This document shows, one piece after another, positions 1 through 32,000 of a stretch of 32,000 bases of DNA. The position numbers and the translations under genes were made by a program. Under the pieces are notes generated by a model. That model saw only the letters and a list, made by a program, of their open reading frames with translations. It was not told the origin of the DNA and searched no databases. This stretch comes from Pyrodictium delaneyi. Its GTDB lineage: Archaea > Thermoproteota > Thermoprotei_A > Sulfolobales > Pyrodictiaceae. Location of the stretch: assembly GCF_001412615.1 (NCBI RefSeq), contig NZ_CP013011.1, positions 1,500,001 to 1,532,000 on the forward strand. The letters run 5' to 3'. Each line of letters begins with the position of its first letter. Within the stretch, counting starts at the first letter, position 1.

Positions 1-9
1 CTATACACT

Positions 10-1347
10 ATGGTGCCTAGATTGCCTGAAAAGTTCGACATCATATACCACGAATTCGTAGACGAAAACTACAAGCCGAGTGGAACTGACCTAATCGTCG
101 TCTTTCGCGTCACGCCAGCCAAGGGCATCTCTATATATGATGCTGCTGGCCGCGTCGCAGCCGAGAGCAGTGTAGGTACGTGGACCACACTGAGCGTAAA
201 GCCCAGCTTATTTGAAAAACTGAAGGCAAAGGCTTATCGACTCCACGATCTAGGCGATGGTAGCTGGCTTGTATGGGTAGCCTATCCCTTGGAGCTGTTC
301 GAAGAGGGAAGTATCCCCAATCTAGCCAGCAGTGTGCTCGGCAACATATTTGGCATGAAAGCAATTGAAGGGCTCCGTGTAGAAGACATAGTGTTTCCAC
401 GGGAGTATATCGAGTGGTTCCCCGGACCACAGCACGGTGTTACTGGTGTAAGAGAGATACTCAAGATACGCGATCGCCCCATCCTGGCTACTGTACCTAA
501 GCCCAAGCTAGGCTATACGCCAGAAGAGTATGGTAAAATTGCCTACGAGATACTAGTAGGCGGCGTCGACCTAGTAAAGGATGACGAGAATTTCGCGGGA
601 CAGAAGTTCTGTAGGTTCGAAGCTAGGCTCCGCGAGGTAATGAAGGCCATCGATAAAGCGGAGAAGGAGACAGGGGAGAGGAAAGGTTACCTCGCAAACG
701 TGACAGCTAACATAAAGGAGATGGAAAAGAGGATCAAGCTTGTCGCGGACTATGGTAACCAGTTCATAATGATAGACTTCCTTACCGTTGGCTGGGCTGC
801 CCTACATCATGCCCGAGAACTAGCTGAGGAGTACAAGCTCGCCATCCATGGCCATCGGGCGTTCCACGCCGCCTTCACCCGTAACCCCCGCCACGGTGTC
901 TCAATGTTCGTCATCGCTAAGCTCGGCCGCCTAGCTGGACTAGATCACCTCCATATAGGGACACCCAGCGTAGGAAAGATGGATGCAAAAACTATGGAGG
1001 TCATCGATTACGCCCGGCTGCTTCGGGAGCCGGTATTCAAACCACGAGAGGACGACATAATCCACATGGAGCAGGACTGGGCTGGGCTCAAGCCAGTACT
1101 TCCTGTCTCCAGCGGAGGACTACACCCCGGCAACTTGCAGCCCGTAATAGAGAAGCTCGGTGCAGATGTTCTACTTCAAGTCGGCGGTGGCGTAATAGGC
1201 CATCCTGACGGCCCTAGGGCAGGCGCGGCAGCTGTAAGACAAGCGATAGACGCTATATTGAGGGGAATCCCGCTAGACGAGTACGCAAAGGAGCACCGGG
1301 AGCTGGCCCGGGCGCTTGAAAAGTGGGGCCACGTTAGACCGGTCTAG
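10..1347 (+). CDS. rbcL: Ribulose-1,5-bisphosphate carboxylase/oxygenase large subunit, archaeal form III
   Basis: 445 aa, full length. The N-terminus KFDIIYHEFVD..YKPSGTDLIVVFRVTP is typical of form III. Active-site motifs are present: PKPKLG, VKDDENF (carbamylated-Lys region), GHRAFH and GGGVIGHPDG. No small-subunit gene follows. Confidence 0.93.
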   Translation: MVPRLPEKFDIIYHEFVDENYKPSGTDLIVVFRVTPAKGISIYDAAGRVAAESSVGTWTTLSVKPSLFEKLKAKAYRLHDLGDGSWLVWVAYPLELFEEGSIPNLASSVLGNIFGMKAIEGLRVEDIVFPREYIEWFPGPQHGVTGVREILKIRDRPILATVPKPKLGYTPEEYGKIAYEILVGGVDLVKDDENFAGQKFCRFEARLREVMKAIDKAEKETGERKGYLANVTANIKEMEKRIKLVADYGNQFIMIDFLTVGWAALHHARELAEEYKLAIHGHRAFHAAFTRNPRHGVSMFVIAKLGRLAGLDHLHIGTPSVGKMDAKTMEVIDYARLLREPVFKPREDDIIHMEQDWAGLKPVLPVSSGGLHPGNLQPVIEKLGADVLLQVGGGVIGHPDGPRAGAAAVRQAIDAILRGIPLDEYAKEHRELARALEKWGHVRPV

Positions 1348-1438
1348 CCTTACAGCGCCTACCGGTGTACCGTGTTCTCTCTAGCGAATACGATTTCTAG
1401 GGGTTTTCCACCTCTAGCCCCTCTCCTAGGGTATCGTT

Positions 1439-3898
1439 ATGCATCGCGTGCTCCTAGCTGTAGTCTTTATCCTCCTCTTGCCTAGTTACGCTGCACCCGC
1501 TCTCGCCCATGACAGTGCTGTAGTAGTTGAGGCTATCGTCGGCGAGGACGGCTGGGCGTTCATACATGCCCGGCTGCCGCCAGGAGAGTACCAGATAGTG
1601 GCTGTCGAGGGCTGGAAGCCTAGGCCCGTCAACCCGAAGCCACTACTCCTCAGCTTTACCCCGGATCCGGGGTTCTGGGAGAAGCTTAGAGGATTAGCAG
1701 TCGCTGCAACGTCTACAGTCTATGAGCCCAGAGTAGAACTCCTCGGCACGCCTAACGGTATAGAACTCTACGCGTGGGCTCCAGGCGAGCCTGGCTCCCG
1801 GGTTAGGGTGGTTCTTGAGAGGTTGGAAGCCGGAACGACCACTAGCGAGAAGAAAGGCATGCTCATAATCGTTCCTAATAACACGCTGGTGCTGAGCTAT
1901 GCAGAGAAGATAACTGAGCTGCATCACAGCCAAGGTCTAGACGTGGAGATAGTTACTACGGACGAGATCAGGAGGAGCTACAAGCCCGCAGATGAGCCAG
2001 AAGGGCTCTGTAAGCCTGGCAAGACCGGGCCCGAGTACGACGTTGACCTAGCCCGCCGCATCGTCTCCATGCTCCGCGAGGCCTACAGAGAGGGTGTACG
2101 ATACGTCCTCATAATAGGTGGTGCTAAGGACGTGCCACCGTTCTACTACTGTAGTCCAATCCTCTACGAGCTGGTAAACCCTGAAGAAGCTGCTGTTCCA
2201 ACAGACTACTTCTACGCCGACCCCGACTATGATGGACTCGTGGAATTAGCCGTAGGCCGTATACCCTTCAGTGACCCGGTAAAGCTCAGCACCTACGTCT
2301 CGGCATTAGAGAGCTGGATGAAGGGCGGGACCTGGCAGGAGAAAGCACTACTCGCCGGTGGAGCACCCTTCGCCACCAGCCTGCTAGTAGGCGAGGACGC
2401 TGTCATTAAGGCTATCATGAATATTGCTAGTCTAGATCTAGAGGTTGACACGCTACTTCTAACCATGGGCAACTACGCGGGAACACGCTTTACAAGCTAC
2501 ATAGGCGATTACGGGCTATACTACCTGGTGACGCACGGCGCTGGCAACGCGCTTCTAGACTACGTGCCGGGCGGGCTCTGGAACTACGACTTTGAGGAGA
2601 AGCTCCGTAGCATCGAGGTGCCGTACACTACACAGCCTGGAGTTTACCTCAGCCCTGCCTGCCGCGCCGGGTTCTGGGACTATGACCTAGTAGACCCCCC
2701 GTTCAAGCCCCCTAGCGTAGCAGTGTCGCTGCTGGAGCGAGGCGCTGCTGTAGCCTATCTCGGCTTCTCCCGCATAGCGATAGAGGTTATTGACGGGGTT
2801 ACTGCTGTCGATGGCAATGTTTACGCAAGCCTCGCTGCCGCTGACGCGGTGCTGATACTCTTCACGAAGAGTCTAGGCTCCGCGGAGACACTCGGCGATG
2901 CGTGGCTCTCAGCCCTCAACGCCTACTCGGTCATGCCCGCGAGTAGCTACCGCGCCTACCTGGTGAGGGGTCAGGAGGACATAGGCGAGCTAGTACTCCG
3001 CGAGGCTATATTCCTCGGCGACCCAGCAGCACCAAACCCATGGCGTAGGGTTACAATCACATCTACCGTAGAGCCGCCAGAGCTTGTACCCCCGCCAGGC
3101 AGCATAGATATAGGTGCATCTGTACTAGCTATGCCGCTAGCCCGTTACGCATCTGGTACTCTGCCCGCGTTTAACCCTGGTAATGCAACAACCATAACCA
3201 TAGACTTCGATGGCGTCTGCCCAGAGAAGGTCTATGCATGGTCGCTTTATCGAGTCTATGGCTACTATATGATAGGGCTTGAGCGTCTCTACGCTACTAT
3301 CGAGCAGAGCGGGGGCTGTACAGTCACGATAACACTGCCACAAGACTCGCCCGGCCTCATAAGGCTCCTAGCTCGCTGGGGCAATAACTACCTCACAACG
3401 TACTACATAATAGCTGCTGGAGCCTACCTCGATACAAGCACCGGGACGCTGGTAATAAGAGGACTTGATGTACTCGAAACCGTGGGTGACGAACCAATAC
3501 TGTTAACCGTCAACGGTGCAACAGCCTCCACTATACCTGGTGGTTCTACAAGCTACACCGTACCCTTACAAGCAATAGCACCATTGATGCCAGATAATAA
3601 TGCCATTGTATCGGTTACCCCTGTCTACCGGTTCGACAAAATATACGGTGGTAAATTCGTCGAAAACGAGCTGGAGAAGCTAGCTAAGCTCTTCACGGTC
3701 ACCGTACCCGCCGAGGATGCGGTAATTCTGCCCCCATTCTCTGTACAGTTCGCGGAGGGCAATACATCTTGCCCAACTCCAGCTGCCGGGAAAAAGCCGC
3801 TAACTGTTGGTGCCGACATCGTGGCATTCTTCGCTGCTATTGGACTGGTAGCAGCCCTAGCCATGGCTAAACGCCGCAGCTCTCCAGCTAGTCTCTAG
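1439..3898 (+). CDS. Secreted, C-terminally membrane-anchored protein with a peptidase C25 (gingipain)-like domain
   Basis: 819 aa. N-terminal signal peptide MHRVLLAVVFILLLPSYAAPALA. C25-like blocks: YVLIIGGAKDVPPFYY, PTDYFYADPDYDG..AVGRIPF, candidate catalytic His in YYLVTHGAGN and candidate Cys in YLSPACRAGFWD. C-terminal TM helix VAFFAAIGLVAALAMA followed by KRRSS. Confidence 0.55.
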   Translation: MHRVLLAVVFILLLPSYAAPALAHDSAVVVEAIVGEDGWAFIHARLPPGEYQIVAVEGWKPRPVNPKPLLLSFTPDPGFWEKLRGLAVAATSTVYEPRVELLGTPNGIELYAWAPGEPGSRVRVVLERLEAGTTTSEKKGMLIIVPNNTLVLSYAEKITELHHSQGLDVEIVTTDEIRRSYKPADEPEGLCKPGKTGPEYDVDLARRIVSMLREAYREGVRYVLIIGGAKDVPPFYYCSPILYELVNPEEAAVPTDYFYADPDYDGLVELAVGRIPFSDPVKLSTYVSALESWMKGGTWQEKALLAGGAPFATSLLVGEDAVIKAIMNIASLDLEVDTLLLTMGNYAGTRFTSYIGDYGLYYLVTHGAGNALLDYVPGGLWNYDFEEKLRSIEVPYTTQPGVYLSPACRAGFWDYDLVDPPFKPPSVAVSLLERGAAVAYLGFSRIAIEVIDGVTAVDGNVYASLAAADAVLILFTKSLGSAETLGDAWLSALNAYSVMPASSYRAYLVRGQEDIGELVLREAIFLGDPAAPNPWRRVTITSTVEPPELVPPPGSIDIGASVLAMPLARYASGTLPAFNPGNATTITIDFDGVCPEKVYAWSLYRVYGYYMIGLERLYATIEQSGGCTVTITLPQDSPGLIRLLARWGNNYLTTYYIIAAGAYLDTSTGTLVIRGLDVLETVGDEPILLTVNGATASTIPGGSTSYTVPLQAIAPLMPDNNAIVSVTPVYRFDKIYGGKFVENELEKLAKLFTVTVPAEDAVILPPFSVQFAEGNTSCPTPAAGKKPLTVGADIVAFFAAIGLVAALAMAKRRSSPASL

Positions 3899-3901
3899 AA
3901 G

Positions 3902-3909
3902 TTTGTTTT
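3902..3909 (+). terminator. Oligo-T tract (TTTGTTTT) immediately after the stop codon of the 819-aa gene; candidate archaeal terminator
   Basis: T-rich run 4 nt after the stop at 3898, followed by a 330-nt non-coding gap. Confidence 0.3.
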
Positions 3910-4232
3910 CGCACTAGGGCTATGACCCTACCGGTGAGACCACGACATCACTAATTATTTTATCACACGAATAATGTAGAGCTGAAAGGTACGAAACTAG
4001 GAAATCCTTGTAGAGACACTTATAGTCAGTATGAACGCAACCTGGTAGCGTAATCAAGGCAATCCTAGGCAAGAGCAAGTAACTATACATCATGACACTG
4101 CTAAAAGCGCTGCAGCAAGGCTTCTAATCTCTACTGTCTATTGATACGAAGAGGCTAGAGCTGAGCTTTAGAAATCTCCCAAGATGATGCCAAGTGCTAG
4201 GTGGAGAGATAGGCAGGGAGGCGTGACCCCGG

Positions 4233-4988
4233 TTGGACACAAACAGCTATGAGGCTCTAGTAGAGCTTCTACCTCAGCGAATATGCGGCCTAGCAGTAGA
4301 TATCGACGGGACTATTACCGAGAGAAGACAGAGAGGAGACTTTCGTTTAAGCCTTGAAGCTGTAGAGGCATTGCGTGCACTAGAAGATGCGGGAATACGG
4401 GTTATGCTTGTGACCGGTAACTCCGTAATGGTGACTGCTGGCGTTGCCCGGTACATAGGCGTAAAGGGGCCTCACGTCTCAGAGAACGGGTGCCTAGTTT
4501 ACCGCCGTGGCTCCTTCACTAGCGCGTGCCGGGGCACAGCCCGGGCTGCCGCCAGAGTCCTCGAGGAGGAAATGAGCGGTATAATCGAGCCAAGCTGGCA
4601 GAATCGCTGCAGGTTTCATGATTATGCGTTTACAGTTCGTCGAGGCTCAGTGGAGGAAGTGATACAGGAAGCGGAGAAGCTACTACGGGAGAGAGGACAC
4701 CAGGTAAAGTTAAGCCATAGTGGTTATGCTATACACGTAAGACCGTTAGAGGCGAGCAAGGGACTTGGACTCAGCTTGGCGCTGCGCTATGCCGGGCTTA
4801 ACCCTGACTGTGTCATCGCCATAGGCGACTCGGTGATCGACCTGGAAATGCGTGAAGCTGGTGTACTACTAGCCGCCGTGGGGAATGCCGACCCCCTGTT
4901 GCGTAAAAGAGCCGACATAGTAGTACCGGGCGAGAGCGGCAAAAGTGTAGCATTATTAGCTAAGATCATAGTGGAGAAGTATAAGTGA
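4233..4988 (+). CDS. HAD-superfamily (Cof/IIB-type) phosphatase, archaeal phosphoglycolate-phosphatase-like
   Basis: 251 aa. HAD motif I VDIDGTIT, motif II VTGNS, motif IV GDSVIDLEM. Size and layout resemble archaeal PGP-type enzymes. The ORF starts at TTG with no in-frame ATG nearby, so the start is uncertain. Confidence 0.65.
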   Translation: MDTNSYEALVELLPQRICGLAVDIDGTITERRQRGDFRLSLEAVEALRALEDAGIRVMLVTGNSVMVTAGVARYIGVKGPHVSENGCLVYRRGSFTSACRGTARAAARVLEEEMSGIIEPSWQNRCRFHDYAFTVRRGSVEEVIQEAEKLLRERGHQVKLSHSGYAIHVRPLEASKGLGLSLALRYAGLNPDCVIAIGDSVIDLEMREAGVLLAAVGNADPLLRKRADIVVPGESGKSVALLAKIIVEKYK

Positions 4989-5008
4989 GACCCATGTTCT
5001 AATACACT

Positions 5009-5536
5009 ATGCGGCTGAGGAACATGGCGCTTATACTTCTCCTACTTATAGTAGTTTTGGCGCTCCTTGGAGCTGTACCGCCTCCCTTTAGGCTAGCATT
5101 GTTATCTGCGAGTATAGCTATTTCACTATTCCTTATAACTGCCTTTCCCTCTTTCATCCACTACCCAGAAGTAACACTAGAGTCTACTACATGCCAATTA
5201 GATGCTGTACATATTTCTGCTAAGCTGGAACCAGTAACTAACCAGCTCGTTCTAGTAGCTCATATCCAGCCGCCAAATCCTTGCTACGTAGTTAAGGTCG
5301 AATCTCTACAGGTAACCAATATAGAAGAAACTAGCAATCAAGTAATCATAGCTGCTGAACTCCGTCTAAGAATCGAGAAGCCCCCACCTGGCACTGTTTG
5401 CATACAAGTACTTCCAACACCTATCAAGAGTGAACTACTTCTTACTAGGGTTGAATCAAGTAAACACTACGTGGTTATTTTGAACGCTAAAAGCGATAGC
5501 AGAGAGTGTAGGCTAGAGCTAAGCTATAATAGCTAA
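5009..5536 (+). CDS. Hypothetical membrane protein (two N-terminal TM helices plus a beta-rich domain with four Cys)
   Basis: 175 aa. Hydrophobic segments ALILLLLIVVLALLGAV and ISLFLITAFPSF. Four spaced Cys in the C-terminal domain. No recognisable family. GC is lower than in neighbouring genes. Confidence 0.45.
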   Translation: MRLRNMALILLLLIVVLALLGAVPPPFRLALLSASIAISLFLITAFPSFIHYPEVTLESTTCQLDAVHISAKLEPVTNQLVLVAHIQPPNPCYVVKVESLQVTNIEETSNQVIIAAELRLRIEKPPPGTVCIQVLPTPIKSELLLTRVESSKHYVVILNAKSDSRECRLELSYNS

Positions 5537-5742
5537 ATCATATACAGAACTATATAACGCTCATGTGAGAGTATTGAACGTAGGGTGCTTATCTACTAAA
5601 TTGATTTAGGTGTTGCAGGTATTTCCTAGTAGTCAAACAAGCATGTATGCTTCAACTCCGCTAATCACTTGATACATTGCATCTGAGCCTCCACGACTAT
5701 GCCTCATTCTTACGTAGCTAGGCCCGTGCAGCAGCATGCTTC

Positions 5743-5749
5743 TTTAAAT
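5743..5749 (+). promoter_or_regulatory. TATA-like box (TTTAAAT) upstream of ribK
   Basis: TTTAAAT lies 56-62 nt upstream of the ATG at 5805 and overlaps the ORF-track ATG at 5748. This argues that 5748 is not the true start. A GGGAGAG SD-like element lies at 5793-5799. Confidence 0.35.
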
Positions 5750-5804
5750 GTTGTCCTTAGTCGTGTCGGCATCCGGGATAACGAAACACGCCGGGAGAGC
5801 TGAC

Positions 5805-6245
5805 ATGCAAGCGAGGATTATCAAGGGCCGACGTGTAAAGGGTTTTGGCGTCGGTGCTTATTACATATCGCATCCCTATTATAGTGGATGGTTCAGTAAG
5901 TTACTGAGTTGCAAACCATTTCCAGGAACCCTAAATATTGAGACGGACATTGATTGGCGTGAACTAGCCGGGCTATGCGAGCCAATAGTAGTGCCAGAGA
6001 CGGAATGGGAAGGCAAACATCTCGGCGCAGTATATGTCTGGAGAGCCAAAGTGGAGACAAACCAGGGAACCGCAGATGTACTCGTTATACGCCCATTGTT
6101 AAGCAGTCACGAGCCTTCAGTGCTTGAGATCGTGGCATGTGAGAGACTATCCACACTACTCAAAGGAGATACAATCCGTGTAGAAGTCCTTTGCAGAGGC
6201 GGAGACAATGAAAGTAGGCCTAATACTAGCAGGGGGCGAGGGTAG
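5805..6245 (+). CDS. ribK: CTP-dependent riboflavin kinase (archaeal RibK, MJ0056 family)
   Basis: The ORF track gives 5748..6245. I prefer the ATG at 5805 ([17 protein letters not shown]...), which gives 146 aa, close to known archaeal RibK length as I recall it. The diagnostic block is PFPGTLNIE, plus GAYYIS..Y and a C-terminal beta-barrel-like region. Confidence 0.75.
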
Positions 6246-6993
6246 ACGTTTTGGCGGAGACAAGCTCATCGCTTTAACTGACGGTAGGCCCGCAATTGCA
6301 CGGATTAGTGATGTTCTTCAAGCAGCTGGCGCAGAGCTTGTATATGTTGCAACACGGGAAGAGCAACGCTGTAAGATATACACGGATATCGCTAATTTAG
6401 ATGGCTGCATATATGACCCAGACTGGCTTGCATGTGGAGGACCAGCAGCTGCCTTAACGGGATTAGAGTCCCTTCAAGCCCGTGTACTACTAGTAACTCC
6501 AGGAGATATGCCATGGATAACACCAGACGTATTGATTAGACTAGAGGCCTTTATGGAACAGACCAAGGCCGAGGCTGCACTACCAATGCATAGTGGCGGT
6601 TTTCTTGAGACACTAGTAGCCACAATACGTTGGAGCCTTGTGGAAAGATTACCGAAGATACTTGTTCAGCTTTGCAATTTACGAGGAGAACTGAGAGCTA
6701 GTGATCCTTATCGAGCTTCAACGAGACTTACACTTGTTGGCTCGGGACTCCTTACATGGAATCCGATAGTATTTTCCCACATTAATACCCGCGAGCGCCT
6801 ACAAACCCGTGAACCAAAGAATAACCTTGGACCGAAAGACATACTGATTACGGAGCCCCATTTAGATCCATTTGCGCCAAGAGACCAACTATGTCTTAGG
6901 CTAGCACGAGAAAGAAACGAATATCACAAGCTTGGGATAATTCACTTGGAAAGACAGGCATGGAAGGACTTTCTTATGCTTTGTAAACAGTGA
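6208..6993 (+). CDS. mobA: Molybdenum cofactor guanylyltransferase (MobA) with a C-terminal extension
   Basis: N-terminal [20 protein letters not shown] matches the LAGGxxxRxGxDK nucleotide-binding signature. PGDMPWI matches the MobA DxP-type block. It overlaps ribK by 38 nt. At 261 aa it is about 60 aa longer than typical MobA. Confidence 0.75.
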
Positions 6994-7035
6994 GTTATAA
7001 CTTTATACGCTATGACACATCAGCTACTTAATAGT

Positions 7036-7099
7036 ATATTGTACAGTTATTATTAACAATATTATATAATTCGAAATATTGTAAAAAGTATAGTATTGT
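7036..7099. repeat. Phased ATATTGT motif array: direct 7036-7042, inverted 7056-7062, direct 7076-7082, variant GTATTGT 7093-7099
   Basis: Read directly from the sequence. The first three copies start exactly 20 bp apart and form ATATTGT-N13-ACAATAT-N13-ATATTGT. Confidence 0.5.
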
Positions 7100-7194
7100 C
7101 TATTATTCATAAATTTATCCTTATCACCATTAATCTATTTGAACACGCGTTATCGAGCAACCATAATTTTATCTAGCTATAGATTAATAAATAA

Positions 7195-7219
7195 TCATGA
7201 TAATTTTTAATTATGATGA
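7195..7219. promoter_or_regulatory. Imperfect palindrome TCATGATAATT-TTT-AATTATGATGA just upstream of the fdnG SD
   Basis: 11-nt arms with one mismatch, separated by TTT, ending 6 nt before GGAGG. It could be an operator or an mRNA-leader hairpin. Confidence 0.35.
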
Positions 7220-7238
7220 ATGATGGAGGCTCTGCCGA

Positions 7239-10200
7239 ATGCCGCCACAACGTAAAAGCAAGCCCGATTTGAATAGACGCTCGTTCCTCAAAGCAACAAC
7301 ATTGATGACTGCACTGGCTATGCTGCCAAGCAGTGCTAGAAGAGCACTTGGCTATACTCCGCCAAAGGAGTATATGCTCGGCGAGATAGGCAATAAGAGT
7401 CTCTATGAGACAGTTGAAATCCGCGGTGTATGCACATACTGTAGCGTTGGTTGCGGAATCATATTCTACAAGCAAGCCAATAAGGTAGTGTACCAGGAAG
7501 GCGATCCAGACAATCCTCTTAACGAGGGCAAGCTCTGTATAAAAGGCAAAGCTTCCATACAGCTGTTCGGCGCCCACAATCCTCTACGTGCCCGTACACC
7601 CCTTATCCGCGTAAATCCCAAGCCCAAGCCCGAGGAGATACTAGAAGCCAGGGACTCCAACGAGCTCATGAAGGTCCTGGAGAAGTATAAGCCAGTCTGG
7701 AAGCCTGTAACCTGGGAAGAGGCCTTCGAATACGTAATGAAGAAGATGAGAGAGATTCTCGAAGCCAATGCTGATGCTGTTAGAGTATACCACCCCTATG
7801 ACGGTAAGATATGTGATAGCAGGAAGGGCTGCTACTTCCGCTTCGGCAACAAGTACCCTGTAATGATAATAGCCGGCGCAAAGATGCTCAACGAGGAAGC
7901 ATACCTCATAAGGAAGATATCAATGCTTATAGGATGCAACAACATAGACCATGATGCGCGGCGTTGTCACTCCACTACAGTGGCCGGCCTAGCTGGCACA
8001 GTTGGCTTCGGCGCACAGACCCAGAGCTTCCCCGACACCCAGTATATCAGCGTCTACCTCATCCTGGGCGGGAACCCTGCCGAGGCCCACCCCGTCTCAA
8101 TGAGGCACGTCATGAAGGGCATCAACCGCGGCACACTAACACTAGTAGTGGTGGACCCGAAGTATGGGCGCACTGCATCCAAGGCCCATATATTCGCATT
8201 CCACCGCCCCGGCACAGACATACCCATAATGTACTACATCCTACACTACGCGTTCTTCGAGCGCAACCCGCCGGTAGACCGGCTCGACACCTTCCGCGAG
8301 TACGCTAAGAGGTTCAACATAGACATAGCTGAGATCGAGGAGATAAAGGACATAGCCAAGAGGTTCACTGCCGAAGAGGTCTCGAGGATAACTGGTGTAC
8401 CGGTCGAGAAGCTTCGCGAGATAGCCCGGCTCTTCGTCGAGAACAGCGGAGTAACCACCGGGTTCAAGAGGTTCGCCTCGATAGAGTGGGCTATGGGGCT
8501 CACTCAGCACCACGTAGGCACACAGAATACCCGCCTCGCCGCCCTGGTTCAGCTAGTCCTGGGCAATCTAGGCTTCCCAGGAGGCGGCCTCAACCCCTAC
8601 CGTGGTCACAGTAATGTGCAAGGCACAACTGACCTATGTATACTAAGCCACATATTCCCAGGCTACATCAAGATCCCGACCAATAGTAAGCAGATCCGCG
8701 CCTACCAGGAGTGGAAGCTGAAGGGCTTCCCCGACGCCTTCAACTGGCGCCCCAGCATGAACACTTGTAAGGCGCTCGGCCTGAAGTGCAGCGATTGCGA
8801 CGATAACGGCGACAACTGCAAGCTAACAGTAAACAGTGGGGCGCTACTCTGGGCATGGTGGTTCATGAACTGGCGCCGCTACGAGCTAGCCATGGGTATC
8901 TTCGTCGGCACGGATCCCGAGGATAAGCCGTGGGACGAGAACAGCGTCGTGATAAGCGATCTACCATTCAACAAGGGCTACACCGAGAACAACTGGTGGA
9001 TGGGCGTATTACTGCCCGACGACCCGAGGACAAAGAAGATCGGCGGAAAGATAGAGGCCATGTGGCTGTTCGGCGAGAACATAGCCATTAGCGACGCTGA
9101 CTCTAAGATAACCATGGCGGCTCTCGCAGCGCTAAAACTCCTAGTAGTGTCCGACATATTCATAACAGAGACCGCATGGTTCGCCGATGTATTCCTCCCG
9201 GCCGCGTTCCAGTACGAGAAGGAGGGCAGCATAACTAACAGCAACCGCTGGATACAGTGGCAGCACCGCGTGGTAGAGCCACCCGGCGATGCCAGGGCAG
9301 ACCTATGGGTGATGTACAAGTTCTGGGACTACATGAGGCGTAGTGGCCTAGTAAAGCTGCCGAGCGAGGAGTACGGTAAGAAGATCGAGCGTGTAGTAGT
9401 GAAGCACCCCGAGGCCGATACGCTGGTCGAGCTCTACCGGAGGAAGATAGAGCCCTACATGAACTATGGCAGCGGTAGATTCCCGTGGACCGACTACCGG
9501 GAAGTAGACCCGGTGCTCGTCTACAAGGAGATCGATGCTGCTGTAGACCTCTACTATGGCCAGTACGACTGGGCCCACGACAAGATACTAGCCATGAGGA
9601 GGATATCCGCGCCACGTGTACCCGGCCAGCCTGACGGTCTGCTCGACAGTGGCACCCTCGAGCACCCTGGCGGGAAGGCCCCGCTGAGGCTCTTCAAGGA
9701 CTGGGGCTGGAGCTGGCCCAGGAACGTCAGGATACTCTACAACCTGTACACATTGGAGAAGACATTCGGCCGCAAGGACAGCTTCACCTTTGAGCCAGGC
9801 AAATGGACCGTAGGCCCAGAGCTAGACGGCAAGACCGTGGAGATCACTGGCGAGGCCGGCGAAATGATAGATGCTAAAACAAAGATGCCTAGACCGGCCT
9901 TCATACCGGGCCACAACTTCGTGATAGGCAAGTACTATAAGCGCGCCTGGACATGCCTCACAGAGAAGTGCAGCCAGAAGACCACGGCCGACATATTCAC
10001 TGGCGCTGCCTACGCCGAAGACATGATACGCTACGGCAAGACCGTCGGCAAGATAGTGTTCTGGAAGCCTGGCGGCGGCTACGAGATAAAGACTGTCGAG
10101 GAGCTCGACATAAGGTGTCCGATGTGCGAGAGCTTCTACTATGACCCCGAGCTGATACTAGACTACGGCAAGGCCGTGTTCTATAAGCCGTACTTCAAGG

Positions 10201-11033
10201 GCACCAAGACCATTAACGGAAAGACGATAGTCTACAAGGACTGGAAGGAATGGCGCCCGGTGCACGACAAGTTCGTAAAAGAATTCACAGCCTGCATTGG
10301 AGGCAATCCTGAGAACTACAAGAAGTGTGTCAAGGAGTTCCTAGACAAGTATGGCGAGTGGTATGCTATAACTGGACCTGACGGCAAGGTATGGGCCTAT
10401 AGTATCGACTACCCGTTCCACTTCGAGCCAGTTGAAAGCCCGAGCATAGAGATGGCAACCAAGTACCCAGCACTAGCCTGGAGGAGGATAGAGAACCTGT
10501 TCTACATAGAGCCACCAGAGCAGATGCCGGAACTATACAAGGCCGTGGTAGCGACCTATGAAGAGCTGAAGAAGTACGCGCCTAGCGATGCAGAAGTGGT
10601 AGTGGTTACCGAGAACCGTCTTGAGGAGCACTTCCACACCGGTATCATGACGCGCAACGTGCCGTACCTTGCCGAGACGCTGCCAGAGCCCTTCGCAGAG
10701 ATCCCAGTCGAGCTAGCCGAAAAGCTGGGTATAAAGAGTGGCGACATAGTAGAGCTGGGCAACAATAGGAACAAGATCTACGTGCGAGCACTGGTAACAC
10801 ACCGCATGCCTAAGCTGAGGATAGGCAACAAGGAGGTCTACGTGATCAACGTGCCGTGGAGCTGGGGTTGGAGCGGCGCCCACAACAGCTTCGACGTAGC
10901 CAACACGATATCAATACTAGTAATGGACATAGTTACTACGATGCAGGAGACGAAGGCGTTCCTAGCATGGGTGAAGAAGGCCAGCCCAGACAAGTACACT
11001 TACCAGGCTAAACCCCGCATACAAGTGTTCTAA
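7239..11033 (+). CDS. fdnG: Formate dehydrogenase-N-type molybdopterin catalytic subunit (Cys-type, Tat-exported), unusually long at 1264 aa
   Basis: Twin-arginine motif NRRSFLK (7272-7292). [4Fe-4S] motif CTYCSVGCG...CIKGK. Active-site block IDHDARRCHSTTVAGL aligns with E. coli FdnG VDNQARVUHGPTVASL, with Cys243 (TGT, 7965-7967) in place of Sec, followed by His244. Further matching blocks: GGNPAEAHP, VVDPKYGRTAS, GLTQHHVGTQN, NPYRGHSNVQGTTD (catalytic Arg), EKEGSITNSNRWIQW and ENRLEEHFHTG. Confidence 0.9.
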   Translation: MPPQRKSKPDLNRRSFLKATTLMTALAMLPSSARRALGYTPPKEYMLGEIGNKSLYETVEIRGVCTYCSVGCGIIFYKQANKVVYQEGDPDNPLNEGKLCIKGKASIQLFGAHNPLRARTPLIRVNPKPKPEEILEARDSNELMKVLEKYKPVWKPVTWEEAFEYVMKKMREILEANADAVRVYHPYDGKICDSRKGCYFRFGNKYPVMIIAGAKMLNEEAYLIRKISMLIGCNNIDHDARRCHSTTVAGLAGTVGFGAQTQSFPDTQYISVYLILGGNPAEAHPVSMRHVMKGINRGTLTLVVVDPKYGRTASKAHIFAFHRPGTDIPIMYYILHYAFFERNPPVDRLDTFREYAKRFNIDIAEIEEIKDIAKRFTAEEVSRITGVPVEKLREIARLFVENSGVTTGFKRFASIEWAMGLTQHHVGTQNTRLAALVQLVLGNLGFPGGGLNPYRGHSNVQGTTDLCILSHIFPGYIKIPTNSKQIRAYQEWKLKGFPDAFNWRPSMNTCKALGLKCSDCDDNGDNCKLTVNSGALLWAWWFMNWRRYELAMGIFVGTDPEDKPWDENSVVISDLPFNKGYTENNWWMGVLLPDDPRTKKIGGKIEAMWLFGENIAISDADSKITMAALAALKLLVVSDIFITETAWFADVFLPAAFQYEKEGSITNSNRWIQWQHRVVEPPGDARADLWVMYKFWDYMRRSGLVKLPSEEYGKKIERVVVKHPEADTLVELYRRKIEPYMNYGSGRFPWTDYREVDPVLVYKEIDAAVDLYYGQYDWAHDKILAMRRISAPRVPGQPDGLLDSGTLEHPGGKAPLRLFKDWGWSWPRNVRILYNLYTLEKTFGRKDSFTFEPGKWTVGPELDGKTVEITGEAGEMIDAKTKMPRPAFIPGHNFVIGKYYKRAWTCLTEKCSQKTTADIFTGAAYAEDMIRYGKTVGKIVFWKPGGGYEIKTVEELDIRCPMCESFYYDPELILDYGKAVFYKPYFKGTKTINGKTIVYKDWKEWRPVHDKFVKEFTACIGGNPENYKKCVKEFLDKYGEWYAITGPDGKVWAYSIDYPFHFEPVESPSIEMATKYPALAWRRIENLFYIEPPEQMPELYKAVVATYEELKKYAPSDAEVVVVTENRLEEHFHTGIMTRNVPYLAETLPEPFAEIPVELAEKLGIKSGDIVELGNNRNKIYVRALVTHRMPKLRIGNKEVYVINVPWSWGWSGAHNSFDVANTISILVMDIVTTMQETKAFLAWVKKASPDKYTYQAKPRIQVF

Positions 11034-11068
11034 CCAATTTTCAACACCATGGGGCAGGGTGATCACGC

Positions 11069-11863
11069 ATGACCGAGTACGGGATAGTATTCAACCTCGA
11101 TACATGTATAGGTTGCAGGGCATGCCAGACAGCGTGTAAGGTCTGGAACGGGCTGAAAGCTGAAGAGACTAGCTTCAACCCTGAGGGCTACACCAACCCA
11201 GTAGACCTATCGCCGAACACCTGGATGATAATGGAGTTCCTAGAGGGGTTGATGGGCGATTCACCATTCTGGCTCTTCAAGAAGCGCCAGTGCATGCACT
11301 GTAGCGAGGCACCTTGCGCCAAGGCGTGCCCGGTCAACGCCATAGAGGTGCATCCCGAGGGCGCCGTGGTAATCCGTCCCGACAAGTGCATAGGTTGCCG
11401 CTACTGTATCGAGGCCTGCCCCTACGATGTGCCACGCTACGACCCGATATCGAACAAGGTATACAAGTGTACATTCTGTATCGACCGTGTACAGAATGGC
11501 CTCGCACCCGCATGTGTCGAGGCCTGCCCAACTGATGCACTAGAGTTCGGCCCCTGGGAGGAACTGCTCCAGAAGTACCGCGCCGCCGGCTACGAGGTGT
11601 ACGGAGACAACGTTAACGATTACGTCGGACGCACTCACTACCTCTACGTGACGAGGAAGTTCCGGAACTTTGGAGCCGAGGAGGGCAAGAAGTGGTACGA
11701 GGCTATTGGCTTCCCAGAAAACCCGACAGGAGCACTACCACTCATTGAAGCCGGACGCAACGTTGGTGTAGGTCTTGCAGCGCTAGCAGCTGTAGGTGCA
11801 GTAGCTCACGCCATCTACTGGAGGGCTAAGAGGATCGAGGAGAGGAACAAGACCGAGAAATGA
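11069..11863 (+). CDS. fdnH: Formate dehydrogenase iron-sulfur (beta) subunit, four [4Fe-4S] motifs and a C-terminal TM anchor
   Basis: Cys motifs CIGCRACQTAC, CMHCSEAPCAKACP, CIGCRYCIEACP and CTFCIDR...ACVEACP. C-terminal helix VGVGLAALAAVGAVAHAIYW. SD GGTGATC lies at 11058-11064. Confidence 0.88.
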   Translation: MTEYGIVFNLDTCIGCRACQTACKVWNGLKAEETSFNPEGYTNPVDLSPNTWMIMEFLEGLMGDSPFWLFKKRQCMHCSEAPCAKACPVNAIEVHPEGAVVIRPDKCIGCRYCIEACPYDVPRYDPISNKVYKCTFCIDRVQNGLAPACVEACPTDALEFGPWEELLQKYRAAGYEVYGDNVNDYVGRTHYLYVTRKFRNFGAEEGKKWYEAIGFPENPTGALPLIEAGRNVGVGLAALAAVGAVAHAIYWRAKRIEERNKTEK

Positions 11864-11900
11864 CGTGTTTTACTTACAATCATGAAGGGGGTGTTACATA

Positions 11901-12629
11901 ATGGGTAAGGAGGTTAAACTCTTCAGTGAACTAGAGATATGGGCACATAAACACGCTATACACTTCGCAGCCGCCCTAATACTAACGGGGCTGATAGTCT
12001 CCGCCAACAGCCTGCCAGACCCCCTAGGAGGGTTCTTCGAGTGGCTAGCATATACACTAGGTACACCAGCATCCTACTTTGCTGAAGCCCTCGGGCTTTC
12101 ACCGCTCGAGCAGAGCTATAGCGCCTATAGCCTCGGTGTACAAGTAGCTAGGATAGTCCACCGGCTCGCAGGAATAGGAATGGCGTTCATAGGCCTAGTG
12201 TGGCTCCTAGGCGAGCTACCACGGGCTAGGAAGTGGCAGATATGGCCCGAAGGCGGTCTAGGAGCTGCCGTCAAGAATCTGATAGACTACTATGTAGGAA
12301 AGAAGGAACCACGGTTCGGCAAGTATAACCTCGGCCAGAAACTGTGGATAATAGGTGTAGTCGTTGGCTTTACGCTACTCTTCATAACAGGCATAATAAT
12401 GTGGTTCCGCGACAGTTTCAGCCAAAGCGTGGTAAACACTGCTCATACGCTACACACATGGCTAGCATGGATAAGTATTGCTGGACTAATAATCCACATA
12501 TATCTCGCCATAGGAATACCAGAGCATAGGCCAATGCTGAGAGCCATGTTCCGCACCGGTACTGCACCAGAAGAGTTTGTGAAGAAGCATCACCCATTAT
12601 ACTATGAGAAAATAAGAAGCGAAGACTAA
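11901..12629 (+). CDS. fdnI: Formate dehydrogenase cytochrome b (gamma) membrane subunit
   Basis: 242 aa with 4-5 predicted TM helices. Conserved-looking His are at helix ends (HKHAIHF, RIVHRL, HTLHTW, IIHIYL), as in the FdnI/cytochrome b561 family. SD GGGGGTG lies at 11887-11893. The gene position after fdnH also fits. Confidence 0.8.
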   Translation: MGKEVKLFSELEIWAHKHAIHFAAALILTGLIVSANSLPDPLGGFFEWLAYTLGTPASYFAEALGLSPLEQSYSAYSLGVQVARIVHRLAGIGMAFIGLVWLLGELPRARKWQIWPEGGLGAAVKNLIDYYVGKKEPRFGKYNLGQKLWIIGVVVGFTLLFITGIIMWFRDSFSQSVVNTAHTLHTWLAWISIAGLIIHIYLAIGIPEHRPMLRAMFRTGTAPEEFVKKHHPLYYEKIRSED

Positions 12630-12674
12630 GCTCTCGGCAATACATTGAAACAACTATGCTGCATATACATCCTC

Positions 12675-12696
12675 TATTCTCTTTTTCATATTCTTA
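12675..12696 (+). terminator. T-rich tract (TATTCTCTTTTTCATATTCTT) after fdnI; candidate archaeal terminator
   Basis: Contains T5 at 12682-12686 in a pyrimidine-rich context, 50 nt after the stop. It is followed by AT-rich promoter-like sequence before the next gene. Confidence 0.35.
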
Positions 12697-12741
12697 CCTT
12701 ATGTCGAAGTTTACATTAAAGTTGAGAGTAATATAGATAAG

Positions 12742-13575
12742 ATGGAGATGGTACTAGACATGACTGCAGGGGAAGTTACACCAGGCGCAGATGCCACTAA
12801 AGAATGTAGTCTAGCCACAACGCTTGTAGCAGGACTACGCATAGCAGCAGACTACAAGTACATAATAGAGGTTGACGACAAATACGTCGGCTCTATACAC
12901 ACGAGCCCGAACTACTTGGCTGACGCCATAGCAGGGCTAGCTCTACGCGATGGATTGGCTACCCTAGGCGATCATGTAGAGCTTGTCGAGGTCAAGCCGT
13001 TAGGCGATATGAGCTTCCTAGTTAGGGCTCGACTTGTCAGGGCTATGGCTACGAGCCTTCCCGATGAGAGACCGCTCGACTGGAACGTCATAGAAAGAGT
13101 CTATCGTGACCTGATAAGGTCTGTGCCTAAGGCTCAATGCCCCTTCGCCGTACACACTGTGGCCGTATACGGGATACCTCAAGACGGTGAACCGCGGAGG
13201 TTGATACTCGTCAGTGATGTCAGCCGCCATAGTGCAGTGCTGAAGGCTGCAGGTATGCTCTCGAGACTTGCTAGCTCTGGGAAACTACGTGGTCTTGCAT
13301 TGCTCGCTGTCTCCACAGGGAGGATATCCGGCGACGCTGTAGAGGCTCTGGCAAGGGCTGGAGTCCGGGTCATAGTTGCCAATCATCATCCGTTGTTGAG
13401 TGGCCTTGCAGCCGCTCTTCGCCATGGTGTTGCACTGGTGCTGCGTAGGCCCGATAGCCGAGGCCTCGCAGTCTACACGTCGCCGGAACTGGTAGTTAAT
13501 GCGCCCCTAGTGTTGTCGGTTAAGGAGGCAGGAGAGCCACCTTCTTATGCTGCCTCTATACTGCCGGTGTGCTGA
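12742..13575 (+). CDS. fdhD: FdhD-like formate dehydrogenase accessory protein (divergent; lacks the CxxC sulfur-relay loop)
   Basis: 277 aa. Blocks align by eye with E. coli FdhD: HTSPNYLADAIAGLALRDGL with ASPKDLEYFALGFSLSEGI; CPFAVHTVAVY with GCTHAAAWM; DVSRHSAVLKAAG with DVGRHVALDKLLG; STGRISGDAVEALARAGVRVIVA with [22 protein letters not shown]. Confidence 0.7.
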   Translation: MEMVLDMTAGEVTPGADATKECSLATTLVAGLRIAADYKYIIEVDDKYVGSIHTSPNYLADAIAGLALRDGLATLGDHVELVEVKPLGDMSFLVRARLVRAMATSLPDERPLDWNVIERVYRDLIRSVPKAQCPFAVHTVAVYGIPQDGEPRRLILVSDVSRHSAVLKAAGMLSRLASSGKLRGLALLAVSTGRISGDAVEALARAGVRVIVANHHPLLSGLAAALRHGVALVLRRPDSRGLAVYTSPELVVNAPLVLSVKEAGEPPSYAASILPVC

Positions 13576-13727
13576 ATCTTACCCTGACCCGGCATCAATT
13601 AATAACCCCGTGAATGCACACCATTCTTTATGACAGCCTAAGGGTGTGGCTATGAACACGTATATGACTTCGTGCTTTACTAGCCTAGAGGATTTGTTCT
13701 CTTGTACATAACGCTTAGACTATAGTT

Positions 13728-14666
13728 GTGAGGTTTCGTGTTATGGGTAGTGGGAAGCACGTACTTCTGCGCGACAGATTTCCCGAGATAAGAAGTTGGC
13801 TCGGGAAATTCTCTGAAGAGGACAAGAGGAACGAATCTTCTTACCGCATACTGGAGGCCCTATACGAGGTCCAGGCACGTATAGAGGAGGAGGCTCTGCG
13901 CCGCCTGGAGGAGGCTGGACTAATTGAGGAAGTAGCTAAGGCAGCACGGAAGATAGCATTTCAACGCGTACCTCTCATCATAATTCTTGGTGGTCTCCCT
14001 AAACCGCTTATGGATGAAGAATTTCTGCGCCGCTCGATGCTCGATATAATAGACGCTGTAGCAAGGGAGGGCTACAGTCTCAAAGGTGCTACAGCTTCCC
14101 TCCGCGATCCAGTGGAGAAGGCAGCATTAAGTATCTCTCAGCTCGTTGAAGAGCTATTGGAAGGTCGAGAAGATAGTATCCATGCATGGGCAGGCGCTGT
14201 CTCAGCTGACCGGGACCGTGTTCGGGCGCTGGCCCTTTGGTTAATCCAGCCCTTGCTTAGTGCACTACGCGTAGCTGCTAGCAACGCATTAGGTTGGGTT
14301 CGGGAATACTGGCAGCAAGGTCTTTGTCCAGTCTGTGGTTCTGTCACACGCGTCGGGTACATGAAGGGGGAAGGGAGGAAGCAGTTCCTCCGTTGCCAGG
14401 TCTGCGGAATGGAGTGGGTCTTTCCCCGCGCTCGATGTCCCTATTGTGGCACGGACAAGCCAGGCGATGTGGTATTCTATCAACCTCTGGAGTCTAGGCA
14501 ATGGTTACGGCTTTACTATTGCCGCCATTGCGGAGCCTACTGGAAGATAGTAGATGAGGAGGATGAAGCCGCCGCCAAGAGCGGGCTACCACCAAGAGAA
14601 CTTTACGACGTCTATACTTTTATCCTCGACTCTGTAGCCGAGGCAATGACCTCCAAGAGGCAGTAG
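13728..14666 (+). CDS. fdhE: FdhE formate dehydrogenase maturation protein (four CxxC rubredoxin-like knuckles)
   Basis: C-terminal region GLCPVCGS...FLRCQVCGMEW...RARCPYCG...YYCRHCGAYWK matches the FdhE pattern CPVCGS..RYL.C.LC..EW...R.KC..C......C..C..Y.K. A GTG is at 13728 and an ATG at 13743. Confidence 0.85.
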   Translation: MRFRVMGSGKHVLLRDRFPEIRSWLGKFSEEDKRNESSYRILEALYEVQARIEEEALRRLEEAGLIEEVAKAARKIAFQRVPLIIILGGLPKPLMDEEFLRRSMLDIIDAVAREGYSLKGATASLRDPVEKAALSISQLVEELLEGREDSIHAWAGAVSADRDRVRALALWLIQPLLSALRVAASNALGWVREYWQQGLCPVCGSVTRVGYMKGEGRKQFLRCQVCGMEWVFPRARCPYCGTDKPGDVVFYQPLESRQWLRLYYCRHCGAYWKIVDEEDEAAAKSGLPPRELYDVYTFILDSVAEAMTSKRQ

Positions 14667-14804
14667 GCCCTAGGGTGTACAAGTTGTCGGAAGATGGCGG
14701 CTTCGTAGAGGAAATGCCTGAAGACTTCTATGCTGCTGAAGAGCTTGAATTAGGCCGCTTGTCGAAATGCAAGAGTCTGGGGAAAAAACGGAAGAAAAAG
14801 ACCG

Positions 14805-15437
14805 TTGACAAGGTGCTCGGAGATAACGAGCAGAGGCAGTAAGAGCGATAGCAGGAGGAGAGTCTCGTTGCCGCTCCCAGGACTCTTGAATGCTGTAGCA
14901 TATGCGCCTAGACACCGTGACGAACTCTTGGGGATGTTAGAAGAGACTACGAATAAGATTGTAGAAGTAATGAAGACCACTATGCCACAGCATGCTATCA
15001 ACCTCTACACAATGTTAGCATCAGCCAAGGCATTGCCCGTAGCAGTAAAGGGAGGCCCGCCGCCGCTAAACCCGCTACAGTATGCCGACTTTGCTGCCGA
15101 TATCATAGCCCGGTTAGAGTCTACTGGTTTTTACGAGGAAGCTAGGCCCCTTCGACGCGCCCTCATGTCGGGAAAGCTACCCGTCTACGATCTTGCCCGT
15201 GGCTACTTGCTCGGAGACTTAGACTTTATAGTCTCGGTGTCAAGGGAGCTTGGTGCCGCCGAGTGGATTGTCGCATTCCTCGCCGCAGCAGTAGCTGCAG
15301 GCGCTGCCAGGGCTATACGGGCCGTGCTAGAATCTGATAGGAGCCTGCCGGCTCTAGGCCAGGATGCTACGTGCCCTGTGTGTGGTAGATCCTTGGAGAA
15401 TGGACGTTGTAGTTTCTGTCTCTACGCACAGAGGTAG
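14805..15437 (+). CDS. Hypothetical protein with a C-terminal CPVCG...CSFC zinc-ribbon; possible truncated FdhE-like paralogue
   Basis: The ORF-track start is TTG. A more plausible ATG at 14934 (MLEETTNKIV...) gives 167 aa. The body is helical and Ala-rich, ending in ATCPVCGRSLENGRCSFC. It follows fdhE on the same strand. Confidence 0.45.
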   Translation: MTRCSEITSRGSKSDSRRRVSLPLPGLLNAVAYAPRHRDELLGMLEETTNKIVEVMKTTMPQHAINLYTMLASAKALPVAVKGGPPPLNPLQYADFAADIIARLESTGFYEEARPLRRALMSGKLPVYDLARGYLLGDLDFIVSVSRELGAAEWIVAFLAAAVAAGAARAIRAVLESDRSLPALGQDATCPVCGRSLENGRCSFCLYAQR

Positions 15438-15491
15438 TCAATGCTGTAGCGTATATTTGCTCTCTCATCTTCTTCTGGCCATTGGTGAAGG

Positions 15492-16877
15492 GTGTACAGC
15501 TCCATGACTGTCCGCATCGCCGTTGTAGGTGGCGGAGCTGCCGGCATGGCTGCTGCTAGTAGAGCTAAGAGGCTGCTAGGCGATAAGGCAGAGGTTACGG
15601 TGTTCGAGAAAGGAAGCTGGATTAGCTTTGCTCTCTGTGGAACTCCCTATTATATCGGCTGCCGAGTCCCAACTCTTGACATGCTAGTTCACTATCCTCT
15701 TGAAGAGTTTACGCGACGCCGCGGGATAAACGTCAAGCTGAAAACCATTGTGACCGAGGTCGACCCTGGAGCACGGCAGCTCCGCTACCGCAGCCTTGCC
15801 ACAGGCGAGGAGGGAGTCTACGAGTACGACTATCTTGTCCTGGCTACTGGCGCCCGGCCCCGCGTCCCCGGCGAGTGGCTTCGCTACCGCAACGTGTATA
15901 CTCTTCACAGCCTAGGCGACGCCGACCGTTTACGTGCCACGGTAGTTAGAAACGACGTAAAGCGCGTCGTAGTCATAGGCGGTGGTTATACCGGGGTTGA
16001 GGCTGCTGAAAACCTTGCCCGGCTCGGCCGTAGAGTAATCCTGATTCATAGCGGCGAATGGCTCCTCAACAAGATGCTAGACCACGATATGGCTGGGGAG
16101 CTCATGGAGAGGGCGCAGAATGCAGGCATAGAGCTAGTCCTGGGCCACCGTGTTACCGACATAGAAGGTGCTGGCGATATAGCTGCAAGCGTCTTACTCG
16201 ACAACGGCGAGCGCATAGATGGCGACGTGTTCCTAGCCGCGAGCGGCATTGAGCCAAACACTACATTAGCCGAGCAGATGGGTCTAAAGATAGGCGAGAC
16301 GGGGGCAGTCTGGACTAACGAGAGGATGGAGACAAGTATCAAGGATGTCTACGCTGTAGGCGACGTGGCTGAAACACGTGATCTCGTGACAGGCGGGCGG
16401 GTCTGGTGGCCATTTGCAACTGCAGCCAACAAGATGGGCTTCGTAGCTGGGACTAACATAGCAGGCGGTGATGCAGTATTCCCCGGCGTAGTCCGTACAA
16501 GCGCTATGGGTGCTTTCGGGCTTTACGTTGCAGCCACCGGCCTCAACGAGGAAGAGGCACGTCGACACGGTTTCGATGCAGTGGCTGTGAAGGTTAAGGC
16601 TCCTACTAAGGCCCGCTACATGGGCGAGCCAGGCGAGATACTGCTCAAAGTTGTAGCTGATGCCGAGACAGGGAAACTATTGGGCGCACAAGCTGTGTCT
16701 AGTGACCCTAGCAGCTTCTGGAGAGTAAACGTTATCGCATCACTAATATGGCGAGGTGCAACTGTCTGGGACCTCTTTAGCGTTGATGTAGGCTACTGGC
16801 CAGGTCTCAATCCCGTATGGGATCCGCTAACCATAGCTGCTAGGCTATTCTTCCGGAAACTCGGCACAAAACCTTGA
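15492..16877 (+). CDS. FAD-dependent pyridine nucleotide-disulfide oxidoreductase, CoA-disulfide reductase / NADH oxidase / NSR family
   Basis: FAD fold VVGGGAAGMAAA. Single redox Cys motif SFALCGTPYYI (the SFxxCGxPYY type seen in CoADR/Nox). NAD(P) fold VVVIGGGYTGVEAAE. GD motif YAVGDVAE. The likely true start is the ATG at 15504. Confidence 0.8.
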   Translation: MYSSMTVRIAVVGGGAAGMAAASRAKRLLGDKAEVTVFEKGSWISFALCGTPYYIGCRVPTLDMLVHYPLEEFTRRRGINVKLKTIVTEVDPGARQLRYRSLATGEEGVYEYDYLVLATGARPRVPGEWLRYRNVYTLHSLGDADRLRATVVRNDVKRVVVIGGGYTGVEAAENLARLGRRVILIHSGEWLLNKMLDHDMAGELMERAQNAGIELVLGHRVTDIEGAGDIAASVLLDNGERIDGDVFLAASGIEPNTTLAEQMGLKIGETGAVWTNERMETSIKDVYAVGDVAETRDLVTGGRVWWPFATAANKMGFVAGTNIAGGDAVFPGVVRTSAMGAFGLYVAATGLNEEEARRHGFDAVAVKVKAPTKARYMGEPGEILLKVVADAETGKLLGAQAVSSDPSSFWRVNVIASLIWRGATVWDLFSVDVGYWPGLNPVWDPLTIAARLFFRKLGTKP

Positions 16878-17107
16878 CAGCCAGGATTAGCACTACCCCC
16901 CCCTTTATTACTCCTTGAATACCTAATAACATAACACCACATTGACTTGGCAAGTATCCGCTATAGATACACTAGAGACCCTTCATGATCGCGAGAGTAT
17001 ATATCATAGAACACTCTCAGAAGTTGTTCTACAGTAATCAATAATACCGATTGTAACTAAGCACCATTACATATGAACATTGACGCCAGGAGCACCGAGG
17101 GGATGCT

Positions 17108-17866
17108 ATGGCTGCAGCAGACATCTGCAAGCTAGCAGAGCGGGGCCGCATCACATACTGCGAGAATCTAAGTTGGCGCGCACCAATCTACCGGGATCGT
17201 CTAGAGGCTGGCAAAGTGCTAGCCAGCATCCTTCCCATGCTGGATCTAAACATAAACGAGACAGTTGTATATGCCATTGCTACAGGAGGCATACCAGTAG
17301 CCGCTACAGTTGCACGTAGCCTAGGTCTCCCCCTTGATATAATCGTTGTCAAGAAGATCACATTTCCGTGGACTACAGAAGCAGGGTTCGGCGCTGTAGC
17401 TCCCAACAATACATACGCCTATGATGCAAAGATAGCCCACGTATACCTAGGCTATACAAAGGAGGAAGTAAAGGAGCTTGTAAAGACTACACACCATTAC
17501 GTGGTAGAGAGAACTTTACAACTTCGTGGAAGCCTTACTTACCCGAGACTTGATGACAAGACAGTGGTATTGATAGACGATGGAATAGCCACAGGCTATA
17601 CTATGATAGCAGGACTACGCTTTCTAAGACAACATGGTGCCAGAACGCTAATAGCTGCCGCGCCAACAGCTAGCATAGATGGTGTTGACCGCGTAGCAGG
17701 AGATGCTGAAAAGATTATTGTACCAAACCTGCGTAGCGATCCTAACTATTCAGTTGCCGACGCATACATAGAGTGGCACGATGTAAGCGACGAAGAGGCT
17801 ATCAAGTACCTCCAGTGGGGCCGCGGAGAACTCTCAGATTCCGGGAAAAACTCTATTCTAGCTTAG
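17108..17866 (+). CDS. Predicted phosphoribosyltransferase (COG1926-like)
   Basis: PRPP-binding loop VVLIDDGIATGYTM. N-terminal YRDRLEAGKVLASIL resembles the F.DR.eAG..LA signature of this family. Confidence 0.7.
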   Translation: MAAADICKLAERGRITYCENLSWRAPIYRDRLEAGKVLASILPMLDLNINETVVYAIATGGIPVAATVARSLGLPLDIIVVKKITFPWTTEAGFGAVAPNNTYAYDAKIAHVYLGYTKEEVKELVKTTHHYVVERTLQLRGSLTYPRLDDKTVVLIDDGIATGYTMIAGLRFLRQHGARTLIAAAPTASIDGVDRVAGDAEKIIVPNLRSDPNYSVADAYIEWHDVSDEEAIKYLQWGRGELSDSGKNSILA

Positions 17867-18740
17867 ATGATGCTAGCTTGGTGAGCAACGGCTTAGACAA
17901 CGCTGTAGCCAAGGCAAAGAACGAAAACCCGACTACTCCAGTCATAAGTCCAATCTTCTCTAGCATCATTGCTACAGCGAGTGAGGCCAGTGATAGTACA
18001 AGAGAGGCTATTTTAATCATTAGACTCGGTGCTTCGAGTATTTCTTCTACCCTCTTTATCCTGGCCAGTATGAGGCCTGCAGCTATCAAACCCGCATCTA
18101 TTCCCGTTAACCGGGCTGCAGCTCGATAAGTGGGACTAGCTACGAGGGCTGCAACTGCTAGCGGGAGCCCTACTACGCCTAACAGTAGCGGTACCCAGGC
18201 TATATCTCTCTTGACTAGTAGCTTGTACGCTGCTATTGACATCACCGTGCCGATTACTATGCCTCCTACTACGTCGCGAGGATAATGGACATGGAGAACT
18301 AGTCTCGATAGAGATACCGCCGCCGTATGTACTACACCTACAACAGCTAGCAACACACTGCGTGTATATAGAGCTACCATAGCCCAGAAAGCTGCACTAA
18401 GTGCTGCATGACCACTGGGAAATGCCGGGCCCGAGGCTTCCACTAGCCACGTTTCCATTGGGGGCCTAGGTAATCCAACGAACACTTTGAGAGCAACTAC
18501 TATACTAGAGACAAGTGCTAGGCCCGATACCAGTCTGACACCTAGCACACCACTGAGAAGCGCGTAGATGAGAATACCAACAAGCATGTAGATGGCCTCG
18601 TCGCCTAGGTATGTCACAGCTCTGCAGTAGTCTATGCTGCCAGATATACAAGTGATAAGCTCGAGTGAAGCACCCACCAAAAGGGCGAACTCTAGTAATC
18701 TGTGTTTGTCCATCAGCTTGTGCCCCTCCCTGTTTTCCAC
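17853..18740 (-). CDS. PAP2-family membrane phosphatase (polyprenyl-diphosphate phosphatase-like) with extra C-terminal TM helices
   Basis: Three PAP2 motifs: KVFVGLPRPP, FPSGHAA and SRLVLHVHYPRDVVGG. The likely true start is the ATG at 18713, which shares one nt with the upstream TGA (TGATG). The 3' end overlaps the convergent PRTase gene by 14 nt. Confidence 0.8.
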   Translation of the reverse strand: MENREGHKLMDKHRLLEFALLVGASLELITCISGSIDYCRAVTYLGDEAIYMLVGILIYALLSGVLGVRLVSGLALVSSIVVALKVFVGLPRPPMETWLVEASGPAFPSGHAALSAAFWAMVALYTRSVLLAVVGVVHTAAVSLSRLVLHVHYPRDVVGGIVIGTVMSIAAYKLLVKRDIAWVPLLLGVVGLPLAVAALVASPTYRAAARLTGIDAGLIAAGLILARIKRVEEILEAPSLMIKIASLVLSLASLAVAMMLEKIGLMTGVVGFSFFALATALSKPLLTKLASSKLE

Positions 18741-19729
18741 AACTTTTCGAGGCTCCTTGCTATTATCTCGAGCTGTATGTCGCTGGTTCCCTCAGCCGGC
18801 TCTAGTGCGTAGAGGTGGAGCAGAAGGTCAGTGAGACCCATACCTCTGCGTACTGCGTGACCGCCGAAAGTACGGAGAGCTGCGTCAGCCGCCGCTAGCC
18901 CCATTTCAACTGCGACATACTTGGCTGCACTTGTAAGCCCCCAGTCGACTCCACTACCGCTTTCGAGTACATCAGCTGCCTTTTCCACGAGTGCTTTTGC
19001 AGCCTCAAGTCCTGCGTAAGCTCGAGCAAGTCTGTGGCTTACAGCCTGGAACCTGTAGACGTCTCTCTCAAGTGCCCAGTCTAGGGCCTTTTCAAGCACC
19101 GTATTAGCAAGGCTTACAGCAAGTGCTGCAACGAGGACTCTGCTTTCAGCTAGAGACCGGAGTACTACACGATAAGGCTCCCGGCCTGGGCCAGCTATGA
19201 GCCGTGCTTCCACATTCTCTAGCCGGAGCCTTGCTATTCCACTACAGCTATAGGCCTCTAGATCCAGAGGTTCGGCGTGAAGCCCAGCCGCATTCGGCTC
19301 AACAAGGGCTAAGACGTGGCCGCCGTTGCCCTGAGCGAAAACGAGTATCGCTGAAGCATAGAGAGCATTCGTCGCGAAGACCTTCTCTCCAGTTATACTT
19401 ACCCTCCCATCATCCAGTATCTCGGCACGGGTCTCAACGCCCGCTAGATCCGAGCCTCCGCGAGGCTCAGTGAGTGCCGGGGATAGCAACCCCTCGGGGA
19501 CCTGAACACCGAGACCTTCTAGGATGCGGCGTGCTACACAATGGCTTACCAGGCTCATACCCGTGCATGGATCTATACGCGTCTCCATAACTCTACGGGC
19601 TAGCATGCCTAGGTTGCTACAGTCTCCTGCTAGCTCGAGAACACGTGTTACGAGATTATGCTGGCTAGTGCTCAAGACGCCGAGGCACCGGGGGTCTAAC
19701 ATCTCCATAGCGGGAGGCTTTAACTTCAC
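18713..19729 (-). CDS. Acyl-CoA dehydrogenase family protein (short N-terminal domain)
   Basis: ALTEPRGGSDLAGVETRAE..DG..ITGEKVFATN matches the ACAD middle domain. FQAVSHRLARAYAGLEAAKAL and TFGGHAV...EPAEGTSDIQLEIIARSL match the C-terminal domain, including the catalytic-Glu region. At 338 aa it is shorter than the usual ~380. It has a GTG start. Confidence 0.7.
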   Translation of the reverse strand: MKLKPPAMEMLDPRCLGVLSTSQHNLVTRVLELAGDCSNLGMLARRVMETRIDPCTGMSLVSHCVARRILEGLGVQVPEGLLSPALTEPRGGSDLAGVETRAEILDDGRVSITGEKVFATNALYASAILVFAQGNGGHVLALVEPNAAGLHAEPLDLEAYSCSGIARLRLENVEARLIAGPGREPYRVVLRSLAESRVLVAALAVSLANTVLEKALDWALERDVYRFQAVSHRLARAYAGLEAAKALVEKAADVLESGSGVDWGLTSAAKYVAVEMGLAAADAALRTFGGHAVRRGMGLTDLLLHLYALEPAEGTSDIQLEIIARSLEKLWKTGRGTS

Positions 19730-19886
19730 GGCTTACCTTTACTTGTTCATCTCGTTCTCCCTTTGGTACTGTTACATTGCCTCCTAAGGGCTTGATATGT
19801 ACAATCCATGTCACGCAGTCTACAGACTACCTGGGTCCATTACATCCGCTACATTGTAGCACGTGCTCAACAATGCATCTCGTAAT

Positions 19887-20285
19887 TCAGCGTTTTTCTG
19901 CTGCAAGTGGATCACCTATTAGGCTGGAACGGTTTGCTGTAGCCGGCGGCACGATGTTACTCGTTTTGTAGGCGTGTCGTGGACAGATGTCTACGCAGTG
20001 GTAACAGAACATACAGAGATCGTAATGCACTACCGGATATCGACGTGGCCTCTTAGCATTTTCCTGGCCTGGTAGTAGCTTCATCTCTATCGCTCCCGGC
20101 GGGCACTCTATAGCGCATAGACTACAGCCTATACACTTCTCCACATCAACCACGTGGAGGCCGCGATACCCACCACTAGGAGTTGGGCCGGTTTTTAGGC
20201 CGTATTCTATTGTGGCAGGCCGCCTAGCCAAGTTTGATACGAGTTCACTTAGCATGATAAGTATACGCGGCTTCACAACTTCCAC
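19887..20285 (-). CDS. nuoI: 2x[4Fe-4S] ferredoxin subunit of the membrane-bound hydrogenase/complex-I-like enzyme (NuoI/MbhN-like)
   Basis: CIGCSLCAIECPPGAI and CMFCYHCVDICPRHA, separated by a spacer as in NuoI. It is the last gene of the operon. It has a GTG start. Confidence 0.85.
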   Translation of the reverse strand: MEVVKPRILIMLSELVSNLARRPATIEYGLKTGPTPSGGYRGLHVVDVEKCIGCSLCAIECPPGAIEMKLLPGQENAKRPRRYPVVHYDLCMFCYHCVDICPRHAYKTSNIVPPATANRSSLIGDPLAAEKR

Positions 20286-20290
20286 CCCTT

Positions 20291-21469
20291 CTATTGATCT
20301 GCCCGCCGACGAGCTAGTTGACGTAAGTTCTCTAGACGTTCGCGCCCAGTACGTTCATCAACTACTATAACGCGCTCCATGCATGATATGCAGGGATCAA
20401 GACTTGCTAGTATGACCGGTATATCCGCCAATGTGGCACCTTGGTAGGCTACGAGACTGTTCAGTATGTTGGGGATACTCGGCGTCCTTATCTTTACTCT
20501 ATAAGGCTTAGTGCCGCCCCGACTAACAACATGGTATAGGAGTTCACCACGTGGAGCCTCAACTCGTGATATTGCCTCACCCTCACGGAACCGGCGAGGC
20601 GGAGTCTTCAGACTGTTAATTGGACCGCTTGGCAGTTTTTCTAGCACTTGACGTATAATGTTTATAGACTCTAACGCCTCCTCGAACCGGACCAGCATAC
20701 GGGCGAGTGCATCGCCCTCACTACGTCTAATTACTTGGAAGTCTAGCTCCCCGTACCAAGCATAAGGATCATCGCGTCTGACATCGATATCTACGCCGGA
20801 GCCACGAGCTGTTGGCCCGACAAGTCCATGACTTACGGCCACACTGTACGGTATTACCCCTATGCCTTCAAGCCTACGGCGGAGCAACCTATCGCTTGTA
20901 TAGACTTCCATATAGTATTTTATCCGCTGTTCGAGAATATCCATGCTACGTCTTATCTTCTCTGCTACTTCAGGACTTAGGTCTCGACGAACGCCTCCTG
21001 GCCATACATAATCGGCTATGACTCGGTTTCCTGTGAGCAGCTCCTTTAGGTGCATTACCTTCTCGCGATCCCTCATTATCAGCATGAAGAGGCTCTCAAA
21101 TCCAGCTATCTCTGCAACCACGGCTGCTAGGAGCATGTGACTATGAAGCCTCTCGAGCTCCATTGCTAGGACTCGGAGAGCTTGAGCGCGAGGCGGCGGC
21201 TCGATACCATTTATCTCTTCGATGGCCTGGACATAGCAGTTAGAATGCATCATGTTGCATATACCGCAGACACGTGTCACTATATAGAGGGTTTTTAGGA
21301 ACGTATTGCTCTCAGCGAGCTTCTCTATCCCACGATGGTTATAGCCCGTAACTACCTCTACCCCGACTACGTCTTCACCGTCAACGCGTACACGGAGCAT
21401 AATGGGTTCGTGTAGTGCAGGATGCTGAGGCCCAATAGACACTTCTATTACCGGCATCCCCGTTATCAC
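20291..21469 (-). CDS. nuoD: Group-4 [NiFe]-hydrogenase large subunit (NuoD/MbhL/EchE-like) with an intact Ni-Fe ligand set
   Basis: L1 motif RVCGICNMMH (Cys68 at 21268-21266, Cys71 at 21259-21257). L2 motif DPCISCMER (Cys360 at 20392-20390, Cys363 at 20383-20381). A 26-aa tail VIVVDERTG... follows it. Also GPQHPALHEP and EAPRGEL blocks. GTGA overlap with the upstream gene. Confidence 0.9.
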   Translation of the reverse strand: MITGMPVIEVSIGPQHPALHEPIMLRVRVDGEDVVGVEVVTGYNHRGIEKLAESNTFLKTLYIVTRVCGICNMMHSNCYVQAIEEINGIEPPPRAQALRVLAMELERLHSHMLLAAVVAEIAGFESLFMLIMRDREKVMHLKELLTGNRVIADYVWPGGVRRDLSPEVAEKIRRSMDILEQRIKYYMEVYTSDRLLRRRLEGIGVIPYSVAVSHGLVGPTARGSGVDIDVRRDDPYAWYGELDFQVIRRSEGDALARMLVRFEEALESINIIRQVLEKLPSGPINSLKTPPRRFREGEAISRVEAPRGELLYHVVSRGGTKPYRVKIRTPSIPNILNSLVAYQGATLADIPVILASLDPCISCMERVIVVDERTGRERLENLRQLARRRADQ

Positions 21470-21906
21470 CTCTTATTCCAGTCCTTGCGTAACGGATATT
21501 CTCCAGCTACATCTGGCGGTGTGAAGAACCCTAAGCGGAGACTCTCATTACCCTCAAAGACTACGCCAAAGAGGTCGTAGACCTCTTGTTCATAGGGCAC
21601 TGCAGCGGGGAGTAACAGTGCCAAGCTTGGTGCTCTTGGCTGGCTTCGCGGTACCCGCGTCTTTAGCGTGAGTAGGCTCTTCTCCGGGATAATCCAGAAC
21701 ACATAGTCTAGCTCTATACTGTCCTCTTCAGGGAGATCTATGGCAGTTATCGCTGAGAGGTAAACTCCACGAGGGTAGGCCTCTAGCAAGCTTTTAACTA
21801 CTCCTGGCAGTTTCCAGGGATCATCAATACGTACTTCTAGACGTCGTTGCTTCTTTTCCACAATCTCTACTTTACTGTTCTTCAGCCACAGTTTTAGCTG
21901 CTTCAA
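21466..21906 (-). CDS. nuoC: NuoC/MbhK-like 30-kDa-type subunit
   Basis: 146 aa. YEQEVYDLFGVVFEGN and a R(K)DW-type C-terminus (YPLRKDW) are typical of NuoC/HycE-N/MbhK. It sits between the small and large subunits. Confidence 0.8.
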   Translation of the reverse strand: MKQLKLWLKNSKVEIVEKKQRRLEVRIDDPWKLPGVVKSLLEAYPRGVYLSAITAIDLPEEDSIELDYVFWIIPEKSLLTLKTRVPRSQPRAPSLALLLPAAVPYEQEVYDLFGVVFEGNESLRLGFFTPPDVAGEYPLRKDWNKR

Positions 21907-22405
21907 TTCTGTCAGCCTCCTCTCGGATACTCTTAAGGAGCCTAACTATGGCCTGGAGTATCGCGTCAGGACGCGGCGGGCATCCGGGAATATAGAGATC
22001 CACCGGCACGACGTTGTCGGCTCCACCAACTACACTGTAGCTATTGCGGAACACATTGCCAGAGATAGCACATGTACCAACTGCAACCACGTGTTTTGGG
22101 TCAGGTGTCTGTTCGTAGAGACGACGAAGTCTCTCAGCAGACTTCTTGGTTAGTGCACCCGTCACAATGATTATGTCGGCATGCCGAGGGTTCGGGGCCA
22201 GTCTTATACCGAAGCGTTCTGGATCGTAGAGGGGTGTTAGGGCCGCAAGAACCTCTATGTCACAGCCGTTGCATGCGCCGGTGTTAAAGTGGAGTAACCA
22301 GGGTGAACGTGAGAGCATTCTTAAGGTGAAAGAACTCCCACGATGCTTCACATTTTGCAAGGGGATATACGCCTCCGCCAAATAGAGTATATAGCTACGA
22401 AACAT
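21872..22405 (-). CDS. nuoB: Group-4 hydrogenase small subunit (NuoB/MbhJ-like), [4Fe-4S] N2-type cluster
   Basis: FNTGACNGCDIE (hydrogenase-type CxxC rather than the complex-I CC), GTCAISG and IPGCPPRP. The start is either 22405 (a TATA-like box lies ~32 nt upstream) or the internal ATG at 22318 (MLSRSPWLLHFNTG). Confidence 0.85.
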   Translation of the reverse strand: MFRSYILYLAEAYIPLQNVKHRGSSFTLRMLSRSPWLLHFNTGACNGCDIEVLAALTPLYDPERFGIRLAPNPRHADIIIVTGALTKKSAERLRRLYEQTPDPKHVVAVGTCAISGNVFRNSYSVVGGADNVVPVDLYIPGCPPRPDAILQAIVRLLKSIREEADRIEAAKTVAEEQ

Positions 22406-22436
22406 AGTTGATTAGGGTTACCCCGTAGAAGCCGGG

Positions 22437-22444
22437 ATAAAGAA
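22437..22444 (-). promoter_or_regulatory. TATA-like element (TTCTTTAT on the minus strand) in the 74-nt gap between the membrane-arm genes and the B-C-D-I module
   Basis: This is the only sizeable gap inside the 11-gene cluster. The T/A element sits about 32 nt upstream of the ATG at 22405, which fits a short-leader internal promoter. Confidence 0.25.
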
Positions 22445-22479
22445 CCCGCTGCCACAGCATACACGATTACACACCCCCG

Positions 22480-23880
22480 CTAGCGGATTAGACTGACTAT
22501 ACTGTCCACGATGGGGCCCGGCAATACACCTAGAGCTATTGCGGCCGCTGCTAGGATGAGGAGTGGTACAAGAAGCCTAGACGGAGCCTCAGAAGGCAGT
22601 GTACGAGGAACCGTTACCGACGGATGCCAGAATACTCGTAGCCAGAACCTAAGCGCATAGGCTGCAGAGGATAATACAGCAAGTGCTAGCGCAGCGACTG
22701 CTGCTATGCCGTAGACCCGCCCTACCCCTAGGACTATGAGTAGCTCACCTGGGAACATTGCAAAGGGCGGTGCCCCGGCCAGACTCATGGCTGCTACGAA
22801 GGCTGCGAAGGCTGTGACGGGCATGCTGCGGGCGAAAACTCCCATGCTGCGTATGTCGTCGCTTCCGCTCTGCTTCTCGAGCACTCCTGCTACGAGGAAG
22901 AAGAGGGGCTTTACGATGCCGTGTGCCAGGGCTGCTAGTACTCCACCAGCGGCCGCCAGGGGATGGCCAGCGGCAAGCCCGGCGTAGATTATGCCGGAGT
23001 GCCCAATGCTGCTGTAGGAGGCTATGAAGCCTAACCGGTTAGCTGAGAGGGCTCGGAGGGCTCCCACTATTGCCGAGGTTATGCCCAGCCACATCGCGGC
23101 CTCTAGCATGGCTGTGGTTTGGTGGGGCCAGTGGAATCCTGTCGTGAACCTGTACATTCCGTAGGCGCCGATGCTTGTGACCACGCCTGCGAGTAAGCCT
23201 GCCGCGAATGGGGGCACTGAGGTGTAGGTACGTGGGAGCCATGTGTGGAATGGGAAGACACCGAGTTTTATTGCAAAAGCTATAAGTGCCAATGGTAGCG
23301 CTATTGTTGATAGGCTAGCATCCACGACATTGCCTCCGAAGACCGGGGCATTGGCTGCTAGTAGGGCGCCTACCGCTACGAGAAGTAGCAGGGAGCCTGC
23401 ATGCATGTATATGAAGAATTCTGGGGCTCTTCTAGGGCTCCAGAGCCAAACTAGCACCGTGGACACTATGAGTACTAGTTCCCAGAACACATAGAAGAGC
23501 GGCAAGCTATAGGCGTAGACGAGCCCAATAACCGAAGCATGTATAGCAGTTACAACTATCTCAAAGACTGCCTCCCCTCCTCTACATGTTACGCCAGCTC
23601 TGCCTGCATATACTATGACTGTTATCGCTACTAGGGCAGAGAGGGCTGCGAAGAGCTTCGAGACAGTGTCTAGCCCCATACACACTGGAGCGTTGACGAC
23701 AGCTAACCATGAACGACATACAGCGTCGCCGTTGGCAAGCAGCGTAATAATAGCGGACACTGTTATCGAGATTATTGAGGCTGCCCTCCTACCAGCTAGG
23801 ACTGCTGCAGCACCTAATCCAAGCACTATTAGCGACGTCGCATACGCTACTGGTACGCCGAGCACGTTAGCCACCTCCAA
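22480..23880 (-). CDS. nuoN: Antiporter-like subunit (NuoN/NuoM/MrpD family)
   Basis: 466 aa, about 14 TM helices. FAIKLGVFPFHTWLPRTY matches the K..g..P.H.WLPdA signature. It overlaps the upstream gene by 14 nt. Confidence 0.8.
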   Translation of the reverse strand: MEVANVLGVPVAYATSLIVLGLGAAAVLAGRRAASIISITVSAIITLLANGDAVCRSWLAVVNAPVCMGLDTVSKLFAALSALVAITVIVYAGRAGVTCRGGEAVFEIVVTAIHASVIGLVYAYSLPLFYVFWELVLIVSTVLVWLWSPRRAPEFFIYMHAGSLLLLVAVGALLAANAPVFGGNVVDASLSTIALPLALIAFAIKLGVFPFHTWLPRTYTSVPPFAAGLLAGVVTSIGAYGMYRFTTGFHWPHQTTAMLEAAMWLGITSAIVGALRALSANRLGFIASYSSIGHSGIIYAGLAAGHPLAAAGGVLAALAHGIVKPLFFLVAGVLEKQSGSDDIRSMGVFARSMPVTAFAAFVAAMSLAGAPPFAMFPGELLIVLGVGRVYGIAAVAALALAVLSSAAYALRFWLRVFWHPSVTVPRTLPSEAPSRLLVPLLILAAAAIALGVLPGPIVDSIVSLIR

Positions 23881-25168
23881 GCATGGGGACTAGGCCGGGA
23901 TAGACTCCCAGCACGAGTAGAAGCAGCGAATACGCAAGGAGAGGGAGCCAGGGGACGTTGACGCCATGGGATACTTGATATCCACCCATTATCAAGTAAC
24001 GGAAGATGTAGACCGCTGATACTAGGAAGAAGATTGCCGATACTACTGCTAGCCAAGTGTATCCAGCTGCAGCGAATGCTGCTACTACTGAGAGTTTCGC
24101 GGCAAACCCATAGAGTGGCGGCGTCCCGGCTAGGCTGAGTAACCCCGTCACTTGTGCTATTTTGCCGATGCTTGTCTTTTCGTAACGGTGAGCAGTTATT
24201 ACCAGGGCTATGGACATGTTGCTAGCTGTTATGAAGTATATCGGGACTAGAGGGTCGCGTATACCAGATAGCGCGTAGACGACTGCGAGCAGGACAGTGT
24301 AGCCAGCGTCGCTCACCATACTGTAGCCTATCATGCGACGTAGCTCCTTCTGAGCTAGAGCAGAGAATTCGCCCACAACCATGCTCGCCATTGCTAGGAG
24401 GACAAGGAGCGCCGCGATTATTGGGCCGAGCAAGACTCCCGAGGAGGCTATCAGCTTGAAGAACACCAATAATACTGGAGCATCTACAAGTAGGATGGCA
24501 GTAACCACTCCGAGCAAGTGAGCGCCTTGGACTACATCGGGCAGCCACATATAGAATGGTGCAAGTCCGGCCTCAAGCGCCAGCCCCGCTGTGAGGAAGA
24601 CGAGGCCAAGGAGCACAGGGAGAGTCGCCCATGACACCCCTCCCAGGGGTGCTTCGGTAAAGCTGTGAAAGCCCTGACTGTAGAGTAGCCCCATGCCAAC
24701 AATTATGAGGGCTGTCGCCAGTATCGACGAGTAAAGGTACTTCACTGCAACTTCTCCACTACGCCGGCCTCCAAGACTATAGAGACCGGCTAAGGCGGCG
24801 GCAGCCGTCTCTATACCGGCGAGCAAGGTTAGTAGGCTAGCCGAGTAGAGCACGAGGAACCCGCCTAGAACGGCTAAGATAACTAGCGGTGCCCTCACCT
24901 TATCTAGCTCATCTACTAGACTGGCTAGGGCTAGTATCTCTGCCAGTAGGAGGAGTACCGCCATAGCATTATACTCCGTCGTCACGTATAGGATGTTTAG
25001 GCCAGCATACCTTACCATACCCTGGGGCAATACCCAAACAATTACCATCATGTAGATCATTGTGGCTAGTGTCGTGGCTGCTGCTGCACGGCGCGGAAGG
25101 ACAGCAGCGATAGCTGCGGCGGCTAGAGGAACGCCGGCTACCAGGGTTAGTAGCTGGTATACGTCCAT
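23867..25168 (-). CDS. nuoM: Antiporter-like subunit (NuoM/NuoN/MrpD family), divergent at conserved charged residues
   Basis: 433 aa and polytopic. LAGIETAAA is the TM5 Glu block. LALEAGLAPFYMWLPDVVQGA aligns with the NuoN block FK...PFH.W.PDVYQGA, but has Glu199 and Tyr206 where Lys and His are expected. Confidence 0.75.
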   Translation of the reverse strand: MDVYQLLTLVAGVPLAAAAIAAVLPRRAAAATTLATMIYMMVIVWVLPQGMVRYAGLNILYVTTEYNAMAVLLLLAEILALASLVDELDKVRAPLVILAVLGGFLVLYSASLLTLLAGIETAAAALAGLYSLGGRRSGEVAVKYLYSSILATALIIVGMGLLYSQGFHSFTEAPLGGVSWATLPVLLGLVFLTAGLALEAGLAPFYMWLPDVVQGAHLLGVVTAILLVDAPVLLVFFKLIASSGVLLGPIIAALLVLLAMASMVVGEFSALAQKELRRMIGYSMVSDAGYTVLLAVVYALSGIRDPLVPIYFITASNMSIALVITAHRYEKTSIGKIAQVTGLLSLAGTPPLYGFAAKLSVVAAFAAAGYTWLAVVSAIFFLVSAVYIFRYLIMGGYQVSHGVNVPWLPLLAYSLLLLVLGVYPGLVPMLGGG

Positions 25169-25170
25169 GG

Positions 25171-27018
25171 CTAACCACCCATACTTACCAGGGCGACTAT
25201 GATGAGTAGAACGAGACCGGCTAGATAGACTGCATAGTAGTAGCTCAGCTTACCACCGTGTAAGCTGCGTAGCATGCCTCCAAGCTGTAACGAGAACGAA
25301 GTAGCAGCATCAACAACGGCGTCAACGATTTCTACGAGACCTCTAGCCGATAGATTCACAGCAAACAGTATCGAGGGCGCTATTATCCTTGTGTAGATCC
25401 TGTCTATGTAGAAGCCCTCTAGTGCTGCACGCTGTAGAGCCGCTAGCCTAAGGGTTGCCACTTTACGGGTGTACAACAAGAATGCCGTCCCAAGACCAGC
25501 AGCTGCAGCAGCGAGGCTAGCAGCTACCGCTAATGGCCCAGCTTCGCTCGGCTGGAAGGGTGGTACGACTAGGAGGGGCGAGACTAGAGTCATCACTATC
25601 AAGAATAGAAGTGGAGCAGCCATAAATGCTGGTATCTCCTCTACCCTTATCTCCTTGTACCTTGGCTCTGCGAAGACGAGATAGTAGACGAGCTTCACCG
25701 AATAGAACGCCGTGGCCACCGACGCTGCTAGGAGAACTAGTGCCACGAGAGGCTCAGTTGATAAGGCTACTCCTATTATCGCCTCTTTACTCCATGCACC
25801 GTTGAAAGGCGGTATACCGGCTAGCGCTGCCGCCCCTGCTACTAGGCTTGCAGCGAGGAGTGGACTACGCCGGGCAGCACCTGCCACATAGCGCATATCC
25901 CTTGCAATCTCTGGACCAAAGATGGGCTCAAACTCGTGTATAACGACACCTACGGCTAGGAATAGAAGGGCCTTGAACACGGCGTGACTAGCTACATGCT
26001 CTAACACTGCTACGAGACCCTCTACGCCTACTCTCCACGTGAGCCCTAACGCTGCAAACATGAAACCTAGCTGGCTTATAGTCGAGTAGGCTAGCAGCCT
26101 CTTTGCGTCATACTGTGCTGCTGCCGAGACGGCTGCATAAAGGGCCGTAGCTGCACCCACAAGCACTACCAGCTGCATGAAGCTCTGGGGCAGAGCGACG
26201 CTACCGCCTATGAGGGCAAGAGAGGCAATCCTTAGAACAAGGTAGATACCCGCCTTGACCATTGTGGCCGCGTGTATCAGCGCCGAGACAGGAGTAGGGC
26301 CCTCCATGGCGTCGGGGAGCCAGACATGCAGCGGCAGCTGCGCACTCTTCGCCACCGCCCCGACAAAGGCTAGCAAGAGGAACAACTTTAGAGCAGCCAG
26401 ACCAGATGCTGCGAGTACGGGGTACTCGACCGAGCCGAGAATAGTATAGACATAGACTATGCCTACTAGGAGGGCTGTGTCGCCTATCCTTGTGGTCAGG
26501 AAAGCCTTGACGCCAGCTGCTGAGGCGCGTGGCGAGTAGTAATGTGCTATCAATGCAAAGCTACAGAGCCCGACCATCTCCCAGAACATGTAAAGGGCTA
26601 CTAGGCTACCAGTCAGCACAAGACCCTCCATTGCGCCGAGGAAGAGTACCAGAAGGCTATAGTACCGCGAGTACCCCGGATCCTCAGCCATGTAGCTGTA
26701 CGAGTACAATATCACTAGGAGGCCCACGAGGCCTACTATCAGCGAGAAGAGCGCCGCGAGCCCGTCGATATAGAGCGAGAGGCTAAACCCACCACCCGGA
26801 ACCAAGGGGAGACTAGGCCCTTCTATATAGAAGGCTGTTTCGGGAGCCTTGCTGTAGATTAGCAGTGCGAGCATCAGTACAGTAGAGCCCGTGGCTAGCG
26901 CGAGGCCCCATGCAGCGCGGCGGCCGAGGAAGCGTCCCGCCAGGGCTACGACTGGGGATGCTGCGAGAGGTGTCAGTATAATCGCGTAGCCTAGAGTAGT
27001 CAAGCTAGCCGTTTCCAT
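25171..27018 (-). CDS. nuoL: NuoL/MrpA-like antiporter subunit with a C-terminal lateral-helix extension
   Basis: 615 aa. AVAKSAQLPLHVWLPDAMEGPTPVSALIHAATMVKAGIYLVLR is the canonical NuoL/MrpA block. The C-terminal GFYIDRIY...VEIVDAVVDAA amphipathic stretch plus a final TM helix resembles the NuoL HL helix and TM16. Confidence 0.88.
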   Translation of the reverse strand: METASLTTLGYAIILTPLAASPVVALAGRFLGRRAAWGLALATGSTVLMLALLIYSKAPETAFYIEGPSLPLVPGGGFSLSLYIDGLAALFSLIVGLVGLLVILYSYSYMAEDPGYSRYYSLLVLFLGAMEGLVLTGSLVALYMFWEMVGLCSFALIAHYYSPRASAAGVKAFLTTRIGDTALLVGIVYVYTILGSVEYPVLAASGLAALKLFLLLAFVGAVAKSAQLPLHVWLPDAMEGPTPVSALIHAATMVKAGIYLVLRIASLALIGGSVALPQSFMQLVVLVGAATALYAAVSAAAQYDAKRLLAYSTISQLGFMFAALGLTWRVGVEGLVAVLEHVASHAVFKALLFLAVGVVIHEFEPIFGPEIARDMRYVAGAARRSPLLAASLVAGAAALAGIPPFNGAWSKEAIIGVALSTEPLVALVLLAASVATAFYSVKLVYYLVFAEPRYKEIRVEEIPAFMAAPLLFLIVMTLVSPLLVVPPFQPSEAGPLAVAASLAAAAAGLGTAFLLYTRKVATLRLAALQRAALEGFYIDRIYTRIIAPSILFAVNLSARGLVEIVDAVVDAATSFSLQLGGMLRSLHGGKLSYYYAVYLAGLVLLIIVALVSMGG

Positions 27019-27021
27019 AGT

Positions 27022-27315
27022 CTACCCCCTTAGTTCGTCTAACTCGTCCACACTCCTAGCCCCATGGAGCCTTGAGGCGCGGAGGGCGAGCGCAGCTGCT
27101 AGGGCCATTATACCGGTGTCGAGAACTAGTATGAAGAGGTAGAAGCCTAGGCTACCACCCCACATGGCGAGGGATGCTGCTGCAGAAGCCGACACAAGTT
27201 CGAGGCCGACCAGTACGCGGAGAAAGTTAGAGTACCGAGTGAGCATGTAGAGGCCTGCAGAGGCTATAGCTGCTAGTGCTATTGAGTAGAATATGCTAGT
27301 CTCCACCGTCTTCAC
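27022..27315 (-). CDS. nuoK: NuoK-like small membrane subunit
   Basis: 97 aa with three TM helices. LVGLELVSASAAASLA resembles the NuoK L.slEim.na block with its membrane Glu. It sits between the J-like and L-like genes. Confidence 0.7.
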   Translation of the reverse strand: MKTVETSIFYSIALAAIASAGLYMLTRYSNFLRVLVGLELVSASAAASLAMWGGSLGFYLFILVLDTGIMALAAALALRASRLHGARSVDELDELRG

Positions 27316-27730
27316 CTCCCGCCACGACTCTTAACGCTAGCAACACTGAGGCTAGCGGAGCAGATGCCAGGGCTACTGCTAGAGGAGCCCATTCCTCTGC
27401 ACTGAGCTCCCGGGGCTGCTGTATATGAGAGCCAGCGATGGCTAGGGCTACGAGCACCACGAGTGCACCTATAGCCCCCATACCCGGGACGACGCCCCGC
27501 TTCGAGCCGCCCAACTCGGGAGCCAGGAAGCCTGCAGCTGCTAGAAACCCGGCTGCGAGTGAGAGCTGTACAACGGCTGCAACAACTTCGCCCATATCAA
27601 TAAACATTAACGCGAGGAGCACCAGAGCTGCGGTGGAGGAGAGTAACACTCGCTCGTCTCGCCCCGTGGTGGCAGCATAGAACGCCGCTACAGCCGCCGC
27701 AGCTGCTAGTACTCCTGCGAAGATACTCAC
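27296..27730 (-). CDS. nuoJ: NuoJ-like membrane subunit
   Basis: 144 aa and hydrophobic. GEVVAAVVQLSLAAGFL loosely matches the NuoJ F.a..Q..vY.GA block. The call rests largely on the canonical H-J-K-L gene order. Confidence 0.55.
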   Translation of the reverse strand: MSIFAGVLAAAAAVAAFYAATTGRDERVLLSSTAALVLLALMFIDMGEVVAAVVQLSLAAGFLAAAGFLAPELGGSKRGVVPGMGAIGALVVLVALAIAGSHIQQPRELSAEEWAPLAVALASAPLASVLLALRVVAGGEDGGD

Positions 27731-27737
27731 TCTGTTA

Positions 27738-28694
27738 TCACCCCTTAACTATTAGTGCTAGAGCCGCAATTATGAAGGAGCATGGCACTATGGCAGTCCA
27801 TGAGGCTCTCCCCACGTCTACGAGCCGTAGCCTCGGAGCTGCTGCATCTACTAGTGTAGCAGCAATGGCAACTGCTAGCCCTGTCCCCAGGAGCGCAAGG
27901 AGCCCTGCTATGCCGCTCCAGGGCGGCGCGAGGAACAGCGTCGTGTAGTAGTATAGCGAGACAGTCTCGTGGATACGATGCGTCAAGTGTGCAAACGCGA
28001 GGCGACGACCACTCATATCCGCCATTAAGCCACCTGCAATCTCGGTCTCAGCCTCTGCCACGCTAAACGGGTCCTTGCCTGCCTCGGCTAGGATCAGCAC
28101 GAAGCCTAGCACAGCCCCCGCTAGCCACAACGGCAAGAACACCGGCTCAGCAGCTAGGCTGCTCCACAGTGTCCTCCTTATCTCCGCGAGCGAGAGCGAG
28201 CCTGTAACAGCATAGACTATACCAAGCAGGGAGAGGAGAGCAACTTCATAGCTTGCTAGGAGCCCTAGCAGACGGAACCCACCAATGACACTATAAGGGC
28301 TATGAGTCGAGAAGGCTGCCAGGTAGAGGAGGCCAAGCGAGAGGGTTAAACACGCCGCAACGAGCACTGCATCGCCATGAAAGCTAAAGCCTATAGCACC
28401 GCTCCAGGGGATGAAAAGCGAGGCAAACGCGGCTAGGCTTAGACTCCATATCAGCGCTGCTGGCACTGCAACCGGGTCCTGGCTCCGGGGCGCAAGATCC
28501 TCCTTACCCAGCAGCTTCAAGAGGTCTATGAGCGGCTGTAGTAAACCTCCTAATCCAGTATAGCTAGGACCTATACGGCTCTGCAGCCTGGCTACAACTT
28601 TACGCTCAACAGCTTCGAGCAACAGCGCTAGCGCTACCACGAACGTTAGGCCAGGGTATACAGTAGCCTTCACGACCAGGTCTAGGGGATTCAT
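27738..28694 (-). CDS. nuoH: NuoH/MbhM-like membrane subunit
   Basis: ERKVVARLQSRIGPSYTGLGGLLQPLIDLLKLLGKED matches the NuoH ERK..a..Q.R.GPN..G..GLLQP.aD..KL..KE block. PFSVAEAETEIAGG matches PFD.pEaEsEL. ATGA overlap with the upstream gene. Confidence 0.88.
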   Translation of the reverse strand: MNPLDLVVKATVYPGLTFVVALALLLEAVERKVVARLQSRIGPSYTGLGGLLQPLIDLLKLLGKEDLAPRSQDPVAVPAALIWSLSLAAFASLFIPWSGAIGFSFHGDAVLVAACLTLSLGLLYLAAFSTHSPYSVIGGFRLLGLLASYEVALLSLLGIVYAVTGSLSLAEIRRTLWSSLAAEPVFLPLWLAGAVLGFVLILAEAGKDPFSVAEAETEIAGGLMADMSGRRLAFAHLTHRIHETVSLYYYTTLFLAPPWSGIAGLLALLGTGLAVAIAATLVDAAAPRLRLVDVGRASWTAIVPCSFIIAALALIVKG

Positions 28695-29014
28695 AACGTG
28701 TGTCTCCTCTTGAGTATACTACGGGCAGTTATGGCCGAGAAGACGCCGGCAACCATAAAGAGGAGAGCCGATACGTTGCTAGAACCACCAGCTAGTAGTA
28801 CTGCTACGGGCACTGCTTCCACCGCTGCAAAGAGGAGTAGCAGCCAAGGGTATGGCGGCGATGCTTCTCGAAGAGGCTCTGTCTTTTCTCCACACATGTA
28901 GGGCTCTACTGCTTCTCCTTCTCTACGTGGAGCTGGTGCCAAACTTTTTGATGCAAGATAGTAGCTCGCCGATACAACCATTATTAGTACAAATGCAATG
29001 ACCAGCTCTATCAT
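28691..29014 (-). CDS. nuoA: NuoA-like small membrane subunit; first gene of the operon
   Basis: 107 aa with three TM helices. EPYMCGEKTEP matches the NuoA PYECG..P loop, followed by LLLFAAVEAVPV (compare F.lFDvE). Confidence 0.65.
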   Translation of the reverse strand: MIELVIAFVLIMVVSASYYLASKSLAPAPRREGEAVEPYMCGEKTEPLREASPPYPWLLLLFAAVEAVPVAVLLAGGSSNVSALLFMVAGVFSAITARSILKRRHTL

Positions 29015-29290
29015 CCTTTGTACACCATGACTCCAAGCGCCTAGTTATCCTCGCTAGAGCATTACTCCGATTTAGCTGGATATCCATTGTTAATTACGAT
29101 TGATACGCTGTATTTAGTGCTAGACCGCTAGAGTACGGGCCCCGACACAAGCTCACGAGAATATGATTAGTCAACATATAATAGGCCCGAAACTCGTAGA
29201 GCTCAAGTCTCCGAGGACTAAATTTGCTAGTGATACGCCAGCCCCTAGAGCCAGGGATAAGTGAGAGAACAAGTGTGGTAGGGATCAATC

Positions 29291-30901
29291 GTGCCACCGA
29301 GGATAGCACTTGTAACAGGTAAGCGGGCCAGGAATAGGGTAGAGAGCGTTGTCTCCGATATACGTAGAGCCACCGGATGGACTATAGATGTCGTCGAAGC
29401 ACCCATTGATGTGGCATCGTTGATACCTCGGGACATACTGGAGGATATACTTAGGGGCTTAAGGGGCAGGTATGACCTCATTATAGTTCCCGGCACCCTT
29501 AGCTATAGCCTCGATGGACTTGAAGAGGCTGCCGGAGCCCCCGTGGTCCGAGGACCACCGGATCCGGAGAGCTTGAGGCTGATAGCCGAGCTAGGCGAAG
29601 ATGGGCTCCAGAGGCTGGCAGAGCAAGGAAGTCTCAGCCCCTCACTCATGCTGGATAAGTGGCTCGAAGAGCTGCGTAGACATCACCTATCCACGCCCAG
29701 TGTCGAGGTCTGCAGCGTCCGTGTACCCGTGAGGCCTCCACCCATCGTGGTGGCTGCCGAAGTTTTTGTCCGACAAGGTATATCGGCCGAGGATATAGCT
29801 GGCAGGGCCGAAGAGCTGCTGGGGCGCGGCGCTGACATTATTGTAGCCGGGTTTGGACAGAGTTGGGAACGCGAAGAGGCTCTACGGGTACTACGTGTAC
29901 TCGTGGACAGAATCGGGCCCGTGGCACTTGACACGCCTGATAAAGTTTTAGCACGCGATGCTGCACGGGAAGGACTTAACTGCCTCACGCTATCGCTTAG
30001 CGAGGGTGACCCACTCTTTAATGAACTGCCTCGTGGCAGCCAGGTTGTCGTCATACCTCTAGATTCCTCGTTCAATGTCCCTAGGAGCGTGAGCAAGAGA
30101 GTAGAGCTTCTAGAGCGTCTCGTAAAGCGTGCACAGCAGAAGGGCCTCGTACCCATAGCCGATCCTATGGTTGACCCACCGGGATGGGGACTTGCAAGGA
30201 GCGTAGCAGCTTACCTTGAGGCTTCTGAGAGGCTCCCCGAGACGCCGCTGCTAGCTGGCATAGCTAACGCTTACGAGCTGATAGACGCTGATAGCCACGG
30301 CCAGGTGGCTGTGTTGACACAGTTGTTCGCCGAGGCCGGCGCCTCGTTGATGCTAGTCACCGAGGAGAGTAGGAAGACCGTTATGGCGACCACAGAGGCA
30401 GCCATAGCGGCAACCATGACTAGCGTATCTCTACTGAAGAATAGGTGGCCGAAGGACTTAGGTATAGACTTGCTCTACGCCAAGGAGAAGAGACCTAGCG
30501 GAGACCAACCCCGGCTGCCCAGGCGCCCCCGACTATCCCTAGACGCCAATACCCTAGCAGCCTGGTACGGGTTCCGTCAGGACCGCACTGGCAGCCACCT
30601 CATAGTAGTCGAAGGCGACACTATAAGAGACGTGTATATCGGGAGGAGGGGCGTCATAGAGCTGCGGGGCAGCAACGGCCGAGATCTCTACAAGGCTGTA
30701 GCCTATCTTGGACTCGCCAGCGAGCCTAGTCATTACGCTTATCTGGGCTACGAGTTGTGCCGCGCAGAGCTAGCAGCAATCATGAAGAGGAGCTATGTAC
30801 AGGACGAGCCGCTCCTAACGCCACCGTGGATGCGATGTAGCTGGTATAGTGCTAGAGCCATGAGCCCCATTAAACCTATAGGACAAAGAGAGAAAAGATG
30901 A
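29291..30901 (+). CDS. Dihydropteroate-synthase-like (pterin-binding) multidomain protein, archaeal type
   Basis: 536 aa with a GTG start. The N-terminal RIALVTGKRA...YDLIIVPG domain, a central TIM-like region with RGADIIVAGFG, and the C-terminal YAYLGYELCRAELA block resemble my recollection of the archaeal DHPS-related family (TIGR00284-type, DUF4346 C-terminus). This was not verified. Confidence 0.4.
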   Translation: MPPRIALVTGKRARNRVESVVSDIRRATGWTIDVVEAPIDVASLIPRDILEDILRGLRGRYDLIIVPGTLSYSLDGLEEAAGAPVVRGPPDPESLRLIAELGEDGLQRLAEQGSLSPSLMLDKWLEELRRHHLSTPSVEVCSVRVPVRPPPIVVAAEVFVRQGISAEDIAGRAEELLGRGADIIVAGFGQSWEREEALRVLRVLVDRIGPVALDTPDKVLARDAAREGLNCLTLSLSEGDPLFNELPRGSQVVVIPLDSSFNVPRSVSKRVELLERLVKRAQQKGLVPIADPMVDPPGWGLARSVAAYLEASERLPETPLLAGIANAYELIDADSHGQVAVLTQLFAEAGASLMLVTEESRKTVMATTEAAIAATMTSVSLLKNRWPKDLGIDLLYAKEKRPSGDQPRLPRRPRLSLDANTLAAWYGFRQDRTGSHLIVVEGDTIRDVYIGRRGVIELRGSNGRDLYKAVAYLGLASEPSHYAYLGYELCRAELAAIMKRSYVQDEPLLTPPWMRCSWYSARAMSPIKPIGQREKR

Positions 30902-30921
30902 GGGATGGCAGGAGCCAGAGG

Positions 30922-31185
30922 CTAGCCCTGCTGCGCCTCTGCAGCCTCTGTAGCTGGCTTAATTACGAGACTGCGGCCTTTCCACTCGTAGCGCCCAGCC
31001 TTTAGTGCCTCGAGTATCTCGCGGGCCTTCTTGTCGTTAGGATGCTTGCGTAGGTGGCGTTCGAGCCTCTTTATGAGACGTAGCTTCCGGCTCATAGCCT
31101 TCCACCCAGGTCTAGGCGGCAGAGTGTTAGCCGGGGCGGCATAAACACTACCCTCTCCCCTGGGGCTGTGAGGACGCGTTCCCAC
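30922..31185 (-). CDS. Small basic hypothetical protein
   Basis: GTG-start ORF of 87 aa. An internal ATG at 31095 would give the 57-aa Lys/Arg-rich MSRKLRLIKRLERHLRKHPNDKKAREILEALKAG.... No family recognised. Confidence 0.35.
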   Translation of the reverse strand: MGTRPHSPRGEGSVYAAPANTLPPRPGWKAMSRKLRLIKRLERHLRKHPNDKKAREILEALKAGRYEWKGRSLVIKPATEAAEAQQG

Positions 31186-31221
31186 GAAGGACTGTCCGGT
31201 TGCGGCCTAGGCCCCTTGGAA

Positions 31222-31989
31222 CTATGGGGCCGGTGGCCGTAACCCCCCTTCGCCGAGCCCGCCTTCCGCTAGCCGCCTCCTAGTAGCCACTACCATGTCC
31301 GGGTAGTCTGTCGCTATCCCATCCACGCCCCGTTTCGCCAGCTCTAGTACCCAATGTTCCTCGTTGACAGTCCAGGCCACTACGCGTAGGCCTAGCCGAT
31401 GAGCCAGCCCCACCGCCTTGGCCGTAGCTAGGGGGTATCTCGGGAGCACTATACGGCAGCCCAGTTTGCGGCAATCGAGTATCCTTCCAGGCGGCCGGAA
31501 GTAGATGATACCCGTGGGCAACCCTGGCTCGAGCCGACGCGCCGCGTGGAGGACATCATCATGGAAGCTTATCAATGCGGCCATGTCTAGGGCGTTCTCC
31601 TTCCTCAAGACCTCTATTATCCTACTTGTGTCTCTCGGCTCCTTGACCTCTAGGAAGAGGAGTATTCGGCCACGCGCCTCCTCTATGATTTCCTCAAGCG
31701 TCGGCGGTGCTTCGCCTCCTCCTAGATCTATGCTCTTTACCTCAGCTAGGCTAGCCTTCCTGACATCGATTGTTCTGCCACCGTTGCTGCGTAGTACTGG
31801 GTCATGGGAGGCAACGACAGCACCGTCACCGGTTACCTGTAGGTCGAACTCCGCTATATCCGCTCCCACCTCTACAGCCTTACGGAGCGCGGCTAGGGTG
31901 TTCTCGGGGGCTAGGCCACGGGCACCACGATGCCCAATTACGGCGAAGGGCCTACGGCTCAACATCTCTAGAACCGGGTGCAGCAGCAT
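31222..31989 (-). CDS. Glycerophosphodiester phosphodiesterase (GDPD family)
   Basis: VIGHRGARGLAPENTLAALRKAVEVGADIAEFDLQVTGDGAVVASHD carries the HRG...ENT...E.D....D....HD signature. WTVN lies near the C-terminus. Confidence 0.85.
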   Translation of the reverse strand: MLLHPVLEMLSRRPFAVIGHRGARGLAPENTLAALRKAVEVGADIAEFDLQVTGDGAVVASHDPVLRSNGGRTIDVRKASLAEVKSIDLGGGEAPPTLEEIIEEARGRILLFLEVKEPRDTSRIIEVLRKENALDMAALISFHDDVLHAARRLEPGLPTGIIYFRPPGRILDCRKLGCRIVLPRYPLATAKAVGLAHRLGLRVVAWTVNEEHWVLELAKRGVDGIATDYPDMVVATRRRLAEGGLGEGGLRPPAP

Positions 31990-32000
31990 CCACCCCTCCA

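Follow-up and report, generated by a model that had tools for sequence, protein, structure and literature searches.

An AT-rich putative promoter with a conserved box upstream of the acceptor-responsive molybdoenzyme operon Pyrde_1511-1513 of Pyrodictium delaneyi

The AT-rich island that precedes the molybdoenzyme operon Pyrde_1511-1513 of Pyrodictium delaneyi is best explained, with moderate confidence, as the promoter of that operon. A conserved box of 15 nt, TTGAACACGCGTTAT, would be its predicted factor site, and neither the phased ATATTGT heptamers nor the 25-nt near-palindrome of the same gap would be operators. The region is ordinary in kind, an archaeal promoter with a predicted factor site upstream. 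We propose that it serves as promoter and regulatory region of an operon induced on Fe(III) oxide relative to nitrate, and that its functional core may be the orientation-specific box, bound by a putative transcription factor; one of three BRE/TATA-like elements would follow some 20-60 bp downstream, and after it a GGAGG ribosome-binding site. To our knowledge, no regulator or operator has been described for the respiratory molybdoenzyme operons of hyperthermophilic crenarchaea. Pyrde_1511-1513 are among the most acceptor-dependent protein sets of P. delaneyi, and their control region is a good place to seek a regulator. The present analysis redirects that search to the box and the flanking TATA candidates, away from the ATATTGT repeats and the palindrome. 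Coordinates of all features within the window, by which we mean the whole 32-kb stretch of DNA analysed, are listed in Table 1.

Table 1. Features of the gap and its flanking genes, in window coordinates
Feature	Position	Strand	Remark
MobA-like nucleotidyltransferase ALL01553.1	6208-6993	+	upstream of gap
AT-rich intergenic putative control region, 245 bp, 25% GC	6994-7238		between MobA-like and alpha subunit genes
ATATTGT copy 1	7036-7042	+	GTATAGT in sister species (L016)
ATATTGT copy 2 (ACAATAT on + strand)	7056-7062	-	ATAATAT in L016
ATATTGT copy 3	7076-7082	+	GTATTGT in L016
GTATTGT variant copy	7093-7099	+	GTATTAT in L016
Conserved box TTGAACACGCGTTAT, 15 nt, consensus TTRAACAC-NN-GTTAT	7139-7153	+	top footprint
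BRE/TATA candidate 1, CATAATTTTATC	7162-7173	+	2 mismatches to BRE+TATA consensus; 12/12 identical in L016
TATA candidate 2, ATTAATAAAT	7183-7192	+	identical in L016, with 5-nt insertion just upstream there
Near-palindrome TCATGATAATT-TTT-AATTATGATGA	7195-7219		contains BRE/TATA candidate 3
BRE/TATA candidate 3, GATAAT+TTTTAATT	7199-7212	+	inside palindrome; 5/14 positions changed in L016
Shine-Dalgarno-like GGAGG	7225-7229	+	9 nt before ATG
Catalytic alpha subunit Pyrde_1511, 1264 aa, Tat-exported FDH-N-like Mo/W-bisPGD oxidoreductase	7239-11033	+	
4Fe-4S beta subunit Pyrde_1512	11069-11863	+	
Cytochrome b gamma subunit Pyrde_1513	11901-12629	+	

The gap and the operon downstream of it

Gene order around the gap is CTP-dependent riboflavin kinase, MobA-like, alpha, beta, gamma, FdhD and FdhE; the first of these enzymes identifies the host as archaeal. 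The original description of a 245-bp AT-rich gap running from the mobA-like gene to the alpha gene is borne out in both size and base composition (25.3% GC). Nowhere in the window is the GC content lower: the poorest 100 nt of the gap have 16%, the window as a whole 53%. The accompanying claim that most gaps in this genome are short was overstated, as 7 of the 20 gaps in the window reach at least 200 bp; it is composition, not length, that sets this gap apart.

The alpha subunit begins with an ATG followed by the Tat motif RRSFLK. UniProt lists the alpha and beta subunits of the window as A0A0P0N5I7 (Pyrde_1511) and A0A0P0N570 (Pyrde_1512), and Kashyap and Holden 2021 give the same correspondence in their supplementary tables (PMC8105010). 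Strain Su06 has an identical alpha protein (ALL01554.1 / A0A0P0N5I7), as does P. delaneyi strain Hulk on NCQP01000003.1 (PMC5556600). The architecture is that of FDH-N, with an alpha subunit (Mo-bisPGD, Tat), a beta subunit (four 4Fe-4S), a gamma subunit (cytochrome b) and the accessory genes for FdhD and FdhE. The alpha subunit keeps the FDH active site, a Cys-His pair and an Arg; its ARRCHS corresponds in the alignment to ARIxHS in 1h0h chain A, and it also has RG..NVQG. The subunits score below the NCBIfam equivalog cut-offs (for alpha, 428 vs 814 bits in the FDH-N family). Whole-cell extracts show no FDH activity, and the authors of the proteomic study set the enzyme in a separate MoOR clade and propose the complex as a ferric reductase (PMC8105010). 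We refer to the product as an FDH-N-like membrane molybdoenzyme and a candidate iron reductase. The alpha subunit is about 250 aa longer than E. coli FdnG, and its close homologues occur in Pyrodictiaceae, Ignicoccus, Pyrobaculum, Thermofilum and Korarchaeota.

The three subunits respond strongly to the electron acceptor. On ferrihydrite relative to nitrate, the log2 changes at the protein level are +6.0 for Pyrde_1511, +6.4 for Pyrde_1512 and +11.4 for Pyrde_1513, and FdhE (Pyrde_1515) is unchanged (+0.9, not significant) (PMC8105010). Because the three proteins rise roughly 64- to 2,700-fold on ferrihydrite, a regulatory region is to be expected in the gap, in agreement with the original proposal of a control region upstream of a molybdoenzyme operon. 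Since alpha, beta and gamma respond and FdhE does not, the island precedes a unit of three genes whose regulatory range is very large, and fdhD-fdhE look like a separate transcription unit. The regulation is seen at the protein level only, and post-transcriptional control of Pyrde_1511-1513 may contribute to it.

A second AT-rich gap (12630-12741, 32% GC) separates the gamma gene from fdhD. In it, TTTACATTAAAG occupies -33 to -22 relative to the fdhD ATG and resembles a TATA element of the leaderless type. Upstream of the operon, the first 38 nt of the MobA-like gene (6208-6245) are shared with the 3' end of the riboflavin kinase gene. P. occultum (L003) and the sister species have this gene pair ahead of the operon too; Hyperthermus and the other MAGs do not.

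The conserved box and candidate promoter elements

Orthologous upstream regions were compared across 12 further lineages (L002, L003/L007, L004, L006, L008, L009, L010, L012-L015 and L016), in which L003/L007 is P. occultum, L004 is Hyperthermus butylicus and L016, a contig of a Pyrodictium sp. MAG, is the closest relative. The L016 gap aligns to that of the window end to end at about 87% identity, and the N-terminus of its alpha subunit is 95% identical. The region upstream of the alpha gene in the window was broken into all its 10-mers and 12-mers, each was sought in the orthologs, and shuffled orthologs supplied the null expectation. This footprint scan singled out 7137-7153, with 4 of 7 orthologs against about 0.45 expected (0 of 200 shuffles); among 11 orthologs, the box was recovered in 5 against 0.63 expected (family-wise p 0.002). 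An unbiased k-mer enrichment in the ortholog upstream regions gave GC-containing high scorers such as GAAGGAA and GGAACCC, which were discounted because shuffling a mixture of GC-rich coding ends and AT-rich DNA inflates their scores.

The aligned sites are TTGAACACGCGTTAT in the window, at -100, TTGAACACATGTTAT in L016, TTGAACACTTGTTGC in L006, TTAAACACGTGTTAT in H. butylicus and TTAAACACCGGTTAT in P. occultum (L003/L007), and weaker variants occur in L010 and L013. The sister-species box differs from that of the window only at the two central NN positions, which also vary in other lineages. The pattern TTRAACACNNGTTR has one match in each box-bearing lineage, always on the gene strand and 96 to 120 nt before the start codon; the remainder of the 16 fetched loci and of the window contains none. 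The box is clear in about 5 of the 12 lineages, and it is absent or unrecognisable in L002, L009, L012, L014 and L015. It thus displays what an operator should, namely conservation in orthologs above background at a consistent position and in a consistent orientation, and on these comparisons it appears to be the best candidate for a transcription-factor site in the gap.

The only other copy of a heptamer or box in the window is AACACGTGTT, a perfect palindrome at 19640-19649 that corresponds to the box core as it reads in Hyperthermus. An acyl-CoA-dehydrogenase-like gene on the minus strand (18713-19729) contains it in the 5' part of its coding region. The count is a single site, scored on both strands, against 0.15 expected, and the occurrence is probably due to chance. 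Two repeat pairs enclose the box and TATA candidate 1. One, the direct repeat CATAAATTTATC / CATAATTTTATC (7108-7119 / 7162-7173, 54 bp apart), is retained in L016; the other, a perfect 10-nt inverted repeat, ATTAATCTAT / ATAGATTAAT (7129-7138 / 7179-7188), persists there in degenerate form. The divergence is too low to infer selection from either.

An archaeal core promoter consists of a purine-rich BRE and an 8-bp AT-rich TATA element, with transcription starting about 24-27 bp downstream of the TATA centre. Searching for RNWAAW+TTTAWATA with at most 2 mismatches returned plus-strand matches at 7162, 7199 and 7200, plus one at 7055, a result that 8% of shuffles equal; the AT-rich composition makes such matches cheap. 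Candidate 1 would place the transcription start site near 7194 and candidate 2 near 7214. L016 retains the TGGAGGCTC stretch at the Shine-Dalgarno motif and Hyperthermus has GGAGGCT; SD-like motifs stand at -8 to -16 before many genes of the window. Because GGAGGCT is conserved, a short mRNA leader beginning near one of these two positions is probable. If the Shine-Dalgarno motif is in use, transcription would start upstream of 7225, which favours TATA candidate 1 or 2. This would put the box centre at about -48 or -68 from the start site, where activator sites of archaea typically lie. Candidate 3 may instead direct a leaderless start, as leaderless-type promoters exist in the window (e.g., that of fdhD). 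One point against our preferred reading is the 60 bp between the box and the most gene-proximal TATA-like element, a long distance for an activator in archaea.

Relative to the window, the sister species carries a 5-nt insertion, ATTAA, between TATA candidates 1 and 2, a local duplication at 1344-1356 of its contig corresponding to window 7182/7183, and a 2-nt insertion after window 6998. With these insertions, the spacing from box to start codon is not strictly fixed.

AT-richness, phased heptamers and the near-palindrome

Base composition is itself conserved. The 100 nt richest in A and T within a locus lie directly upstream of the alpha gene at 12 of the 14 loci, although genome GC contents span 46-66% and the upstream neighbours differ. 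Most of the island's sequence shows no conservation in the ortholog comparison. These observations suit a reading in which it is AT-richness as such that is conserved, as a pad for sequence-tolerant chromatin or nucleoid proteins or as deformable DNA that sets the very large on/off range of the promoter, and under which motifs other than the TATA box would matter little. AT-rich promoters are, however, generic in archaea, AA/TT dinucleotides in the gap have neither the 10-11 bp helical periodicity that would indicate intrinsic curvature nor a 20-bp one, and a specific box is conserved inside the island. We consider this reading unlikely, and it is compatible with the preferred explanation of a promoter with an upstream factor site.

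The heptamers were originally read as cooperative sites for a dimeric regulator. Reading the sequence from 6700 to 7500 confirmed their coordinates, the 20-bp spacing of their starts and both N13 inverted pairs; copy 2 overlaps AACAATATTATATA at 7055, a weak match to BRE/TATA. When the gap is shuffled with its dinucleotide counts preserved, 71% of the shuffles contain some 7-mer at least three times, counting either strand, 1.3% contain an equally spaced 7-mer triple and 0.23% the exact +/-/+ arrangement at equal spacing. The phasing is thus statistically unusual within the gap, but the pattern was chosen after it had been seen, and the threefold repetition of a 7-mer is in itself common.

Conservation does not follow the phasing. 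In L016 every one of the four copies carries a substitution, and together they differ at 5 of 28 positions (18%), a faster divergence than the 12.7% of the whole gap; no exact ATATTGT is left in the L016 gap, both N13 inverted repeats are lost, and two copies have lost the only G of the motif. Across the 11 more distant orthologs, ATATTGT, TATTGT, ATATTG and ATTGT occur at expectation (z -0.3 to 0.7), and the 12-mers that cover the heptamer copies reach pointwise p values of 0.07-0.6. The sole echo is one ACAATAT in L010, at -179 from the start codon against -183 in the window. The consensuses for TGM, SurR, Ss-LrpB and NrpR found no match in the gap at permissive mismatches, and ModE-like and FNR-like matches are at chance level.

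A recent, lineage-specific array of three or four sites for a dimeric or tetrameric regulator of the Lrp, TrmB or ArsR type would accommodate the arrangement, its rarity in shuffles, the L010 copy and the strong regulation of the operon. Such an array would nonetheless have to be reconciled with the divergence in the sister species, the lack of enrichment elsewhere, and half-sites that are unsuited, at 20 bp apart, to a single dimer. We judge it improbable, and favour the view that the heptamers are by-products of very AT-rich, fast-evolving DNA rather than conserved operators. Given the 0.23% shuffle rate, they may still have a function specific to P. delaneyi.

The near-palindrome was suggested to be a second operator or a translational hairpin. 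Steric occlusion of the TATA element is the commonest mode of repression in archaea, and the palindrome overlaps the BRE/TATA-like match GATAATTTTTAATT just upstream of the Shine-Dalgarno motif. Its 11-nt arms are present with a single mismatch. A comparable inverted repeat (11-nt arms, at most 1 mismatch, loop of at most 12) turns up in 16% of shuffles, and a repeat finder returned the palindrome as one of 15 comparable AT-rich inverted pairs. In L016 it is the most diverged segment, changed at 7 of 25 positions (28%); the changes are not compensatory, with pairing retained at 4 of the 11 positions of the arm by a visual count on the alignment, and an inverted-repeat scan of L016 found none at this position. 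Neither are the arms conserved in other orthologs. Within the palindrome, ATAATTTTTAAT is shared with Hyperthermus. As RNA, the palindrome has a predicted folding energy of -5.2 kcal/mol at 37 C and of -0.2 kcal/mol at 60 C, and it forms no structure at 75 C or above; its stem ends 5 nt before the Shine-Dalgarno motif without including it. As P. delaneyi cultures were grown at 90 C (PMC8105010), a translational hairpin is physically implausible. A functional palindrome, whether as a repressor operator overlapping TATA or as a 5'-UTR hairpin that masks translation initiation, is thus very improbable, and the 25-nt element is better regarded as another apparent by-product of AT-rich, fast-evolving DNA.

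ALTERNATIVES examined for the gap were Rfam families, small ORFs, known operator consensuses and regulator genes in the window. No small ORF of the AT island is kept in the sister species. A 134-aa antisense ORF at 7173-7577 was rejected as a gene, since it merely mirrors the conserved alpha coding sequence, and a scan for bacterial sigma-70 promoters and terminators was set aside because the host is archaeal and the surplus of matches reflects AT-richness only.

Known control regions and candidate regulators

Archaeal factor sites upstream of promoters include those of Ptr2 in Methanocaldococcus and of TrmBL1 (TGM) and SurR in Thermococcales. Like these, the box lies tens of bp upstream of TATA-like elements in front of a strongly regulated energy-metabolism operon, and its position would fit either recruitment or occlusion of TBP/TFB, such that a bound factor might activate or repress. 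Its sequence matches none of the TGM, SurR, Ss-LrpB and NrpR consensuses, and, unlike those sites, it is asymmetric and always on the gene strand. In Sulfolobus, Ss-LrpB binds arrays of regularly spaced AT-rich operator boxes, which are 15-bp palindromes. The window similarly has three to four regularly spaced AT-rich repeats upstream of the promoter, but they are 7-mers 20 bp apart with no match to TTGYAWWWWWTRCAA at 2 or fewer mismatches, and the array is missing from the sister species and other orthologs.

The control region of E. coli fdnGHI combines NarL heptamers with an FNR site, and it resembles the window in having heptamers in both orientations upstream of an acceptor-responsive alpha-beta-gamma operon of the FDH-N type. 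The window differs in its archaeal BRE/TATA promoter, in FNR-like matches that stay at chance level and in heptamers that are not conserved, and its regulation is opposite, Pyrde_1511-1513 being low on nitrate. Finally, the Moco riboswitch (RF01055) is a 5' regulatory element of bacterial Mo-cofactor operons, and the gap likewise lies 5' of a molybdoenzyme operon; unlike a riboswitch region, 6700-7500 gave no family at a meaningful score on either strand in an Rfam 15 scan at a permissive E-value, RF01055 included, and the best score was a spurious snoRNA (15.8 bits, E 0.65).

As for the signal, the response to ferrihydrite versus nitrate makes redox state or the electron acceptor plausible, as originally suggested; formate and molybdate, proposed alongside, have no pointer in their favour, and the extracts were without FDH activity. 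We tentatively raise the possibility that the TTRAACAC-NN-GTTAT box is the cis-element of a putative, undescribed Pyrodictiaceae regulator that senses Fe(III) versus nitrate and switches the molybdoenzyme on. If true, this would offer a first handle on respiratory gene control in hyperthermophilic Crenarchaeota. We found no regulator gene in the 32-kb window and, in the literature, no promoter, regulator, start-site, footprint or binding data for the operon, its relatives or Pyrodictium. The proteomic tables list two acceptor-dependent "transcriptional regulators", Pyrde_1102 (up on Fe) and Pyrde_0667 (up on nitrate) (PMC8105010), which are leads only as regulators of Pyrde_1511-1513. Pyrde_0919-0921 form an operon that is co-regulated with Pyrde_1511-1513, and Pyrde_0784-0787 and Pyrde_1484 are likewise Fe-induced.

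Several further observations concern annotation and gene content. In P. occultum L003 (LNTB01000001.1), the alpha protein as deposited (1226 aa) lacks its Tat signal, which is encoded upstream of the annotated start; translation from a TTG at L003:3886 recovers the N-terminus (...LRLDRRNFLK..., region 3886-4000), as in the near-identical L007. Elsewhere, the window encodes a type III RuBisCO large subunit and an 819-aa protein with a C25-peptidase domain (10-1347 and 1439-3898) and, on the minus strand at 19887-29014, a 10-gene operon for a complex-I/Mrp-like (Mbx-type) membrane oxidoreductase.

Follow-up and report, generated by a model that had tools for sequence, protein, structure and literature searches.

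The complex built around Pyrde_1511 of Pyrodictium delaneyi Su06 is probably best explained as a membrane-anchored enzyme of the FDH-N type that carries a lineage-specific insertion and whose additional Cys pairs serve as disulfide staples. Pyrde_1511 (ALL01554.1; UniRef A0A0P0N5I7) is encoded on the forward strand of the window, by which we mean the whole 32,000-nucleotide stretch of DNA analysed, in an open reading frame at 7239-11033 that yields 1264 aa with no internal stops; the alpha protein of strain Hulk is identical to it. According to our explanation, a Tat-exported alpha subunit with Cys rather than Sec as its Mo/W ligand would join a four-cluster beta subunit and a cytochrome b gamma subunit. 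Formate would most probably be oxidised at the external side of the membrane, with electrons passing through five [4Fe-4S] clusters to haem b and on to menaquinone. The full gene order around Pyrde_1511 is that of a mobA–fdnG–fdnH–fdnI–fdhD–fdhE cluster, and its genes and active-site features are:

6208..6993, + strand: MobA-like nucleotidyltransferase, 261 aa, directly upstream of the alpha gene (PF12804 NTP_transf_3, E 9e-26); probably the bis-MGD cofactor guanylyltransferase
7239..11033, + strand: catalytic alpha subunit, FdnG-like, Pyrde_1511 (Pfam PF04879, PF00384, PF01568)
7239..7352, + strand: Tat signal peptide, residues 1-38, NRRSFLK (sequence reading; PF10518 at E 0.0013, under the Pfam cut-off)
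7431..7538, + strand: [4Fe-4S] ligands C65, C68, C72 and C100, then Lys102 (PF04879, E 6e-16; invariant in 116 homologues)
7965..7970, + strand: Mo/W ligand Cys243 (TGT) and His244 (CAC) (alignment to 1h0h, 9qm0 and E. coli FdnG)
8598..8624, + strand: YRGHSNVQG with catalytic Arg455 (alignment; R455 and Q461 invariant)
11069..11863, + strand: beta subunit, FdnH-like, Pyrde_1512 (PF13247, E 1e-28; 38.7% identity to E. coli FdnH, E 1e-55)
11901..12629, + strand: gamma subunit, cytochrome b membrane anchor, FdnI-like, Pyrde_1513 (PF01292, E 1e-13)
12742..13575, + strand: FdhD-like sulfurtransferase / cofactor chaperone (PF02634, E 5e-13)
13728..14666, + strand: FdhE-like protein with four CxxC pairs (PF24859 FdhE_central, E 1e-6)

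Pyrde_1512 contains 16 Cys, enough for four [4Fe-4S] clusters, and a C-terminal membrane anchor (residues 231-251), and Pyrde_1513 has four hydrophobic helices. The likeness to E. coli FdnGHI (PDB 1KQF; Foldseek E 1e-62) extends from the alpha subunit, with its Tat signal, [4Fe-4S] motif, Lys, Sec/Cys-His dyad and RGHSN(V/I)QG, to the three-subunit plan of a four-cluster, C-terminally anchored beta subunit and a cytochrome b gamma subunit (24.9% identity to FdnI, E 2e-10), and to the fdhD and fdhE helper genes. Orthologous operons of Ignicoccus pacificus and Pyrobaculum neutrophilum keep the alpha-beta-cytochrome b arrangement with a linked FdhD gene.

The initial annotation had described a Cys-type, FdnG-like alpha subunit with an intact Cys-His-Arg triad, and this description holds: codon 243 is TGT, codon 244 is CAC, and K102, C243, H244, S245, V248, M419, Q423, H424, R455 and Q461 are unchanged in all 67 clade members compared. 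These ten shell residues are shared with E. coli FdnG and/or other FDH-like proteins, the former having G and L at positions 245 and 419 and the latter S and M. In the alignments C243-H244 matches the Sec-His of D. gigas W-FDH, of D. vulgaris FdhA and of E. coli FdnG (U196-H197), and the motif bearing R455 lines up with LRGHSNIQG of FdnG. When PDB sequences were searched with Pyrde_1511, the top 24 matches were all FDHs (E 6e-93 to 8e-52), with Nap behind (7e-41). The best NCBIfam model was TIGR01553 (FDH-N alpha) at 428 bits, against ~180 for Nap and 105 for PhsA; its trusted cut-off is 814 bits, and Pyrde_1511 falls short of the trusted cut-off of every NCBIfam FDH model. An AF2 model (pLDDT 94.7) matched DvFdhAB, 1kqf and 1h0h in Foldseek at E 1e-62 to 1e-64, with Nap at 1e-43. 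In a simple neighbour-joining tree, built without support values, the Pyrde_1511 clade lies within the FDH radiation rather than outside it, closer to E. coli FdnG than to FdhF, and NapA falls outside. By sequence, predicted fold and this crude tree, Pyrde_1511 groups with formate dehydrogenases, not with Nap. The best matches, the Desulfovibrio periplasmic W-FDHs (D. gigas 1H0H; D. vulgaris FdhAB 6SDR/8CM4; sequence E 6e-93, Foldseek 5e-64), share the shell residues of the Pyrde_1511 active site (S, V, M, Q), but are soluble alpha-beta enzymes without cytochrome b that use Sec and lack the large insertion.

We infer that formate is the substrate. The annotation's formate-type site agrees with sequence, fold and tree placement, but assignment of Pyrde_1511 as an FDH is explicitly disputed in print (PMC8105010). 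Kashyap & Holden assign it to a clade of its own, 'MoOR 2'; their extracts of P. delaneyi Su06 showed no FDH activity with benzyl viologen, and Pyrde_1511 was 50-100-fold more abundant on ferrihydrite (PMC8105010). We regard it as unlikely that the complex is instead a molybdopterin-dependent terminal reductase for Fe(III) oxide respiration ('Frc', Kashyap & Holden 2021), fed by the quinol pool and adapted by its insertion to a new substrate or partner. Such a role would fit the levels of Pyrde_1511, 1512 and 1513 in ferrihydrite- versus nitrate-grown cells (log2FC 6.0, 6.4 and 11.4 higher), the negative extracts and separate clade, and the NCBIfam scores below the FDH cut-offs. It would also fit the reported lack of growth on formate of Su06, the type strain. 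Strain Hulk, with its identical alpha protein, does grow on formate (PMC5556600), a point for formate as the substrate. A further point in its favour comes from the I. hospitalis genome paper, in which extracts were without FDH activity and the Igni_1377-1380 complex, a possible counterpart of the Pyrde_1511 complex, resembles both Nap and FDH and is likewise without demonstrable function. The FDH assay of PMC8105010, however, was limited to nitrate-grown extracts (Table 1 title), in which the complex is 50 to >1000 times scarcer. Also arguing against a terminal reductase are the invariance of all FDH-specific catalytic and second-shell residues, the FDH-specific maturation factors FdhD and FdhE in the operon, the position of the clade within the FDH radiation by tree, structure and sequence searches, and an insertion lacking any conserved Cys or His to bind a redox cofactor that could pass electrons to the outside. 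In this enzyme family, moreover, the bis-PGD site is buried at the end of a narrow funnel, which is ill-suited to an insoluble oxide.

Pyrde_1511 is 249 residues longer than E. coli FdnG (1015 aa), and the block-by-block alignment proposed for the two proteins is reproduced by BLASTP as three blocks (q10-491, q603-835 and q1044-1248, with 32%, 25% and 30% identity). Between them lie the unaligned segments q492-602 (111 aa vs 63 in E. coli) and q836-1043 (208 aa vs 45). An alignment-based map against E. coli FdnG delimits the two main insertions: 22 aa exactly at residues 510-531, and 16+24+14+114 = 168 aa between residues 847 and 1052, close to the ~150 first estimated. Both sites named by the initial annotation are real, but they account for ~190 of ~348 inserted residues (~55%); about a dozen minor insertions (including 129-150, 179-191, 797-817 and a 16-aa C-terminal tail) contribute too, and ~108 residues are deleted elsewhere. 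The features concerned are:

7812..7832, + strand: Cys pair C192/C198 (CDSRKGC), adjoining the 13-aa insertion 179-191 (alignments)
8766..8819, + strand: four-Cys loop, C510-x6-C517-x2-C520-x6-C527, within the 22-aa insertion 510-531 (alignments, model)
9744..10394, + strand: large clade-specific insertion, residues ~836-1052, the novel part ~900-1052 (alignment boundaries; Cys pairs 906/911, 960/963 and 1019/1030)
10983..11030, + strand: C-terminal extension, 16 aa, residues 1249-1264 (alignments)

The 249 extra residues are probably additions to the protein surface peculiar to a Thermoproteota-specific lineage. Chief among them would be an ordered alpha/beta insertion, ~160 aa long, which lies between the WPxN and HxEPxESP blocks and packs on the core without cofactor ligands. 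The large insertion spans ~160-170 aa where E. coli FdnG has ~45 residues, and is modelled not as a disordered linker but as ordered, with a pLDDT of 92-97 in the full-length context and 82 when folded alone. Searches of Pfam, PDB sequences and Foldseek gave no match to it, and comparison across the clade revealed no conserved Cys or His within it able to hold a redox cofactor. A survey of 1.84 billion representative proteins turned it up in a single Thermoproteota clade only; as judged from these homologues, it is a trait of that whole clade and not peculiar to Pyrde_1511. The clade also takes in the 'formate dehydrogenase alpha' proteins of the Pyrobaculum/Thermoproteus/Thermofilum type (~1170 aa; e.g. 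P0041, P. neutrophilum), which align with Pyrde_1511 at 38-40% identity across 98% of the length and have a homologous insertion (183-193 aa in the segment) and the same alpha-beta-cytochrome b operon with FdhD nearby. Unlike Pyrde_1511, they have neither the twelve paired Cys nor C467, and the four-Cys and CLTEKC loops are missing from them along with the C-terminal tail.

The additional cysteines follow a different pattern from the insertions that house them. Pyrde_1511 has 19 Cys in total; the positions first listed are exact, 8766-8819 corresponding to codons C510 to C527, and C192, C198, C233 and C467 are to be added to them. The complete set of ten insert Cys, whose conservation in orthologues had been singled out as a check, is kept only in near orthologues from Pyrodictiaceae (at least 80% identical). 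It becomes patchy at 55-65% identity, is gone at ~40% although the insertion itself is retained, and is missing from Pyrobaculum-type members. Of the 14 Cys that hold no cofactor, twelve lie within 11 residues of a partner, a figure reached by none of 20,000 random placements. Members of a pair change state jointly (960/963 at least five times, 520/527 three times, 906/911 and 1019/1030 twice each), with orphan Cys in only 2 of 180 pair-by-sequence cells; C192 and C198 are both present in 13 sequences, both absent in 17, and never alone. The pairs vary independently of one another, and lost pairs give way to complementary Y..A, L..A or F..A residues. This independent gain and loss, with replacement by Y..A or L..A, favours disulfide staples over a Zn ribbon or Fe-S centre. 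Of the three options offered initially (an extra metal site, stabilising disulfides or a docking domain), disulfides fit best, and the extra Zn-ribbon or Fe-S site is not supported, the pairs being separate and patchy or absent in orthologues and the insertion resembling no known metal-binding fold.

These comparisons suggest that the insert Cys stabilise the protein against heat as disulfide staples and do not make up a new metal centre, and we infer that disulfides form in Pyrde_1511. The proposed staples, 192-198, 510-517, 520-527, 906-911, 960-963 and 1019-1030, are six extra pairs relative to E. coli FdnG, and would stiffen loops, a hairpin and the turn between two helices; the secondary structure of the AF2 model is compatible with such local staples. 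In that model the four-Cys loop takes the form of a short helix leading into a beta-hairpin (pLDDT ~95), and its Cys are probably joined in sequence as two disulfides, 510-517 and then 520-527. That this Pyrodictiaceae loop, perhaps with other pairs, instead binds a structural metal as Zn(Cys)4 or rubredoxin-like Fe, making a lineage-specific metal staple, seems to us quite unlikely. Its compact, symmetric C-x6-C-x2-C-x6-C with an internal CxxC, its strict retention in 8 of 8 Pyrodictiaceae sequences and 10 others, its acidic neighbours (DCDDNGDNC) and the anaerobic habit of the organism would all suit a metal. Yet one homologue (P0010) has only C510 and C517 left, another (P0013) lacks C517, Ignicoccus-type proteins have the spacing C-x6-C-x1-C-x5-C, with C-x1-C instead of C-x2-C, and Korarchaeota-like and Pyrobaculum-like members lack the entire loop. 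In addition, 520 and 527 disappear together irrespective of 510/517, and Foldseek found no likeness to the folds of Zn ribbons or ferredoxins. Pairs 906/911 and 960/963 likewise occur independently, and therefore cannot form one metal site.

Desulfovibrio FdhAB offers a precedent for a periplasmic FDH with a functional disulfide, C845-C872, the formation of which costs the D. vulgaris enzyme ~90% of its kcat (PMC11134731). One or more of the Pyrde_1511 pairs might be a similar regulatory switch that keeps activity low until reduced, and the negative results of the activity assays might then be accounted for as well; we consider this improbable. The large insertion does fall in the same inter-block segment as C845 (Dv 807-864 = q865-1107 in the alignment), and Met405 of the DvFdhAB switch corresponds to the invariant M419. 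Nevertheless, the Desulfovibrio disulfide positions are not conserved, Pyrde_1511 having no Cys at either homologous position and none after residue 1030. The six pairs are all short-range (i to i+3 up to i+11) and lie on lineage-specific loops, and most of the clade can do without them; this is the pattern of stabilisation and not of a conserved allosteric device.

Two observations touch on the state of these cysteines in the cell. P. delaneyi lives with H2 under strictly anaerobic conditions and could keep exposed disulfides reduced, and in Pyrodictiaceae Zn might yet be bound by the C517-S-D-C520 CxxC of the symmetric four-Cys motif; both would speak against disulfides.

Disulfide staples in Pyrde_1511 would have company, as Crenarchaea are reported to be universally disulfide-rich (Jorda & Yeates 2011, PMC3177088), and the local Cys pairs, with more of them in the hottest-growing lineage, resemble those of such hyperthermophile proteins. 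That survey covered mostly cytosolic proteins, whereas Pyrde_1511 is a cofactor-loaded Tat substrate outside the membrane with putative disulfides. We propose that surface loops gained up to six short-range Cys pairs in the Pyrodictiaceae and Ignicoccus-like members, the hottest-growing branch. The C-terminal extension is found in the same Pyrodictiaceae/Ignicoccus-type group; Pyrobaculum-type members and E. coli have a shorter one or none.

The gene for the catalytic subunit (alpha; residue numbers refer to it throughout) carries two published labels: a genome paper treats it as a formate dehydrogenase (FDH), whereas for a proteomics paper it does not encode an FDH and is a candidate for a ferric reductase. 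An exact-sequence look-up identifies its product as ALL01554.1 (UniRef A0A0P0N5I7) of Pyrodictium delaneyi Su06, which Table S1 of PMC8105010 lists as Pyrde_1511, the following two genes being Pyrde_1512 and Pyrde_1513. Its name is "formate dehydrogenase alpha subunit" in GenBank and no more than "molybdopterin-dependent oxidoreductase" in RefSeq. Annotations of the gene and proteomic detection of its product thus exist, while the product carries an undescribed insertion that is a fold orphan. The function of Pyrde_1511-1513 bears on models of hyperthermophilic iron respiration and on formate use at hydrothermal vents. By gene content, the locus is a complete FDH-N-type cluster:

6208-6993, (+) strand: MobA-like gene, 261 aa, with a MobA-like domain match over residues 4-151 and a C-terminal extension beyond it
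7239-11033, (+) strand: alpha (Pyrde_1511), an uninterrupted frame of 1264 codons
Pyrde_1512: beta (FdnH-like), 264 aa, with 16 Cys and a C-terminal TM helix (231-251), sharing 38.7% identity with FdnH
Pyrde_1513: gamma (FdnI-like), a putative dihaem cytochrome b (PF01292) with four hydrophobic helices and 24.9% identity to FdnI
12742-13575, (+) strand: FdhD (PF02634)
13728-14666, (+) strand: FdhE-like protein (PF24859) with four CxxC pairs

The Pfam matches of alpha are the Fe4S4, Molybdopterin and Molydop_binding domains plus a weak Tat signal (NRRSFLK, residues 12-18; PF10518, E 0.0013, under the Pfam gathering score). Ignicoccus pacificus and Pyrobaculum neutrophilum keep the alpha-beta-cytochrome b order at their orthologous loci, with FdhD nearby. 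A scan of genome contigs returned one locus only, in a Pyrodictiaceae MAG.

The initial annotation assigned alpha a formate-type active site, and this assignment is supported. The [4Fe-4S] ligands C65, C68, C72 and C100 and the pterin-bridging K102 are invariant in 116/116 homologues and in E. coli FdnG. Codons 243 and 244 are TGT and CAC, and HMMER alignments to solved structures place C243-H244 on the Sec-His pair of D. gigas W-FDH (1h0h) and of D. vulgaris FdhA (9qm0); in alignments with E. coli proteins the pair falls on U196-H197 of FdnG and likewise on the U-H of FdhF, at which position NapA has C-M. R455 lies in a YRGHSNVQG motif that aligns with LRGHSNIQG of FdnG and with TGQPSACG of NapA. 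Ten first- and second-shell residues that have been probed in D. vulgaris FDH (DvFdhAB) and FdnG (K102, C243, H244, S245, V248, M419, Q423, H424, R455 and Q461) show no variation among the 67 members of the clade, by which we mean the Thermoproteota alpha homologues that share a large insertion. A NapA identity is excluded by the C-H pair, by RGHSNVQG and by scores of ~180 bits with Nap models whose cut-offs exceed 900; the operon has neither a napD-like nor a napB-like gene. Motifs and scores likewise exclude PhsA and ArrA.

Within the family, each of the best 24 PDB sequence matches of alpha is to a formate dehydrogenase (E 6e-93 to 8e-52), with Nap next at 7e-41, and the top NCBIfam match is FDH-N alpha (TIGR01553, 428 bits). 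No equivalog cut-off is reached (428/814 bits for TIGR01553, 395/666 for TIGR01591 and 389/1400 for NF041513), and the FDH score is split over 4-5 stretches because of the insertions. An AF2 model of residues 56-1252 (mean pLDDT 94.7, pTM 0.94) has DvFdhAB, E. coli FDH-N and D. gigas W-FDH as its best Foldseek matches (E 1e-62 to 1e-64), followed by Nap at 1e-43. In a simple neighbor-joining tree of 772 columns without support values, the clade tentatively groups with FDH-like sequences, FdnG being a nearer neighbor than FdhF and both NapA and DmsA lying further out; none of the analyses made here puts alpha outside the FDH radiation. The tree in PMC8105010 puts alpha in a separate clade, "MoOR 2", and two phylogeny papers on the DMSO-reductase family (PMC7331816 and PMC10100899) are silent on the clade and on its insertion. 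Overall, we regard alpha as a known type of enzyme in a form specific to its lineage. The conserved core also holds a lone unpaired cysteine, Cys467 (window 8637-8639, in DLCILSH), just beyond the motif of the catalytic Arg; all 26 proteins of the Pyrodictiaceae/Ignicoccus/Korarchaeota type have it, and 41/41 of the Pyrobaculum type have Q or H there.

How, then, should the two labels be weighed? The cluster of strain Hulk, whose alpha protein (OWJ54545.1) is identical in sequence to that of Su06, was described as a formate dehydrogenase in PMC5556600, where growth on formate was shown. The ferric reductase proposal of PMC8105010 draws on the finding that Pyrde_1511-1513 are 50-100-fold more abundant on ferrihydrite than on nitrate (log2FC 11.4 for the cytochrome b), together with a failure to find benzyl-viologen FDH activity. 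The activity table of that paper is explicitly for nitrate-grown Su06 extracts, and the negative assay is weak because cells grown in this way have little of the complex. Against the proposal, three features favor a true FDH-N-type enzyme: an FDH active-site shell without variation, the presence of fdhD and fdhE, and the predicted fold. Because the catalytic shell is invariant and both accessory genes lie in the operon, we think that Pyrde_1511-1513 probably encode a genuine formate:quinone oxidoreductase, and we favor the view that it is induced during iron respiration; that the complex is itself a ferric reductase seems unlikely. A related puzzle may exist in Ignicoccus hospitalis, whose genome paper describes the Igni_1377-1380 complex as similar to both Nap and FDH and reports no FDH activity in extracts.

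The extra length of alpha relative to the 1015-aa FdnG of E. coli had been placed mainly in two insertions, which holds in part: about 190 of the ~348 inserted residues are found there, and the rest lie elsewhere, offset by ~108 deleted residues. BLASTP aligns the two proteins in three colinear blocks of 32%, 25% and 30% identity, leaving gaps at q492-602 and q836-1043 of alpha. An alignment-based map shows a 22-aa insertion at exactly 510-531, which is a four-Cys loop, and 168 inserted residues between 847 and 1052. The large insertion is a hallmark of the clade. All homologues of 1130-1290 aa have 183-237 residues in this segment versus 68 in E. coli; they come from Pyrodictium, Hyperthermus, Ignicoccus, Korarchaeota-labelled MAGs, Pyrobaculum, Thermoproteus, Thermofilum, Infirmifilum, Acidilobaceae, Sulfolobales MAGs and Caldiarchaeum. 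The segment can be aligned across the clade, with the common motifs TGETGExxD, RPAFIPGHNF, KR, DLFxG, YxD and WY, and is mildly basic (pI ~8.6) and rich in aromatic residues. Among 120 retrieved homologues, a profile of residues 900-1052 matched clade members only, with no match to haloarchaeal, bathyarchaeal or bacterial proteins or to E. coli FdnG. Against 1.84 billion representative proteins it matched only two proteins that represent the clade and two truncated fragments from its family, apart from three tandem-repeat artefacts. A widespread or stand-alone domain is thus excluded. Haloarchaeal FDH-like proteins (P0083, P0086, P0090, P0095 and others) also have some 150-200 extra residues at this position, which are unrelated; homology of the Thermoproteota segment to this haloarchaeal insert (about 155 aa) or to bathyarchaeal 1204-aa proteins is excluded by the clade-only profile matches. 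The presence of an unrelated insert at the same site identifies the WPxN-to-HxEPxESP segment as a hot spot at which archaeal FDH-like enzymes have repeatedly gained insertions.

The large insertion gave no Pfam match at E up to 10, no PDB profile match below E 0.05 and no Foldseek match (best E 0.69, TM <=0.14). Far from being disordered linker, it is modelled within alpha as an ordered mixed alpha/beta elaboration (pLDDT 92-97). When folded alone it reaches pLDDT 82 and pTM 0.54, and the difference between the two settings suggests that in the model it leans on the core rather than forming an autonomous domain. The boundaries of a clade-specific insertion without known relatives are now set, which invites the question of what it does. 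One idea is that these ~160 Thermoproteota-specific residues are a functional module, either a docking or a gating domain, coupling the FDH-like core to another partner or reaction. The ferrihydrite proteomics makes electron delivery to Fe(III) respiration one role that could be imagined for such a module, and another could be to control the active-site funnel through redox state or cations. We regard this idea as a long shot, although if it were true, crenarchaeal "FDH-N-like" complexes, repeatedly without detected formate activity, would add to the DMSO-reductase superfamily a branch with a new function. C845 of DvFdhA lies in the inter-block segment that the insertion takes up in alpha. The allosteric disulfide of DvFdhAB (C845-C872) is nevertheless not conserved in alpha: DvFdhA 865-1005 aligns to q1108-1248, and alpha has no Cys after residue 1030. 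Alignment and Cys positions therefore exclude a switch of that type at homologous cysteines.

The cysteines of the insertions had been suggested to form an extra metal site, stabilizing disulfides or part of a docking domain. Alpha has 19 Cys, including all positions originally listed, and 12 of the 14 non-cofactor Cys have a partner no more than 11 residues away, a degree of clustering reached in 0/20,000 random placements and thus not due to chance. They make up six local pairs that are mutually independent: 192/198, 510/517, 520/527, 906/911, 960/963 and 1019/1030. While each of the 67 clade members has the insertion, conservation of the Cys is confined to close relatives, being complete in eight Pyrodictiaceae-type sequences (>=80% identity), patchy in 18 others (49-65%) and nil in the 41 of the Pyrobaculum type, so that a complete ligand set does not accompany the insertion throughout the clade. 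On the tree, the state of 960/963 changes at least five times, that of 520/527 three times, and those of 906/911 and 1019/1030 twice each. Both members of a pair almost always change together, with only two orphan states, and Cys-less sequences have complementary residues instead (Y..A, L..A, F..A or G..G) or lack the small loop. Partial sets occur in the homologues P0010 (C510 and C517 only), P0013 (which lacks C517) and P0023, and the Ignicoccus type has C-x6-C-x1-C-x5-C. A single four-Cys site made of C906/C911 and C960/C963 is excluded, as each pair is found without the other in several lineages.

Pairwise independent gain and loss, together with the partial sets, argues against any four-ligand metal site and favors short-range disulfides. 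A Zn ribbon, a rubredoxin-like site and an Fe-S site in the insertions are all unsupported, given the pattern of ligand conservation, the independence of the pairs and searches of Pfam, the PDB and Foldseek that matched neither sequence nor fold. Stabilizing disulfides are therefore the best of the three initial ideas, and we infer from covariation and the predicted structure that the pairs probably form short-range disulfide staples. Within the four-Cys loop, the most parsimonious pairing would be 510-517 plus 520-527, which leaves no orphans in P0010; the alternative of 510-527 plus 517-520 would leave two. The modelled secondary structure fits such staples, with C510 in a short helix beside the strand of C517, C520 and C527 flanking a hairpin loop, and C1019 and C1030 on consecutive helices. 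Richness in protein disulfides has been reported as universal in Crenarchaea (PMC3177088). The number of Cys pairs rises stepwise from none in the Pyrobaculum type to six in Pyrodictiaceae, making this one enzyme family a case study in disulfide acquisition that could help the engineering of thermostable, Sec-free CO2/formate catalysts.

The C520-C527 loop is also strongly acidic (window 8790-8819, residues 518-527, SDCDDNGDNC). In P. delaneyi its D519-x-D521-x-N523-G524 resembles a calcium-binding loop of the DxDxDG type; orthologues (CDEKGDNC, CDENGDNC and CSEDGSYC) keep the acidity and not the exact motif.

Several neighboring genes deserve mention. The MobA-like gene is overlapped by 38 nt by a gene for a CTP-dependent riboflavin kinase (5748-6245, (+) strand). 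Just 3' of the FdhE-like gene is an unannotated ORF of 210 aa (14805-15437, (+) strand) with one hydrophobic segment (~149-175), a C-terminal CPVCG...CSFC and no Pfam match, which may encode an additional accessory protein for FDH. In the Ignicoccus locus (L006), a 165-aa protein (12140-12637) that faintly matches a Zn ribbon is encoded between cytochrome b and FdhD. Directly upstream of the P. neutrophilum orthologue lies a 1318-aa protein (658-4614 of that locus, L007) with a Molydop_binding match only; genes for its own cytochrome b and a small ferredoxin-like protein adjoin it, and it may be part of another divergent molybdoenzyme complex. The window begins with a type III RuBisCO (10-1347, (+) strand) and then an 819-aa gingipain-like Peptidase_C25 protein (1439-3898, (+) strand). 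Finally, a Nuo/Mrp-like cluster occupies 20291-29014 on the (-) strand, with a 49-kDa/NiFe-hydrogenase-like, three antiporter-like and one NuoH-like subunit and no NuoEFG-type gene noticed among the ORFs scanned; it is probably one of the two Nuo clusters of strain Hulk (PMC5556600).

Follow-up and report, generated by a model that had tools for sequence, protein, structure and literature searches.

An FdhD-family protein of Pyrodictium delaneyi without the sulfur-relay cysteine loop: clade-specific cysteines as possible relocated relay residues

The window analysed in this work, a stretch of 32,000 nucleotides from the Pyrodictium delaneyi genome, contains an FdhD-family gene, Pyrde_1514 (ALL01557.1), at positions 12742..13575. 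This gene and the other parts of the system described here lie on the forward strand. Pyrde_1514 encodes a protein of 277 amino acids between an ATG start and a TGA stop codon; an alternative ATG at position 12760 yields the 271-amino-acid RefSeq form. The gene is preceded by three genes for an FdnGHI-like enzyme. Pyrde_1511 (A0A0P0N5I7, 7239..11033) encodes a Cys-type, FdnG-like Mo/W-bisPGD catalytic subunit of 1264 amino acids with a Tat signal, which was identified with Pfam and NCBIfam models and is the presumed client of the FdhD-like protein. Pyrde_1512 (11069..11863) codes for an FdnH-like four-cluster Fe-S subunit (TIGR01582, E 1.3e-61; Fer4_11), and Pyrde_1513 (11901..12629) for an FdnI-like cytochrome b membrane subunit (PF01292, TIGR01583). 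Directly upstream of the catalytic gene there is a gene for a MobA-like NTP transferase (6208..6993; PF12804, E 8.7e-26), whose product is probably responsible for attaching the guanine nucleotide to the molybdopterin cofactor. On the downstream side Pyrde_1515 (13728..14666) encodes an FdhE-like accessory protein with CxxC knuckles (PF24859, 29.1 bits; TIGR01562, E 2.8e-11, which is below the cut-off of the model). Pyrde_1515 was detected in the proteome; the proteome tables had no entry for Pyrde_1514 itself.

Next to the FdhE-like gene lies a small conserved ORF (14675..14842; 55 amino acids from a GTG start), in which an acidic segment, EEMPEDFYAAEELELGRLSKC, precedes a Lys-rich tail. Its homologues come after the FdhE-like gene in three other loci (L004, L005 and L007), and from this synteny we infer that the small ORF belongs to the FdhD/FdhE system. 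A 210-amino-acid ORF at 14805-15437 was considered as a second FdhE and was rejected: the BLASTP E-value was 0.033, and the CPVCG motif alone matched.

Across the loci compared, fdhD adjoins genes for a Mo-bisPGD subunit (1206-1348 amino acids), an Fe-S subunit, a cytochrome b and an FdhE-like protein. This synteny was seen in the window, in Hyperthermus butylicus, in Pyrodictiaceae MAGs, in a 25%-identical member and in L010 (loci L004, L005/6, L007/8 and L010). One clade member, P0018 (locus L012), lies away from such an enzyme cluster. Pyrde_1514 serves specifically the Tat-exported, Cys-type FdnGHI-like enzyme encoded next to it (Pyrde_1511-1513), alongside the FdhE-like protein. No gene for a desulfurase, a rhodanese, a TusA-type protein or another sulfur donor was found within the 32-kb window, and the literature searched held nothing usable on cysteine desulfurases in Pyrodictium.

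An earlier note on this DNA had described the protein as FdhD-like, and this identity was borne out by the Pfam score, by hhalign and by structural comparison with E. coli FdhD (4PDE). Pyrde_1514 matches Pfam PF02634 (FdhD-NarQ) with an E-value of 5.3e-13 and 49.7 bits (gathering threshold 27.2), the match being confined to profile positions 106-234 of 237, which represent the C-terminal domain. The scores are far below the cut-offs of the NCBIfam FdhD equivalogs (46.9 vs. 140.9 for TIGR00129 and 22.1 vs. 269 for NF001943), and a phmmer search of the PDB sequences matched 2PW9 in the C-terminal half of the query only and missed 4PDE. Sequence search alone being too weak for this protein, profile and fold comparisons were used. 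With hhalign, the Pyrde_1514 clade and the canonical FdhDs aligned over residues 22-251 (probability 99.8%, E 2.8e-29). The AF2 model, a monomer built from an input alignment that contained canonical FdhDs, had a pLDDT of 91.5 and a pTM of 0.89. In a Foldseek search with this model the best matches were 4PDE and 2PW9, both with E about 1e-14 and a probability of 1.00, with TM scores of 0.55-0.68 over about 236-245 columns covering both domains (for 4PDE, E 1.5e-14 and TM 0.61/0.68), and deaminases ranked far below them. The two-domain FdhD fold, made up of an N-terminal domain and a cytidine-deaminase-like C-terminal domain, is thus present according to AF2, Foldseek and hhalign.

Pyrde_1514 retains all 13 positions at which at least 90% of 71 FdhD-like sequences agree. 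It has H138, D159, R162, H163, K168, G171, G193, R194, P217, A225 and L232, and there are counterparts of the E. coli pocket residues His171, D188-x-x-R191-H192 and G-R219. The sequence of ALL01557.1 is identical to that of OWJ54542.1 from another strain, thus it is no sequencing artefact. We conclude that Pyrde_1514 is a genuine but divergent FdhD-family maturation factor, with both domains and the family-wide residues.

In a 72-sequence MAFFT alignment, from which the loop-Cys status of the sequences outside the clade was also read, 41 sequences have Cys in the column of E. coli C121, whereas the query and its whole clade are gapped there. In the hhalign alignment the query segment 'SFLVRARL / VRA / MATSLPDERPLDW' faces two insertions of the E. 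coli protein, which amount to about 31 residues in total and include GCGVCG. The Cys loop is therefore absent, as the earlier note had said, and its placement of the loop-equivalent segment was correct because hhalign sets this segment opposite the GCGVCG insertions. The inter-domain linker of Pyrde_1514, residues 100-113 (13039..13080; RAMATSLPDERPLD), is bordered on both sides by hhalign gaps and contains no Cys. It occupies the site of the long disordered Cys loop of canonical FdhDs and is itself predicted to be ordered (pLDDT 95-98 in the AF2 model). When we checked whether one of the existing cysteines falls in the loop position, which would have refuted the note, none of the three did in either alignment: C133 is paired with L166 of E. 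coli FdhD, C22 precedes strand 1, and C277 falls past the last residue of the E. coli protein.

Loop-less sequences occur also among the canonical FdhDs. In three of these (P0045, P0070 and P0075) an N-terminal Cys was seen, possibly as compensation; no N-terminal Cys of that kind was found in the loop-less canonical sequences P0063, P0047, P0073 and P0076.

Translation of the ORF shows exactly three cysteines, the ones listed in the earlier note: C22 (in KECSLA), C133 (in AQCPFAV) and C277 (in the terminal PVC). The note had treated them as incidental, a view that did not survive comparison of 22 aligned crenarchaeal sequences (25-88% identity), in which these residues turned out to be clade-defining. 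The clade is monophyletic in an NJ tree and has 18 invariant positions (21 sequences, 25-88% identity). C22, whose codon is at 12805..12807, is located in the short N-terminal helix 18-24 just before strand 1. Neither C22 nor C133 varies in alignment A1, which comprises 21 sequences with identities down to 25%, and both are present also in P0089 and L010. C133 belongs to the motif C133-P-F-A-V-H138 (13138..13155), in which C133 and P134 are invariant in the clade and H138, five residues after C133, is the family-wide His (H171 in E. coli). In the AF2 model H138 starts the hairpin strand 138-145, which is paired with strand 152-159; the latter strand leads to the D159/R162/H163 motif. A clade-specific His at position 215 or 216 occurs together with the clade cysteines.

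The third cysteine is at the very end of the C-terminal tail (residues 247-277, 13480..13572), which terminates in Pro-Val-Cys277 with the stop codon directly following. Residues from about 258 to 277 are of low confidence or disordered in the AF2 model (pLDDT 53-55 in the last two 10-residue blocks). The last residue is Cys in 16 of the 22 aligned clade members, mostly as P-x-C, and likewise in L010 and in the fragment P0036; the length of the terminal-Cys tails varies between 27 and 43 residues. In three members, P0015, P0017 and P0089, the short linker has a Cys close to the canonical position, and all three are without the terminal Cys. The tail is only 8 residues long in P0015 and P0089; P0017, perhaps a truncated sequence, stops short of it. 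No Cys is found in either the tail or the linker of P0018, which is a complete ORF, nor in the tails of P0013 (also a complete ORF) and P0010. Selenocysteine read-through at the TGA codon following Cys277 was considered and rejected, since homologues end in TAG.

All 49 relatives outside the clade in the NJ tree lack C22 and C133, and the terminal Cys is likewise missing from relatives outside the clade. It must be noted that, because the clade is monophyletic, the joint gain of the cysteines counts as a single event, and only their retention argues for a function. The taxonomic range of the Cys clade is weakly supported: profile searches in a set of 5.8 billion proteins, limited by the word index, gave 13 and 47 matches and few names of organisms.

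The earlier note built on the reported essentiality of Cys121 and Cys124 of E. coli FdhD. This premise is disputed: with the C121A/C124A variant of FdhD, FdoGHI and R. capsulatus FDH were still obtained in active form, and the cysteines of FdsC are dispensable (PMC6239281). FdhDs with one or no loop Cys have already been described, with the speculation that they use another sulfur route and act mainly as insertion chaperones for the cofactor (PMC10609526, PMC6239281). From its observation that the protein is FdhD-like and loop-less, which holds, the note had drawn an either/or interpretation, a different way of sulfuration or a role as chaperone only. The same speculation was thus already in print, and a third option, relocated cysteines, was overlooked.

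Because the clade has two invariant cysteines and usually a terminal one, the relay cysteines may have moved rather than been lost. We consider relocation of the sulfur-relay cysteines, with the C-terminal tail as a swinging arm, the best reading of the Pyrde_1514 clade and, judging from sequence conservation, would assign to it a probability of roughly 0.45. By what is known of the family, Pyrde_1514 would bind the guanine-dinucleotide cofactor in the C-terminal-domain pocket formed by H138, D159, R162, H163, G193 and R194, and would pass it to the apo-enzyme before export. With the disordered Cys loop deleted, sulfur handling may have been taken over by the clade-specific cysteines, as their conservation suggests. 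The terminal Cys on its roughly 30-residue flexible tail (P-x-C-COOH) could serve as a swinging arm, which would take up sulfur as persulfide from a putative donor, or from sulfide or polysulfide, and deliver it to C133, predicted to lie next to the conserved pocket, and to C22. The C133/C22 pair would then set the sulfido ligand on the bound cofactor. In the three members without terminal Cys (P0015, P0017 and P0089) the retained linker Cys may play the part of the arm. Several points speak against relocation: P0018, P0013 and P0010 are without a third Cys, the requirement for FdhD cysteines is disputed, and the 32-kb window contains no donor gene.

A more far-reaching version, which we advance tentatively and with less confidence than relocation as such, is that in this small crenarchaeal clade (Pyrodictiaceae and relatives) the persulfide Cys moved from the loop to the end of the tail and feeds C22/C133 as a new inner pair at the cofactor pocket, so that the clade would represent a second, independently evolved architecture for sulfurating Mo/W-bisPGD. 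The donor could then be other than IscS, or sulfide or polysulfide might be used directly. In a further variant the terminal thiolate would transiently ligate the W or Mo of the chaperone-bound cofactor, in place of Cys243 of the enzyme.

The main rival to relocated relay cysteines, in our view rather unlikely but to be taken seriously, holds that Pyrde_1514 is a cofactor-binding and insertion chaperone only and that the sulfido ligand is supplied by sulfide or polysulfide in free form or by some unrelated protein. In that case the conserved cysteines would have a structural role, for instance in binding Zn or an Fe-S cluster, or in a thermostabilising staple with His215/216. Loop-less FdhDs such as that of M. 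maripaludis have already been read in this way (PMC10609526), the cysteines of FdsC and FdhD are dispensable for some FDHs (PMC6239281), and sulfide with a reductant sulfurates FDH without FdsC or FdhD (PMC12140954); a chemical sulfide route would suit a hydrothermal-vent anaerobe. The lack of the third Cys in P0018, P0013 and P0010 and the clade-specific His215/216 that accompanies the cysteines also fit this explanation. However, structural cysteines leave unexplained why 16 of 22 members end precisely in Cys on a variable, predicted-disordered tail, and why a linker Cys is present in three of the members that lack the terminal one. Moreover, the tail is of low confidence in the AF2 model and is not docked onto the core, and the alignment and the predicted structure place C133 beside the functional pocket of the family.

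It is also conceivable, though improbable, that the client is not an FDH but another respiratory oxidoreductase, and that the cysteines of its FdhD-like chaperone reflect a different cofactor chemistry, possibly without a sulfido ligand. Pyrde_1511-1513 increased about 50-fold to 3000-fold on ferrihydrite and were proposed to take part in iron reduction, Pyrde_1511 was assigned to 'MoOR 2', a clade of unknown function, and extracts of nitrate-grown Su06 cells had zero FDH activity; the authors of that study doubt that the complex is an FDH (PMC8105010). Pyrde_1511 scores 428 against the NCBIfam FDH-alpha model TIGR01553 (cut-off 814) and is about 250 amino acids longer than FdnG. On the other hand, all best PDB matches of Pyrde_1511 are FDHs, and its Cys243-His244 and R455 (in RGHSNVQG) align exactly with SeCys158, His159 and Arg407 of D. 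gigas FDH (1H0H). FdhE and the beta and gamma subunits belong to the FDH-N type. Formate supports growth of P. delaneyi strain Hulk in combination with Fe(III) citrate, nitrate or sulfur compounds, and the one FDH cluster named in its genome, which includes FdhD and FdhE, is this one (PMC5556600). The negative assay, moreover, was done with nitrate-grown cells, which contain hardly any of the complex.

Still less probable is that a second, canonical, loop-bearing FdhD encoded elsewhere in the genome does the sulfuration and that Pyrde_1514 is a specialised or partly redundant paralogue. Pyrodictium is absent from the 47 matches obtained with a profile of the loop-bearing sister group, a search limited by the word index, and the genome paper on strain Hulk gives one FdhD in its single FDH cluster (PMC5556600). 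In addition, the enzyme genes accompany the loop-less form in the loci compared, with the exception of P0018 (L012). A scan of genome contigs with a 10-sequence profile returned one true clade member and two canonical FdhDs of Methanotrichaceae, and missed P. delaneyi itself; the absence of an fdhD paralogue in P. delaneyi is thus weakly supported. That Pyrde_1514 is a decaying, non-functional fdhD remnant, as its missing hallmark loop, its weak scores with FdhD models and its absence from the proteome tables could suggest, appears effectively refuted by the intact ORF identical in two strains, the 18 positions invariant in 21 sequences, the confident fold prediction and the conserved synteny.

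The way in which FdhD provides the formate-dehydrogenase cofactor with its essential sulfido ligand is a matter of continuing debate. The clade amounts to a natural experiment: the loop is deleted, C22 and C133 do not vary, and a further Cys is found either at the C-terminal arm or in the linker. Should the clade cysteines prove necessary, they mark the regions of the FdhD scaffold that are really concerned with sulfur; should they prove dispensable, the view of FdhD as mainly a cofactor chaperone will be strengthened. The question bears also on the production of active, thermostable, Cys-type (selenium-free) W/Mo FDHs for CO2 reduction, because co-expression of the correct maturation partner is often limiting. 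As for Pyrde_1511-1513, proposed in one study to be an iron-reduction complex, the alignments indicate that the full FDH catalytic triad is retained.

It is useful to compare Pyrde_1514 with E. coli FdhD (4PDE), the sulfurtransferase and Mo-bisPGD chaperone for FdnGHI, FdoGHI and FdhF, whose sulfur donor is IscS. E. coli FdhD is a homodimer in which a tunnel connects the face bearing the Cys loop with the face that binds GDP (PMC10609526). The two proteins have the two-domain fold in common, the His171, D-x-x-R-H and (T/S)-G-R motifs are kept, and both are encoded beside a Tat-dependent FdnGHI-type enzyme and fdhE. They differ, at an identity of about 21%, in the roughly 31-residue disordered C121-x-x-C124 segment, which is deleted in Pyrde_1514, and in C22, the C133-P motif, His215/216 and the 30-residue tail ending in Cys, which Pyrde_1514 has and E. 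coli FdhD does not. Outside the clade, the closest sequences (E 1e-16 to 1e-10) form a sister group, 'clade B', known from metagenome contigs (P0022, P0025-28, P0030, P0031, P0035 and others). Clade B has the same domain layout and conserved motifs, but keeps one loop Cys, as [ED][DE]C in at least 90% of the sequences, and is without C22, C133 and the terminal Cys.

The tail recalls HypE, a maturation protein of [NiFe]-hydrogenase, in which a conserved Cys ('PRIC') on a flexible C-terminal tail carries the ligand precursor to the metal cofactor (PMC12130793); the tails of the Pyrde_1514 clade end in P-[LVT]-C in most members. This is analogy and not homology: fold and chemistry are unrelated (thiocyanate vs. 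a presumed persulfide), and we take the resemblance as a lead only. The FdhD of Desulfotalea (2PW9, one loop Cys), that of Methanococcus maripaludis (none) and R. capsulatus FdsC likewise depart from the CxxC paradigm. The literature searched contained no description of an FdhD that combines loop deletion with conserved replacement cysteines. FdhDs with one or no Cys in the loop were known before; what is new in the Pyrde_1514 clade is that the whole loop is deleted, not merely Cys-free, and that cysteines conserved throughout the clade are found elsewhere in the protein.

The product of the ORF at 12742-13575 (+), 277 amino acids long, is identical to ALL01557.1 and OWJ54542.1 ('formate dehydrogenase chain D'), and from Met7 on to RefSeq WP_180385479.1 ('FdhD'). 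The 1264-aa protein encoded upstream is UniRef A0A0P0N5I7, which is Pyrde_1511 in the proteomics tables of Kashyap and Holden (PMC8105010), thus the FdhD-like gene is Pyrde_1514. On the same strand it is preceded by genes for a Tat-signal Mo/W-bisPGD catalytic subunit (7239-11033), an FdnH-like Fe-S subunit (11069-11863) and an FdnI-like cytochrome b (11901-12629), and followed by an FdhE-like gene (13728-14666) and a conserved small ORF. Directly 5' of the ATG at 12742 lies an A/T-rich stretch (12700-12741) with the TATA-like elements TTTACATTAAA and TAATATAGATAA, which is compatible with an own promoter and a leaderless transcript, and favours the start that yields 277 residues. The FDH-like operon is directly preceded by two overlapping genes, one for a CTP-dependent riboflavin kinase (PF01982) and one for a MobA-like nucleotidyl transferase (5748-6993 together, the latter 6208-6993; both +), suggesting that guanylylation of the cofactor is encoded next to the enzyme that uses it.

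The protein scored 49.7 bits against Pfam FdhD-NarQ (gathering threshold 27.2) with a match confined to the C-terminal domain, its score against the NCBIfam FdhD equivalog (46.9) was far below the cut-off of 140.9, and phmmer against PDB sequences matched only the C-terminal half of Desulfotalea 2PW9. More sensitive methods were therefore applied. Among 1.84 billion cluster representatives, searched exhaustively with HMMER, no more than 70 relatives reached E<=1e-3. The AlphaFold2 model, computed with 71 sequences of this set as input, was confident (mean pLDDT 91.5, pTM 0.89), and its closest PDB structures were E. coli FdhD-GDP 4PDE (E 1.5e-14, TM 0.61/0.68, 236 columns) and 2PW9; cytidine-deaminase-fold proteins ranked far below both. 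Profile-profile alignment of the crenarchaeal clade described below with canonical FdhDs, whose profile includes an E. coli sequence checked as 100% identical to 4PDE, gave a probability of 99.8% across residues 22-251. The protein is thus FdhD-like, as the earlier note had proposed; at the Pfam and fold level it is a member of the FdhD/NarQ family. It falls short of the E. coli-type sulfurtransferase in two of the features that define the latter, namely the equivalog score and the Cys loop.

The absence of this loop, claimed in the earlier note, was confirmed by two alignments. In the profile-profile alignment E. coli FdhD has two insertions, residues 103-116 and 120-136, on either side of 'VRA' in our protein, and the second contains G-C121-G-V-C124-G; the inter-domain linker that is left (14 residues, 100-113; pLDDT 95-98) has no Cys. 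In the MAFFT alignment the C121 column holds Cys in 41 of 72 sequences and is a gap in Pyrde_1514 and in every one of its close relatives. The only cysteines of the protein are C22, C133 and C277, in the contexts quoted earlier (KECSLA, AQCPFAV and the C-terminal PVC), and none of them aligns with the loop position.

In a neighbour-joining tree Pyrde_1514 falls in a monophyletic group of 22 aligned sequences, joined by the metagenomic locus L010; named members come from P. delaneyi, P. occultum, Hyperthermus butylicus and one Pyrodictiaceae MAG. Across 21 aligned members, 25-88% identical to our protein, 18 positions are invariant, including C22, K130, C133, P134, A136 and H138; C22 and C133 are also found in the homologue P0089 and in L010. 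Of the 49 relatives that the tree places outside the clade, none has a Cys at either position, and most, the nearest sister group included, retain just one loop Cys ([ED][DE]C). H138 corresponds to E. coli H171, the His common to the whole family, and C133 is aligned to E. coli L166. In the model H138 starts a strand (138-145) whose hairpin partner (152-159) runs on to D159/R162/H163, the motif with the highest conservation in the family, so C133, to judge by secondary structure, should lie beside the functional pocket. The three cysteines define the clade and are not incidental. Some non-clade FdhDs without loop Cys (P0045, P0070, P0075, P0079) have an N-terminal Cys before strand 1, roughly at C22, which may represent a wider N-terminal alternative; others (P0063, P0047, P0073, P0076) have none.

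The third cysteine is the exact last residue in 16 of the 22 aligned members, and also in L010 and the fragment P0036, usually as P-[LVT]-C; the tail before it spans 27-43 residues and is variable in sequence and modelled with low confidence (pLDDT 53-55). Stop codons differ among loci (TGA in the window, TAG elsewhere), therefore the Cys is truly terminal. As Cys makes up about 1% of residues, it is very improbable that chance kept it in the last position among lineages less than 50% identical, an order-of-magnitude argument and not a computed statistic. In three members without it, P0015, P0017 and P0089, the short linker carries a Cys close to the canonical site; the tail is only 8 residues in P0015 and P0089, and P0017 stops before the tail and is possibly truncated. 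Two others, P0014 and P0023, have both. The tails of P0013 (a complete ORF) and P0010 lack a terminal Cys; in P0018, also complete, the tail is 15 residues long and a third Cys is missing. A third, mobile Cys is thus frequent (19 of 22 aligned members) and not universal.

Beyond what the analysis demonstrates, namely the FdhD fold and family membership, the loop deletion, the clade-specific conserved cysteines and the conserved synteny with a Cys-type FDH-like enzyme, we propose tentatively, with a probability of about 0.45, that the sulfur-handling cysteines have been relocated, as their conservation pattern may indicate. The mobile acceptor would be the Cys at the tip of the flexible tail or, where that is missing, the one in the linker, and C133 and C22 would form the inner pair at the pocket. 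By family knowledge, the conserved pocket would bind the guanine-dinucleotide cofactor, which the protein would pass to the apo-enzyme before Tat export. The main alternative, which we consider less probable, is that the protein is a cofactor chaperone only, that sulfide from the environment or from within the cell supplies the sulfur, and that the cysteines are structural or metal-binding, perhaps together with the clade-specific His215/216; a chaperone-free FDH was sulfurated in vitro by sulfide and a strong reductant (PMC12140954).

It is improbable that the presumed client, Pyrde_1511-1513, is not an FDH, although the published views conflict. Kashyap and Holden found zero FDH activity in extracts of nitrate-grown strain Su06, reported that Pyrde_1511-1513 were about 50-fold to 3000-fold up on ferrihydrite, and argue that they form an iron-reduction-associated oxidoreductase instead of an FDH (PMC8105010), whereas Demey et al. 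call this cluster (7239-12629), with FdhD and FdhE, the FDH of strain Hulk, for which they report growth on formate combined with nitrate, Fe(III) citrate or sulfur compounds (PMC5556600). Every one of the top PDB matches of Pyrde_1511 is an FDH (D. gigas 1H0H, D. vulgaris FdhAB, E. coli FdnG). Its 'HDARRC243H244STTVAGLA' aligns to 'HQARI-Sec158-H159-SATVAALA' and 'YR455GHSNVQGTTD' to the Arg407 motif, so the full FDH catalytic triad is retained in Cys form; by family knowledge it should require a sulfido ligand. Since the complex was nearly absent from the assayed cells, the negative assay does not outweigh the active-site evidence. The catalytic subunit is about 250 residues longer than FdnG, and its insertions carry extra Cys groups (C510/C517/C520/C527; C906/C911 with C960/C963, CPMC) that may be additional metal sites.

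At all but one of the clade loci with enough flanking DNA (Hyperthermus L004, Pyrodictiaceae MAG L005/L006, the distant L007/L008, and L010), the gene is accompanied by a Mo-bisPGD subunit of similarly great length (1206-1348 aa), Fe-S subunit, cytochrome b, FdhE-like gene and small ORF. The one exception is P0018 (L012), the sole member found outside an FDH operon: in the stretch 5553-8251 of L012 it adjoins a 283-aa gene and a HypE gene ending '...VPRIC', and no Mo-enzyme gene lies within this 12.9-kb contig. A canonical FdhD elsewhere in the genome is improbable; no Pyrodictium protein was among the 47 matches of a profile search, limited by its word index, with the loop-bearing sister group. 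Decay of the gene is hardly credible, being contradicted by its conservation.

The small ORF (14675-14842, +; L004 11889-12071; L005 11848-12006; L007 9870-10004) encodes 44-60 residues, directly 3' of the FdhE-like gene or overlapping its end in 4/4 loci. It has an acidic segment, EE[MI]PED[FY]YA.EEL.LG.LSKC, with one conserved Cys, then a Lys-rich tail; it has no Pfam match in precomputed tables and may be a further accessory factor. It is followed by a 210-aa ORF (14805-15437, +; start more likely at Met44, 14934) with a C-terminal zinc-ribbon-like CPVCG...CSFC, which belongs to no Pfam or NCBIfam family, does not significantly resemble the FdhE-like protein (BLASTP E 0.033) and shows no conservation in the syntenic loci. 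The minus strand carries, a few kb beyond the 3' end of the operon (19887-28694), a Complex-I / group-4 [NiFe]-hydrogenase-like cluster (4Fe-4S protein, 49-kDa/NiFe large, 30-kDa, 20-kDa, three Mrp/NuoL-like antiporter and NuoH-like subunits). The window also holds the RuBisCO large-subunit homologue Pyrde_1506 (10-1347, +), followed by an 819-aa peptidase C25 (gingipain-like) protein (1439-3898, +), and a 536-aa protein with DUF6513 and PterinBD-DUF4346 pterin-binding domain (29291-30901, +).

Loss of the loop cysteines has precedents in the family: Magalon's 2023 review (PMC10609526) notes FdhDs with one loop Cys or with none, and an FdhD without Cys loop is, taken by itself, already known in kind. 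The premise of the earlier note that Cys121 and Cys124 are essential, and its two readings (persulfide from another partner, or a chaperone role only), are likewise in the literature. The premise is contested: Schwanhold et al. found the FdsC cysteines dispensable, and with E. coli FdhD C121A/C124A they still obtained FdoGHI and R. capsulatus FDH in active form (PMC6239281). The apparent novelty, of which we found no description in the papers searched, is a small clade of crenarchaeal proteins whose loop is deleted, with two invariant cysteines and a terminal or linker Cys in its place; it makes the disputed mechanism of FdhD open to a clean test. The relocated terminal Cys that we propose would resemble, by analogy and not by homology, that of HypE, whose C-terminal 'PRIC' Cys is a terminal-Cys arm bringing a ligand during metal-cofactor assembly (PMC12130793).

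Follow-up and report, generated by a model that had tools for sequence, protein, structure and literature searches.

Eleven co-directional open reading frames (ORFs) on the minus strand fill positions 29014 to 19887 of the window, by which we mean the whole stretch of 32,000 nucleotides of the Pyrodictium delaneyi chromosome that was analyzed (table 1). Labeled by their complex I homologues, the genes run from first to last in the order A-H-J-K-L-N-M-B-C-D-I; five of the junctions overlap, and the remaining gaps measure 2–7 nt, apart from that between M and B. The same junction measures 57–160 nt between called genes in four orthologous operons, where every other junction is tight. An initial sequence-only reading had described eleven co-directional complex-I-like genes without an NADH module, and both the ORF set and the ORF scan, which found no NuoE/F/G-like frame among the larger ORFs of the window, agree with it; it had however placed the pump-like genes in the order L-M-N, which by best family matches is L-N-M (H-J-K-L-N-M). 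All eleven genes are intact, and comparison with Pyrodictium abyssi gives dN/dS values of 0.02–0.24 across the operon (0.02 for D; no estimate for C, whose synonymous sites are saturated): the operon genes are under purifying selection.

Table 1. The hydrogenase operon in the P. delaneyi window, listed from first to last gene.
Feature	Position	Strand	Basis
NuoA/ND3-like subunit, 107 aa, first gene of the operon	28691..29014	-	PF00507-positive relatives and PYxCGE loop
NuoH/ND1/MbhM-like subunit, 318 aa	27738..28694	-	PF00146
Putative NuoJ-like subunit, 144 aa, weakly supported	27296..27730	-	Position, helices, hhalign
NuoK/ND4L-like subunit, 97 aa	27022..27315	-	PF00420
NuoL/ND5-like antiporter-like subunit, 615 aa, C-terminal extension	25171..27018	-	NF005141
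NuoN/ND2-like antiporter-like subunit, 433 aa, non-canonical key residues	23867..25168	-	TIGR01770
NuoM/ND4-like antiporter-like subunit, 466 aa, without central lysine	22480..23880	-	TIGR01972
Intergenic gap M/B, 74 nt, boundary of membrane-arm block and hydrogenase block	22406..22479	-	Maximal ORFs
Hydrogenase small subunit, NuoB/MbhJ-like, 177 aa (maximal ORF)	21872..22405	-	PF01058
NuoC/MbhK-like subunit, 146 aa	21466..21906	-	PF00329
[NiFe] hydrogenase large subunit, NuoD/MbhL-like, 392 aa	20291..21469	-	L1/L2 ligand motifs
NuoI/MbhN-like subunit, two [4Fe-4S] sites, 132 aa, last gene of the operon	19887..20285	-	Fer4 families

D matches PF00346 and the N-terminus of PF00374, and its motifs RVCGICNMMH and DPCISCMER fall into the same columns as the Ni–Fe ligand motifs of MbhL (6cfw_L) and HycE (7z0s_E), with C68 and C71 as the L1 and C360 and C363 as the L2 cysteines; at these columns of the alignment, Nqo4 has no cysteines. 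The alignment also shows MbhL Glu21 to be retained, and the 26-aa C-terminal tail of D aligns with the C-terminal residues of HycE past its L2 motif. Both motifs, together with a tail of 20–34 aa, are present in all 120 of the 120 nearest D homologues. The ligand positions of the two Cys pairs and the HycE-like tail thus uphold the claim that the NuoD homologue is a genuine hydrogenase subunit. The best solved-structure match of D is MbhL (251 bits), with HycE scoring below both MbhL and Nqo4. B (PF01058, 123 bits) contains exactly four cysteines, C45-x-x-C48, C112, and C142, in the context CNGC...GTCAISG...GCPP; the CNGC, read earlier as hydrogenase-type, is part of this four-Cys site of the CxxC type and is shared by 70 of 82 homologous clusters. 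C belongs to PF00329 (76 bits), and I matches Fer4 families as a two-cluster ferredoxin domain with two CxxCxxCxxxCP motifs.

For the membrane arm, HMMs verified L, M, N, H, and K, in line with the proposed complex-I-like arm with three antiporter-like subunits. H (PF00146, 191 bits) has MbhM (78 bits) and ND1 (70 bits) as closest solved relatives, and K passes PF00420 with 35.4 bits at a cut-off of 26.1. L is matched end to end by NuoL models, residues 9–611 covering profile positions 4–611 of 615 in NF005141 (423 bits), with residues 73–606 aligning to Nqo12 60–601 and the C-terminal region also to ND5; the largest subunit is NuoL-type to its C-terminus, as had been claimed, and its key residues are canonical (E/K/K/K). 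The 433-aa protein, with NuoN as its top family, carries Glu at the position of the TM7 Lys and Asp/Val at that of the TM8 Lys, keeping the TM5 Glu and the TM12 Lys. The 466-aa protein, with NuoM as its top family (206 bits), has Ser where E. coli NuoM has K265, the central TM8 lysine, and keeps the equivalents of E144, K234, and E407. Two of the three antiporter-like subunits, M and N, are therefore without lysines on which pumping by complex I depends. Because M lacks the TM8 lysine and N has Glu/Asp for the TM7/TM8 lysines, the earlier assumption that there are three or four pump sites seems doubtful.

HMM verification of the small NuoA-, NuoJ-, and NuoK-like calls succeeded directly for K, transitively for A, and failed for J. 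The NuoA-like protein has no Pfam match, and NCBIfam NuoA is reached only at E=0.023; phmmer links it, at 1e-4 to 3e-7, to the gene that precedes B in clusters of Fpo order, and four of five such genes tested are PF00507-positive. A conserved ND3-like PYxCGE loop is present too, and its identity as NuoA is supported indirectly, via these intermediates. The third gene product has no match in standard HMM or PDB searches and only 5–9 relatives in protein libraries. It sits between H and K, has five predicted helices (pLDDT 55), and aligns with PF00499-positive Bathyarchaeia genes at an hhalign probability of 45–49% (E about 2e-4), a weak indication of a putative NuoJ-like subunit.

From this gene content, the operon very probably encodes an energy-converting [NiFe] hydrogenase of the Hfo type (HydDB subgroup 4g). 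A group-4 [NiFe] module on a complex-I-type arm without an NADH module is in keeping with the proposed intermediate between hydrogenases and complex I, but the implied novelty did not hold: Loh et al. 2021 defined this type of enzyme, Hfo, as part of subgroup 4g and listed the P. delaneyi cluster, explicitly naming it Hfo-like (PMC7886697), and flagged Hfo from sequence as an evolutionary "link" enzyme (PMC7886697). What goes beyond earlier work is the mosaic operon, the pump-lysine losses, the variable protease linkage, and the absence from an H2-grown proteome. Neighbor-joining (NJ) trees place Mbh-type clusters from related archaea as the sister group of B, C, D, and I, supported for D, B, and I by 49–50 of 50 bootstrap replicates, and the operon looks like a mosaic of Mbh-related B, C, D, and I with a complex-I/Hfo-like membrane arm.

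The Ni–Fe maturation genes hypA and hypCDEF are reported in the P. delaneyi genome (PMC5556600). A gene for a HycI-type protease (PF01750, above cut-off) directly follows the gene for subunit I in P. abyssi and in locus L082, and lies within 10 kb of the operon homologue in 27 of 86 loci. In P. delaneyi, no remnant of a HycI-like gene was seen in the 158 bp that follow subunit I, and a database search returned no close homologue of the operon-linked protease for this species; no protease gene was found near the orthologous operons L083 and L085 either. A canonical-looking Nuo cluster, Pyrde_1473-1481, lies elsewhere in the genome and is expressed according to the published proteome, so the Hfo-like operon is not the respiratory complex of the cell. 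The published proteome tables of P. delaneyi grown on H2 with nitrate or ferrihydrite list none of Pyrde_1519-1533, and so none of the operon's 11 proteins; in the sole conditions examined, the enzyme was thus either missing or under the detection limit. Yeast extract was part of these cultures, in which CO2 fixation was judged not to take place. The operon is also found in P. abyssi and in a Hyperthermus metagenome-assembled genome (MAG).

In the mechanism that we propose, electrons would move between the Ni–Fe site and a soluble carrier of low potential, for which ferredoxin is the likeliest candidate, by way of the two [4Fe-4S] clusters of I and the single cluster of B. The Ni–Fe site in D would lie where complex I binds quinone, and H, A, J, and K may link the redox reaction to the movement of ions in the complex-I-type arm formed by N, M, and L. 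Run "backwards," the complex would spend the membrane gradient on passing electrons from H2 to ferredoxin for ferredoxin-dependent biosynthesis and CO2 fixation. Ferredoxin reduction by H2 that is paid for by an ion gradient is known from Ech, Eha, and Ehb, a precedent for this direction. Loh et al. 2021 proposed for Hfo that H2 reduces ferredoxin, driven by the membrane potential (PMC7886697). In P. delaneyi as an obligate hydrogen oxidizer, which also has pyruvate and 2-oxoglutarate:ferredoxin oxidoreductases (PMC8105010), we regard this direction as the likeliest, with an even chance of being correct, and an Hfo-type enzyme that would draw on the gradient to reduce ferredoxin with H2 is, by a modest degree of confidence, our best explanation of the whole. 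The lysine losses in M and N, the absence from the proteome, and the occurrence in P. abyssi weaken the gradient-driven reading.

The same enzyme might instead work in the opposite direction, turning reduced ferredoxin from peptide or 2-oxoacid oxidation into H2 and ion export, as Pyrococcus Mbh does, and might be used at low H2 or with organic substrates; we consider this possible but somewhat unlikely. In its favor, the sister group of B, C, D, and I consists of full-Mrp Mbh-type clusters of Desulfurococcales/Sulfolobales MAGs, members of subgroup 4g are generally assumed to be H2-evolving (PMC7886697), strain Hulk oxidizes peptides (PMC5556600), and the proteins went undetected in H2-grown cells. 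The Hyperthermus MAG carries the operon as well. So does P. abyssi, a heterotroph according to the title of Pley et al. 1991, and an H2-evolving role is therefore equally conceivable. However, the type strain needs H2 for growth (PMC8105010), and the small driving force from ferredoxin to H+ would allow only one or two ions per H2, a yield that fits poorly with a full arm of three modules, except if M and N do not pump on their own.

That P. delaneyi specifically carries a silent or decaying version of the operon, its dedicated protease lost and no active enzyme made, seems improbable: the empty gap after I at the place of the P. abyssi gene, the missing protease homologue, and the proteome would fit, but all frames are intact with every metal ligand kept and low dN/dS, L083 and L085 likewise lack a nearby protease gene, and the other hydrogenases of the genome presumably have proteases. 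A complex-I/Mbs-like oxidoreductase for quinone, sulfur, or another acceptor, with the cysteines as relics, is very improbable. NuoD as top NCBIfam model for D (358 bits, cut-off 360) and His20 of D at the position of Nqo4 His38 would fit it, but the family as a whole conserves the four Ni–Fe cysteines, the C-terminal tail of D, and the HycI protease linked to the operon, B has CxxC, and D has Gly69 at the L1 column where Nqo4 has a tyrosine (RMDYLHSFAH), which we take to be the quinone-ligand Tyr87.

The Hfo-type hydrogenase preferred here can be set beside four known systems. With E. coli Hyf/formate hydrogenlyase (group 4a, 7Z0S) it shares the group-4 large subunit and its HycE-like tail, but the operon is without formate dehydrogenase and HycB/HycF-type subunits; Hyf also has three antiporter-like subunits and is not known to have a NuoA homologue. 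Complex I and the 11-subunit Nuo/Fpo-like complexes have the eleven core subunit types in common with it, including a full-length NuoL and H, K, M, and N subunits recognized by complex I models. In contrast to complex I, D carries predicted Ni–Fe ligand motifs instead of a quinone site, B has CxxC where the B subunit of complex I has a tandem CC, and M and N are without the conserved lysines. Mbh of Pyrococcus furiosus (group 4d, 6CFW) provides the top solved matches of D and H (MbhL and MbhM), and ferredoxin would be the expected partner of both enzymes. The Mbh-type 4g clusters of Desulfurococcales differ in having one antiporter-like subunit with MrpE/F/G, MnhB, and MbhD (confirmed in L002), whereas the P. 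delaneyi window has no Mrp-type subunits, encoding NuoA, J-like, K, L, M, and N instead. The Hfo of Bathyarchaeia (4g-6; PMC7886697) matches in all eleven subunit types, in its intact L1/L2 motifs, in the lack of an NADH or F420 input module, and in a canonical L, an M without the TM8 Lys, and an N with Glu for the TM7 Lys. It differs in gene order (A-B-(C)D-H-I-J-K-L-M-N as opposed to A-H-J-K-L-N-M / B-C-D-I), in a D identity of just 45–51%, and in the NJ grouping of the P. delaneyi B, C, D, and I with Mbh-type clusters; several Bathyarchaeia loci have a single ORF of 529–557 aa at the position of D and no separate C, whereas C and D are separate in P. delaneyi.

The minus-strand operon (29014 to 19887) consists of 11 ORFs in the order A-H-J-K-L-N-M-B-C-D-I, designated here after their NuoA- to NuoN-type subunits, with overlaps or 2–7 nt spacing at every junction and the sole exception of M-B (74 nt). 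In terms of strain Su06 locus tags, the window runs from Pyrde_1506 to Pyrde_1535, based on the order of the RuBisCO, Fdh-like, NADH oxidase, and GDPD genes in the published proteome table; D is 100% identical to a P. delaneyi protein annotated as "NADH-ubiquinone oxidoreductase chain D". Pfam and NCBIfam support H, K, L, B, C, D, and I, and assign the two shorter antiporter-like proteins to NuoN and NuoM, so that nine of the 11 subunits have HMM support, with transitive support for A and weak support for J. The sequence-only reading of 11 co-directional complex-I-type genes is thereby borne out, with A and J less secure than it implied; its L-M-N order is corrected to L-N-M. Also upheld are its NuoL-type C-terminal extension, as L matches NuoL models and Nqo12/ND5 of complex I end to end, C-terminal region included, and its missing NADH module, as no NuoE/F/G-like ORF was found among the larger ORFs of the window. 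Pfam and NCBIfam gave no match to Mrp-type families (MbhA-G homologues) within the operon, and tRNA and Rfam scans of the window gave no match. In comparison with P. abyssi, dN/dS ranges from 0.02 to 0.24 (lowest for D, B, and I), with synonymous sites near saturation and no estimate for C; all 11 genes appear to be under purifying selection.

Genes of the operon, with key residues of the antiporter-like subunits
Subunit	Position (nt)	Strand	Size and assignment	TM5	TM7	TM8	TM12
A	28691-29014	minus					
H	27738-28694	minus					
J-like	27296-27730	minus					
K	27022-27315	minus					
L	25171-27018	minus		Glu kept	Lys kept	Lys kept	Lys kept
N-like	23867-25168	minus	433 aa, NuoN	Glu kept	Glu at K217 position	Asp/Val at K247 position	Lys kept
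M-like	22480-23880	minus	466 aa, NuoM	Glu kept	Lys kept	Ser at K265 position	Glu kept
B	21872-22405	minus					
C	21466-21906	minus					
D	20291-21469	minus					
I	19887-20285	minus					

The sequence-only description of this locus is accurate, but the system is not novel: Loh et al. 2021 (PMC7886697) defined "Hfo" in Bathyarchaeia as an 11-subunit Fpo-like hydrogenase with D in HydDB subgroup 4g. The same study found the organization of the P. delaneyi cluster to be "almost identical", predicted an Hfo-like complex, and placed its large subunit as sister to 4g-6. It proposed H2-dependent ferredoxin reduction powered by the membrane potential and also discussed the reverse direction, so that both the operon and the functional idea are already published, at the in silico level only. 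In the literature we found no later biochemical or structural work on Hfo-type enzymes, none of which has been purified or assayed. The Hfo-like set of the window has all 11 Nuo/Fpo subunit types, without an FpoFO or NuoEFG input module. What remains of interest is the cultivable organism, a mosaic-looking history of the modules, and non-canonical pump residues.

The hydrogenase character of the operon is evident in the metal sites. In the large subunit D, RVCGICNMMH (the Ni-Fe ligand motif L1) aligns at the ligand position with RMCGICSFSH of MbhL (6cfw) and RVCGICGFAH of HycE (7z0s), and DPCISCMER, near the C-terminus, represents L2, aligned with DPCLSCTDR and DPCYSCTDR, respectively. The motifs are C[GS][ILV]C[AGNS]xxH for L1, as quoted in PMC7886697, and [DE][PL]Cx[AGST]Cx[DE][RL] for L2. 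Nqo4 of complex I has no cysteines in the columns of the two pairs; alignment with MbhL, HycE, and Nqo4 thus places all four cysteines at the L1/L2 ligand positions. Gly69 of D, within the intact L1, occupies the column of the tyrosine in Nqo4 RMDYLHSFAH, His20 lies at the position of Nqo4 His38, and the position of MbhL Glu21 is retained. We take this tyrosine to be the quinone ligand Tyr87, and presume the same role for His38 and the numbering of both. Beyond DPCISCMER, 26 residues of D align with those beyond L2 in HycE; in E. coli HycE the tail after L2 is cleaved off in maturation. Both motifs and a tail of 20–34 aa are retained in all 120 nearest D homologues (120/120). The hydrogenase cysteine pairs that had been noted in the NuoD homologue are confirmed. 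The hydrogenase-type CNGC noted for the NuoB homologue is equally well founded: the only cysteines of B are C45, C48, C112, and C142, in a CNGC...GxCxxxG...GCPP pattern of the single proximal [4Fe-4S] type, with CNGC present in 70 of the 82 homologous clusters. Subunit I has two CxxCxxCxxxCP motifs. Among solved structures, D appears roughly equidistant from hydrogenases and complex I (251 bits to MbhL, 234 to Nqo4, 224 to HycE, and 219 to MbsL). As the sequence-only reading proposed, B, C, D, and I form a group-4 [NiFe] hydrogenase module, which is joined to a membrane arm of the complex-I type.

Within this arm, the NuoA, NuoJ, and NuoK calls fared differently under HMMs: K passes, A is reached only transitively by way of PF00507-positive relatives, and J fails the standard models. 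For A, no Pfam match and no significant match in NCBIfam or by phmmer against the PDB was found, and a PDB search with a five-sequence profile was negative too. A does match, at 1e-4 to 3e-7, a small gene that precedes B in clusters with the Fpo order; four of five tested examples of this gene pass PF00507. A also has an ND3-like PYxCGE loop. J has no match in Pfam, NCBIfam, or the PDB (phmmer and five-sequence profiles) and only 5–9 relatives in libraries of billions of proteins; an exhaustive profile search returned only nine proteins, with a Pfam domain in none of the five scanned. Comparison of J with PF00499-positive Bathyarchaeia genes gave an hhalign probability of 45–49%, and one member of the J family matches PF00499 at E=0.015. 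The predicted structure, from a six-sequence alignment, has five helices at low confidence (pLDDT 55); the Foldseek matches of this model were designed helical repeats and were discarded as meaningless. From its position and topology, J is likely a NuoJ.

The three antiporter-like subunits are present as claimed, but the assumption that they make up three or four canonical pump sites is weakened. Key residues were read from HMMER alignments to E. coli NuoM and NuoN and from two MAFFT alignments, all concordant (see table). All Pyrodictiaceae-type operons have this pattern, as does Bathyarchaeia Hfo (survey loci including L044, L059, L062, and L081–L085); it is a common signature of Hfo-type arms. 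It should be noted that these changes undercut the assumption without being proof of lost pumping.

To place the operon among its relatives, we surveyed 80 genome loci and six fetched contigs. The A-H-J-K-L-N-M-B-C-D-I order is confined to Pyrodictiaceae-like relatives, namely P. abyssi, three MAG/assembly contigs, and a partial Hyperthermus MAG, and the D proteins of these five orthologous operons are 66–89% identical to that of the window. The next-closest D proteins (54–62%) come from Desulfurococcales/Sulfolobales MAGs with Mbh-type clusters, of which one (L002) reads B-C-D-I followed by MrpF, MrpG, MbhD, MnhB, a NuoK/MrpC-like gene, MrpE, one antiporter-like subunit, and H. Bathyarchaeia Hfo loci read A-B-(C)D-H-I-J-K-L-M-N, with D 45–51% identical to the window's. 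In simple neighbor-joining distance trees, calculated without a HydDB reference set, maximum likelihood, or the resident Nuo cluster, the Pyrodictiaceae D, B, and I are sister to the Desulfurococcales Mbh-type group (49–50 of 50 bootstraps), C joins that group in 28 of 50, and the tree of H gives no resolution. By contrast, the arm subunits H, L, M, N, K, and A match Bathyarchaeia Hfo with higher scores than they do the Mbh-type clusters. The M-B gap (22406-22479) divides the arm genes from the hydrogenase genes, and might contain an internal promoter or represent a recombination joint; it measures 57–160 nt between called genes in four orthologous operons (L081 of P. abyssi, L082, L083, and L085), in which the other junctions are tight. 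Together, the trees, the arm scores, the gene order, and this gap suggest that the membrane arm and the hydrogenase module may have different histories. A tentative extension, which we consider rather doubtful, is that the Pyrodictiaceae enzyme is not just another Hfo but a chimera of an Mbh-type B-C-D-I module of Desulfurococcales ancestry and a complex-I-type arm A-H-J-K-L-N-M; that the two modules are still visible as gene blocks parted by the conserved gap is a similarly speculative part of it. The arm has a charge-inverted N (Lys to Glu and Lys to Asp) and an M without the central lysine, as in Bathyarchaeia Hfo. If true, the chimera would be evidence of an exchange of Mrp-type for complex-I-type ion modules, or the reverse, on one redox head, and would suggest that hydrogenase-linked arms use a charge relay other than that of complex I, perhaps of lower stoichiometry or reversed.

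The picture for Ni-Fe maturation genes, which the sequence-only reading had named as a check, is mixed: hypA and hypCDEF, without hypB, have been reported for P. delaneyi (PMC5556600), but no HycI-like gene was found in the window. A gene passing the PF01750 (HycI) cut-off directly follows I in P. abyssi (L081 11549-12022) and in a MAG (L082 11532-11969), and HycI-like genes lie <=10 kb from D in 27 of 86 loci. The gap that follows I (19730-19886) is only 158 bp long up to the next ORF and, by tblastn against the whole window, holds no HycI remnant. With the P. abyssi protease as database query, eight matches were obtained, none from P. delaneyi, which in a word-indexed search is a weak negative.

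The complex is very probably an Hfo-type hydrogenase, which would act as a ferredoxin:H+/H2 oxidoreductase. Electrons would pass via I and then B to the Ni-Fe site, with the redox reaction coupled to ion movement in the arm, and in this obligate hydrogenotroph the physiological direction would be from H2 to ferredoxin, paid for by the gradient; we hold this direction with moderate confidence. The thermodynamic argument originally made for it, a driving force too small for so many pump sites, applies to either direction: were the ion-to-electron ratio fixed and high, the forward reaction would be forbidden and the reverse one wasteful. The changes in M and N may mean a lower ratio.

Expression data are available for P. 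delaneyi cultures supplied with H2, yeast extract, and either nitrate or ferrihydrite: their TMT proteome (PMC8105010, supplementary file 2) lists no protein between Pyrde_1518 and Pyrde_1534. P. delaneyi has a second, canonical-looking Nuo cluster (PMC5556600), and eight subunits of this other cluster (within Pyrde_1473-1481) are listed. The authors judged that biosynthesis in these cultures drew on yeast extract and that CO2 was not being fixed (PMC8105010), so non-detection of the operon is compatible with an anabolic, autotrophy-specific role. It is equally compatible with a fermentative role and with a silent operon. Among the rival explanations, we regard forward, H2-evolving operation as possible but unlikely, and a silent copy in P. 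delaneyi seems improbable. Reduction of a non-hydrogenase acceptor by the complex is very improbable indeed.

Several other features of the window were also noted. Five plus-strand genes (7239-14666, Pyrde_1511-1515) encode a Tat-signal molybdopterin oxidoreductase (1264 aa), a four-cluster FeS subunit, a cytochrome b subunit, and FdhD-like and FdhE-like proteins; Pyrde_1511-1513 are the "Frc" candidate ferric reductase, strongly induced on ferrihydrite (log2 fold changes about 6 to 11), and no formate dehydrogenase activity was measured (PMC8105010). A formate hydrogenlyase link to the molybdopterin enzyme (7239-12629) was rejected: it is exported, separated by five unrelated opposite-strand genes, missing near the P. 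abyssi operon, and itself part of the ferrihydrite-induced candidate. The RuBisCO large-subunit gene (10-1347, plus strand; Pyrde_1506) is detected in the same proteome, and the window shows no genes for its Calvin-cycle partners. Divergent from the operon, a 536-aa protein with DUF6513 and pterin-binding DUF4346 (29291-30901, plus strand; Pyrde_1534, in the proteome) has the same neighbor position in P. abyssi (L081 534-2171). G+C dips to about 0.455–0.48 at 4001-8000, compared with about 0.50–0.585 elsewhere in the window, over genes for a HAD hydrolase, an unassigned ORF, a CTP-dependent riboflavin kinase, and a MobA-like transferase. At 1439-3898 (plus strand), an 819-aa protein has a peptidase C25 (gingipain-like) domain, unexpected for a hyperthermophilic archaeon.

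Of the enzymes known, those of the Hfo type come closest, at the sequence level, to bridging energy-converting hydrogenases and respiratory complex I. The hyperthermophiles P. delaneyi and P. abyssi have been cultivated, in contrast to the Bathyarchaeia in which Hfo was defined, and could thus supply biochemical and cryo-EM studies. Such studies could address the way in which a three-module arm is driven by, or itself drives, a Ni-Fe site located in the quinone pocket, as well as the ion-to-electron ratio and whether the altered M and N still pump. The enzyme is also a candidate source of reduced ferredoxin for anabolism in H2-oxidizing Pyrodictiaceae. Compared with known systems, respiratory complex I has the quinone tyrosine and no Ni-Fe cysteines in NuoD, whereas D of the window has Gly69 inside an intact L1; complex I also has the Glu/Lys/Lys/Lys(Glu) set in each of its three antiporter-like subunits, whereas only L is canonical here. 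Mbh-type members of subgroup 4g, such as the L002 cluster, combine an Mrp-type sodium module with a single antiporter-like subunit, and no Mrp-type family is matched in the operon. Hfo of the Bathyarchaeia has an Fpo/Nuo-like gene order, whereas the operon of the window shares a different one with its five orthologues.

Follow-up and report, generated by a model that had tools for sequence, protein, structure and literature searches.

The window analysed here, a stretch of 32,000 nucleotides of the Pyrodictium delaneyi genome (contig NZ_CP013011.1, positions 1,500,001 to 1,532,000), carries on its minus strand an operon of 11 Nuo/Fpo-like genes in the order A-H-J-K-L-N-M-B-C-D-I, all 11 intact and with lengths as in P. 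abyssi. In window coordinates the locus comprises:

28691-29014, minus strand: NuoA-like subunit, 107 aa, PYMCGE loop, about 3 TM segments
27738-28694, minus strand: NuoH, 318 aa
27296-27730, minus strand: NuoJ-like subunit, 144 aa, about 5 TM segments
27022-27315, minus strand: NuoK, 97 aa
25171-27018, minus strand: NuoL, 615 aa
23867-25168, minus strand: NuoN, 433 aa
22480-23880, minus strand: NuoM, 466 aa
22480-29014, minus strand: whole membrane arm, without Mrp/Mnh-type subunits
21872-22405, minus strand: small subunit, NuoB/HycG-like, 177 aa, Cys45-x-x-Cys48, Cys112 and Cys142 (Pfam PF01058, cysteine pattern)
21466-21906, minus strand: NuoC-like subunit, 146 aa (PF00329)
20291-21469, minus strand: large (catalytic) subunit precursor, NuoD/HycE/MbhL fold, 392 aa (Pfam PF00346 and PF00374)
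21245-21274, minus strand: L1 [NiFe]-binding motif RVCGICNMMH, residues 66-75, with Cys68 and Cys71 (translation)
20372-20398, minus strand: L2 [NiFe]-binding motif DPCISCMER, residues 358-366, with Cys360, Cys363 and Arg366 (translation)
20294-20371, minus strand: C-terminal extension, a probable assembly peptide, residues 367-392, VIVVDERTGRERLENLRQLARRRADQ (translation, conservation, HycE alignment)
20291-20293, minus strand: TAG stop codon of the large-subunit gene (translation of the window)
19887-20285, minus strand: NuoI-like 2x[4Fe-4S] ferredoxin subunit, 132 aa, last operon gene in P. delaneyi
19645-19886, minus strand: intergenic stretch at the site where P. abyssi, metagenomic L016, L010 and L012 carry hycI; GC 0.48, no hycI similarity

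The A-like and J-like subunits were assigned only by position, size, hydropathy and TM pattern, together with the PYMCGE loop. Residue numbers of the large subunit assume a GTG start codon at 21469, overlapping the stop of the upstream gene; the GenBank version starts at Met5 (388 aa), so that Arg366 becomes residue 362 there. In the database search the large subunit matched a P. delaneyi protein (P0001) at 100% identity, whose current RefSeq name is "nickel-dependent hydrogenase large subunit", and gene order suggests that the corresponding gene is Pyrde_1523. The protein is identical in two independently assembled P. delaneyi strains (the second being Hulk, L015), which rules out a frameshift artefact as the source of its C-terminal tail.

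Re-translation of the window returned, letter for letter, the 26 residues that an earlier, sequence-only reading had placed after Arg366 of DPCISCMER, with a computed mass of 3.15 kDa and a pI of 11.2; the range which that reading had given, 20291-20383, does contain the tail and the stop codon but takes in codons 363-366 (C-M-E-R) as well. The tail begins directly after the L2 arginine, where the assembly peptides of large subunits are located, and the predicted cleavage falls between Arg366 (codon 20372-20374) and Val367 (codon 20369-20371). NuoD proteins and models, like the deposited mature MbhL chain, stop exactly at the equivalent of Arg366. Across 58 aligned homologues R66, C68, G69, C71 and N72 of L1 and D358, P359, C360, C363 and R366 of L2 are invariant. 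The AF2 model of the subunit (pLDDT 88) gives the tail a strand at 366-370, a second one at 377-381 and a helix at 382-391, with pLDDT values of about 63-80, and a Foldseek search of the model against the PDB retrieved Nqo4, MbhL and HycE, confirming the NuoD/MbhL/HycE fold.

The claim that this tail is HycE-like was borne out by an alignment running through it and by a shuffle test. Phmmer aligned residues 367-387 without gaps to residues 538-558 of Escherichia coli HycE, and the ungapped BLOSUM62 score between the tail and the HycE peptide (26) was reached by 11 of 100000 shuffles (p about 1e-4). HycE of E. coli K-12 (hydrogenase 3, group 4a) reads CTDR537 followed by MTVVD at the junction, likewise has its extension directly after the Arg of DPCxxCxxR, and is cut after Arg537 by HycI (PMC7654741). 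The two junctions are alike, the arginine being followed by MTVVDVRKKKSKVVPYKELER in the window protein and by VIVVDERTGRERLENLRQLAR in HycE, although the P. delaneyi tail is shorter (26 vs. 32 residues), its large subunit is devoid of the N-terminal NuoC-like fusion of HycE, and its complex possesses a full NuoL/M/N/H/J/K/A membrane arm as opposed to HycC/D in E. coli hydrogenase 3.

The best PDB sequence match was Pyrococcus furiosus MbhL (group 4d, PDB 6CFW; E = 1.6e-73), which has the same L1 and L2 motifs and whose deposited chain ends with DPCLSCTDR, aligned with Arg366; P. furiosus Mbh differs from the P. delaneyi complex in its Mrp-like MbhA-G module and single antiporter-like subunit. 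NuoD/Nqo4 and MbsL (Mbx/MBS, PDB 6U8Y) share with the window protein the fold (Foldseek TM 0.81-0.84) and the operon partners, but they are without the four cysteines and end, tail-less, at or next to the Arg equivalent, whereas the P. delaneyi subunit has both cysteines and tail. A quinone-reducing NuoD is ruled out by the four cysteines, by Gly69, which aligns with the quinone-site Tyr87 of Nqo4, by the tail, and by a score below the cut-off of the NuoD model PRK06075. The sequence-only reading had opposed its real Ni enzyme to an Ehr- or Mbx-like relic; degenerate relics of this type are recognized by the loss of at least one NiFe-ligating cysteine, and here all four are present. CooH (4c) and EchE (4e) are four-Cys group 4 large subunits as well, but tail-less, and need no C-terminal processing (PMC12134894, PMC7654741); unlike them, the P. 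delaneyi protein sits in the tail-bearing majority of four-Cys proteins.

The motif RVCGICNMMH agrees with the group 4 L1 pattern C[GS][ILV]C[AGNS]xxH near the N-terminus, and DPCISCMER with the L2 pattern [DE][PL]Cx[AGST]Cx[DE][RL] near the C-terminus. The small subunit shows the pair C45-N-G-C48, spaced CxxC, plus C112 and C142. In hydrogenase small subunits four cysteines serve the proximal [4Fe-4S] cluster and the first pair is spaced CxxC, whereas in NuoB this pair is adjacent (CC). The subunit set (A, B, C, D, H, I, J, K, L, M and N), the lack of a Mrp module and the NiFe motifs in D are those of Hfo-like 4g enzymes. To our knowledge, these enzymes are uncharacterised, and C-terminal cleavage has been reported for no 4g enzyme. 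The complex would probably be an 11-subunit, complex-I-shaped "Hfo-like" subgroup 4g [NiFe] hydrogenase, a label that derives from subunit content, motifs and the prediction of Loh et al. Loh, Herve and Brune (2021; PMC7886697) predicted such an enzyme in P. delaneyi. There are two Nuo-like clusters in this organism (PMC5556600), the D subunit of the other one being Pyrde_1475, and the available text and supplements of Loh et al. give no Pyrodictium locus tags from which the cluster meant could be identified (PMC7886697). Hfo as described there resembles the P. delaneyi complex in its eleven Nuo/Fpo-type subunits, intact L1 and L2 and lack of a Mrp-type Na+ module, and differs from it in having the Fpo gene order. 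The same available text does not mention a C-terminal tail, a protease or maturation (Loh et al., 2021; PMC7886697), and two reviews (PMC6265342, PMC13140500) add nothing further on the P. delaneyi enzyme.

The tail is conserved well beyond P. delaneyi. Four cysteines and a tail occur in all 120 of the closest homologues listed (54-100% identity), with tail lengths of about 17-41 aa and a common core in which positions +1 to +5 read h-h-h-h-D, a Gly stands at +9 and [RK]xLA lies near +17 to +20. The outcome named in the sequence-only reading as fatal to its case, orthologues ending right after the Cys motif, was thus not encountered. The junction of 71 tail-bearing representatives has the consensus V/M/A, T/V/L/I, V/I/L, V/I, D/N/E, and their tails have a median length of 26. 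To judge from the substitutions, the tail codons evolve under purifying selection: over the 21 codons shared with P. abyssi there are 13.5 synonymous and 4.5 non-synonymous differences, given as raw counts and not as dN/dS because synonymous sites are saturated even with respect to P. abyssi.

Overall, residues 367-392 are probably the C-terminal assembly (maturation) peptide of a group 4 [NiFe]-hydrogenase large-subunit precursor. Elements of this type, among them the 32-residue peptide of E. coli HycE, are ordinary for such enzymes. From what is established for HycE/HycI and HyhL/HypA, the tail, predicted to form a beta-hairpin and a basic helix, would prevent the active-site pocket from closing and the NuoB-like small subunit from docking during metal loading, while HypCDEF would bring Fe(CN)2CO and HypA would bring Ni to Cys68, Cys71, Cys360 and Cys363. 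After Ni insertion, cleavage behind Arg366 by a HycI-family endopeptidase would free the 3.15 kDa peptide, and the new C-terminus would fold inward, close the site and permit assembly with the remaining complex. In P. delaneyi the protease would be encoded elsewhere, for example as one serving a group 3 or group 1g hydrogenase.

The check on maturation genes that the sequence-only reading had proposed gave a divided answer. Hyp genes are reported in P. delaneyi (HypA twice and HypCDEF; PMC5556600), and in Thermogladius hypE-hypC-hypF adjoin a large subunit of 59% identity. In four relatives, P. abyssi (L002), metagenomic L016, L010 and L012, the nuoI-like gene is followed directly on its 3' side by a HycI-family gene, the last one of the operon as in E. 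coli hyc. The encoded proteins (145-159 aa) keep the conserved Asp/Asp/His positions and score above the PF01750 cut-off; among NCBIfam models the general TIGR00072 comes first, followed by TIGR00142 hycI as the best specific one. The P. abyssi protein (WP_338248794.1) shows 29% identity with E. coli HycI across 136 aa. The P. delaneyi operon, unlike hyc, is without a linked protease gene: hycI is missing from the syntenic site in both strains (that of the window and Hulk, L015), and within the 32 kb window tblastn and an hmmsearch with a HycI profile found no HycI-family gene (best E = 0.39). Protein searches with single sequences and with a profile returned no P. delaneyi protein among the best HycI matches listed, an absence that is not proof since a divergent P. 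delaneyi protease scoring like that of L012 (about 78 bits) would fall outside the top 120. A contig scan with six exact 8-residue patterns of P. abyssi HycI matched bacterial MAGs only, missed P. abyssi itself and is uninformative on P. delaneyi. One maturation protease, Pyrde_0397, is annotated in P. delaneyi.

Because hycI is absent at the site, no orthologue appeared among the matches listed and the operon is absent from the proteome tables, processing at Arg366 in P. delaneyi is inferred by analogy with HycE, and so is the protease that would carry it out. One possible, if tentative, scenario is that P. delaneyi and the lineage of metagenomic contig L011 keep a selected assembly peptide on a 4g hydrogenase after the loss of the linked HycI, with the protease borrowed from a group 1g or 3 system or with no cleavage taking place. 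It appears rather unlikely, instead, that the tail is a stranded precursor feature, left on an unprocessed subunit of a silent, immature or decaying complex after hycI was lost. The missing gene in two strains and the lack of an orthologue among the matches listed would fit such a history, as would the E. coli hyf operon (Hyd-4), which has no protease gene and shows no activity (PMC7654741), and the published proteome tables of H2-grown P. delaneyi, where no protein of Pyrde_1519-1532, and no subunit of the operon, appears and eight subunits of the other Nuo-like cluster do. These tables, however, span only two H2-oxidising growth conditions, and cross-group protease use is documented in Thermococcus kodakarensis, where a single endopeptidase serves both group 3b and group 4d enzymes (Kanai, 2017, as cited in PMC7654741). 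Also against decay are 11 of 11 genes intact at P. abyssi lengths, a D protein identical in two strains, and a tail and body that differ from P. abyssi chiefly at synonymous sites; L011 and L013 also keep the tail with no adjacent hycI.

That the tail argues for a real Ni enzyme, as the sequence-only reading had proposed, holds as an association but not as a diagnosis. Among 150 diverse representatives, with tails in the Cys-deficient set counted from 10 aa, a tail was found in 66 of 96 four-Cys proteins and in 6 of 44 Cys-deficient ones (odds ratio 13.9, p = 6e-10), and 24 of the 96 four-Cys proteins terminate, tail-less, at Arg, Lys or His. Since six Cys-less relatives also keep a tail of at least 10 aa, the tail alone proves nothing, and since enzymes of groups 4c and 4e have activity but no tail (PMC12134894), a working Ni site neither requires a tail nor follows from its presence. 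Stronger evidence for a Ni enzyme comes from the four cysteines together with the small subunit of CxxC type. A role independent of Ni, as a permanent structural element or as an assembly chaperone segment whose removal or retention does not depend on the metal, could account for the recognisably related tails of the six Cys-deficient homologues (that of P0351, TVVLNDIGNGRQRIFNRQELRQYSIDFY, resembles that of the four-Cys P0259, AIVVDSGNGRKVMDWQGLRQYSIDWY) and for the ordered hairpin and helix, rather than disorder, in the AF2 model. We nevertheless regard such a role as improbable, given that NuoD chains without exception, like the deposited chain of mature MbhL, stop at the Arg and that a protease gene is operon-linked in four relatives. 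Furthermore, in mature enzymes of solved structure the C-terminal Arg has to be packed close to the active site. The HycE peptide to which the tail aligns is also known to be removed (PMC7654741). The notion of a NuoD protein extended fortuitously by 26 codons, through chance read-through or a mis-called stop, is refuted by the conservation data and has practically no chance of being right, for although the NCBIfam model PRK06075 scores the protein at 358.1 against a cut-off of 360 with a match ending at residue 366, the tail is kept in 120 of the best 120 homologues listed, down to 54% identity and with synonymous change saturated, and is the same in two independently assembled strains.

As an element of [NiFe]-hydrogenases the tail is textbook biology, and its presence is mainly an annotation correction: what has been called "NADH-ubiquinone oxidoreductase chain D" would be the precursor of a hydrogenase catalytic subunit, in a complex with a full complex-I membrane arm. 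The P. delaneyi genome paper placed the large subunit in an NADH dehydrogenase, and the hydrogenase list of the proteome paper omits it. Hfo-like 4g enzymes have been considered as connecting energy-converting hydrogenases with complex I. If the tentative scenario of a borrowed protease or of no cleavage holds, a peptide kept without a linked HycI, together with tailed relatives devoid of the cysteines, would suggest that such peptides have a role beyond signalling Ni insertion. The loss of the protease gene makes P. delaneyi, much like E. coli with Hyd-4, a natural case in which to test how specific these proteases are. A HycE-type peptide accompanied in several species by its own HycI gene also shows which accessory gene to co-express and which mass shift to expect, the computed masses being 44.3 kDa for the P. 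delaneyi precursor and 41.2 kDa for the predicted mature form.

The large subunit precursor of the NuoD/HycE/MbhL type (D subunit) is encoded by a minus-strand ORF at window 20291..21469, whose translation yields 392 aa when a GTG start at 21469 is assumed, as in the numbering used here; the GenBank version starts at Met5 and has 388 aa, so that Arg366 becomes residue 362. The protein carries both [NiFe]-binding motifs, RVCGICNMMH at the N-terminus (L1; Cys68, Cys71) and DPCISCMER at the C-terminus (L2; Cys360, Cys363, Arg366). Translation bore out the 26-residue extension past Arg366 noted in the sequence-only reading: this tail, VIVVDERTGRERLENLRQLARRRADQ, is encoded at the 3' end of the ORF (codons at 20294..20371, minus strand) and followed by a TAG stop; the range first assigned to it contained the tail but also took in four codons at the end of the motif. 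The D subunit is 100% identical to the protein of both sequenced Pyrodictium delaneyi strains, and is named "NADH-ubiquinone oxidoreductase chain D" in GenBank and now "nickel-dependent hydrogenase large subunit" in RefSeq. It matches Pfam Complex1_49kDa and the N-terminal part of NiFeSe_Hases, while the match to the NCBIfam NuoD model PRK06075 (358.1 vs. a cut-off of 360) stops exactly at residue 366, and the tail is therefore extra relative to complex I NuoD.

When PDB sequences were searched with phmmer, the alignment to E. coli HycE (7Z0S chain E) ran through the tail (VIVVDERTGRERLENLRQLAR vs. MTVVDVRKKKSKVVPYKELER); without gaps the two 21-mers score 26 in BLOSUM62, a value that 11 of 100000 shuffles reached. 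The proposed likeness to HycE was thus confirmed, and homology of the tail to the HycE assembly peptide is well supported by these comparisons. HycI cuts E. coli HycE after Arg537, freeing a 32-residue peptide (PMC7654741). The E. coli K-12 hycE product, taken from the genome, ends in ...DPCYSCTDR537 followed by MTVVDVRKKKSKVVPYKELERYSIERKNSPLK; the sequence-only reading had the cleavage after Arg right, but the first residue of the HycE tail is M and not V. In the phmmer alignment Thermus Nqo4 and the mature MbhL chain as deposited (6CFW) end at the Arg366 position, and MbsL (6U8Y) has neither the cysteines nor a tail.

The close homologues do not end right after the Cys motif, an outcome that would have spoken against a maturation tail: each of the 120 best database homologues (54-100% identity) keeps the two CxxC motifs and has a C-terminal extension of about 17-41 aa. 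They come from Pyrodictium, Thermogladius, Ignisphaera and many Sulfolobales, Desulfurococcales, Acidilobales and Thermoproteales MAGs. The tail core, read from a 58-sequence alignment, consists of V/L/I/A at +1, I/L/V/T at +2, V/I at +3, I/V at +4, Asp at +5 (51/58), Gly at +9 (49/58), Arg/Lys at +12, Leu at +16, Arg/Lys at +17 (50/58), Leu at +19 (52/58), Ala at +20 and Arg at +21. Over the 21 tail codons alignable with P. abyssi there are 13.5 synonymous and 4.5 non-synonymous differences; synonymous sites are saturated, and the tail is therefore under purifying selection, evolving somewhat faster than the protein body (dN 0.105 vs. 0.071).

Exhaustive HMMER searching against 50%-identity cluster representatives gave 150 diverse relatives, which were classed, where the C-terminus was readable, by the residues at the four Cys positions and the sequence past the Arg. 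Among 96 four-Cys proteins, 66 had a tail of at least 10 aa, six one of 1-9 aa and 24 none; among 44 lacking one or more Cys the corresponding numbers were six, one and 37 (odds ratio 13.9, p = 6e-10). The junction consensus over 71 tails is V/M/A, T/V/L/I, V/I/L, V/I, D/N/E, and their median length, 26, equals that of the D-subunit tail. Four homologues (P0332, P0351, P0374, P0398) have lost at least one NiFe-ligating cysteine and kept clearly related long HycE-like tails, that of P0351 closely resembling the tail of the four-Cys P0259; conversely, the tail-less four-Cys groups 4c and 4e are active enzymes (PMC12134894). The tail is thus a homologous element found widely among group 4 large subunits and, judging from its distribution, statistically a good marker for Ni-binding forms, short of proof. 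The earlier argument from tail to real Ni enzyme holds as a statistical association, but is weakened by the Cys-less tailed and the active tail-less relatives. Stronger evidence for a real hydrogenase subunit lies in the intact L1 and L2 motifs together with the CxxC small subunit, rather than in the tail.

The D subunit gene is the tenth of eleven minus-strand genes forming an operon from window 29014 to 19887, in which no Mrp/Mnh-type subunit was found:

28691-29014, minus strand: gene 1, NuoA-like, 107 aa, PYMCGE loop, ~3 TM segments, no Pfam or NCBIfam match
within 29014 to 19887, minus strand: gene 2, NuoH
27296-27730, minus strand: gene 3, NuoJ-like by position, 144 aa, ~5 TM segments, no Pfam or NCBIfam match
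within 29014 to 19887, minus strand: genes 4-7, NuoK, NuoL, NuoN and NuoM in this order
21872-22405, minus strand: gene 8, NuoB-like small subunit
within 29014 to 19887, minus strand: gene 9, NuoC-like
20291..21469, minus strand: gene 10, NuoD-like D subunit
within 29014 to 19887, minus strand: gene 11, NuoI-like ferredoxin

The PYMCGE loop of the 107-aa protein recalls the PYECG motif of NuoA/ND3. Cysteines of the small subunit include a spaced C45-N-G-C48 pair, C112 and C142; we take the spaced CxxC to be the hydrogenase pattern, as opposed to complex I NuoB with its adjacent CC pair, and this arrangement independently supports a hydrogenase over a quinone reductase. Flanking genes were matched to the published protein table (RuBisCO, Pyrde_1506; FdhE, 1515; NADH oxidase, 1518; dihydropteroate synthase, 1533; GDPD, 1535), which by gene order would place the window at Pyrde_1506 to Pyrde_1535 and the operon at about Pyrde_1522-1532. 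Two Nuo-like clusters have been described in the genome (PMC5556600). Loh, Herve and Brune (2021) defined Hfo, a subgroup 4g [NiFe] hydrogenase that has 11 subunits and resembles Fpo, and explicitly listed P. delaneyi as predicted to have an Hfo-like complex; according to them no 4g enzyme has been biochemically characterised, and their passages on Hfo make no mention of a C-terminal extension, protease or maturation (PMC7886697). The window's cluster, which carries the [NiFe] motifs, may be their Hfo-like one, described there by name and not by locus tag.

No hyp or protease genes occur within the 32-kb window. The orthologous P. abyssi operon matches in gene order (D-subunit identity 89%) and shares the downstream acyl-CoA-dehydrogenase-like and PAP2 genes; directly after it, overlapping the end of the nuoI-like gene, lies a gene for a 157-aa protein (L002:11549-12022) named "hydrogenase maturation protease" by NCBI. 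The score of this protein against Pfam HycI is 29.5 bits (cut-off 23) and against TIGR00072 68 bits, and among the specific models TIGR00142 hycI matches it best; it is 29% identical to E. coli HycI and keeps the GDD, VDAA and STH positions, (near-)invariant in a ten-sequence alignment. Matches of the HycI profile search were mostly named HycI or "hydrogenase 3 maturation protease". A HycI-family gene occupies the matching site on three metagenomic contigs (L016:1807-2283, with a D subunit 82% identical; L010:7441-7920; L012:7532-7969), and is absent beside the operon on contigs L011 and L013. In P. delaneyi the site (window ~19645-19886) holds ~240-250 nt of unrelated, slightly AT-richer sequence: in the DNA alignment with P. 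abyssi the NuoD/NuoI and acyl-CoA-dehydrogenase regions align, similarity breaks right after the nuoI stop, and the intervening stretch measures ~536 nt in P. abyssi vs. ~250 nt in the window. The independently assembled strain Hulk has the identical arrangement, hycI missing at the site. The two closest HycI clusters have no P. delaneyi members, and no P. delaneyi protein was among the matches listed in the HycI protein searches. The operon-linked hycI thus appears to have been naturally lost in P. delaneyi, and flagging this loss, along with correcting the NADH-dehydrogenase label, is of practical value.

In the P. delaneyi proteome tables just one protein, Pyrde_0397 of the group 1g hydrogenase cluster, is labelled a maturation protease; two HypA and HypCDEF, and no HypB, have been reported from the genome (PMC5556600). 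Shared proteases have a precedent: Thermococcus kodakarensis matures enzymes of groups 3b and 4d with a single endopeptidase, and E. coli HycI can stand in for Pectobacterium HyfK and vice versa (PMC7654741). As a caution, the P. delaneyi operon without hycI parallels E. coli hyf, which lacks a protease gene and has no detectable activity (PMC7654741). In Thermogladius sp. (CP196893.1, 5455-17107) a 4g-type operon is immediately preceded by hypE-hypC-hypF and encodes a large subunit 59% identical to that of the window, MrpF, MnhG, MbhD, MnhB, MnhE and a single antiporter-like subunit; this Mrp-type module vs. the Nuo-type arm of the window means that closely related catalytic subunits sit in two different membrane modules.

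Maturation most likely follows the standard HycE-type mechanism: the tail would keep the precursor in an open form while Fe(CN)2CO and Ni are inserted with the help of Hyp proteins, a HycI-family endopeptidase would remove it after Arg366, and the mature D subunit (predicted mass 41.2 kDa) would dock with the small subunit; for P. delaneyi we infer both the cleavage and the identity of the protease. The AlphaFold2 model (58 homologues, mean pLDDT 88), matched by Foldseek to Nqo4 and 49-kDa subunits, MbhL and HycE, predicts in the tail two strands (366-370 and 377-381) joined by a turn and followed by a helix (382-391), with pLDDT about 63-80. This predicted fold fits the C-terminal beta-strand that pairs transiently with an N-terminal strand in immature large subunits (PMC12134894). 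Published TMT proteomics covered P. delaneyi cells grown on H2 with either nitrate or ferrihydrite. The other Nuo-like cluster (Pyrde_1473-1481) is represented there by eight subunits, and Pyrde_1518 and Pyrde_1534, which flank the operon, are listed too; none of Pyrde_1519-1532 is in the quantified or unquantified lists, the complex thus being rare at best under these conditions, and the paper recognises only group 1g and group 3 hydrogenases. The missing hycI and this absent signal leave room for a D subunit that stays unprocessed, or an enzyme that is silent, in P. delaneyi, which we consider rather unlikely, and for a Ni-independent role of the tail, which is more doubtful still.

Other loci in the window deserve mention. 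The longest acyl-CoA-dehydrogenase-like ORF (18713-19729, minus strand; 338 aa, GTG start) reaches upstream of the 331-aa (strain Hulk) and 319-aa (P. abyssi) versions; translation probably starts further downstream, and this makes the intergenic gap past the operon larger. Divergent from the operon, in a neighbourhood conserved in P. abyssi, a gene for a 536-aa protein (29291-30901, plus strand; PterinBD-DUF4346 and a weak DUF6513 match) corresponds to the table entry Pyrde_1533, dihydropteroate synthase. A RuBisCO large-subunit homologue (10-1347, plus strand; Pyrde_1506), detected in the proteome, adjoins an 819-aa Peptidase_C25-domain protein (1439-3898, plus strand; Pyrde_1507). The molybdopterin oxidoreductase cluster at 7239-14666 (plus strand; Pyrde_1511-1515) encodes a 1264-aa catalytic subunit, a 4Fe-4S subunit, cytochrome b, and FdhD-like and FdhE-like proteins. 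According to the proteome paper, formate dehydrogenase activity was zero, 1512 and 1513 were strongly induced on ferrihydrite, and the cluster was proposed as a ferric reductase. Its catalytic subunit has a long stretch, about residues 692-1123, between Pfam domain matches.

Follow-up and report, generated by a model that had tools for sequence, protein, structure and literature searches.

The eleven-gene cluster annotated as NADH dehydrogenase in Pyrodictium delaneyi is misannotated and is predicted, from the motifs and family assignments of its products, to encode a membrane-bound group 4g ("Hfo-like") [NiFe] hydrogenase of 11 subunits with a complex-I-like architecture. Its genes are sorted by module, with the Nuo-type membrane arm (A-H-J-K-L-N-M) coming first and the electron-input and catalytic genes (B-C-D-I) last, and with a spacer between the two blocks. 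We consider it probable that two evolutionary units meet at this spacer, as at a seam, and that the arm was exchanged within the hydrogenase lineage. The complex itself has already been described and is not a new kind of system: P. delaneyi is listed with a predicted Hfo-like complex by Loh et al. 2021 (PMC7886697).

The window, i.e., the whole 32,000-nt stretch of P. delaneyi DNA that was analyzed, contains the operon (locus tags Pyrde_1522-1532) as 11 open reading frames (ORFs) in the ORF list, all on the minus strand and spanning positions 29014 to 19887. In the direction of transcription, the features are as follows.

28691-29014, minus strand: first gene, NuoA-like protein of 107 aa, without a Pfam match and assigned by profile comparison (hhalign)
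27738-28694, minus strand: NuoH/MbhM-like protein of 318 aa (PF00146, E 3e-56)
27296-27730, minus strand: putative NuoJ-like small membrane subunit of 144 aa, assigned by its position flanked by H and K and by hydrophobicity
27022-27315, minus strand: NuoK-like protein of 97 aa (PF00420, E 9e-9)
25171-27018, minus strand: NuoL-type antiporter-like protein of 615 aa (PF00662 and PF00361)
23867-25168, minus strand: NuoN/ND2-type antiporter-like protein of 433 aa (TIGR01770), called M in the earlier note
22480-23880, minus strand: NuoM/ND4-type antiporter-like protein of 466 aa (TIGR01972), called N in the earlier note
22361-22479, minus strand: spacer between the membrane-arm and hydrogenase blocks, 119 nt counted to TTG 22360 or 74 nt to ATG 22405
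22388-22393, minus strand: TATATA, the better TATA-box candidate, 28-33 nt upstream of TTG 22360
21872-22360, minus strand: NuoB-like hydrogenase small subunit, 162 aa from the TTG (PF01058, E 8e-36)
21466-21906, minus strand: NuoC-like protein of 146 aa (PF00329, E 6e-21)
20291-21469, minus strand: NuoD-like [NiFe]-hydrogenase large subunit of 392 aa (PF00346 and PF00374), 100% identical to a P. delaneyi protein
19887-20285, minus strand: last gene, NuoI-like 2x[4Fe-4S] ferredoxin of 132 aa (two CxxCxxCxxxCP motifs)

All eleven Nuo core families (A, B, C, D, H, I, J, K, L, M, and N) are represented, and 10 of the 11 subunits were confirmed by Pfam, NCBIfam, or hhalign. The J assignment rests on position and one marginal match, to PF00499 in one of seven orthologues (E 0.015), with no confirmation from hhalign. 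For the NuoA-like protein, a profile of seven orthologues matched canonical NuoA with a probability of 96% (E 1.5e-9, hhalign), and the PYxCGE loop motif is invariant among the orthologues. The top PDB matches of the NuoH/MbhM-like protein are MbhM (78 bits) and ND1 (70 bits), the NuoL-type protein is full length, including the C-terminal extension (NCBIfam NuoL model, 423 bits over residues 9-611), and orthologues of the NuoI-like protein carry Fer4 Pfam domains. The earlier note was right that the order is noncanonical and sorted by module, but it gave the arm as A-H-J-K-L-M-N, with the M and N labels swapped, because the 433-aa protein matches NuoN/ND2 (TIGR01770, 124 bits, vs. 29 bits for the NuoM model; top PDB matches all NuoN/ND2) and the 466-aa protein matches NuoM/ND4 (TIGR01972, 206 bits; top PDB matches NuoM/ND4). 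In the Pfam searches, the MrpE, MrpF, MrpG, MnhB, and MbhD families had no match among the eleven ORFs that fill 19887-29014, and Rfam and tRNA scans of the whole window returned nothing. The junctions from A to I measure -4, +7, -20, +3, +2, -14, +74, -35, -4, and +5 nt, with +74 counted to ATG 22405, in agreement with the earlier observation that the M/B junction is the sole sizeable gap and that the rest are overlaps or gaps of at most 7 nt. The GC3 of the two blocks is 0.55-0.59 vs. 0.47-0.50; a recent transfer based on this contrast was considered and dropped, both blocks lying inside the window's range of 0.43-0.70.

The large subunit carries the L1 motif RVCGICNMMH (CGICNMMH being residues 68-75; criterion, C[GS][ILV]C[AGNS]xxH) and the L2 motif DPCISCMER at residues 358-366 (criterion, [DE][PL]Cx[AGST]Cx[DE][RL]; PMC7886697), with ~26 residues lying C-terminal to the latter. 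The four [NiFe]-ligand cysteines, C68 and C71 among them, are conserved without exception across 17 homologues. The small subunit has GACNGCDIE, the CxxC by which hydrogenases bind the proximal cluster, where complex I has tandem cysteines for cluster N2. Among the matches listed, B has CxxC in each of the 120 loci whose D retains the cysteines, and tandem CC is confined to the four loci with a Cys-less D. For a large subunit with a C-terminal extension, a dedicated maturation endopeptidase would be expected in this hydrogenase group. A gene for a HycI-like protease directly follows I in three related loci (L081, L082, and L090); there is none within the 32-kb window. The products of Pyrde_1520-1529 are absent from the proteome tables of nitrate- or ferrihydrite-grown cells.

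To place the gene order in a broader context, we drew on a profile scan of genome contigs with the D alignment, which yielded at least 80 comparison loci from outside the closest genomes; a metagenome scan with the H alignment returned distant H relatives only, at most 37% identical, among the matches listed. The A-H-J-K-L-N-M/B-C-D-I order is found in at least eight further loci, with D identity down to 60%, and the synteny comparison proposed in the earlier note accordingly gave a positive outcome, the module-sorted order being conserved in a clade comprising L081, L082, L083/84, L087, L090, L091, and L092. The two ordinary nuo operons compared, Pyrde_1472-1481 of the same genome and that of locus L089, have the canonical order instead.

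We then compared the histories of the two blocks using neighbor-joining (NJ) trees throughout, with groupings in large trees scored by quartet counts. In the tree of D as in that of B, the rearranged type and the Mbh type, which has MrpE/F/G/B and MbhD genes, exclude L089a, a canonical-order Hfo-like operon, with 100% bootstraps and 98% of the quartets. At the level of gene content, the window type and L089a have A, K, and a NuoL-type subunit in common, and both run L-N-M. The H tree is more equivocal: H of the window clade lies at a mean distance of 1.46 from L089a and 1.70 from the Mbh type, and, with distances saturated, the window-clade quartets favor the Mbh type in 48% of cases and L089a in 37%, while H of L091 groups with L089a in 65% of the quartets (81% of bootstrap replicates). 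The congruence test suggested earlier thus has a divided outcome, in that B and D join the Mbh type although the arm is Nuo-type, whereas saturation keeps the H tree from establishing incongruence for this clade. The drop from 62% identity in D to 32% in H relative to the Mbh type was rejected as proof of incongruence, given that L091, which has the same order, stands at 60% for D and 35% for H. Overall, these comparisons support two modules with different histories, tempered by the saturation of the H tree; the incongruence is clear just for gene content and B/D, and either direction of the swap would be compatible. The notion of two fused modules put forward in the earlier note is supported for the history of B/D vs. 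the Nuo-type arm, but not for the labels it used: the nearest relatives of the hydrogenase module, among the matches listed, are Mbh-like group 4g rather than Ech-type, and the membrane module is Nuo/Fpo-type instead of Mrp-type.

The length of the spacer depends on where the small subunit begins. Its ORF stays open upstream to ATG 22405, and the 74-nt gap reported earlier (22406-22479) would be correct for that start; judged by conservation, however, the most likely start is the conserved TTG 22360, and the gap is therefore probably 119 nt. The homologous TTG-CAA is present in P. abyssi, where the counterpart of ATG 22405 opens an ORF of just seven codons. On L092, a 95%-identical contig, the gene call is a 162-aa small subunit preceded by a 118-nt gap. 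The alternative start at 22318 (161-nt gap) entertained in the earlier note is contradicted by the conservation of residues upstream of M30. The annotated start of the small subunit should probably be moved to TTG 22360. Because three 1-nt indels separate the spacer from that of L092, we regard it as noncoding.

The earlier note also pointed to a TATA-like TTCTTTAT in the gap. The element is present at 22445-22438 on the minus strand, 32 nt before ATG 22405, but it is neither conserved, being interrupted in L092 (TTCTCTTAT) and reading GTCTTTCC in P. abyssi, nor statistically remarkable, because the 9.5-kb sense strand holds 119 comparable 8-mers with A/T at seven or more of the eight positions. 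The same TTCTTTAT also follows, as a T-rich tail, a weak hairpin at 22459-22447 that resembles a terminator. The TATATA at 22393-22388 is one of four T[AT]TA[AT]A matches in the 9.5-kb sense strand; L092 has the identical hexamer, and P. abyssi has TATAAC there. This conservation spans three close relatives, and the identity of the stretch, 41 of 43 positions, is not significantly above that of synonymous sites. The upstream regions of the window's other genes were too heterogeneous for a local promoter model to be derived. An archaeal internal promoter would be expected to show a TATA box and BRE ~26 nt upstream of the transcription start. Such a promoter before B-C-D-I is plausible, and the sequence would fit a single polycistronic mRNA just as well.

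The reading that we favor, and regard as probable, is that of a module-sorted group 4g hydrogenase operon in which B-C-D-I corresponds to the contiguous unit standing first in the Mrp/Mbh-type clusters of Desulfurococcales and Sulfolobales, and the membrane arm is of the kind seen in canonical-order Hfo-like and Nuo operons; the pairing of an Mbh-related B-C-D-I with an Hfo/Nuo-type arm leads us to propose that the arm was exchanged within the hydrogenase lineage. The spacer would still hold signals for translation initiation and, probably, an internal promoter of the TATA type ~30 nt ahead of the TTG, and such a promoter would allow B-C-D-I to be produced partly independently of the membrane arm. 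The predicted enzyme would most likely couple ferredoxin/H2 interconversion to ion translocation.

A less probable but serious alternative is that the seam is neutral, with one transcript issuing from a promoter upstream of A and the spacer representing a leftover of rearrangement together with the ribosome-binding region for B. Such a reading accommodates the co-directional and otherwise tightly packed or overlapping genes, the GGAGG located 11 nt upstream of TTG 22360, the Shine-Dalgarno-like GAGGTG or GGAGGTGA motifs in the spacers of L082 and L083, and the little or no spacer in L085 and L090 as called. It is also in line with the divergence of the spacer, which is about that of synonymous sites (88-91% vs. 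89-97% identity), and with its RNA, for which no special structure was found (folding z = 0.02). What it explains less readily is the recurrence of a 57- to 160-nt spacer at exactly the same junction in L081, L082, L083, L087, L091, and L092, persisting in distant members even though the sequences can no longer be aligned, when the other junctions in related loci measure at most 15 nt, except for one 98-nt gap in L083. Nor does it account for the TATA-like elements ~26-33 nt upstream of the inferred B starts in the window, L092, L081, and L082.

It is unlikely that the order arose when a canonical Hfo-type operon (A-B-C-D-H-I-J-K-L-N-M) was simply reshuffled from within, without any exchange of modules between lineages. 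A canonical-order relative with L-N-M does exist in L089a, and the H quartets of the window clade are compatible with common descent with the Mbh-type H; however, B-C-D and I would have had to move separately, in two transpositions or more, the resulting contiguous B-C-D-I is exactly the unit of the Mbh-type relatives, and the B and D trees place the window clade with the Mrp/Mbh-type clusters to the exclusion of L089a.

We give still less credence to an attenuator or processing site, in which the hairpin at 22459-22447 and the T-rich TTCTTTAT would act as a leaky terminator or RNA-processing site, leaving the B-C-D-I message lower than, or differently stable from, that of the membrane arm. 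Oligo-T tracts are used in archaeal termination, and a terminator-like scan match does fall on the sense strand right after the M stop codon, but such matches occur at chance frequency (6 found vs. 5.2 expected in shuffled sequence), the T tract is short and interrupted in L092, no T tract occupies the corresponding place in the GC-rich spacer of P. abyssi, and the fold z-score given above is near zero. The least credible alternative, an ordinary quinone-reducing 11-subunit complex I, as the genome papers annotate it ("NADH-ubiquinone oxidoreductase"), agrees with the GenBank/UniProt names, with Demey et al. 2017, and with the 358 bits of the NCBIfam NuoD model, just below the cutoff of 360, but is opposed by the four [NiFe] cysteines and surrounding L1/L2 motifs in D, the CxxC in B, the C-terminal extension past L2 with protease genes adjoining in relatives, and the separate canonical nuo cluster already present in the P. 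delaneyi genome.

Complex I is thought to have originated when a soluble hydrogenase module joined an antiporter-derived membrane module. In this crenarchaeal clade, an intact [NiFe] site is combined with a full complex-I-type arm, and the modules are kept as separate gene blocks, whereas the nearest relatives of the hydrogenase module, among the matches listed, use an Mrp-type arm instead. The clade may thus be a convenient natural system for studying the interchangeability of the Q- and P-modules and their separate expression and assembly. A bolder possibility, toward which we remain doubtful, is that the spacer is the still-active promoter/leader of an ancestral stand-alone B-C-D-I operon grafted onto a complex-I-type arm. 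If so, Pyrodictiaceae and their Mbh-type cousins would represent one hydrogenase-module lineage driving two different ion-pumping arms, and together they would offer the modular-assembly model of complex I evolution a living test case. Short of that, the module-wise order and the spacer are of modest reach, a tidy evolutionary detail of a known hydrogenase operon, and the practical consequences, namely the corrections to annotation and start codon, are smaller.

Among known systems, Hfo of Bathyarchaeia (group 4g-6; PMC7886697) has the same eleven subunit families as the P. delaneyi operon, retains the [NiFe] L1/L2 motifs in D, and likewise has no Mrp-type Na+ module; homologues of MbhA, B, C, and F, which make up this module, are missing from the P. 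delaneyi operon, and locus L086 has such genes. The two differ in gene order, that of Hfo/Fpo being A-B-C-D-H-I-J-K-L-M-N (PMC7886697); the text of Loh et al. 2021 calls the organization "almost identical" (PMC7886697). A sister relationship to subgroup 4g-6 has been reported for the large subunit (PMC7886697); in our NJ trees, the window's B and D group with the Mbh-type crenarchaeal clusters (Thermosphaera and Sulfolobales MAGs), apart from the bathyarchaeal Hfo-type locus L088. These Mrp/Mbh-type group 4g clusters of Desulfurococcales and Sulfolobales (Thermosphaera type, 4g-5) contain, among the matches listed, the closest B and D outside the window's clade (64-72% and 56-62% identity, respectively), and they too have a contiguous B-C-D-I and an H grouped with the membrane genes. 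Their arm, in contrast, consists of MrpF-MrpG-MbhD-MnhB-MrpC-MnhE and a single MrpD-like subunit downstream of I, rather than NuoA, J-like, K, L, N, and M upstream of B. In the PDB, the top match of the P. delaneyi D is MbhL of Pyrococcus furiosus Mbh (6CFW; 251 bits).

L089a, which lies next to an ordinary nuo operon in the MAG GCA_964594835.1, has the same subunit set: D is NiFe-type, B is CxxC-type, one subunit is NuoL-type (45% identity), the L-N-M order is kept, and a HycI gene adjoins. Its genes, however, run A-B-C-D-H-I-J-K-L-N-M with no internal spacer, and its D, at only 50% identity, lies outside the clade formed by the window and Mbh types. The respiratory 11-subunit Nuo of P. delaneyi (Pyrde_1472-1481) is built from homologous families, has the same predicted L-shape, and, like the hydrogenase operon, is without NuoEFG; it differs in that its NuoD is Cys-less, its NuoB carries tandem CC, and its gene order is canonical. 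All 11-subunit complexes I known by 2011 were without the C-terminal Cys pair (Moparthi and Hagerhall 2011). Ech (group 4e) has six subunits, one of them antiporter-like (EchA), with H (EchB) beside the hydrogenase genes, whereas the P. delaneyi operon has eleven, with H in the membrane-arm block away from B-C-D-I. Finally, bacterial group 4 clusters in Omnitrophota, Planctomycetota, and Chloroflexota that begin with antiporter-like genes (L-L-L, small subunits, B-C-D-H-I) likewise place the membrane-arm genes first, but have H between D and I, a D that is 45-49% identical, and ~0.3-1.3 kb of extra small genes between the two blocks.

The operon lies on the minus strand, running from 29014 to 19887, and comprises eleven co-directional genes, as established by ORF listing and family scans.

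Genes of the operon, first to last
A-like, 107 aa, minus strand, first gene of the operon
NuoH, 318 aa, minus strand
J-like, 144 aa, minus strand
NuoK, 97 aa, minus strand
NuoL, 615 aa, minus strand
NuoN type, 433 aa, minus strand
NuoM type, 466 aa, minus strand
Spacer between the NuoM-type and NuoB-like genes, most likely 22361-22479, 119 nt
NuoB-like small subunit, 162 aa from TTG 22360, minus strand
NuoC, 146 aa, minus strand
NuoD-like large subunit, 392 aa, minus strand
NuoI-like, 132 aa, 2x[4Fe-4S], minus strand

The antiporter-like genes follow the order L-N-M, rather than L-M-N as first read from the sequence: the 433-aa protein matches NuoN/ND2 (124 bits versus 29 for the M model, top PDB matches all N/ND2) and the 466-aa protein matches NuoM/ND4, with NCBIfam and PDB sequence searches in agreement. 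The A subunit is a true NuoA homologue (hhalign probability 96%, PYxCGE motif invariant), and J is assigned by position and one marginal match. Successive junctions, from A to I, measure -4, +7, -20, +3, +2, -14, +74, -35, -4 and +5 nt, bearing out the proposal that 22406-22479 is the sole real gap of the operon. Locus tags were mapped from the proteomics supplement, where Pyrde_1506 (RuBisCO), 1511-1513 (Mo-enzyme), 1515 (FdhE), 1518 (NADH oxidase) and 1535 (GDPD) fit the gene order of the window; the operon thus corresponds to Pyrde_1522-1532.

A P. delaneyi protein annotated as "NADH-ubiquinone oxidoreductase chain D" matches the large subunit at 100% identity. A quinone-type NuoD was rejected because the [NiFe] motifs L1 (RVCGICNMMH) and L2 (DPCISCMER) are present; all four [NiFe] cysteines are invariant among 17 diverse homologues, and the small subunit carries the hydrogenase-type GACNGCDIE. 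Across the comparison set, all 120 loci with the cysteines retained in D have CxxC in B, and tandem CC is confined to the four loci with a D devoid of them. A HycI-like endopeptidase gene lies 3' of I in three relatives, namely P. abyssi (L081, 11549-12022), L082 and L090. It is absent from 19730-19886, between I and an acyl-CoA dehydrogenase-like gene, and from the 95%-identical metagenomic contig L092, and tblastn found no trace of it in the 32-kb window, although the C terminus of the large subunit extends ~26 residues beyond L2.

The longest small-subunit ORF spans 21872-22405, from ATG 22405. In P. abyssi, the counterpart of this ATG opens a 7-codon ORF, and B starts at a TTG-CAA homologous to TTG 22360 of the window; the gene call in L092 gives a B of identical length, 162 aa, and a 118-nt gap. 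We infer from these two loci that B most likely starts at TTG 22360, leaving a spacer of 119 nt (22361-22479); in database entries using ATG 22405, the first 15 residues would then be spurious. Among B orthologues, conservation extends ~10 residues N-terminal to the internal Met (…FTLRM…), which argues against a start at 22318. Compared with L092, 22406-22479 is 88% identical with three 1-nt indels and is therefore non-coding; third codon positions of the operon genes are 89-97% identical. Seven of the eight other loci likewise have their largest junction here, a spacer of 57-160 nt that is retained even though its sequence is unalignable between distant members. The B junction is 5 nt in L085 and an overlap, as called, in L090, where a more plausible ATG start would leave ~65 nt.

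The TATA-like element TTCTTTAT of the earlier note is present but says little for an internal promoter, since AT-rich 8-mers are common (119 with at least 7/8 A/T on the 9.5-kb sense strand) and the element is not conserved, being interrupted in L092 and substituted by other sequence in P. abyssi. It also serves as the tail of a terminator-like hairpin, itself a chance-level match. A better candidate would be TATATA at 22393-22388. It precedes the conserved TTG by 28-33 nt, is one of just four places where the operon strictly matches T[AT]TA[AT]A, is the same in L092 and reads TATAAC in P. abyssi; L082 has a TATA-like counterpart at a comparable distance, as do L087 and L091 more loosely. This is suggestive, not significant. 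No unusual fold of the spacer RNA was found. We regard an internal promoter upstream of B as possible, at somewhat less than an even chance.

The layout A-H-J-K-L-N-M, spacer, B-C-D-I recurs in the following loci.

Loci with the layout of the window
L081, P. abyssi, D 89% identical
L092, metagenomic contig, 95% nucleotide identity
L087, Logan contig, 81%
L082 and L083/84, two MAGs, 67-68%
L090, 72%
L091, more distant, 60%

The next-closest large subunits (56-62% identical) belong to Mbh/Mrp-type clusters of Sulfolobales and Desulfurococcales MAGs, Thermosphaera and Ignisphaera, with the order B-C-D-I-MrpF-MrpG-MbhD-MnhB-MrpC-MnhE-MrpD-x-H. A canonical-order relative is found in L089 (HycI-A-B-C-D(NiFe)-H-I-J-K-L-N-M). 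At 4751-21905 of this locus (MAG GCA_964594835.1), the NiFe-type 11-gene operon is directly followed, on the same strand, by a Cys-less canonical-order nuo operon, and the two resemble a tandem pair of paralogues, one a hydrogenase and the other a complex I. The ordinary nuo cluster of P. delaneyi (Pyrde_1472 A, 1475 D, 1476 H, 1477 I, 1479 K, 1480 M, 1481 L) likewise has locus tags in canonical order, unlike the hydrogenase operon. The order of the window might have proved common in ordinary archaeal complex I operons; it did not, since those of L089 and P. delaneyi remain canonical.

Neighbor-joining trees of B and D (200 bootstraps) group the window clade, L091, L085 and L007 with the Mbh-type clusters (support 100% for D, 79% for B), to the exclusion of the canonical-order L089a, bathyarchaeal Hfo-type loci and bacterial loci; in larger alignments of both proteins, the grouping holds in 98% of quartets and 100% of replicates. 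The membrane arm is categorically Nuo-type (NuoA, K, full-length NuoL, N and M, arranged L-N-M as in L089a), whereas the Mbh-type relatives carry Mrp subunits instead. Gene content and the B and D trees together appear to require a membrane-arm exchange, in either direction, within the hydrogenase lineage. Simple reshuffling within a canonical operon is disfavoured. The evidence for exchange from the H tree is only moderate: the alignment is saturated (distances 1.4-1.7), mean distances from the window clade are 1.46 to L089a, 1.41 to L091 and 1.70 to the Mbh type, and quartets place the window clade with the Mbh type in 48% versus 37% with L089a. For L091, L089a is favoured in 65% of quartets and 81% of replicates. 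The fused modules of the earlier note are renamed: its "Ech-type" module becomes an Mbh-related group 4g Q-module, and its "Mrp/Nuo-type" module a Nuo/Fpo-type arm.

Other arrangements were observed as well. In the Bathyarchaeota contig L088 (3353-12878), with the closest NuoH beyond the clade of the window (36% identical), A-B-C-D(NiFe Pfam match)-H-I precede an FrhB/FdhB-like gene, with J-K-L-M genes divergently upstream. The cluster resembles a hybrid of Fpo and Hfo, perhaps with an input subunit of F420 type. In three metagenome contigs (L093, L108, L114), small genes and three antiporter-like subunits come after H, B-C-D-I was not detected within 10 kb, and the arm genes seem to stand alone.

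By homology and published inference (PMC7886697), the enzyme would couple ferredoxin oxidation/reduction with H2 to ion translocation; in an obligate hydrogenotroph the direction could be reversed, an ion gradient driving ferredoxin reduction by H2. None of Pyrde_1520-1529 appears in the examined, possibly incomplete, P. delaneyi TMT proteome tables (nitrate- and ferrihydrite-grown cells), unlike ordinary Nuo subunits (Pyrde_1472-1481), and the hydrogenase may be silent under these conditions. Elsewhere in the window, 7239-12629 (accessory genes to 15437) encodes a 1264-aa molybdopterin oxidoreductase with FeS and cytochrome-b-like subunits, Pyrde_1511-1513, annotated as formate dehydrogenase. 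Their reported abundance is 60- to 2700-fold higher on ferrihydrite, and a role as ferric reductase has been proposed; formate dehydrogenase activity is reported absent from cell extracts. GC is low at 5000-8000 (0.44-0.47 versus ~0.54 elsewhere), and this stretch includes, ahead of the Mo-enzyme gene, very AT-rich sequence with TTTTAATTA ~30 nt and GGAGG ~12 nt before ATG 7239. The form III RuBisCO gene at the window edge (10-1347, Pyrde_1506) is detected in the published proteome.

The module-wise layout is real, conserved and evolutionarily sensible. Its enzyme belongs to an already noted family, that of Hfo-like complexes, Hfo being an Fpo-like 11-subunit group 4g [NiFe] hydrogenase, and is known as a prediction only: Loh et al. 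(2021, PMC7886697), who described Hfo, expressly predict an Hfo-like complex for P. delaneyi and call its organisation "almost identical". Many bacterial group-4 clusters run L-L-L-...-B-C-D-H-I, so that arm-first placement is not rare in itself; distinctive here is that H goes with the arm, with B-C-D-I forming one block.

Follow-up and report, generated by a model that had tools for sequence, protein, structure and literature searches.

Conserved charge substitutions in two antiporter-like subunits of an Hfo-like [NiFe] hydrogenase operon of Pyrodictium delaneyi

What kind of enzyme carries a complex I-type membrane arm in which lysines of the antiporter-like subunits have been exchanged for acidic or neutral residues, and can such an arm still move ions? 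The ion pair between the Glu of TM5 and the Lys of TM7 (GluTM5-LysTM7), together with the central LysTM8, is treated as an invariant working part of these subunits in current mechanisms of complex I, in the domino-effect model and the electrostatic-wave model alike. In the stretch of Pyrodictium delaneyi DNA considered here (the window: 32,000 nucleotides of contig NZ_CP013011.1), a first-pass annotation had proposed that two of three antiporter-like subunits have altered channel charges, and had offered a different transported ion, a different coupling direction or a purely structural role as possible meanings.

The three subunits belong to an eleven-gene operon on the minus strand (29014-19887; order A-H-J-K-L-N-M-B-C-D-I), which is gap-free, contains no extra genes and is flanked by genes unrelated to the complex. 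This one cluster holds homologues of NuoA, B, C, D, H, I, J, K, L, M and N, nine of them recognized by Pfam or NCBIfam, A by its motif and weak ND3 matches, and J by conserved position alone. Related loci L081, L083, L084 and L088 repeat the gene order; L085 agrees but ends before A and H. The first gene encodes the NuoA/ND3-like subunit (28691..29014, minus strand, as for all genes below; 107 aa), assigned by position and motif: Pfam gave no match and a profile search of the PDB only full-length but weak matches to ND3 chains (E 0.8-5), while the PYMCGE loop motif and the conserved Glu66 of VExVP are common to five orthologues. It is followed by a NuoH/ND1-like membrane anchor (27738..28694; 318 aa; Pfam NADHdh, 191 bits; NCBIfam NuoH, 122 bits) and a putative NuoJ-like subunit (27296..27730; 144 aa). 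The latter name is purely positional: there was no Pfam match and nothing significant in the PDB profile search, and position and length are conserved in six operons. The NuoK/ND4L-like subunit (27022..27315; 97 aa; Pfam Oxidored_q2) could be aligned by phmmer to 3rko_K, with E39 corresponding to E36 of E. coli NuoK and the second carboxylate displaced (D66).

The catalytic side points to a hydrogenase. The NuoB homologue, or hydrogenase small subunit (21872..22405; 177 aa; Pfam Oxidored_q6), has the CxxC motif CNGCDIE, which is of hydrogenase type, and its GACNGCDIE, G[TA]CA[IA]SG and PGCPP segments are kept in six loci. Next come a NuoC-like subunit (21466..21906; 146 aa; Pfam Complex1_30kDa) and the NuoD homologue, or [NiFe]-hydrogenase large subunit (20291..21469; 392 aa; Pfam Complex1_49kDa and NiFeSe_Hases), and the final operon gene encodes a NuoI-like 2x[4Fe-4S] subunit (19887..20285; 132 aa; Pfam Fer4 families). 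The D subunit, 100% identical to a P. delaneyi protein, carries RVCGICNMMH (L1), DPCISCMER (L2) and a C-terminal extension of 26 residues; CGICNMMH and DPCISCMER both fit the published definitions (L1 = C[GS][ILV]C[AGNS]xxH, L2 = [DE][PL]Cx[AGST]Cx[DE][RL]; PMC7886697). Its four Ni-Fe ligands (C68, C71, C360, C363) are invariant among homologues (n=14), and the L1/L2 motifs are found in six of seven related loci. In the D subunit of L081, Phe replaces the first Ni-ligand Cys, so that some members of the clade may lack hydrogenase activity.

Could the operon instead encode an ordinary second ferredoxin- or NADH:quinone oxidoreductase, a complex I in which the substitutions are neutral drift? 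This is how the Nuo annotation in GenBank and PMC5556600 would have it (the latter also describes a separate cluster in the P. delaneyi genome, annotated as Nuo subunits A-D and H-N), and in NCBIfam D matches NuoD (358 bits against a cutoff of 360) and FpoD best. Conservation of the four Ni-Fe Cys ligands and of the protease-cleavable C-terminal extension in D tells against it, as do the substitutions themselves, which are invariant rather than drifting, and the HycI protease genes that adjoin the operons of L083 and L088 and the HypD gene that adjoins that of L086. What we take to be the position of the quinone-ligand Tyr of NuoD falls within the Cys-Gly-x-Cys motif of D, a further count against quinone reduction; overall, a quinone oxidoreductase is very improbable. 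Inspection of the eleven genes found no NuoEFG, FpoF/O or MbhABCF Na+ module inside the cluster, and a tblastn search of the whole window found no HycI protease gene. Judged from its sequences, this eleven-subunit complex of Fpo/Nuo architecture is a membrane-bound [NiFe] hydrogenase, "Hfo-like" and related to group 4g, and not a quinone reductase; the HycI and HypD genes beside the relatives' operons lend indirect support to a predicted Ni-Fe cofactor and to ferredoxin-linked H2 turnover. This assignment corrects the public annotation, in which these genes appear as NADH-ubiquinone oxidoreductase chains.

The cluster had already been named "Hfo-like" by Loh et al. 2021 (PMC7886697), who placed its large subunit on a sister branch to subgroup 4g-6. 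The antiporter-like subunits were not analysed in that paper, in whose text neither "antiporter" nor "NuoN" occurs, and no description of the substitutions was found in the open-access literature; the charge pattern of the N-type and M-type subunits is an addition to the published account of Hfo-like complexes.

The larger departure is in the NuoN/ND2-type subunit (23867..25168; 433 aa; Pfam Proton_antipo_M). Phmmer alignments with solved NuoN/ND2 chains set LALEAGLAPFYMWLPDV opposite GLSFKVSAVPFHMWTPDV, which places E199 (GAG, 24574-24572) at the TM7 Lys and Y206 (TAT, 24553-24551) at the His position, as read by eye in the first-pass annotation, whose gene positions and strand for the N-type and M-type subunits were also right. 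D229 (GAT, 24484-24482), likewise proposed to sit where a TM8 Lys is usual, lies 18 residues beyond the Asp of the PD motif, an ungapped spacing equal to that of the TM8 Lys in canonical NuoN. By the canonical definitions (PMC10212512), then, the GluTM5-LysTM7 ion pair is missing, E120 (24811-24809) being present and the TM7 residue being a Glu, and the central LysTM8 is an Asp in mid-TM8. The TM5 Glu and the TM12 Lys (K358, 24097-24095) are retained, and E267 (24370-24368) adds a further invariant acidic residue in TM9. Taken in order, the buried relay is Glu(TM5)-Glu(TM7)-Asp(TM8)-Lys(TM12), with Glu(TM9) in addition, where the canonical one is Glu-Lys-Lys-Lys. In the AF2 model (pLDDT 91.5; best structural match E. 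coli NuoN, TM-score 0.85) the fold is normal and TM7 and TM12 are broken, at 201-207 and 348-352; E199 occupies the last turn of TM7a ahead of the break, D229 the middle of TM8 and K358 a site on TM12b. Retention of E120 and K358 and the invariance of E267, like K324 of the M-type subunit described below, had gone unmentioned in the earlier reading.

The pattern might be an artefact of alignment register, and one of the phmmer alignments, that with E. coli NuoN, does open a gap near D229. This is hardly credible: four independent alignments concur, the PFxxWxPD anchor fixes the distance to the TM8 position, and the AF2 helix boundaries put the residues at the canonical sites. Misregister was rejected on the ungapped spacing, the four alignments and the modelled helices.

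Are the substitutions then peculiar to one genome? A TM7 Glu is combined with a TM8 Asp in 14/14 clade members, and all five charges (E120, E199, D229, E267, K358) are invariant in these 14 down to 27% identity (range among sequences with the five charges, 27-60%); the pattern is present in all eight Hfo-like loci. Register and conservation were the two points on which the first-pass annotation had said its reading could fail, and it stands on both. The TM7b His of NuoN, Tyr in P. delaneyi, remains His in some relatives. Outside the clade, among the nearest representatives drawn from a library of 1.84 billion proteins, TM7 is Lys in 137/143 and TM8 is Lys in 137/143. A metagenome scan with the N-type profile, for which the derived pattern was too permissive, returned ordinary NuoN at 79 of 80 loci and the Glu/Asp type at L091 alone; no D subunit match was found beside these loci, probably because in standard operons >10 kb separate nuoD from nuoN. 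TM7-Glu variants (P0351 and P0315) also occur sporadically outside the clade, on contigs too short for context.

The M-type subunit (NuoM/ND4-type; 22480..23880; 466 aa; Pfam Proton_antipo_M) is less altered than had been claimed. The TM7 Lys (K205, 23268-23266) and the His (H212) are kept, as noted at first reading, along with the TM5 Glu (E134, 23481-23479) and the TM12 Glu (E379, 22746-22744); E134, K205 and E379 are conserved in every Hfo-like locus, which leaves the GluTM5-LysTM7 pair and GluTM12 intact. The Arg after WLP (R217, 23232-23230, for the Asp of WLPD) is as reported, but WLPR, WLPV, WLPM or WLPA are confined to the close clade, WLPR itself to the closest relatives. The Ser at the TM8 Lys position (S236, 23175-23173) belongs to a wider pattern: elsewhere among Hfo-like members this position holds Ser, Asn, Gly, Val, Ala or Glu, and the central LysTM8 is absent from all eight clade M-types (0/8) and present in 112/112 other NuoM matches. 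Overlooked at first was a TM11 Lys in the arrangement H320-x3-K324 (22923-22909), found in 8/8 clade members vs 1/112 of the other NuoM matches. The pattern extends to the distant loci L086 and L088. In the AF2 model (pLDDT 95.2) S236 lies in mid-TM8, K324 in mid-TM11 and E379 on TM12b; NuoM/ND4 chains are the best structural matches (TM-score 0.88), followed by MrpD (0.82-0.85). From sequence, the central Lys of the M-type subunit appears to sit on TM11 (HxxxK) rather than on TM8, as in MrpD and NuoL.

Only the NuoL/ND5-type subunit (25171..27018; 615 aa; Pfam Proton_antipo_N and Proton_antipo_M; NCBIfam NuoL, 423 bits) is fully canonical, as had been stated. Codons were checked for E147, D180, K224, H249, K255, H345, K349, K411 and E412; GluTM5/LysTM7, HisTM8, the TM11 His/Lys, the TM12 Lys and the lateral helix region are all present, residues 73-606 aligning to Nqo12 with the C-terminal lateral-helix region included, and the motifs are conserved in seven loci. 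Its HAATMVKAG, in which the His and the TM8 Lys occur together, is arranged as in MrpA (PMC7419157), again as first noted.

The N-type module, and possibly the M-type one, could instead be a degenerate spacer that transports nothing and only keeps NuoL, with its lateral helix, in position. Of the large subunits the N-type is conserved least: identity across five loci is 58, 48, 48, 40 and 32%, vs 89-61% for D, and at the Pyrodictium abyssi-type locus L083 (whose N protein clusters with a P. abyssi protein at 90% identity) D is 89% identical and N only 58%. Its NCBIfam NuoN score, 124 bits, falls far under the curated cutoff of 332.6; a low-energy reaction would be unable to pay for four pump sites; and HycC of E. 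coli formate hydrogenlyase (FHL) likewise has no TM7 Lys. These rates indicate fast-evolving membrane subunits, possibly with some relaxation of constraint. Buried charges are costly, however, and a passive spacer should lose or vary them rather than keep five invariant at such divergence; TM7 and TM12 have stayed broken, and the substitution is always Glu or Asp, never hydrophobic like the Leu of HycC. A spacer is thus quite improbable, and the purely structural option among the three first offered is disfavoured by the invariant charges: their conservation marks the altered charges as a signature common to the family and kept by selection rather than as decay.

Another possibility, though a minor one, is that the N-type acidic cluster (E120, E199, D229 and E267, with Ser, Thr and Asn) forms a binding and translocation site for Na+ or another cation, giving a Na+-coupled complex I-type arm without the Mrp small-subunit module. 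The four carboxylates are invariant and conserved polar segments lie nearby (GxET in TM5, TASNxS in TM11); E120 and E199 would be at the NuoK/N interface, the equivalent of the cation-coupling "double cavity" of Mrp and MBH, which involves GluTM5 of MrpD (PMC7419157); Hfo-type operons are without the MbhABCF Na+ module, whereas the nearest D relatives have the Mbh-type order (PMC7886697); and Pyrodictium is a marine organism. Three or four carboxylates buried together would suit a cation site equally well. Buried carboxylates, on the other hand, ordinarily carry protons as well, for example in the E-channel and at the TM12 Glu of NuoM, and the known Mrp/MBH Na+ site is absent from the operon: the NuoK-like subunit has Ala at both positions of the MrpC cation ligands His37/His40 and the NuoK-type Glu E39 instead, and the eleven genes include neither the MrpC/MbhG ligands (His37/His40 or Asp37/His41) nor the MrpF/MbhB Asp, nor any MrpF- or MrpG-like gene. 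The fuller proposal, that the N-type subunit of Hfo-type hydrogenases is a Na+-translocating module in which the lysine relay has given way to a Glu-Glu-Asp(-Glu) site where the subunit meets NuoK, is likewise unlikely. If true, a complex I-type arm would handle Na+ alone, an unrecognized solution between Mrp/MBH and complex I.

The reading preferred here, which we hold to have an even chance of being right, is that both modules are functional and under selection, N as a carboxylate relay extending the E-channel and M as an MrpD-type relay, suited to the low-energy ferredoxin/H2 couple. From homology alone we infer that the N-type subunit is proximal, beside NuoK; in the operon the order is L-N-M. 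The hydrophilic axis through the membrane arm would then stay continuous and in use: the N module would be a carboxylate continuation of the acidic E-channel (NuoH, NuoA, E39 of NuoK), passing protons to K358 and onward to M and L, which would still be competent. Carboxylates can serve as proton carriers no less than lysines; the TM12 Glu of NuoM is a case inside canonical complex I. Loss of the Glu/Lys ion-pair switch and a shift in resting charge of about -2 would retune pKa values, and the charge swap would probably lower the number of ions moved per two electrons.

A lower count would suit the small energy span available. With E0' of about -414 mV for H+/H2 and about -450 to -500 mV for ferredoxin, the ferredoxin/H2 couple yields about 8-17 kJ per two electrons, roughly one ion against 150-180 mV; NADH to quinone yields about 77 kJ, sufficient for 4 H+. 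A relation between the number of antiporter-like subunits and the available redox energy has been described (PMC10212512). In this H2-oxidizing organism the complex is probably an ion-gradient-driven H2:ferredoxin oxidoreductase. Of the meanings first suggested, a different coupling would fit this hydrogenase context, and a different ion is the less probable alternative.

The wider interest is that this is a conserved natural charge reversal at the GluTM5/LysTM7/LysTM8 sites, in what is probably the proximal module, in an otherwise full complex I membrane arm with a canonical NuoL. The Hfo-like family thus offers a test object: Is a carboxylate relay workable? Does resting charge set stoichiometry? 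It also suggests how an ancestral low-energy hydrogenase could have borne an arm of three modules without meeting the cost of four protons.

Among known systems, the nearest relatives of D (55-62% identity) are the MBH of Pyrococcus furiosus and the Mbh-type group 4g enzymes of Desulfurococcales and Sulfolobales, also ferredoxin-linked [NiFe] hydrogenases. Their operons run B-C-D-I, MbhH-like, then MbhM-like, and carry Mrp-type small subunits and, in place of an N, M, L triplet, one MbhH-like subunit, mostly with Lys at TM7, TM8, TM11 and TM12. Mbh-type and Ech-type operons, used as outgroup, were alone among the matches listed in a genome-collection scan with the D profile, and neither the Pyrodictium genomes nor other Hfo-type operons were among them. 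Hfo itself shows no difference at the level of the complex: the same eleven Nuo/Fpo-type subunits, [NiFe] L1/L2 motifs in D, and neither NuoEFG/FpoFO nor MbhABCF (PMC7886697).

At the level of single subunits, NuoN/ND2/Nqo14 is the closest match of the N-type subunit in sequence and structure, with a shared 14-helix fold, broken TM7 and TM12, and the same TM5 Glu, TM6 Glu/Lys and TM12 Lys; it differs in the exchanges of TM7 Lys for Glu199, TM8 Lys for Asp229 and TM9 Asn/Ser/Ala for Glu267. The M-type subunit shares its TM5 Glu, TM7 Lys, TM7b His and TM12 Glu with NuoM/ND4/Nqo13, and its TM11 Lys with MrpD (D333/K337, where Nqo13 and Nqo14 have a single His; PMC7419157) and NuoL (HxxxK), but lacks the TM8 Lys of MrpD and NuoM. 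A further parallel is HycC of E. coli FHL (PMC9474812), also an antiporter-like subunit, part of a low-energy [NiFe] hydrogenase of group 4 and with a broken TM5/TM7 Glu-Lys pair: Leu208 occupies the TM7 Lys position and Glu135 is kept, an arrangement read as a conduit for substrate protons to the E-channel. On TM11 of HycC there are His/His/Lys, and on TM12 a Glu. FHL has no other antiporter-like subunit, and HycC is turned by 180 degrees from the orientation seen in complex I; at TM7 it has a hydrophobic replacement, where that of the P. delaneyi N-type subunit is acidic, and its TM8 Lys239 is kept.

The genes for the 433-aa NuoN/ND2-like subunit (N-type; minus strand, 23867-25168) and the 466-aa NuoM/ND4-like subunit (M-type; minus strand, 22480-23880; Pdsh_06650), identified by Pfam and NCBIfam matches, belong to a gap-free 11-gene operon running from 29014 down to 19887, in the order NuoA-like, NuoH, NuoJ-like, NuoK, NuoL (615 aa), NuoN-type, NuoM-type, NuoB, NuoC, NuoD, NuoI. 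The top model families are NuoN for the 433-aa protein (TIGR01770, 124 bits against a curated cutoff of 332.6) and NuoM for the 466-aa protein (TIGR01972, 206 bits against 263.8); since both scores fall under the cutoff, these are divergent members of their families. The order between 22480 and 27018 is L-N-M instead of the usual nuoL-M-N, and a 14-nt stretch (23867-23880) is shared by the N and M genes.

A first-pass annotation had proposed that the channel charges of these two subunits are altered. When the N-type protein was compared by phmmer with all solved structures, window LALEAGLAPFYMWLPDV paired with Paracoccus NuoN GLSFKVSAVPFHMWTPDV, and the corresponding segments of E. coli NuoN, cyanobacterial NdhB and plant Nad2 gave the same pairing; Glu199 (GAG at 24574-24572, confirmed by codon check) therefore occupies the TM7 Lys position, and Tyr206 that of the TM7b His. 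Asp229 lies 18 residues past the Asp of the PD motif, exactly the ungapped spacing to the TM8 Lys in canonical NuoN, so that where canonical NuoN has Lys at both TM7 and TM8, the N-type subunit has two carboxylates. Glu at TM5 (E120), Glu/Lys at TM6 (E139, K143) and Lys at TM12 (K358) are kept, and TM9 adds one more invariant acid, Glu267, at a site occupied by Asn, Ser or Ala in canonical NuoN. An AlphaFold2 model (pLDDT 91.5, pTM 0.92) contains both discontinuous helices, with E199 on the final turn of TM7a (helix 183-200, break 201-207), D229 in mid-TM8 (218-242) and K358 at the start of TM12b; its closest folds are E. coli NuoN chains (TM-score 0.85), followed by Nqo14 and Paracoccus NuoN. 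By phmmer pairing, +18 spacing and modeled helix positions the original alignment register was correct, and misalignment as the source of the charge pattern, to which we give a negligible chance, is excluded.

The N-type signature is rare. In a word-indexed search of 5.8 billion proteins, close relatives numbered only seven (45-94% identity), after which matches fall to bacterial NuoN at about 30% identity; a profile run against a 1.84-billion-protein representative library gave five high-scoring 50%-identity clusters (677-216 bits) and a few more distant ones with the same signature (P0296, P0297, P0299, P0420). Named members of the clade are Pyrodictium delaneyi, P. abyssi, a Pyrodictium sp. 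MAG, a Desulfurococcus sp. MAG and a Thermoproteales MAG. Conservation of the substitutions among orthologues is borne out by a 14-sequence alignment in which E120, E199, D229, E267 and K358 are invariant down to 27% identity; among the other 143 top representatives, TM7 has Lys in 137 and Glu in 6, and TM8 has Lys in 137. Four NuoN-like representatives outside the clade (P0315, P0351, P0378, P0387) also carry Glu in place of the TM7 Lys, and keep a TM8 Lys or Glu. The invariance of the buried charges is the more telling because the N-type is the fastest-evolving large subunit, 58% identical to its counterpart in a P. abyssi-type locus (L083), versus 89% for the D subunit, the [NiFe] large subunit homologue. 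It counts against the idea that the N-type subunit has become a structural spacer, which seems quite improbable. Membrane subunits in general diverge much faster between these two operons than peripheral ones (A 59% and M 64%, versus 81% for B).

In the M-type subunit, alignment with E. coli NuoM upheld the earlier reading that the TM7 Lys (K205) and His (H212) are kept, that Arg217 replaces the Asp of WLPD and that Ser236 replaces the TM8 Lys of LLKxxxYG; the TM5 Glu (E134) and TM12 Glu (E379) are also retained. The change from WLPD to WLPR is limited to nearer relatives, the distant loci L086 and L088 retaining WLPD. Overlooked in the first-pass annotation was a TM11 Lys, in AHGIVKPLFFL (H320 and K324), with the HxxxK spacing of the window NuoL (SHAVFKALLFL) and of MbhH-like subunits of related hydrogenases. 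Among the best 120 database matches, the TM8 Lys is present in none of the 8 clade members and all 112 others, the TM11 Lys in all 8 and in 1 of the 112. In MrpD the corresponding D333/K337 were noted by Steiner and Sazanov to be “replaced by one histidine” in Nqo13 and Nqo14 (PMC7419157). An AF2 model (pLDDT 95.2) places S236 in mid-TM8 and H320/K324 in mid-TM11, and its closest folds are NuoM/ND4 (0.88) and MrpD (0.82-0.85). Loss of the TM8 Lys, together with a TM11 HxxxK as in NuoL and MrpD, suggests a NuoM chassis with an MrpD/NuoL-type central relay, and not a broken module. The L subunit, aligned to Nqo12 across residues 73-606, through the lateral-helix region, is canonical as originally described (E147, D180, K224, H249, H345, K349, K411 and E412 all present), and its HAATMVKAG, likewise supported as an MrpA-type variant, carries TM8 His and Lys together: this is the MrpA state, NuoL retaining the His alone (PMC7419157).

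What kind of complex do these subunits serve? The window D subunit (20291-21469, minus strand; 100% identical to a P. delaneyi protein) contains RVCGICNMMH and DPCISCMER, the L1 and L2 [NiFe] motifs, and beyond them a protease-type C-terminal extension of 26 residues; all four motif Cys are invariant in 14 homologues. The B subunit (21872-22405, minus strand) has a hydrogenase-type CNGCDIE (CxxC), conserved in 6 loci, at the position of the tandem-Cys motif of NuoB. From these Cys motifs and the D extension, the operon, whose D and B genes are publicly annotated as NuoD and NuoB, is predicted to encode a membrane-bound hydrogenase, not a quinone reductase; an ordinary complex I paralogue, contradicted by the hydrogenase motifs, is highly improbable. 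The order A-H-J-K-L-N-M-B-C-D-I recurs in the related loci L081, L083, L084 and L088, and from J onward in L085, whose contig ends before A and H. A HycI-like protease gene directly adjoins the operon downstream in L083 (14193-14666) and upstream in L088 (5448-5933), and HypD adjoins the partial locus L086 (3100-3423); tblastn found no HycI gene in the window. In the Desulfurococcus sp. MAG (L081; GCA_026626905.1) the D protein (13652-14827) reads RVFGICNISH, with Phe at the first Ni-ligand Cys and L2 intact, in an otherwise identical operon: a sequencing error is one possible cause, a hydrogenase in the course of losing Ni another, and members of the clade may thus differ in hydrogenase competence.

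In the genome paper the cluster is given as a second Nuo complex, beside another cluster, elsewhere in the genome, annotated as Nuo subunits A-D and H-N (PMC5556600). Loh et al. (2021) list it as “Hfo-like”, an 11-subunit [NiFe] hydrogenase of Fpo architecture related to group 4g-6 and without the Mbh Na+ module, and left the antiporter-like subunits unexamined (PMC7886697). The closest relatives of the D subunit among the matches listed (55-62% identity) are in Mbh-type operons that encode just one antiporter-like subunit, whereas the window operon has L, N and M.

Other features of the window may be recorded here. Just 158 bp (19729-19887) separate the I gene from the next, and the operon is followed (17853-19729, minus strand) by an acyl-CoA-dehydrogenase-like gene (338 aa, without an N-terminal domain match) and a PAP2 phosphatase-like membrane protein, a pair also following the operon in L083 (14712-16555). 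The plus strand at 7239-14666 encodes a membrane-bound molybdopterin oxidoreductase cluster. Its catalytic subunit is unusually long (1264 aa) and bears a twin-arginine-like leader; the cluster also has a 4x[4Fe-4S] protein, a cytochrome b561-type subunit and genes resembling FdhD and FdhE. It may correspond to the formate dehydrogenase cluster of the genome paper, which measured no formate dehydrogenase activity (PMC5556600). A 445-aa RuBisCO large-subunit homologue (10-1347, plus strand), with no small subunit adjoining, is probably an archaeal form III enzyme, and an 819-aa secreted protein (1439-3898, plus strand) combines a gingipain-like peptidase C25 domain with a signal sequence at its N-terminus and a membrane anchor at its C-terminus.

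Selection has kept the fold, the helix breaks and a complete set of buried ionisable residues, and the hydrophilic axis would still be operating. The chain of canonical complex I leads from the NuoH/NuoA/NuoK carboxylates (E-channel) through N Glu/Lys, Lys, Lys and M Glu/Lys, Lys, Glu to L (PMC10212512); here it might run from K-E39 through N-E120/E199, D229, K358 and M-E134/K205, H320/K324, E379 to L. The N module would then extend the acidic E-channel, the first Lys of the chain coming at TM12, its carboxylates carrying protons as does the NuoM TM12 Glu, and removal of the Glu/Lys switch, with a shifted resting charge, would alter pKa values and coupling. The NuoK-like subunit (27022-27315, minus strand) keeps the first E-channel Glu (E39, E. 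coli E36) and lacks a Glu matching E72, Asp66 lying about 1.5 helical turns earlier. That the N-type carboxylates instead form a cation site is a tentative and rather unlikely alternative: four carboxylates, together with Thr, Ser and Asn that are likewise conserved, would be close to the K/N interface, the cation “double cavity” of Mrp/MBH is in an equivalent place and uses MrpD GluTM5, and Hfo-type operons lack the Mrp Na+ module, but the NuoK-like subunit has a NuoK-type Glu, not the MrpC His ligands.

By textbook values, two electrons passing between ferredoxin and H2 yield roughly 8-17 kJ, enough for about one ion against 150-180 mV, and NADH/quinone about 77 kJ; on these figures a three-module arm at complex I stoichiometry would be impossible when H2 is formed and wasteful when it is consumed. 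In P. delaneyi the oxidation of H2 is coupled to the reduction of ferrihydrite or nitrate (PMC8105010), and from such growth the enzyme would be expected to use an ion gradient to power the reduction of ferredoxin by H2, in line with the proposal of Loh et al. for Bathyarchaeia (PMC7886697). Geometry, ion identity, stoichiometry and direction of operation are things we infer. The complex itself is already described; searches of the accessible literature turned up no account of the residue pattern in its N-type and M-type subunits, and the pattern is a new form of antiporter-like subunit, not a new kind of system. A precedent for the N-type is HycC, the sole antiporter-like subunit of FHL, where the TM7 Lys is also lost: in E. 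coli it is replaced by Leu208, and the subunit is read as a substrate-proton route to the E-channel (PMC9474812).
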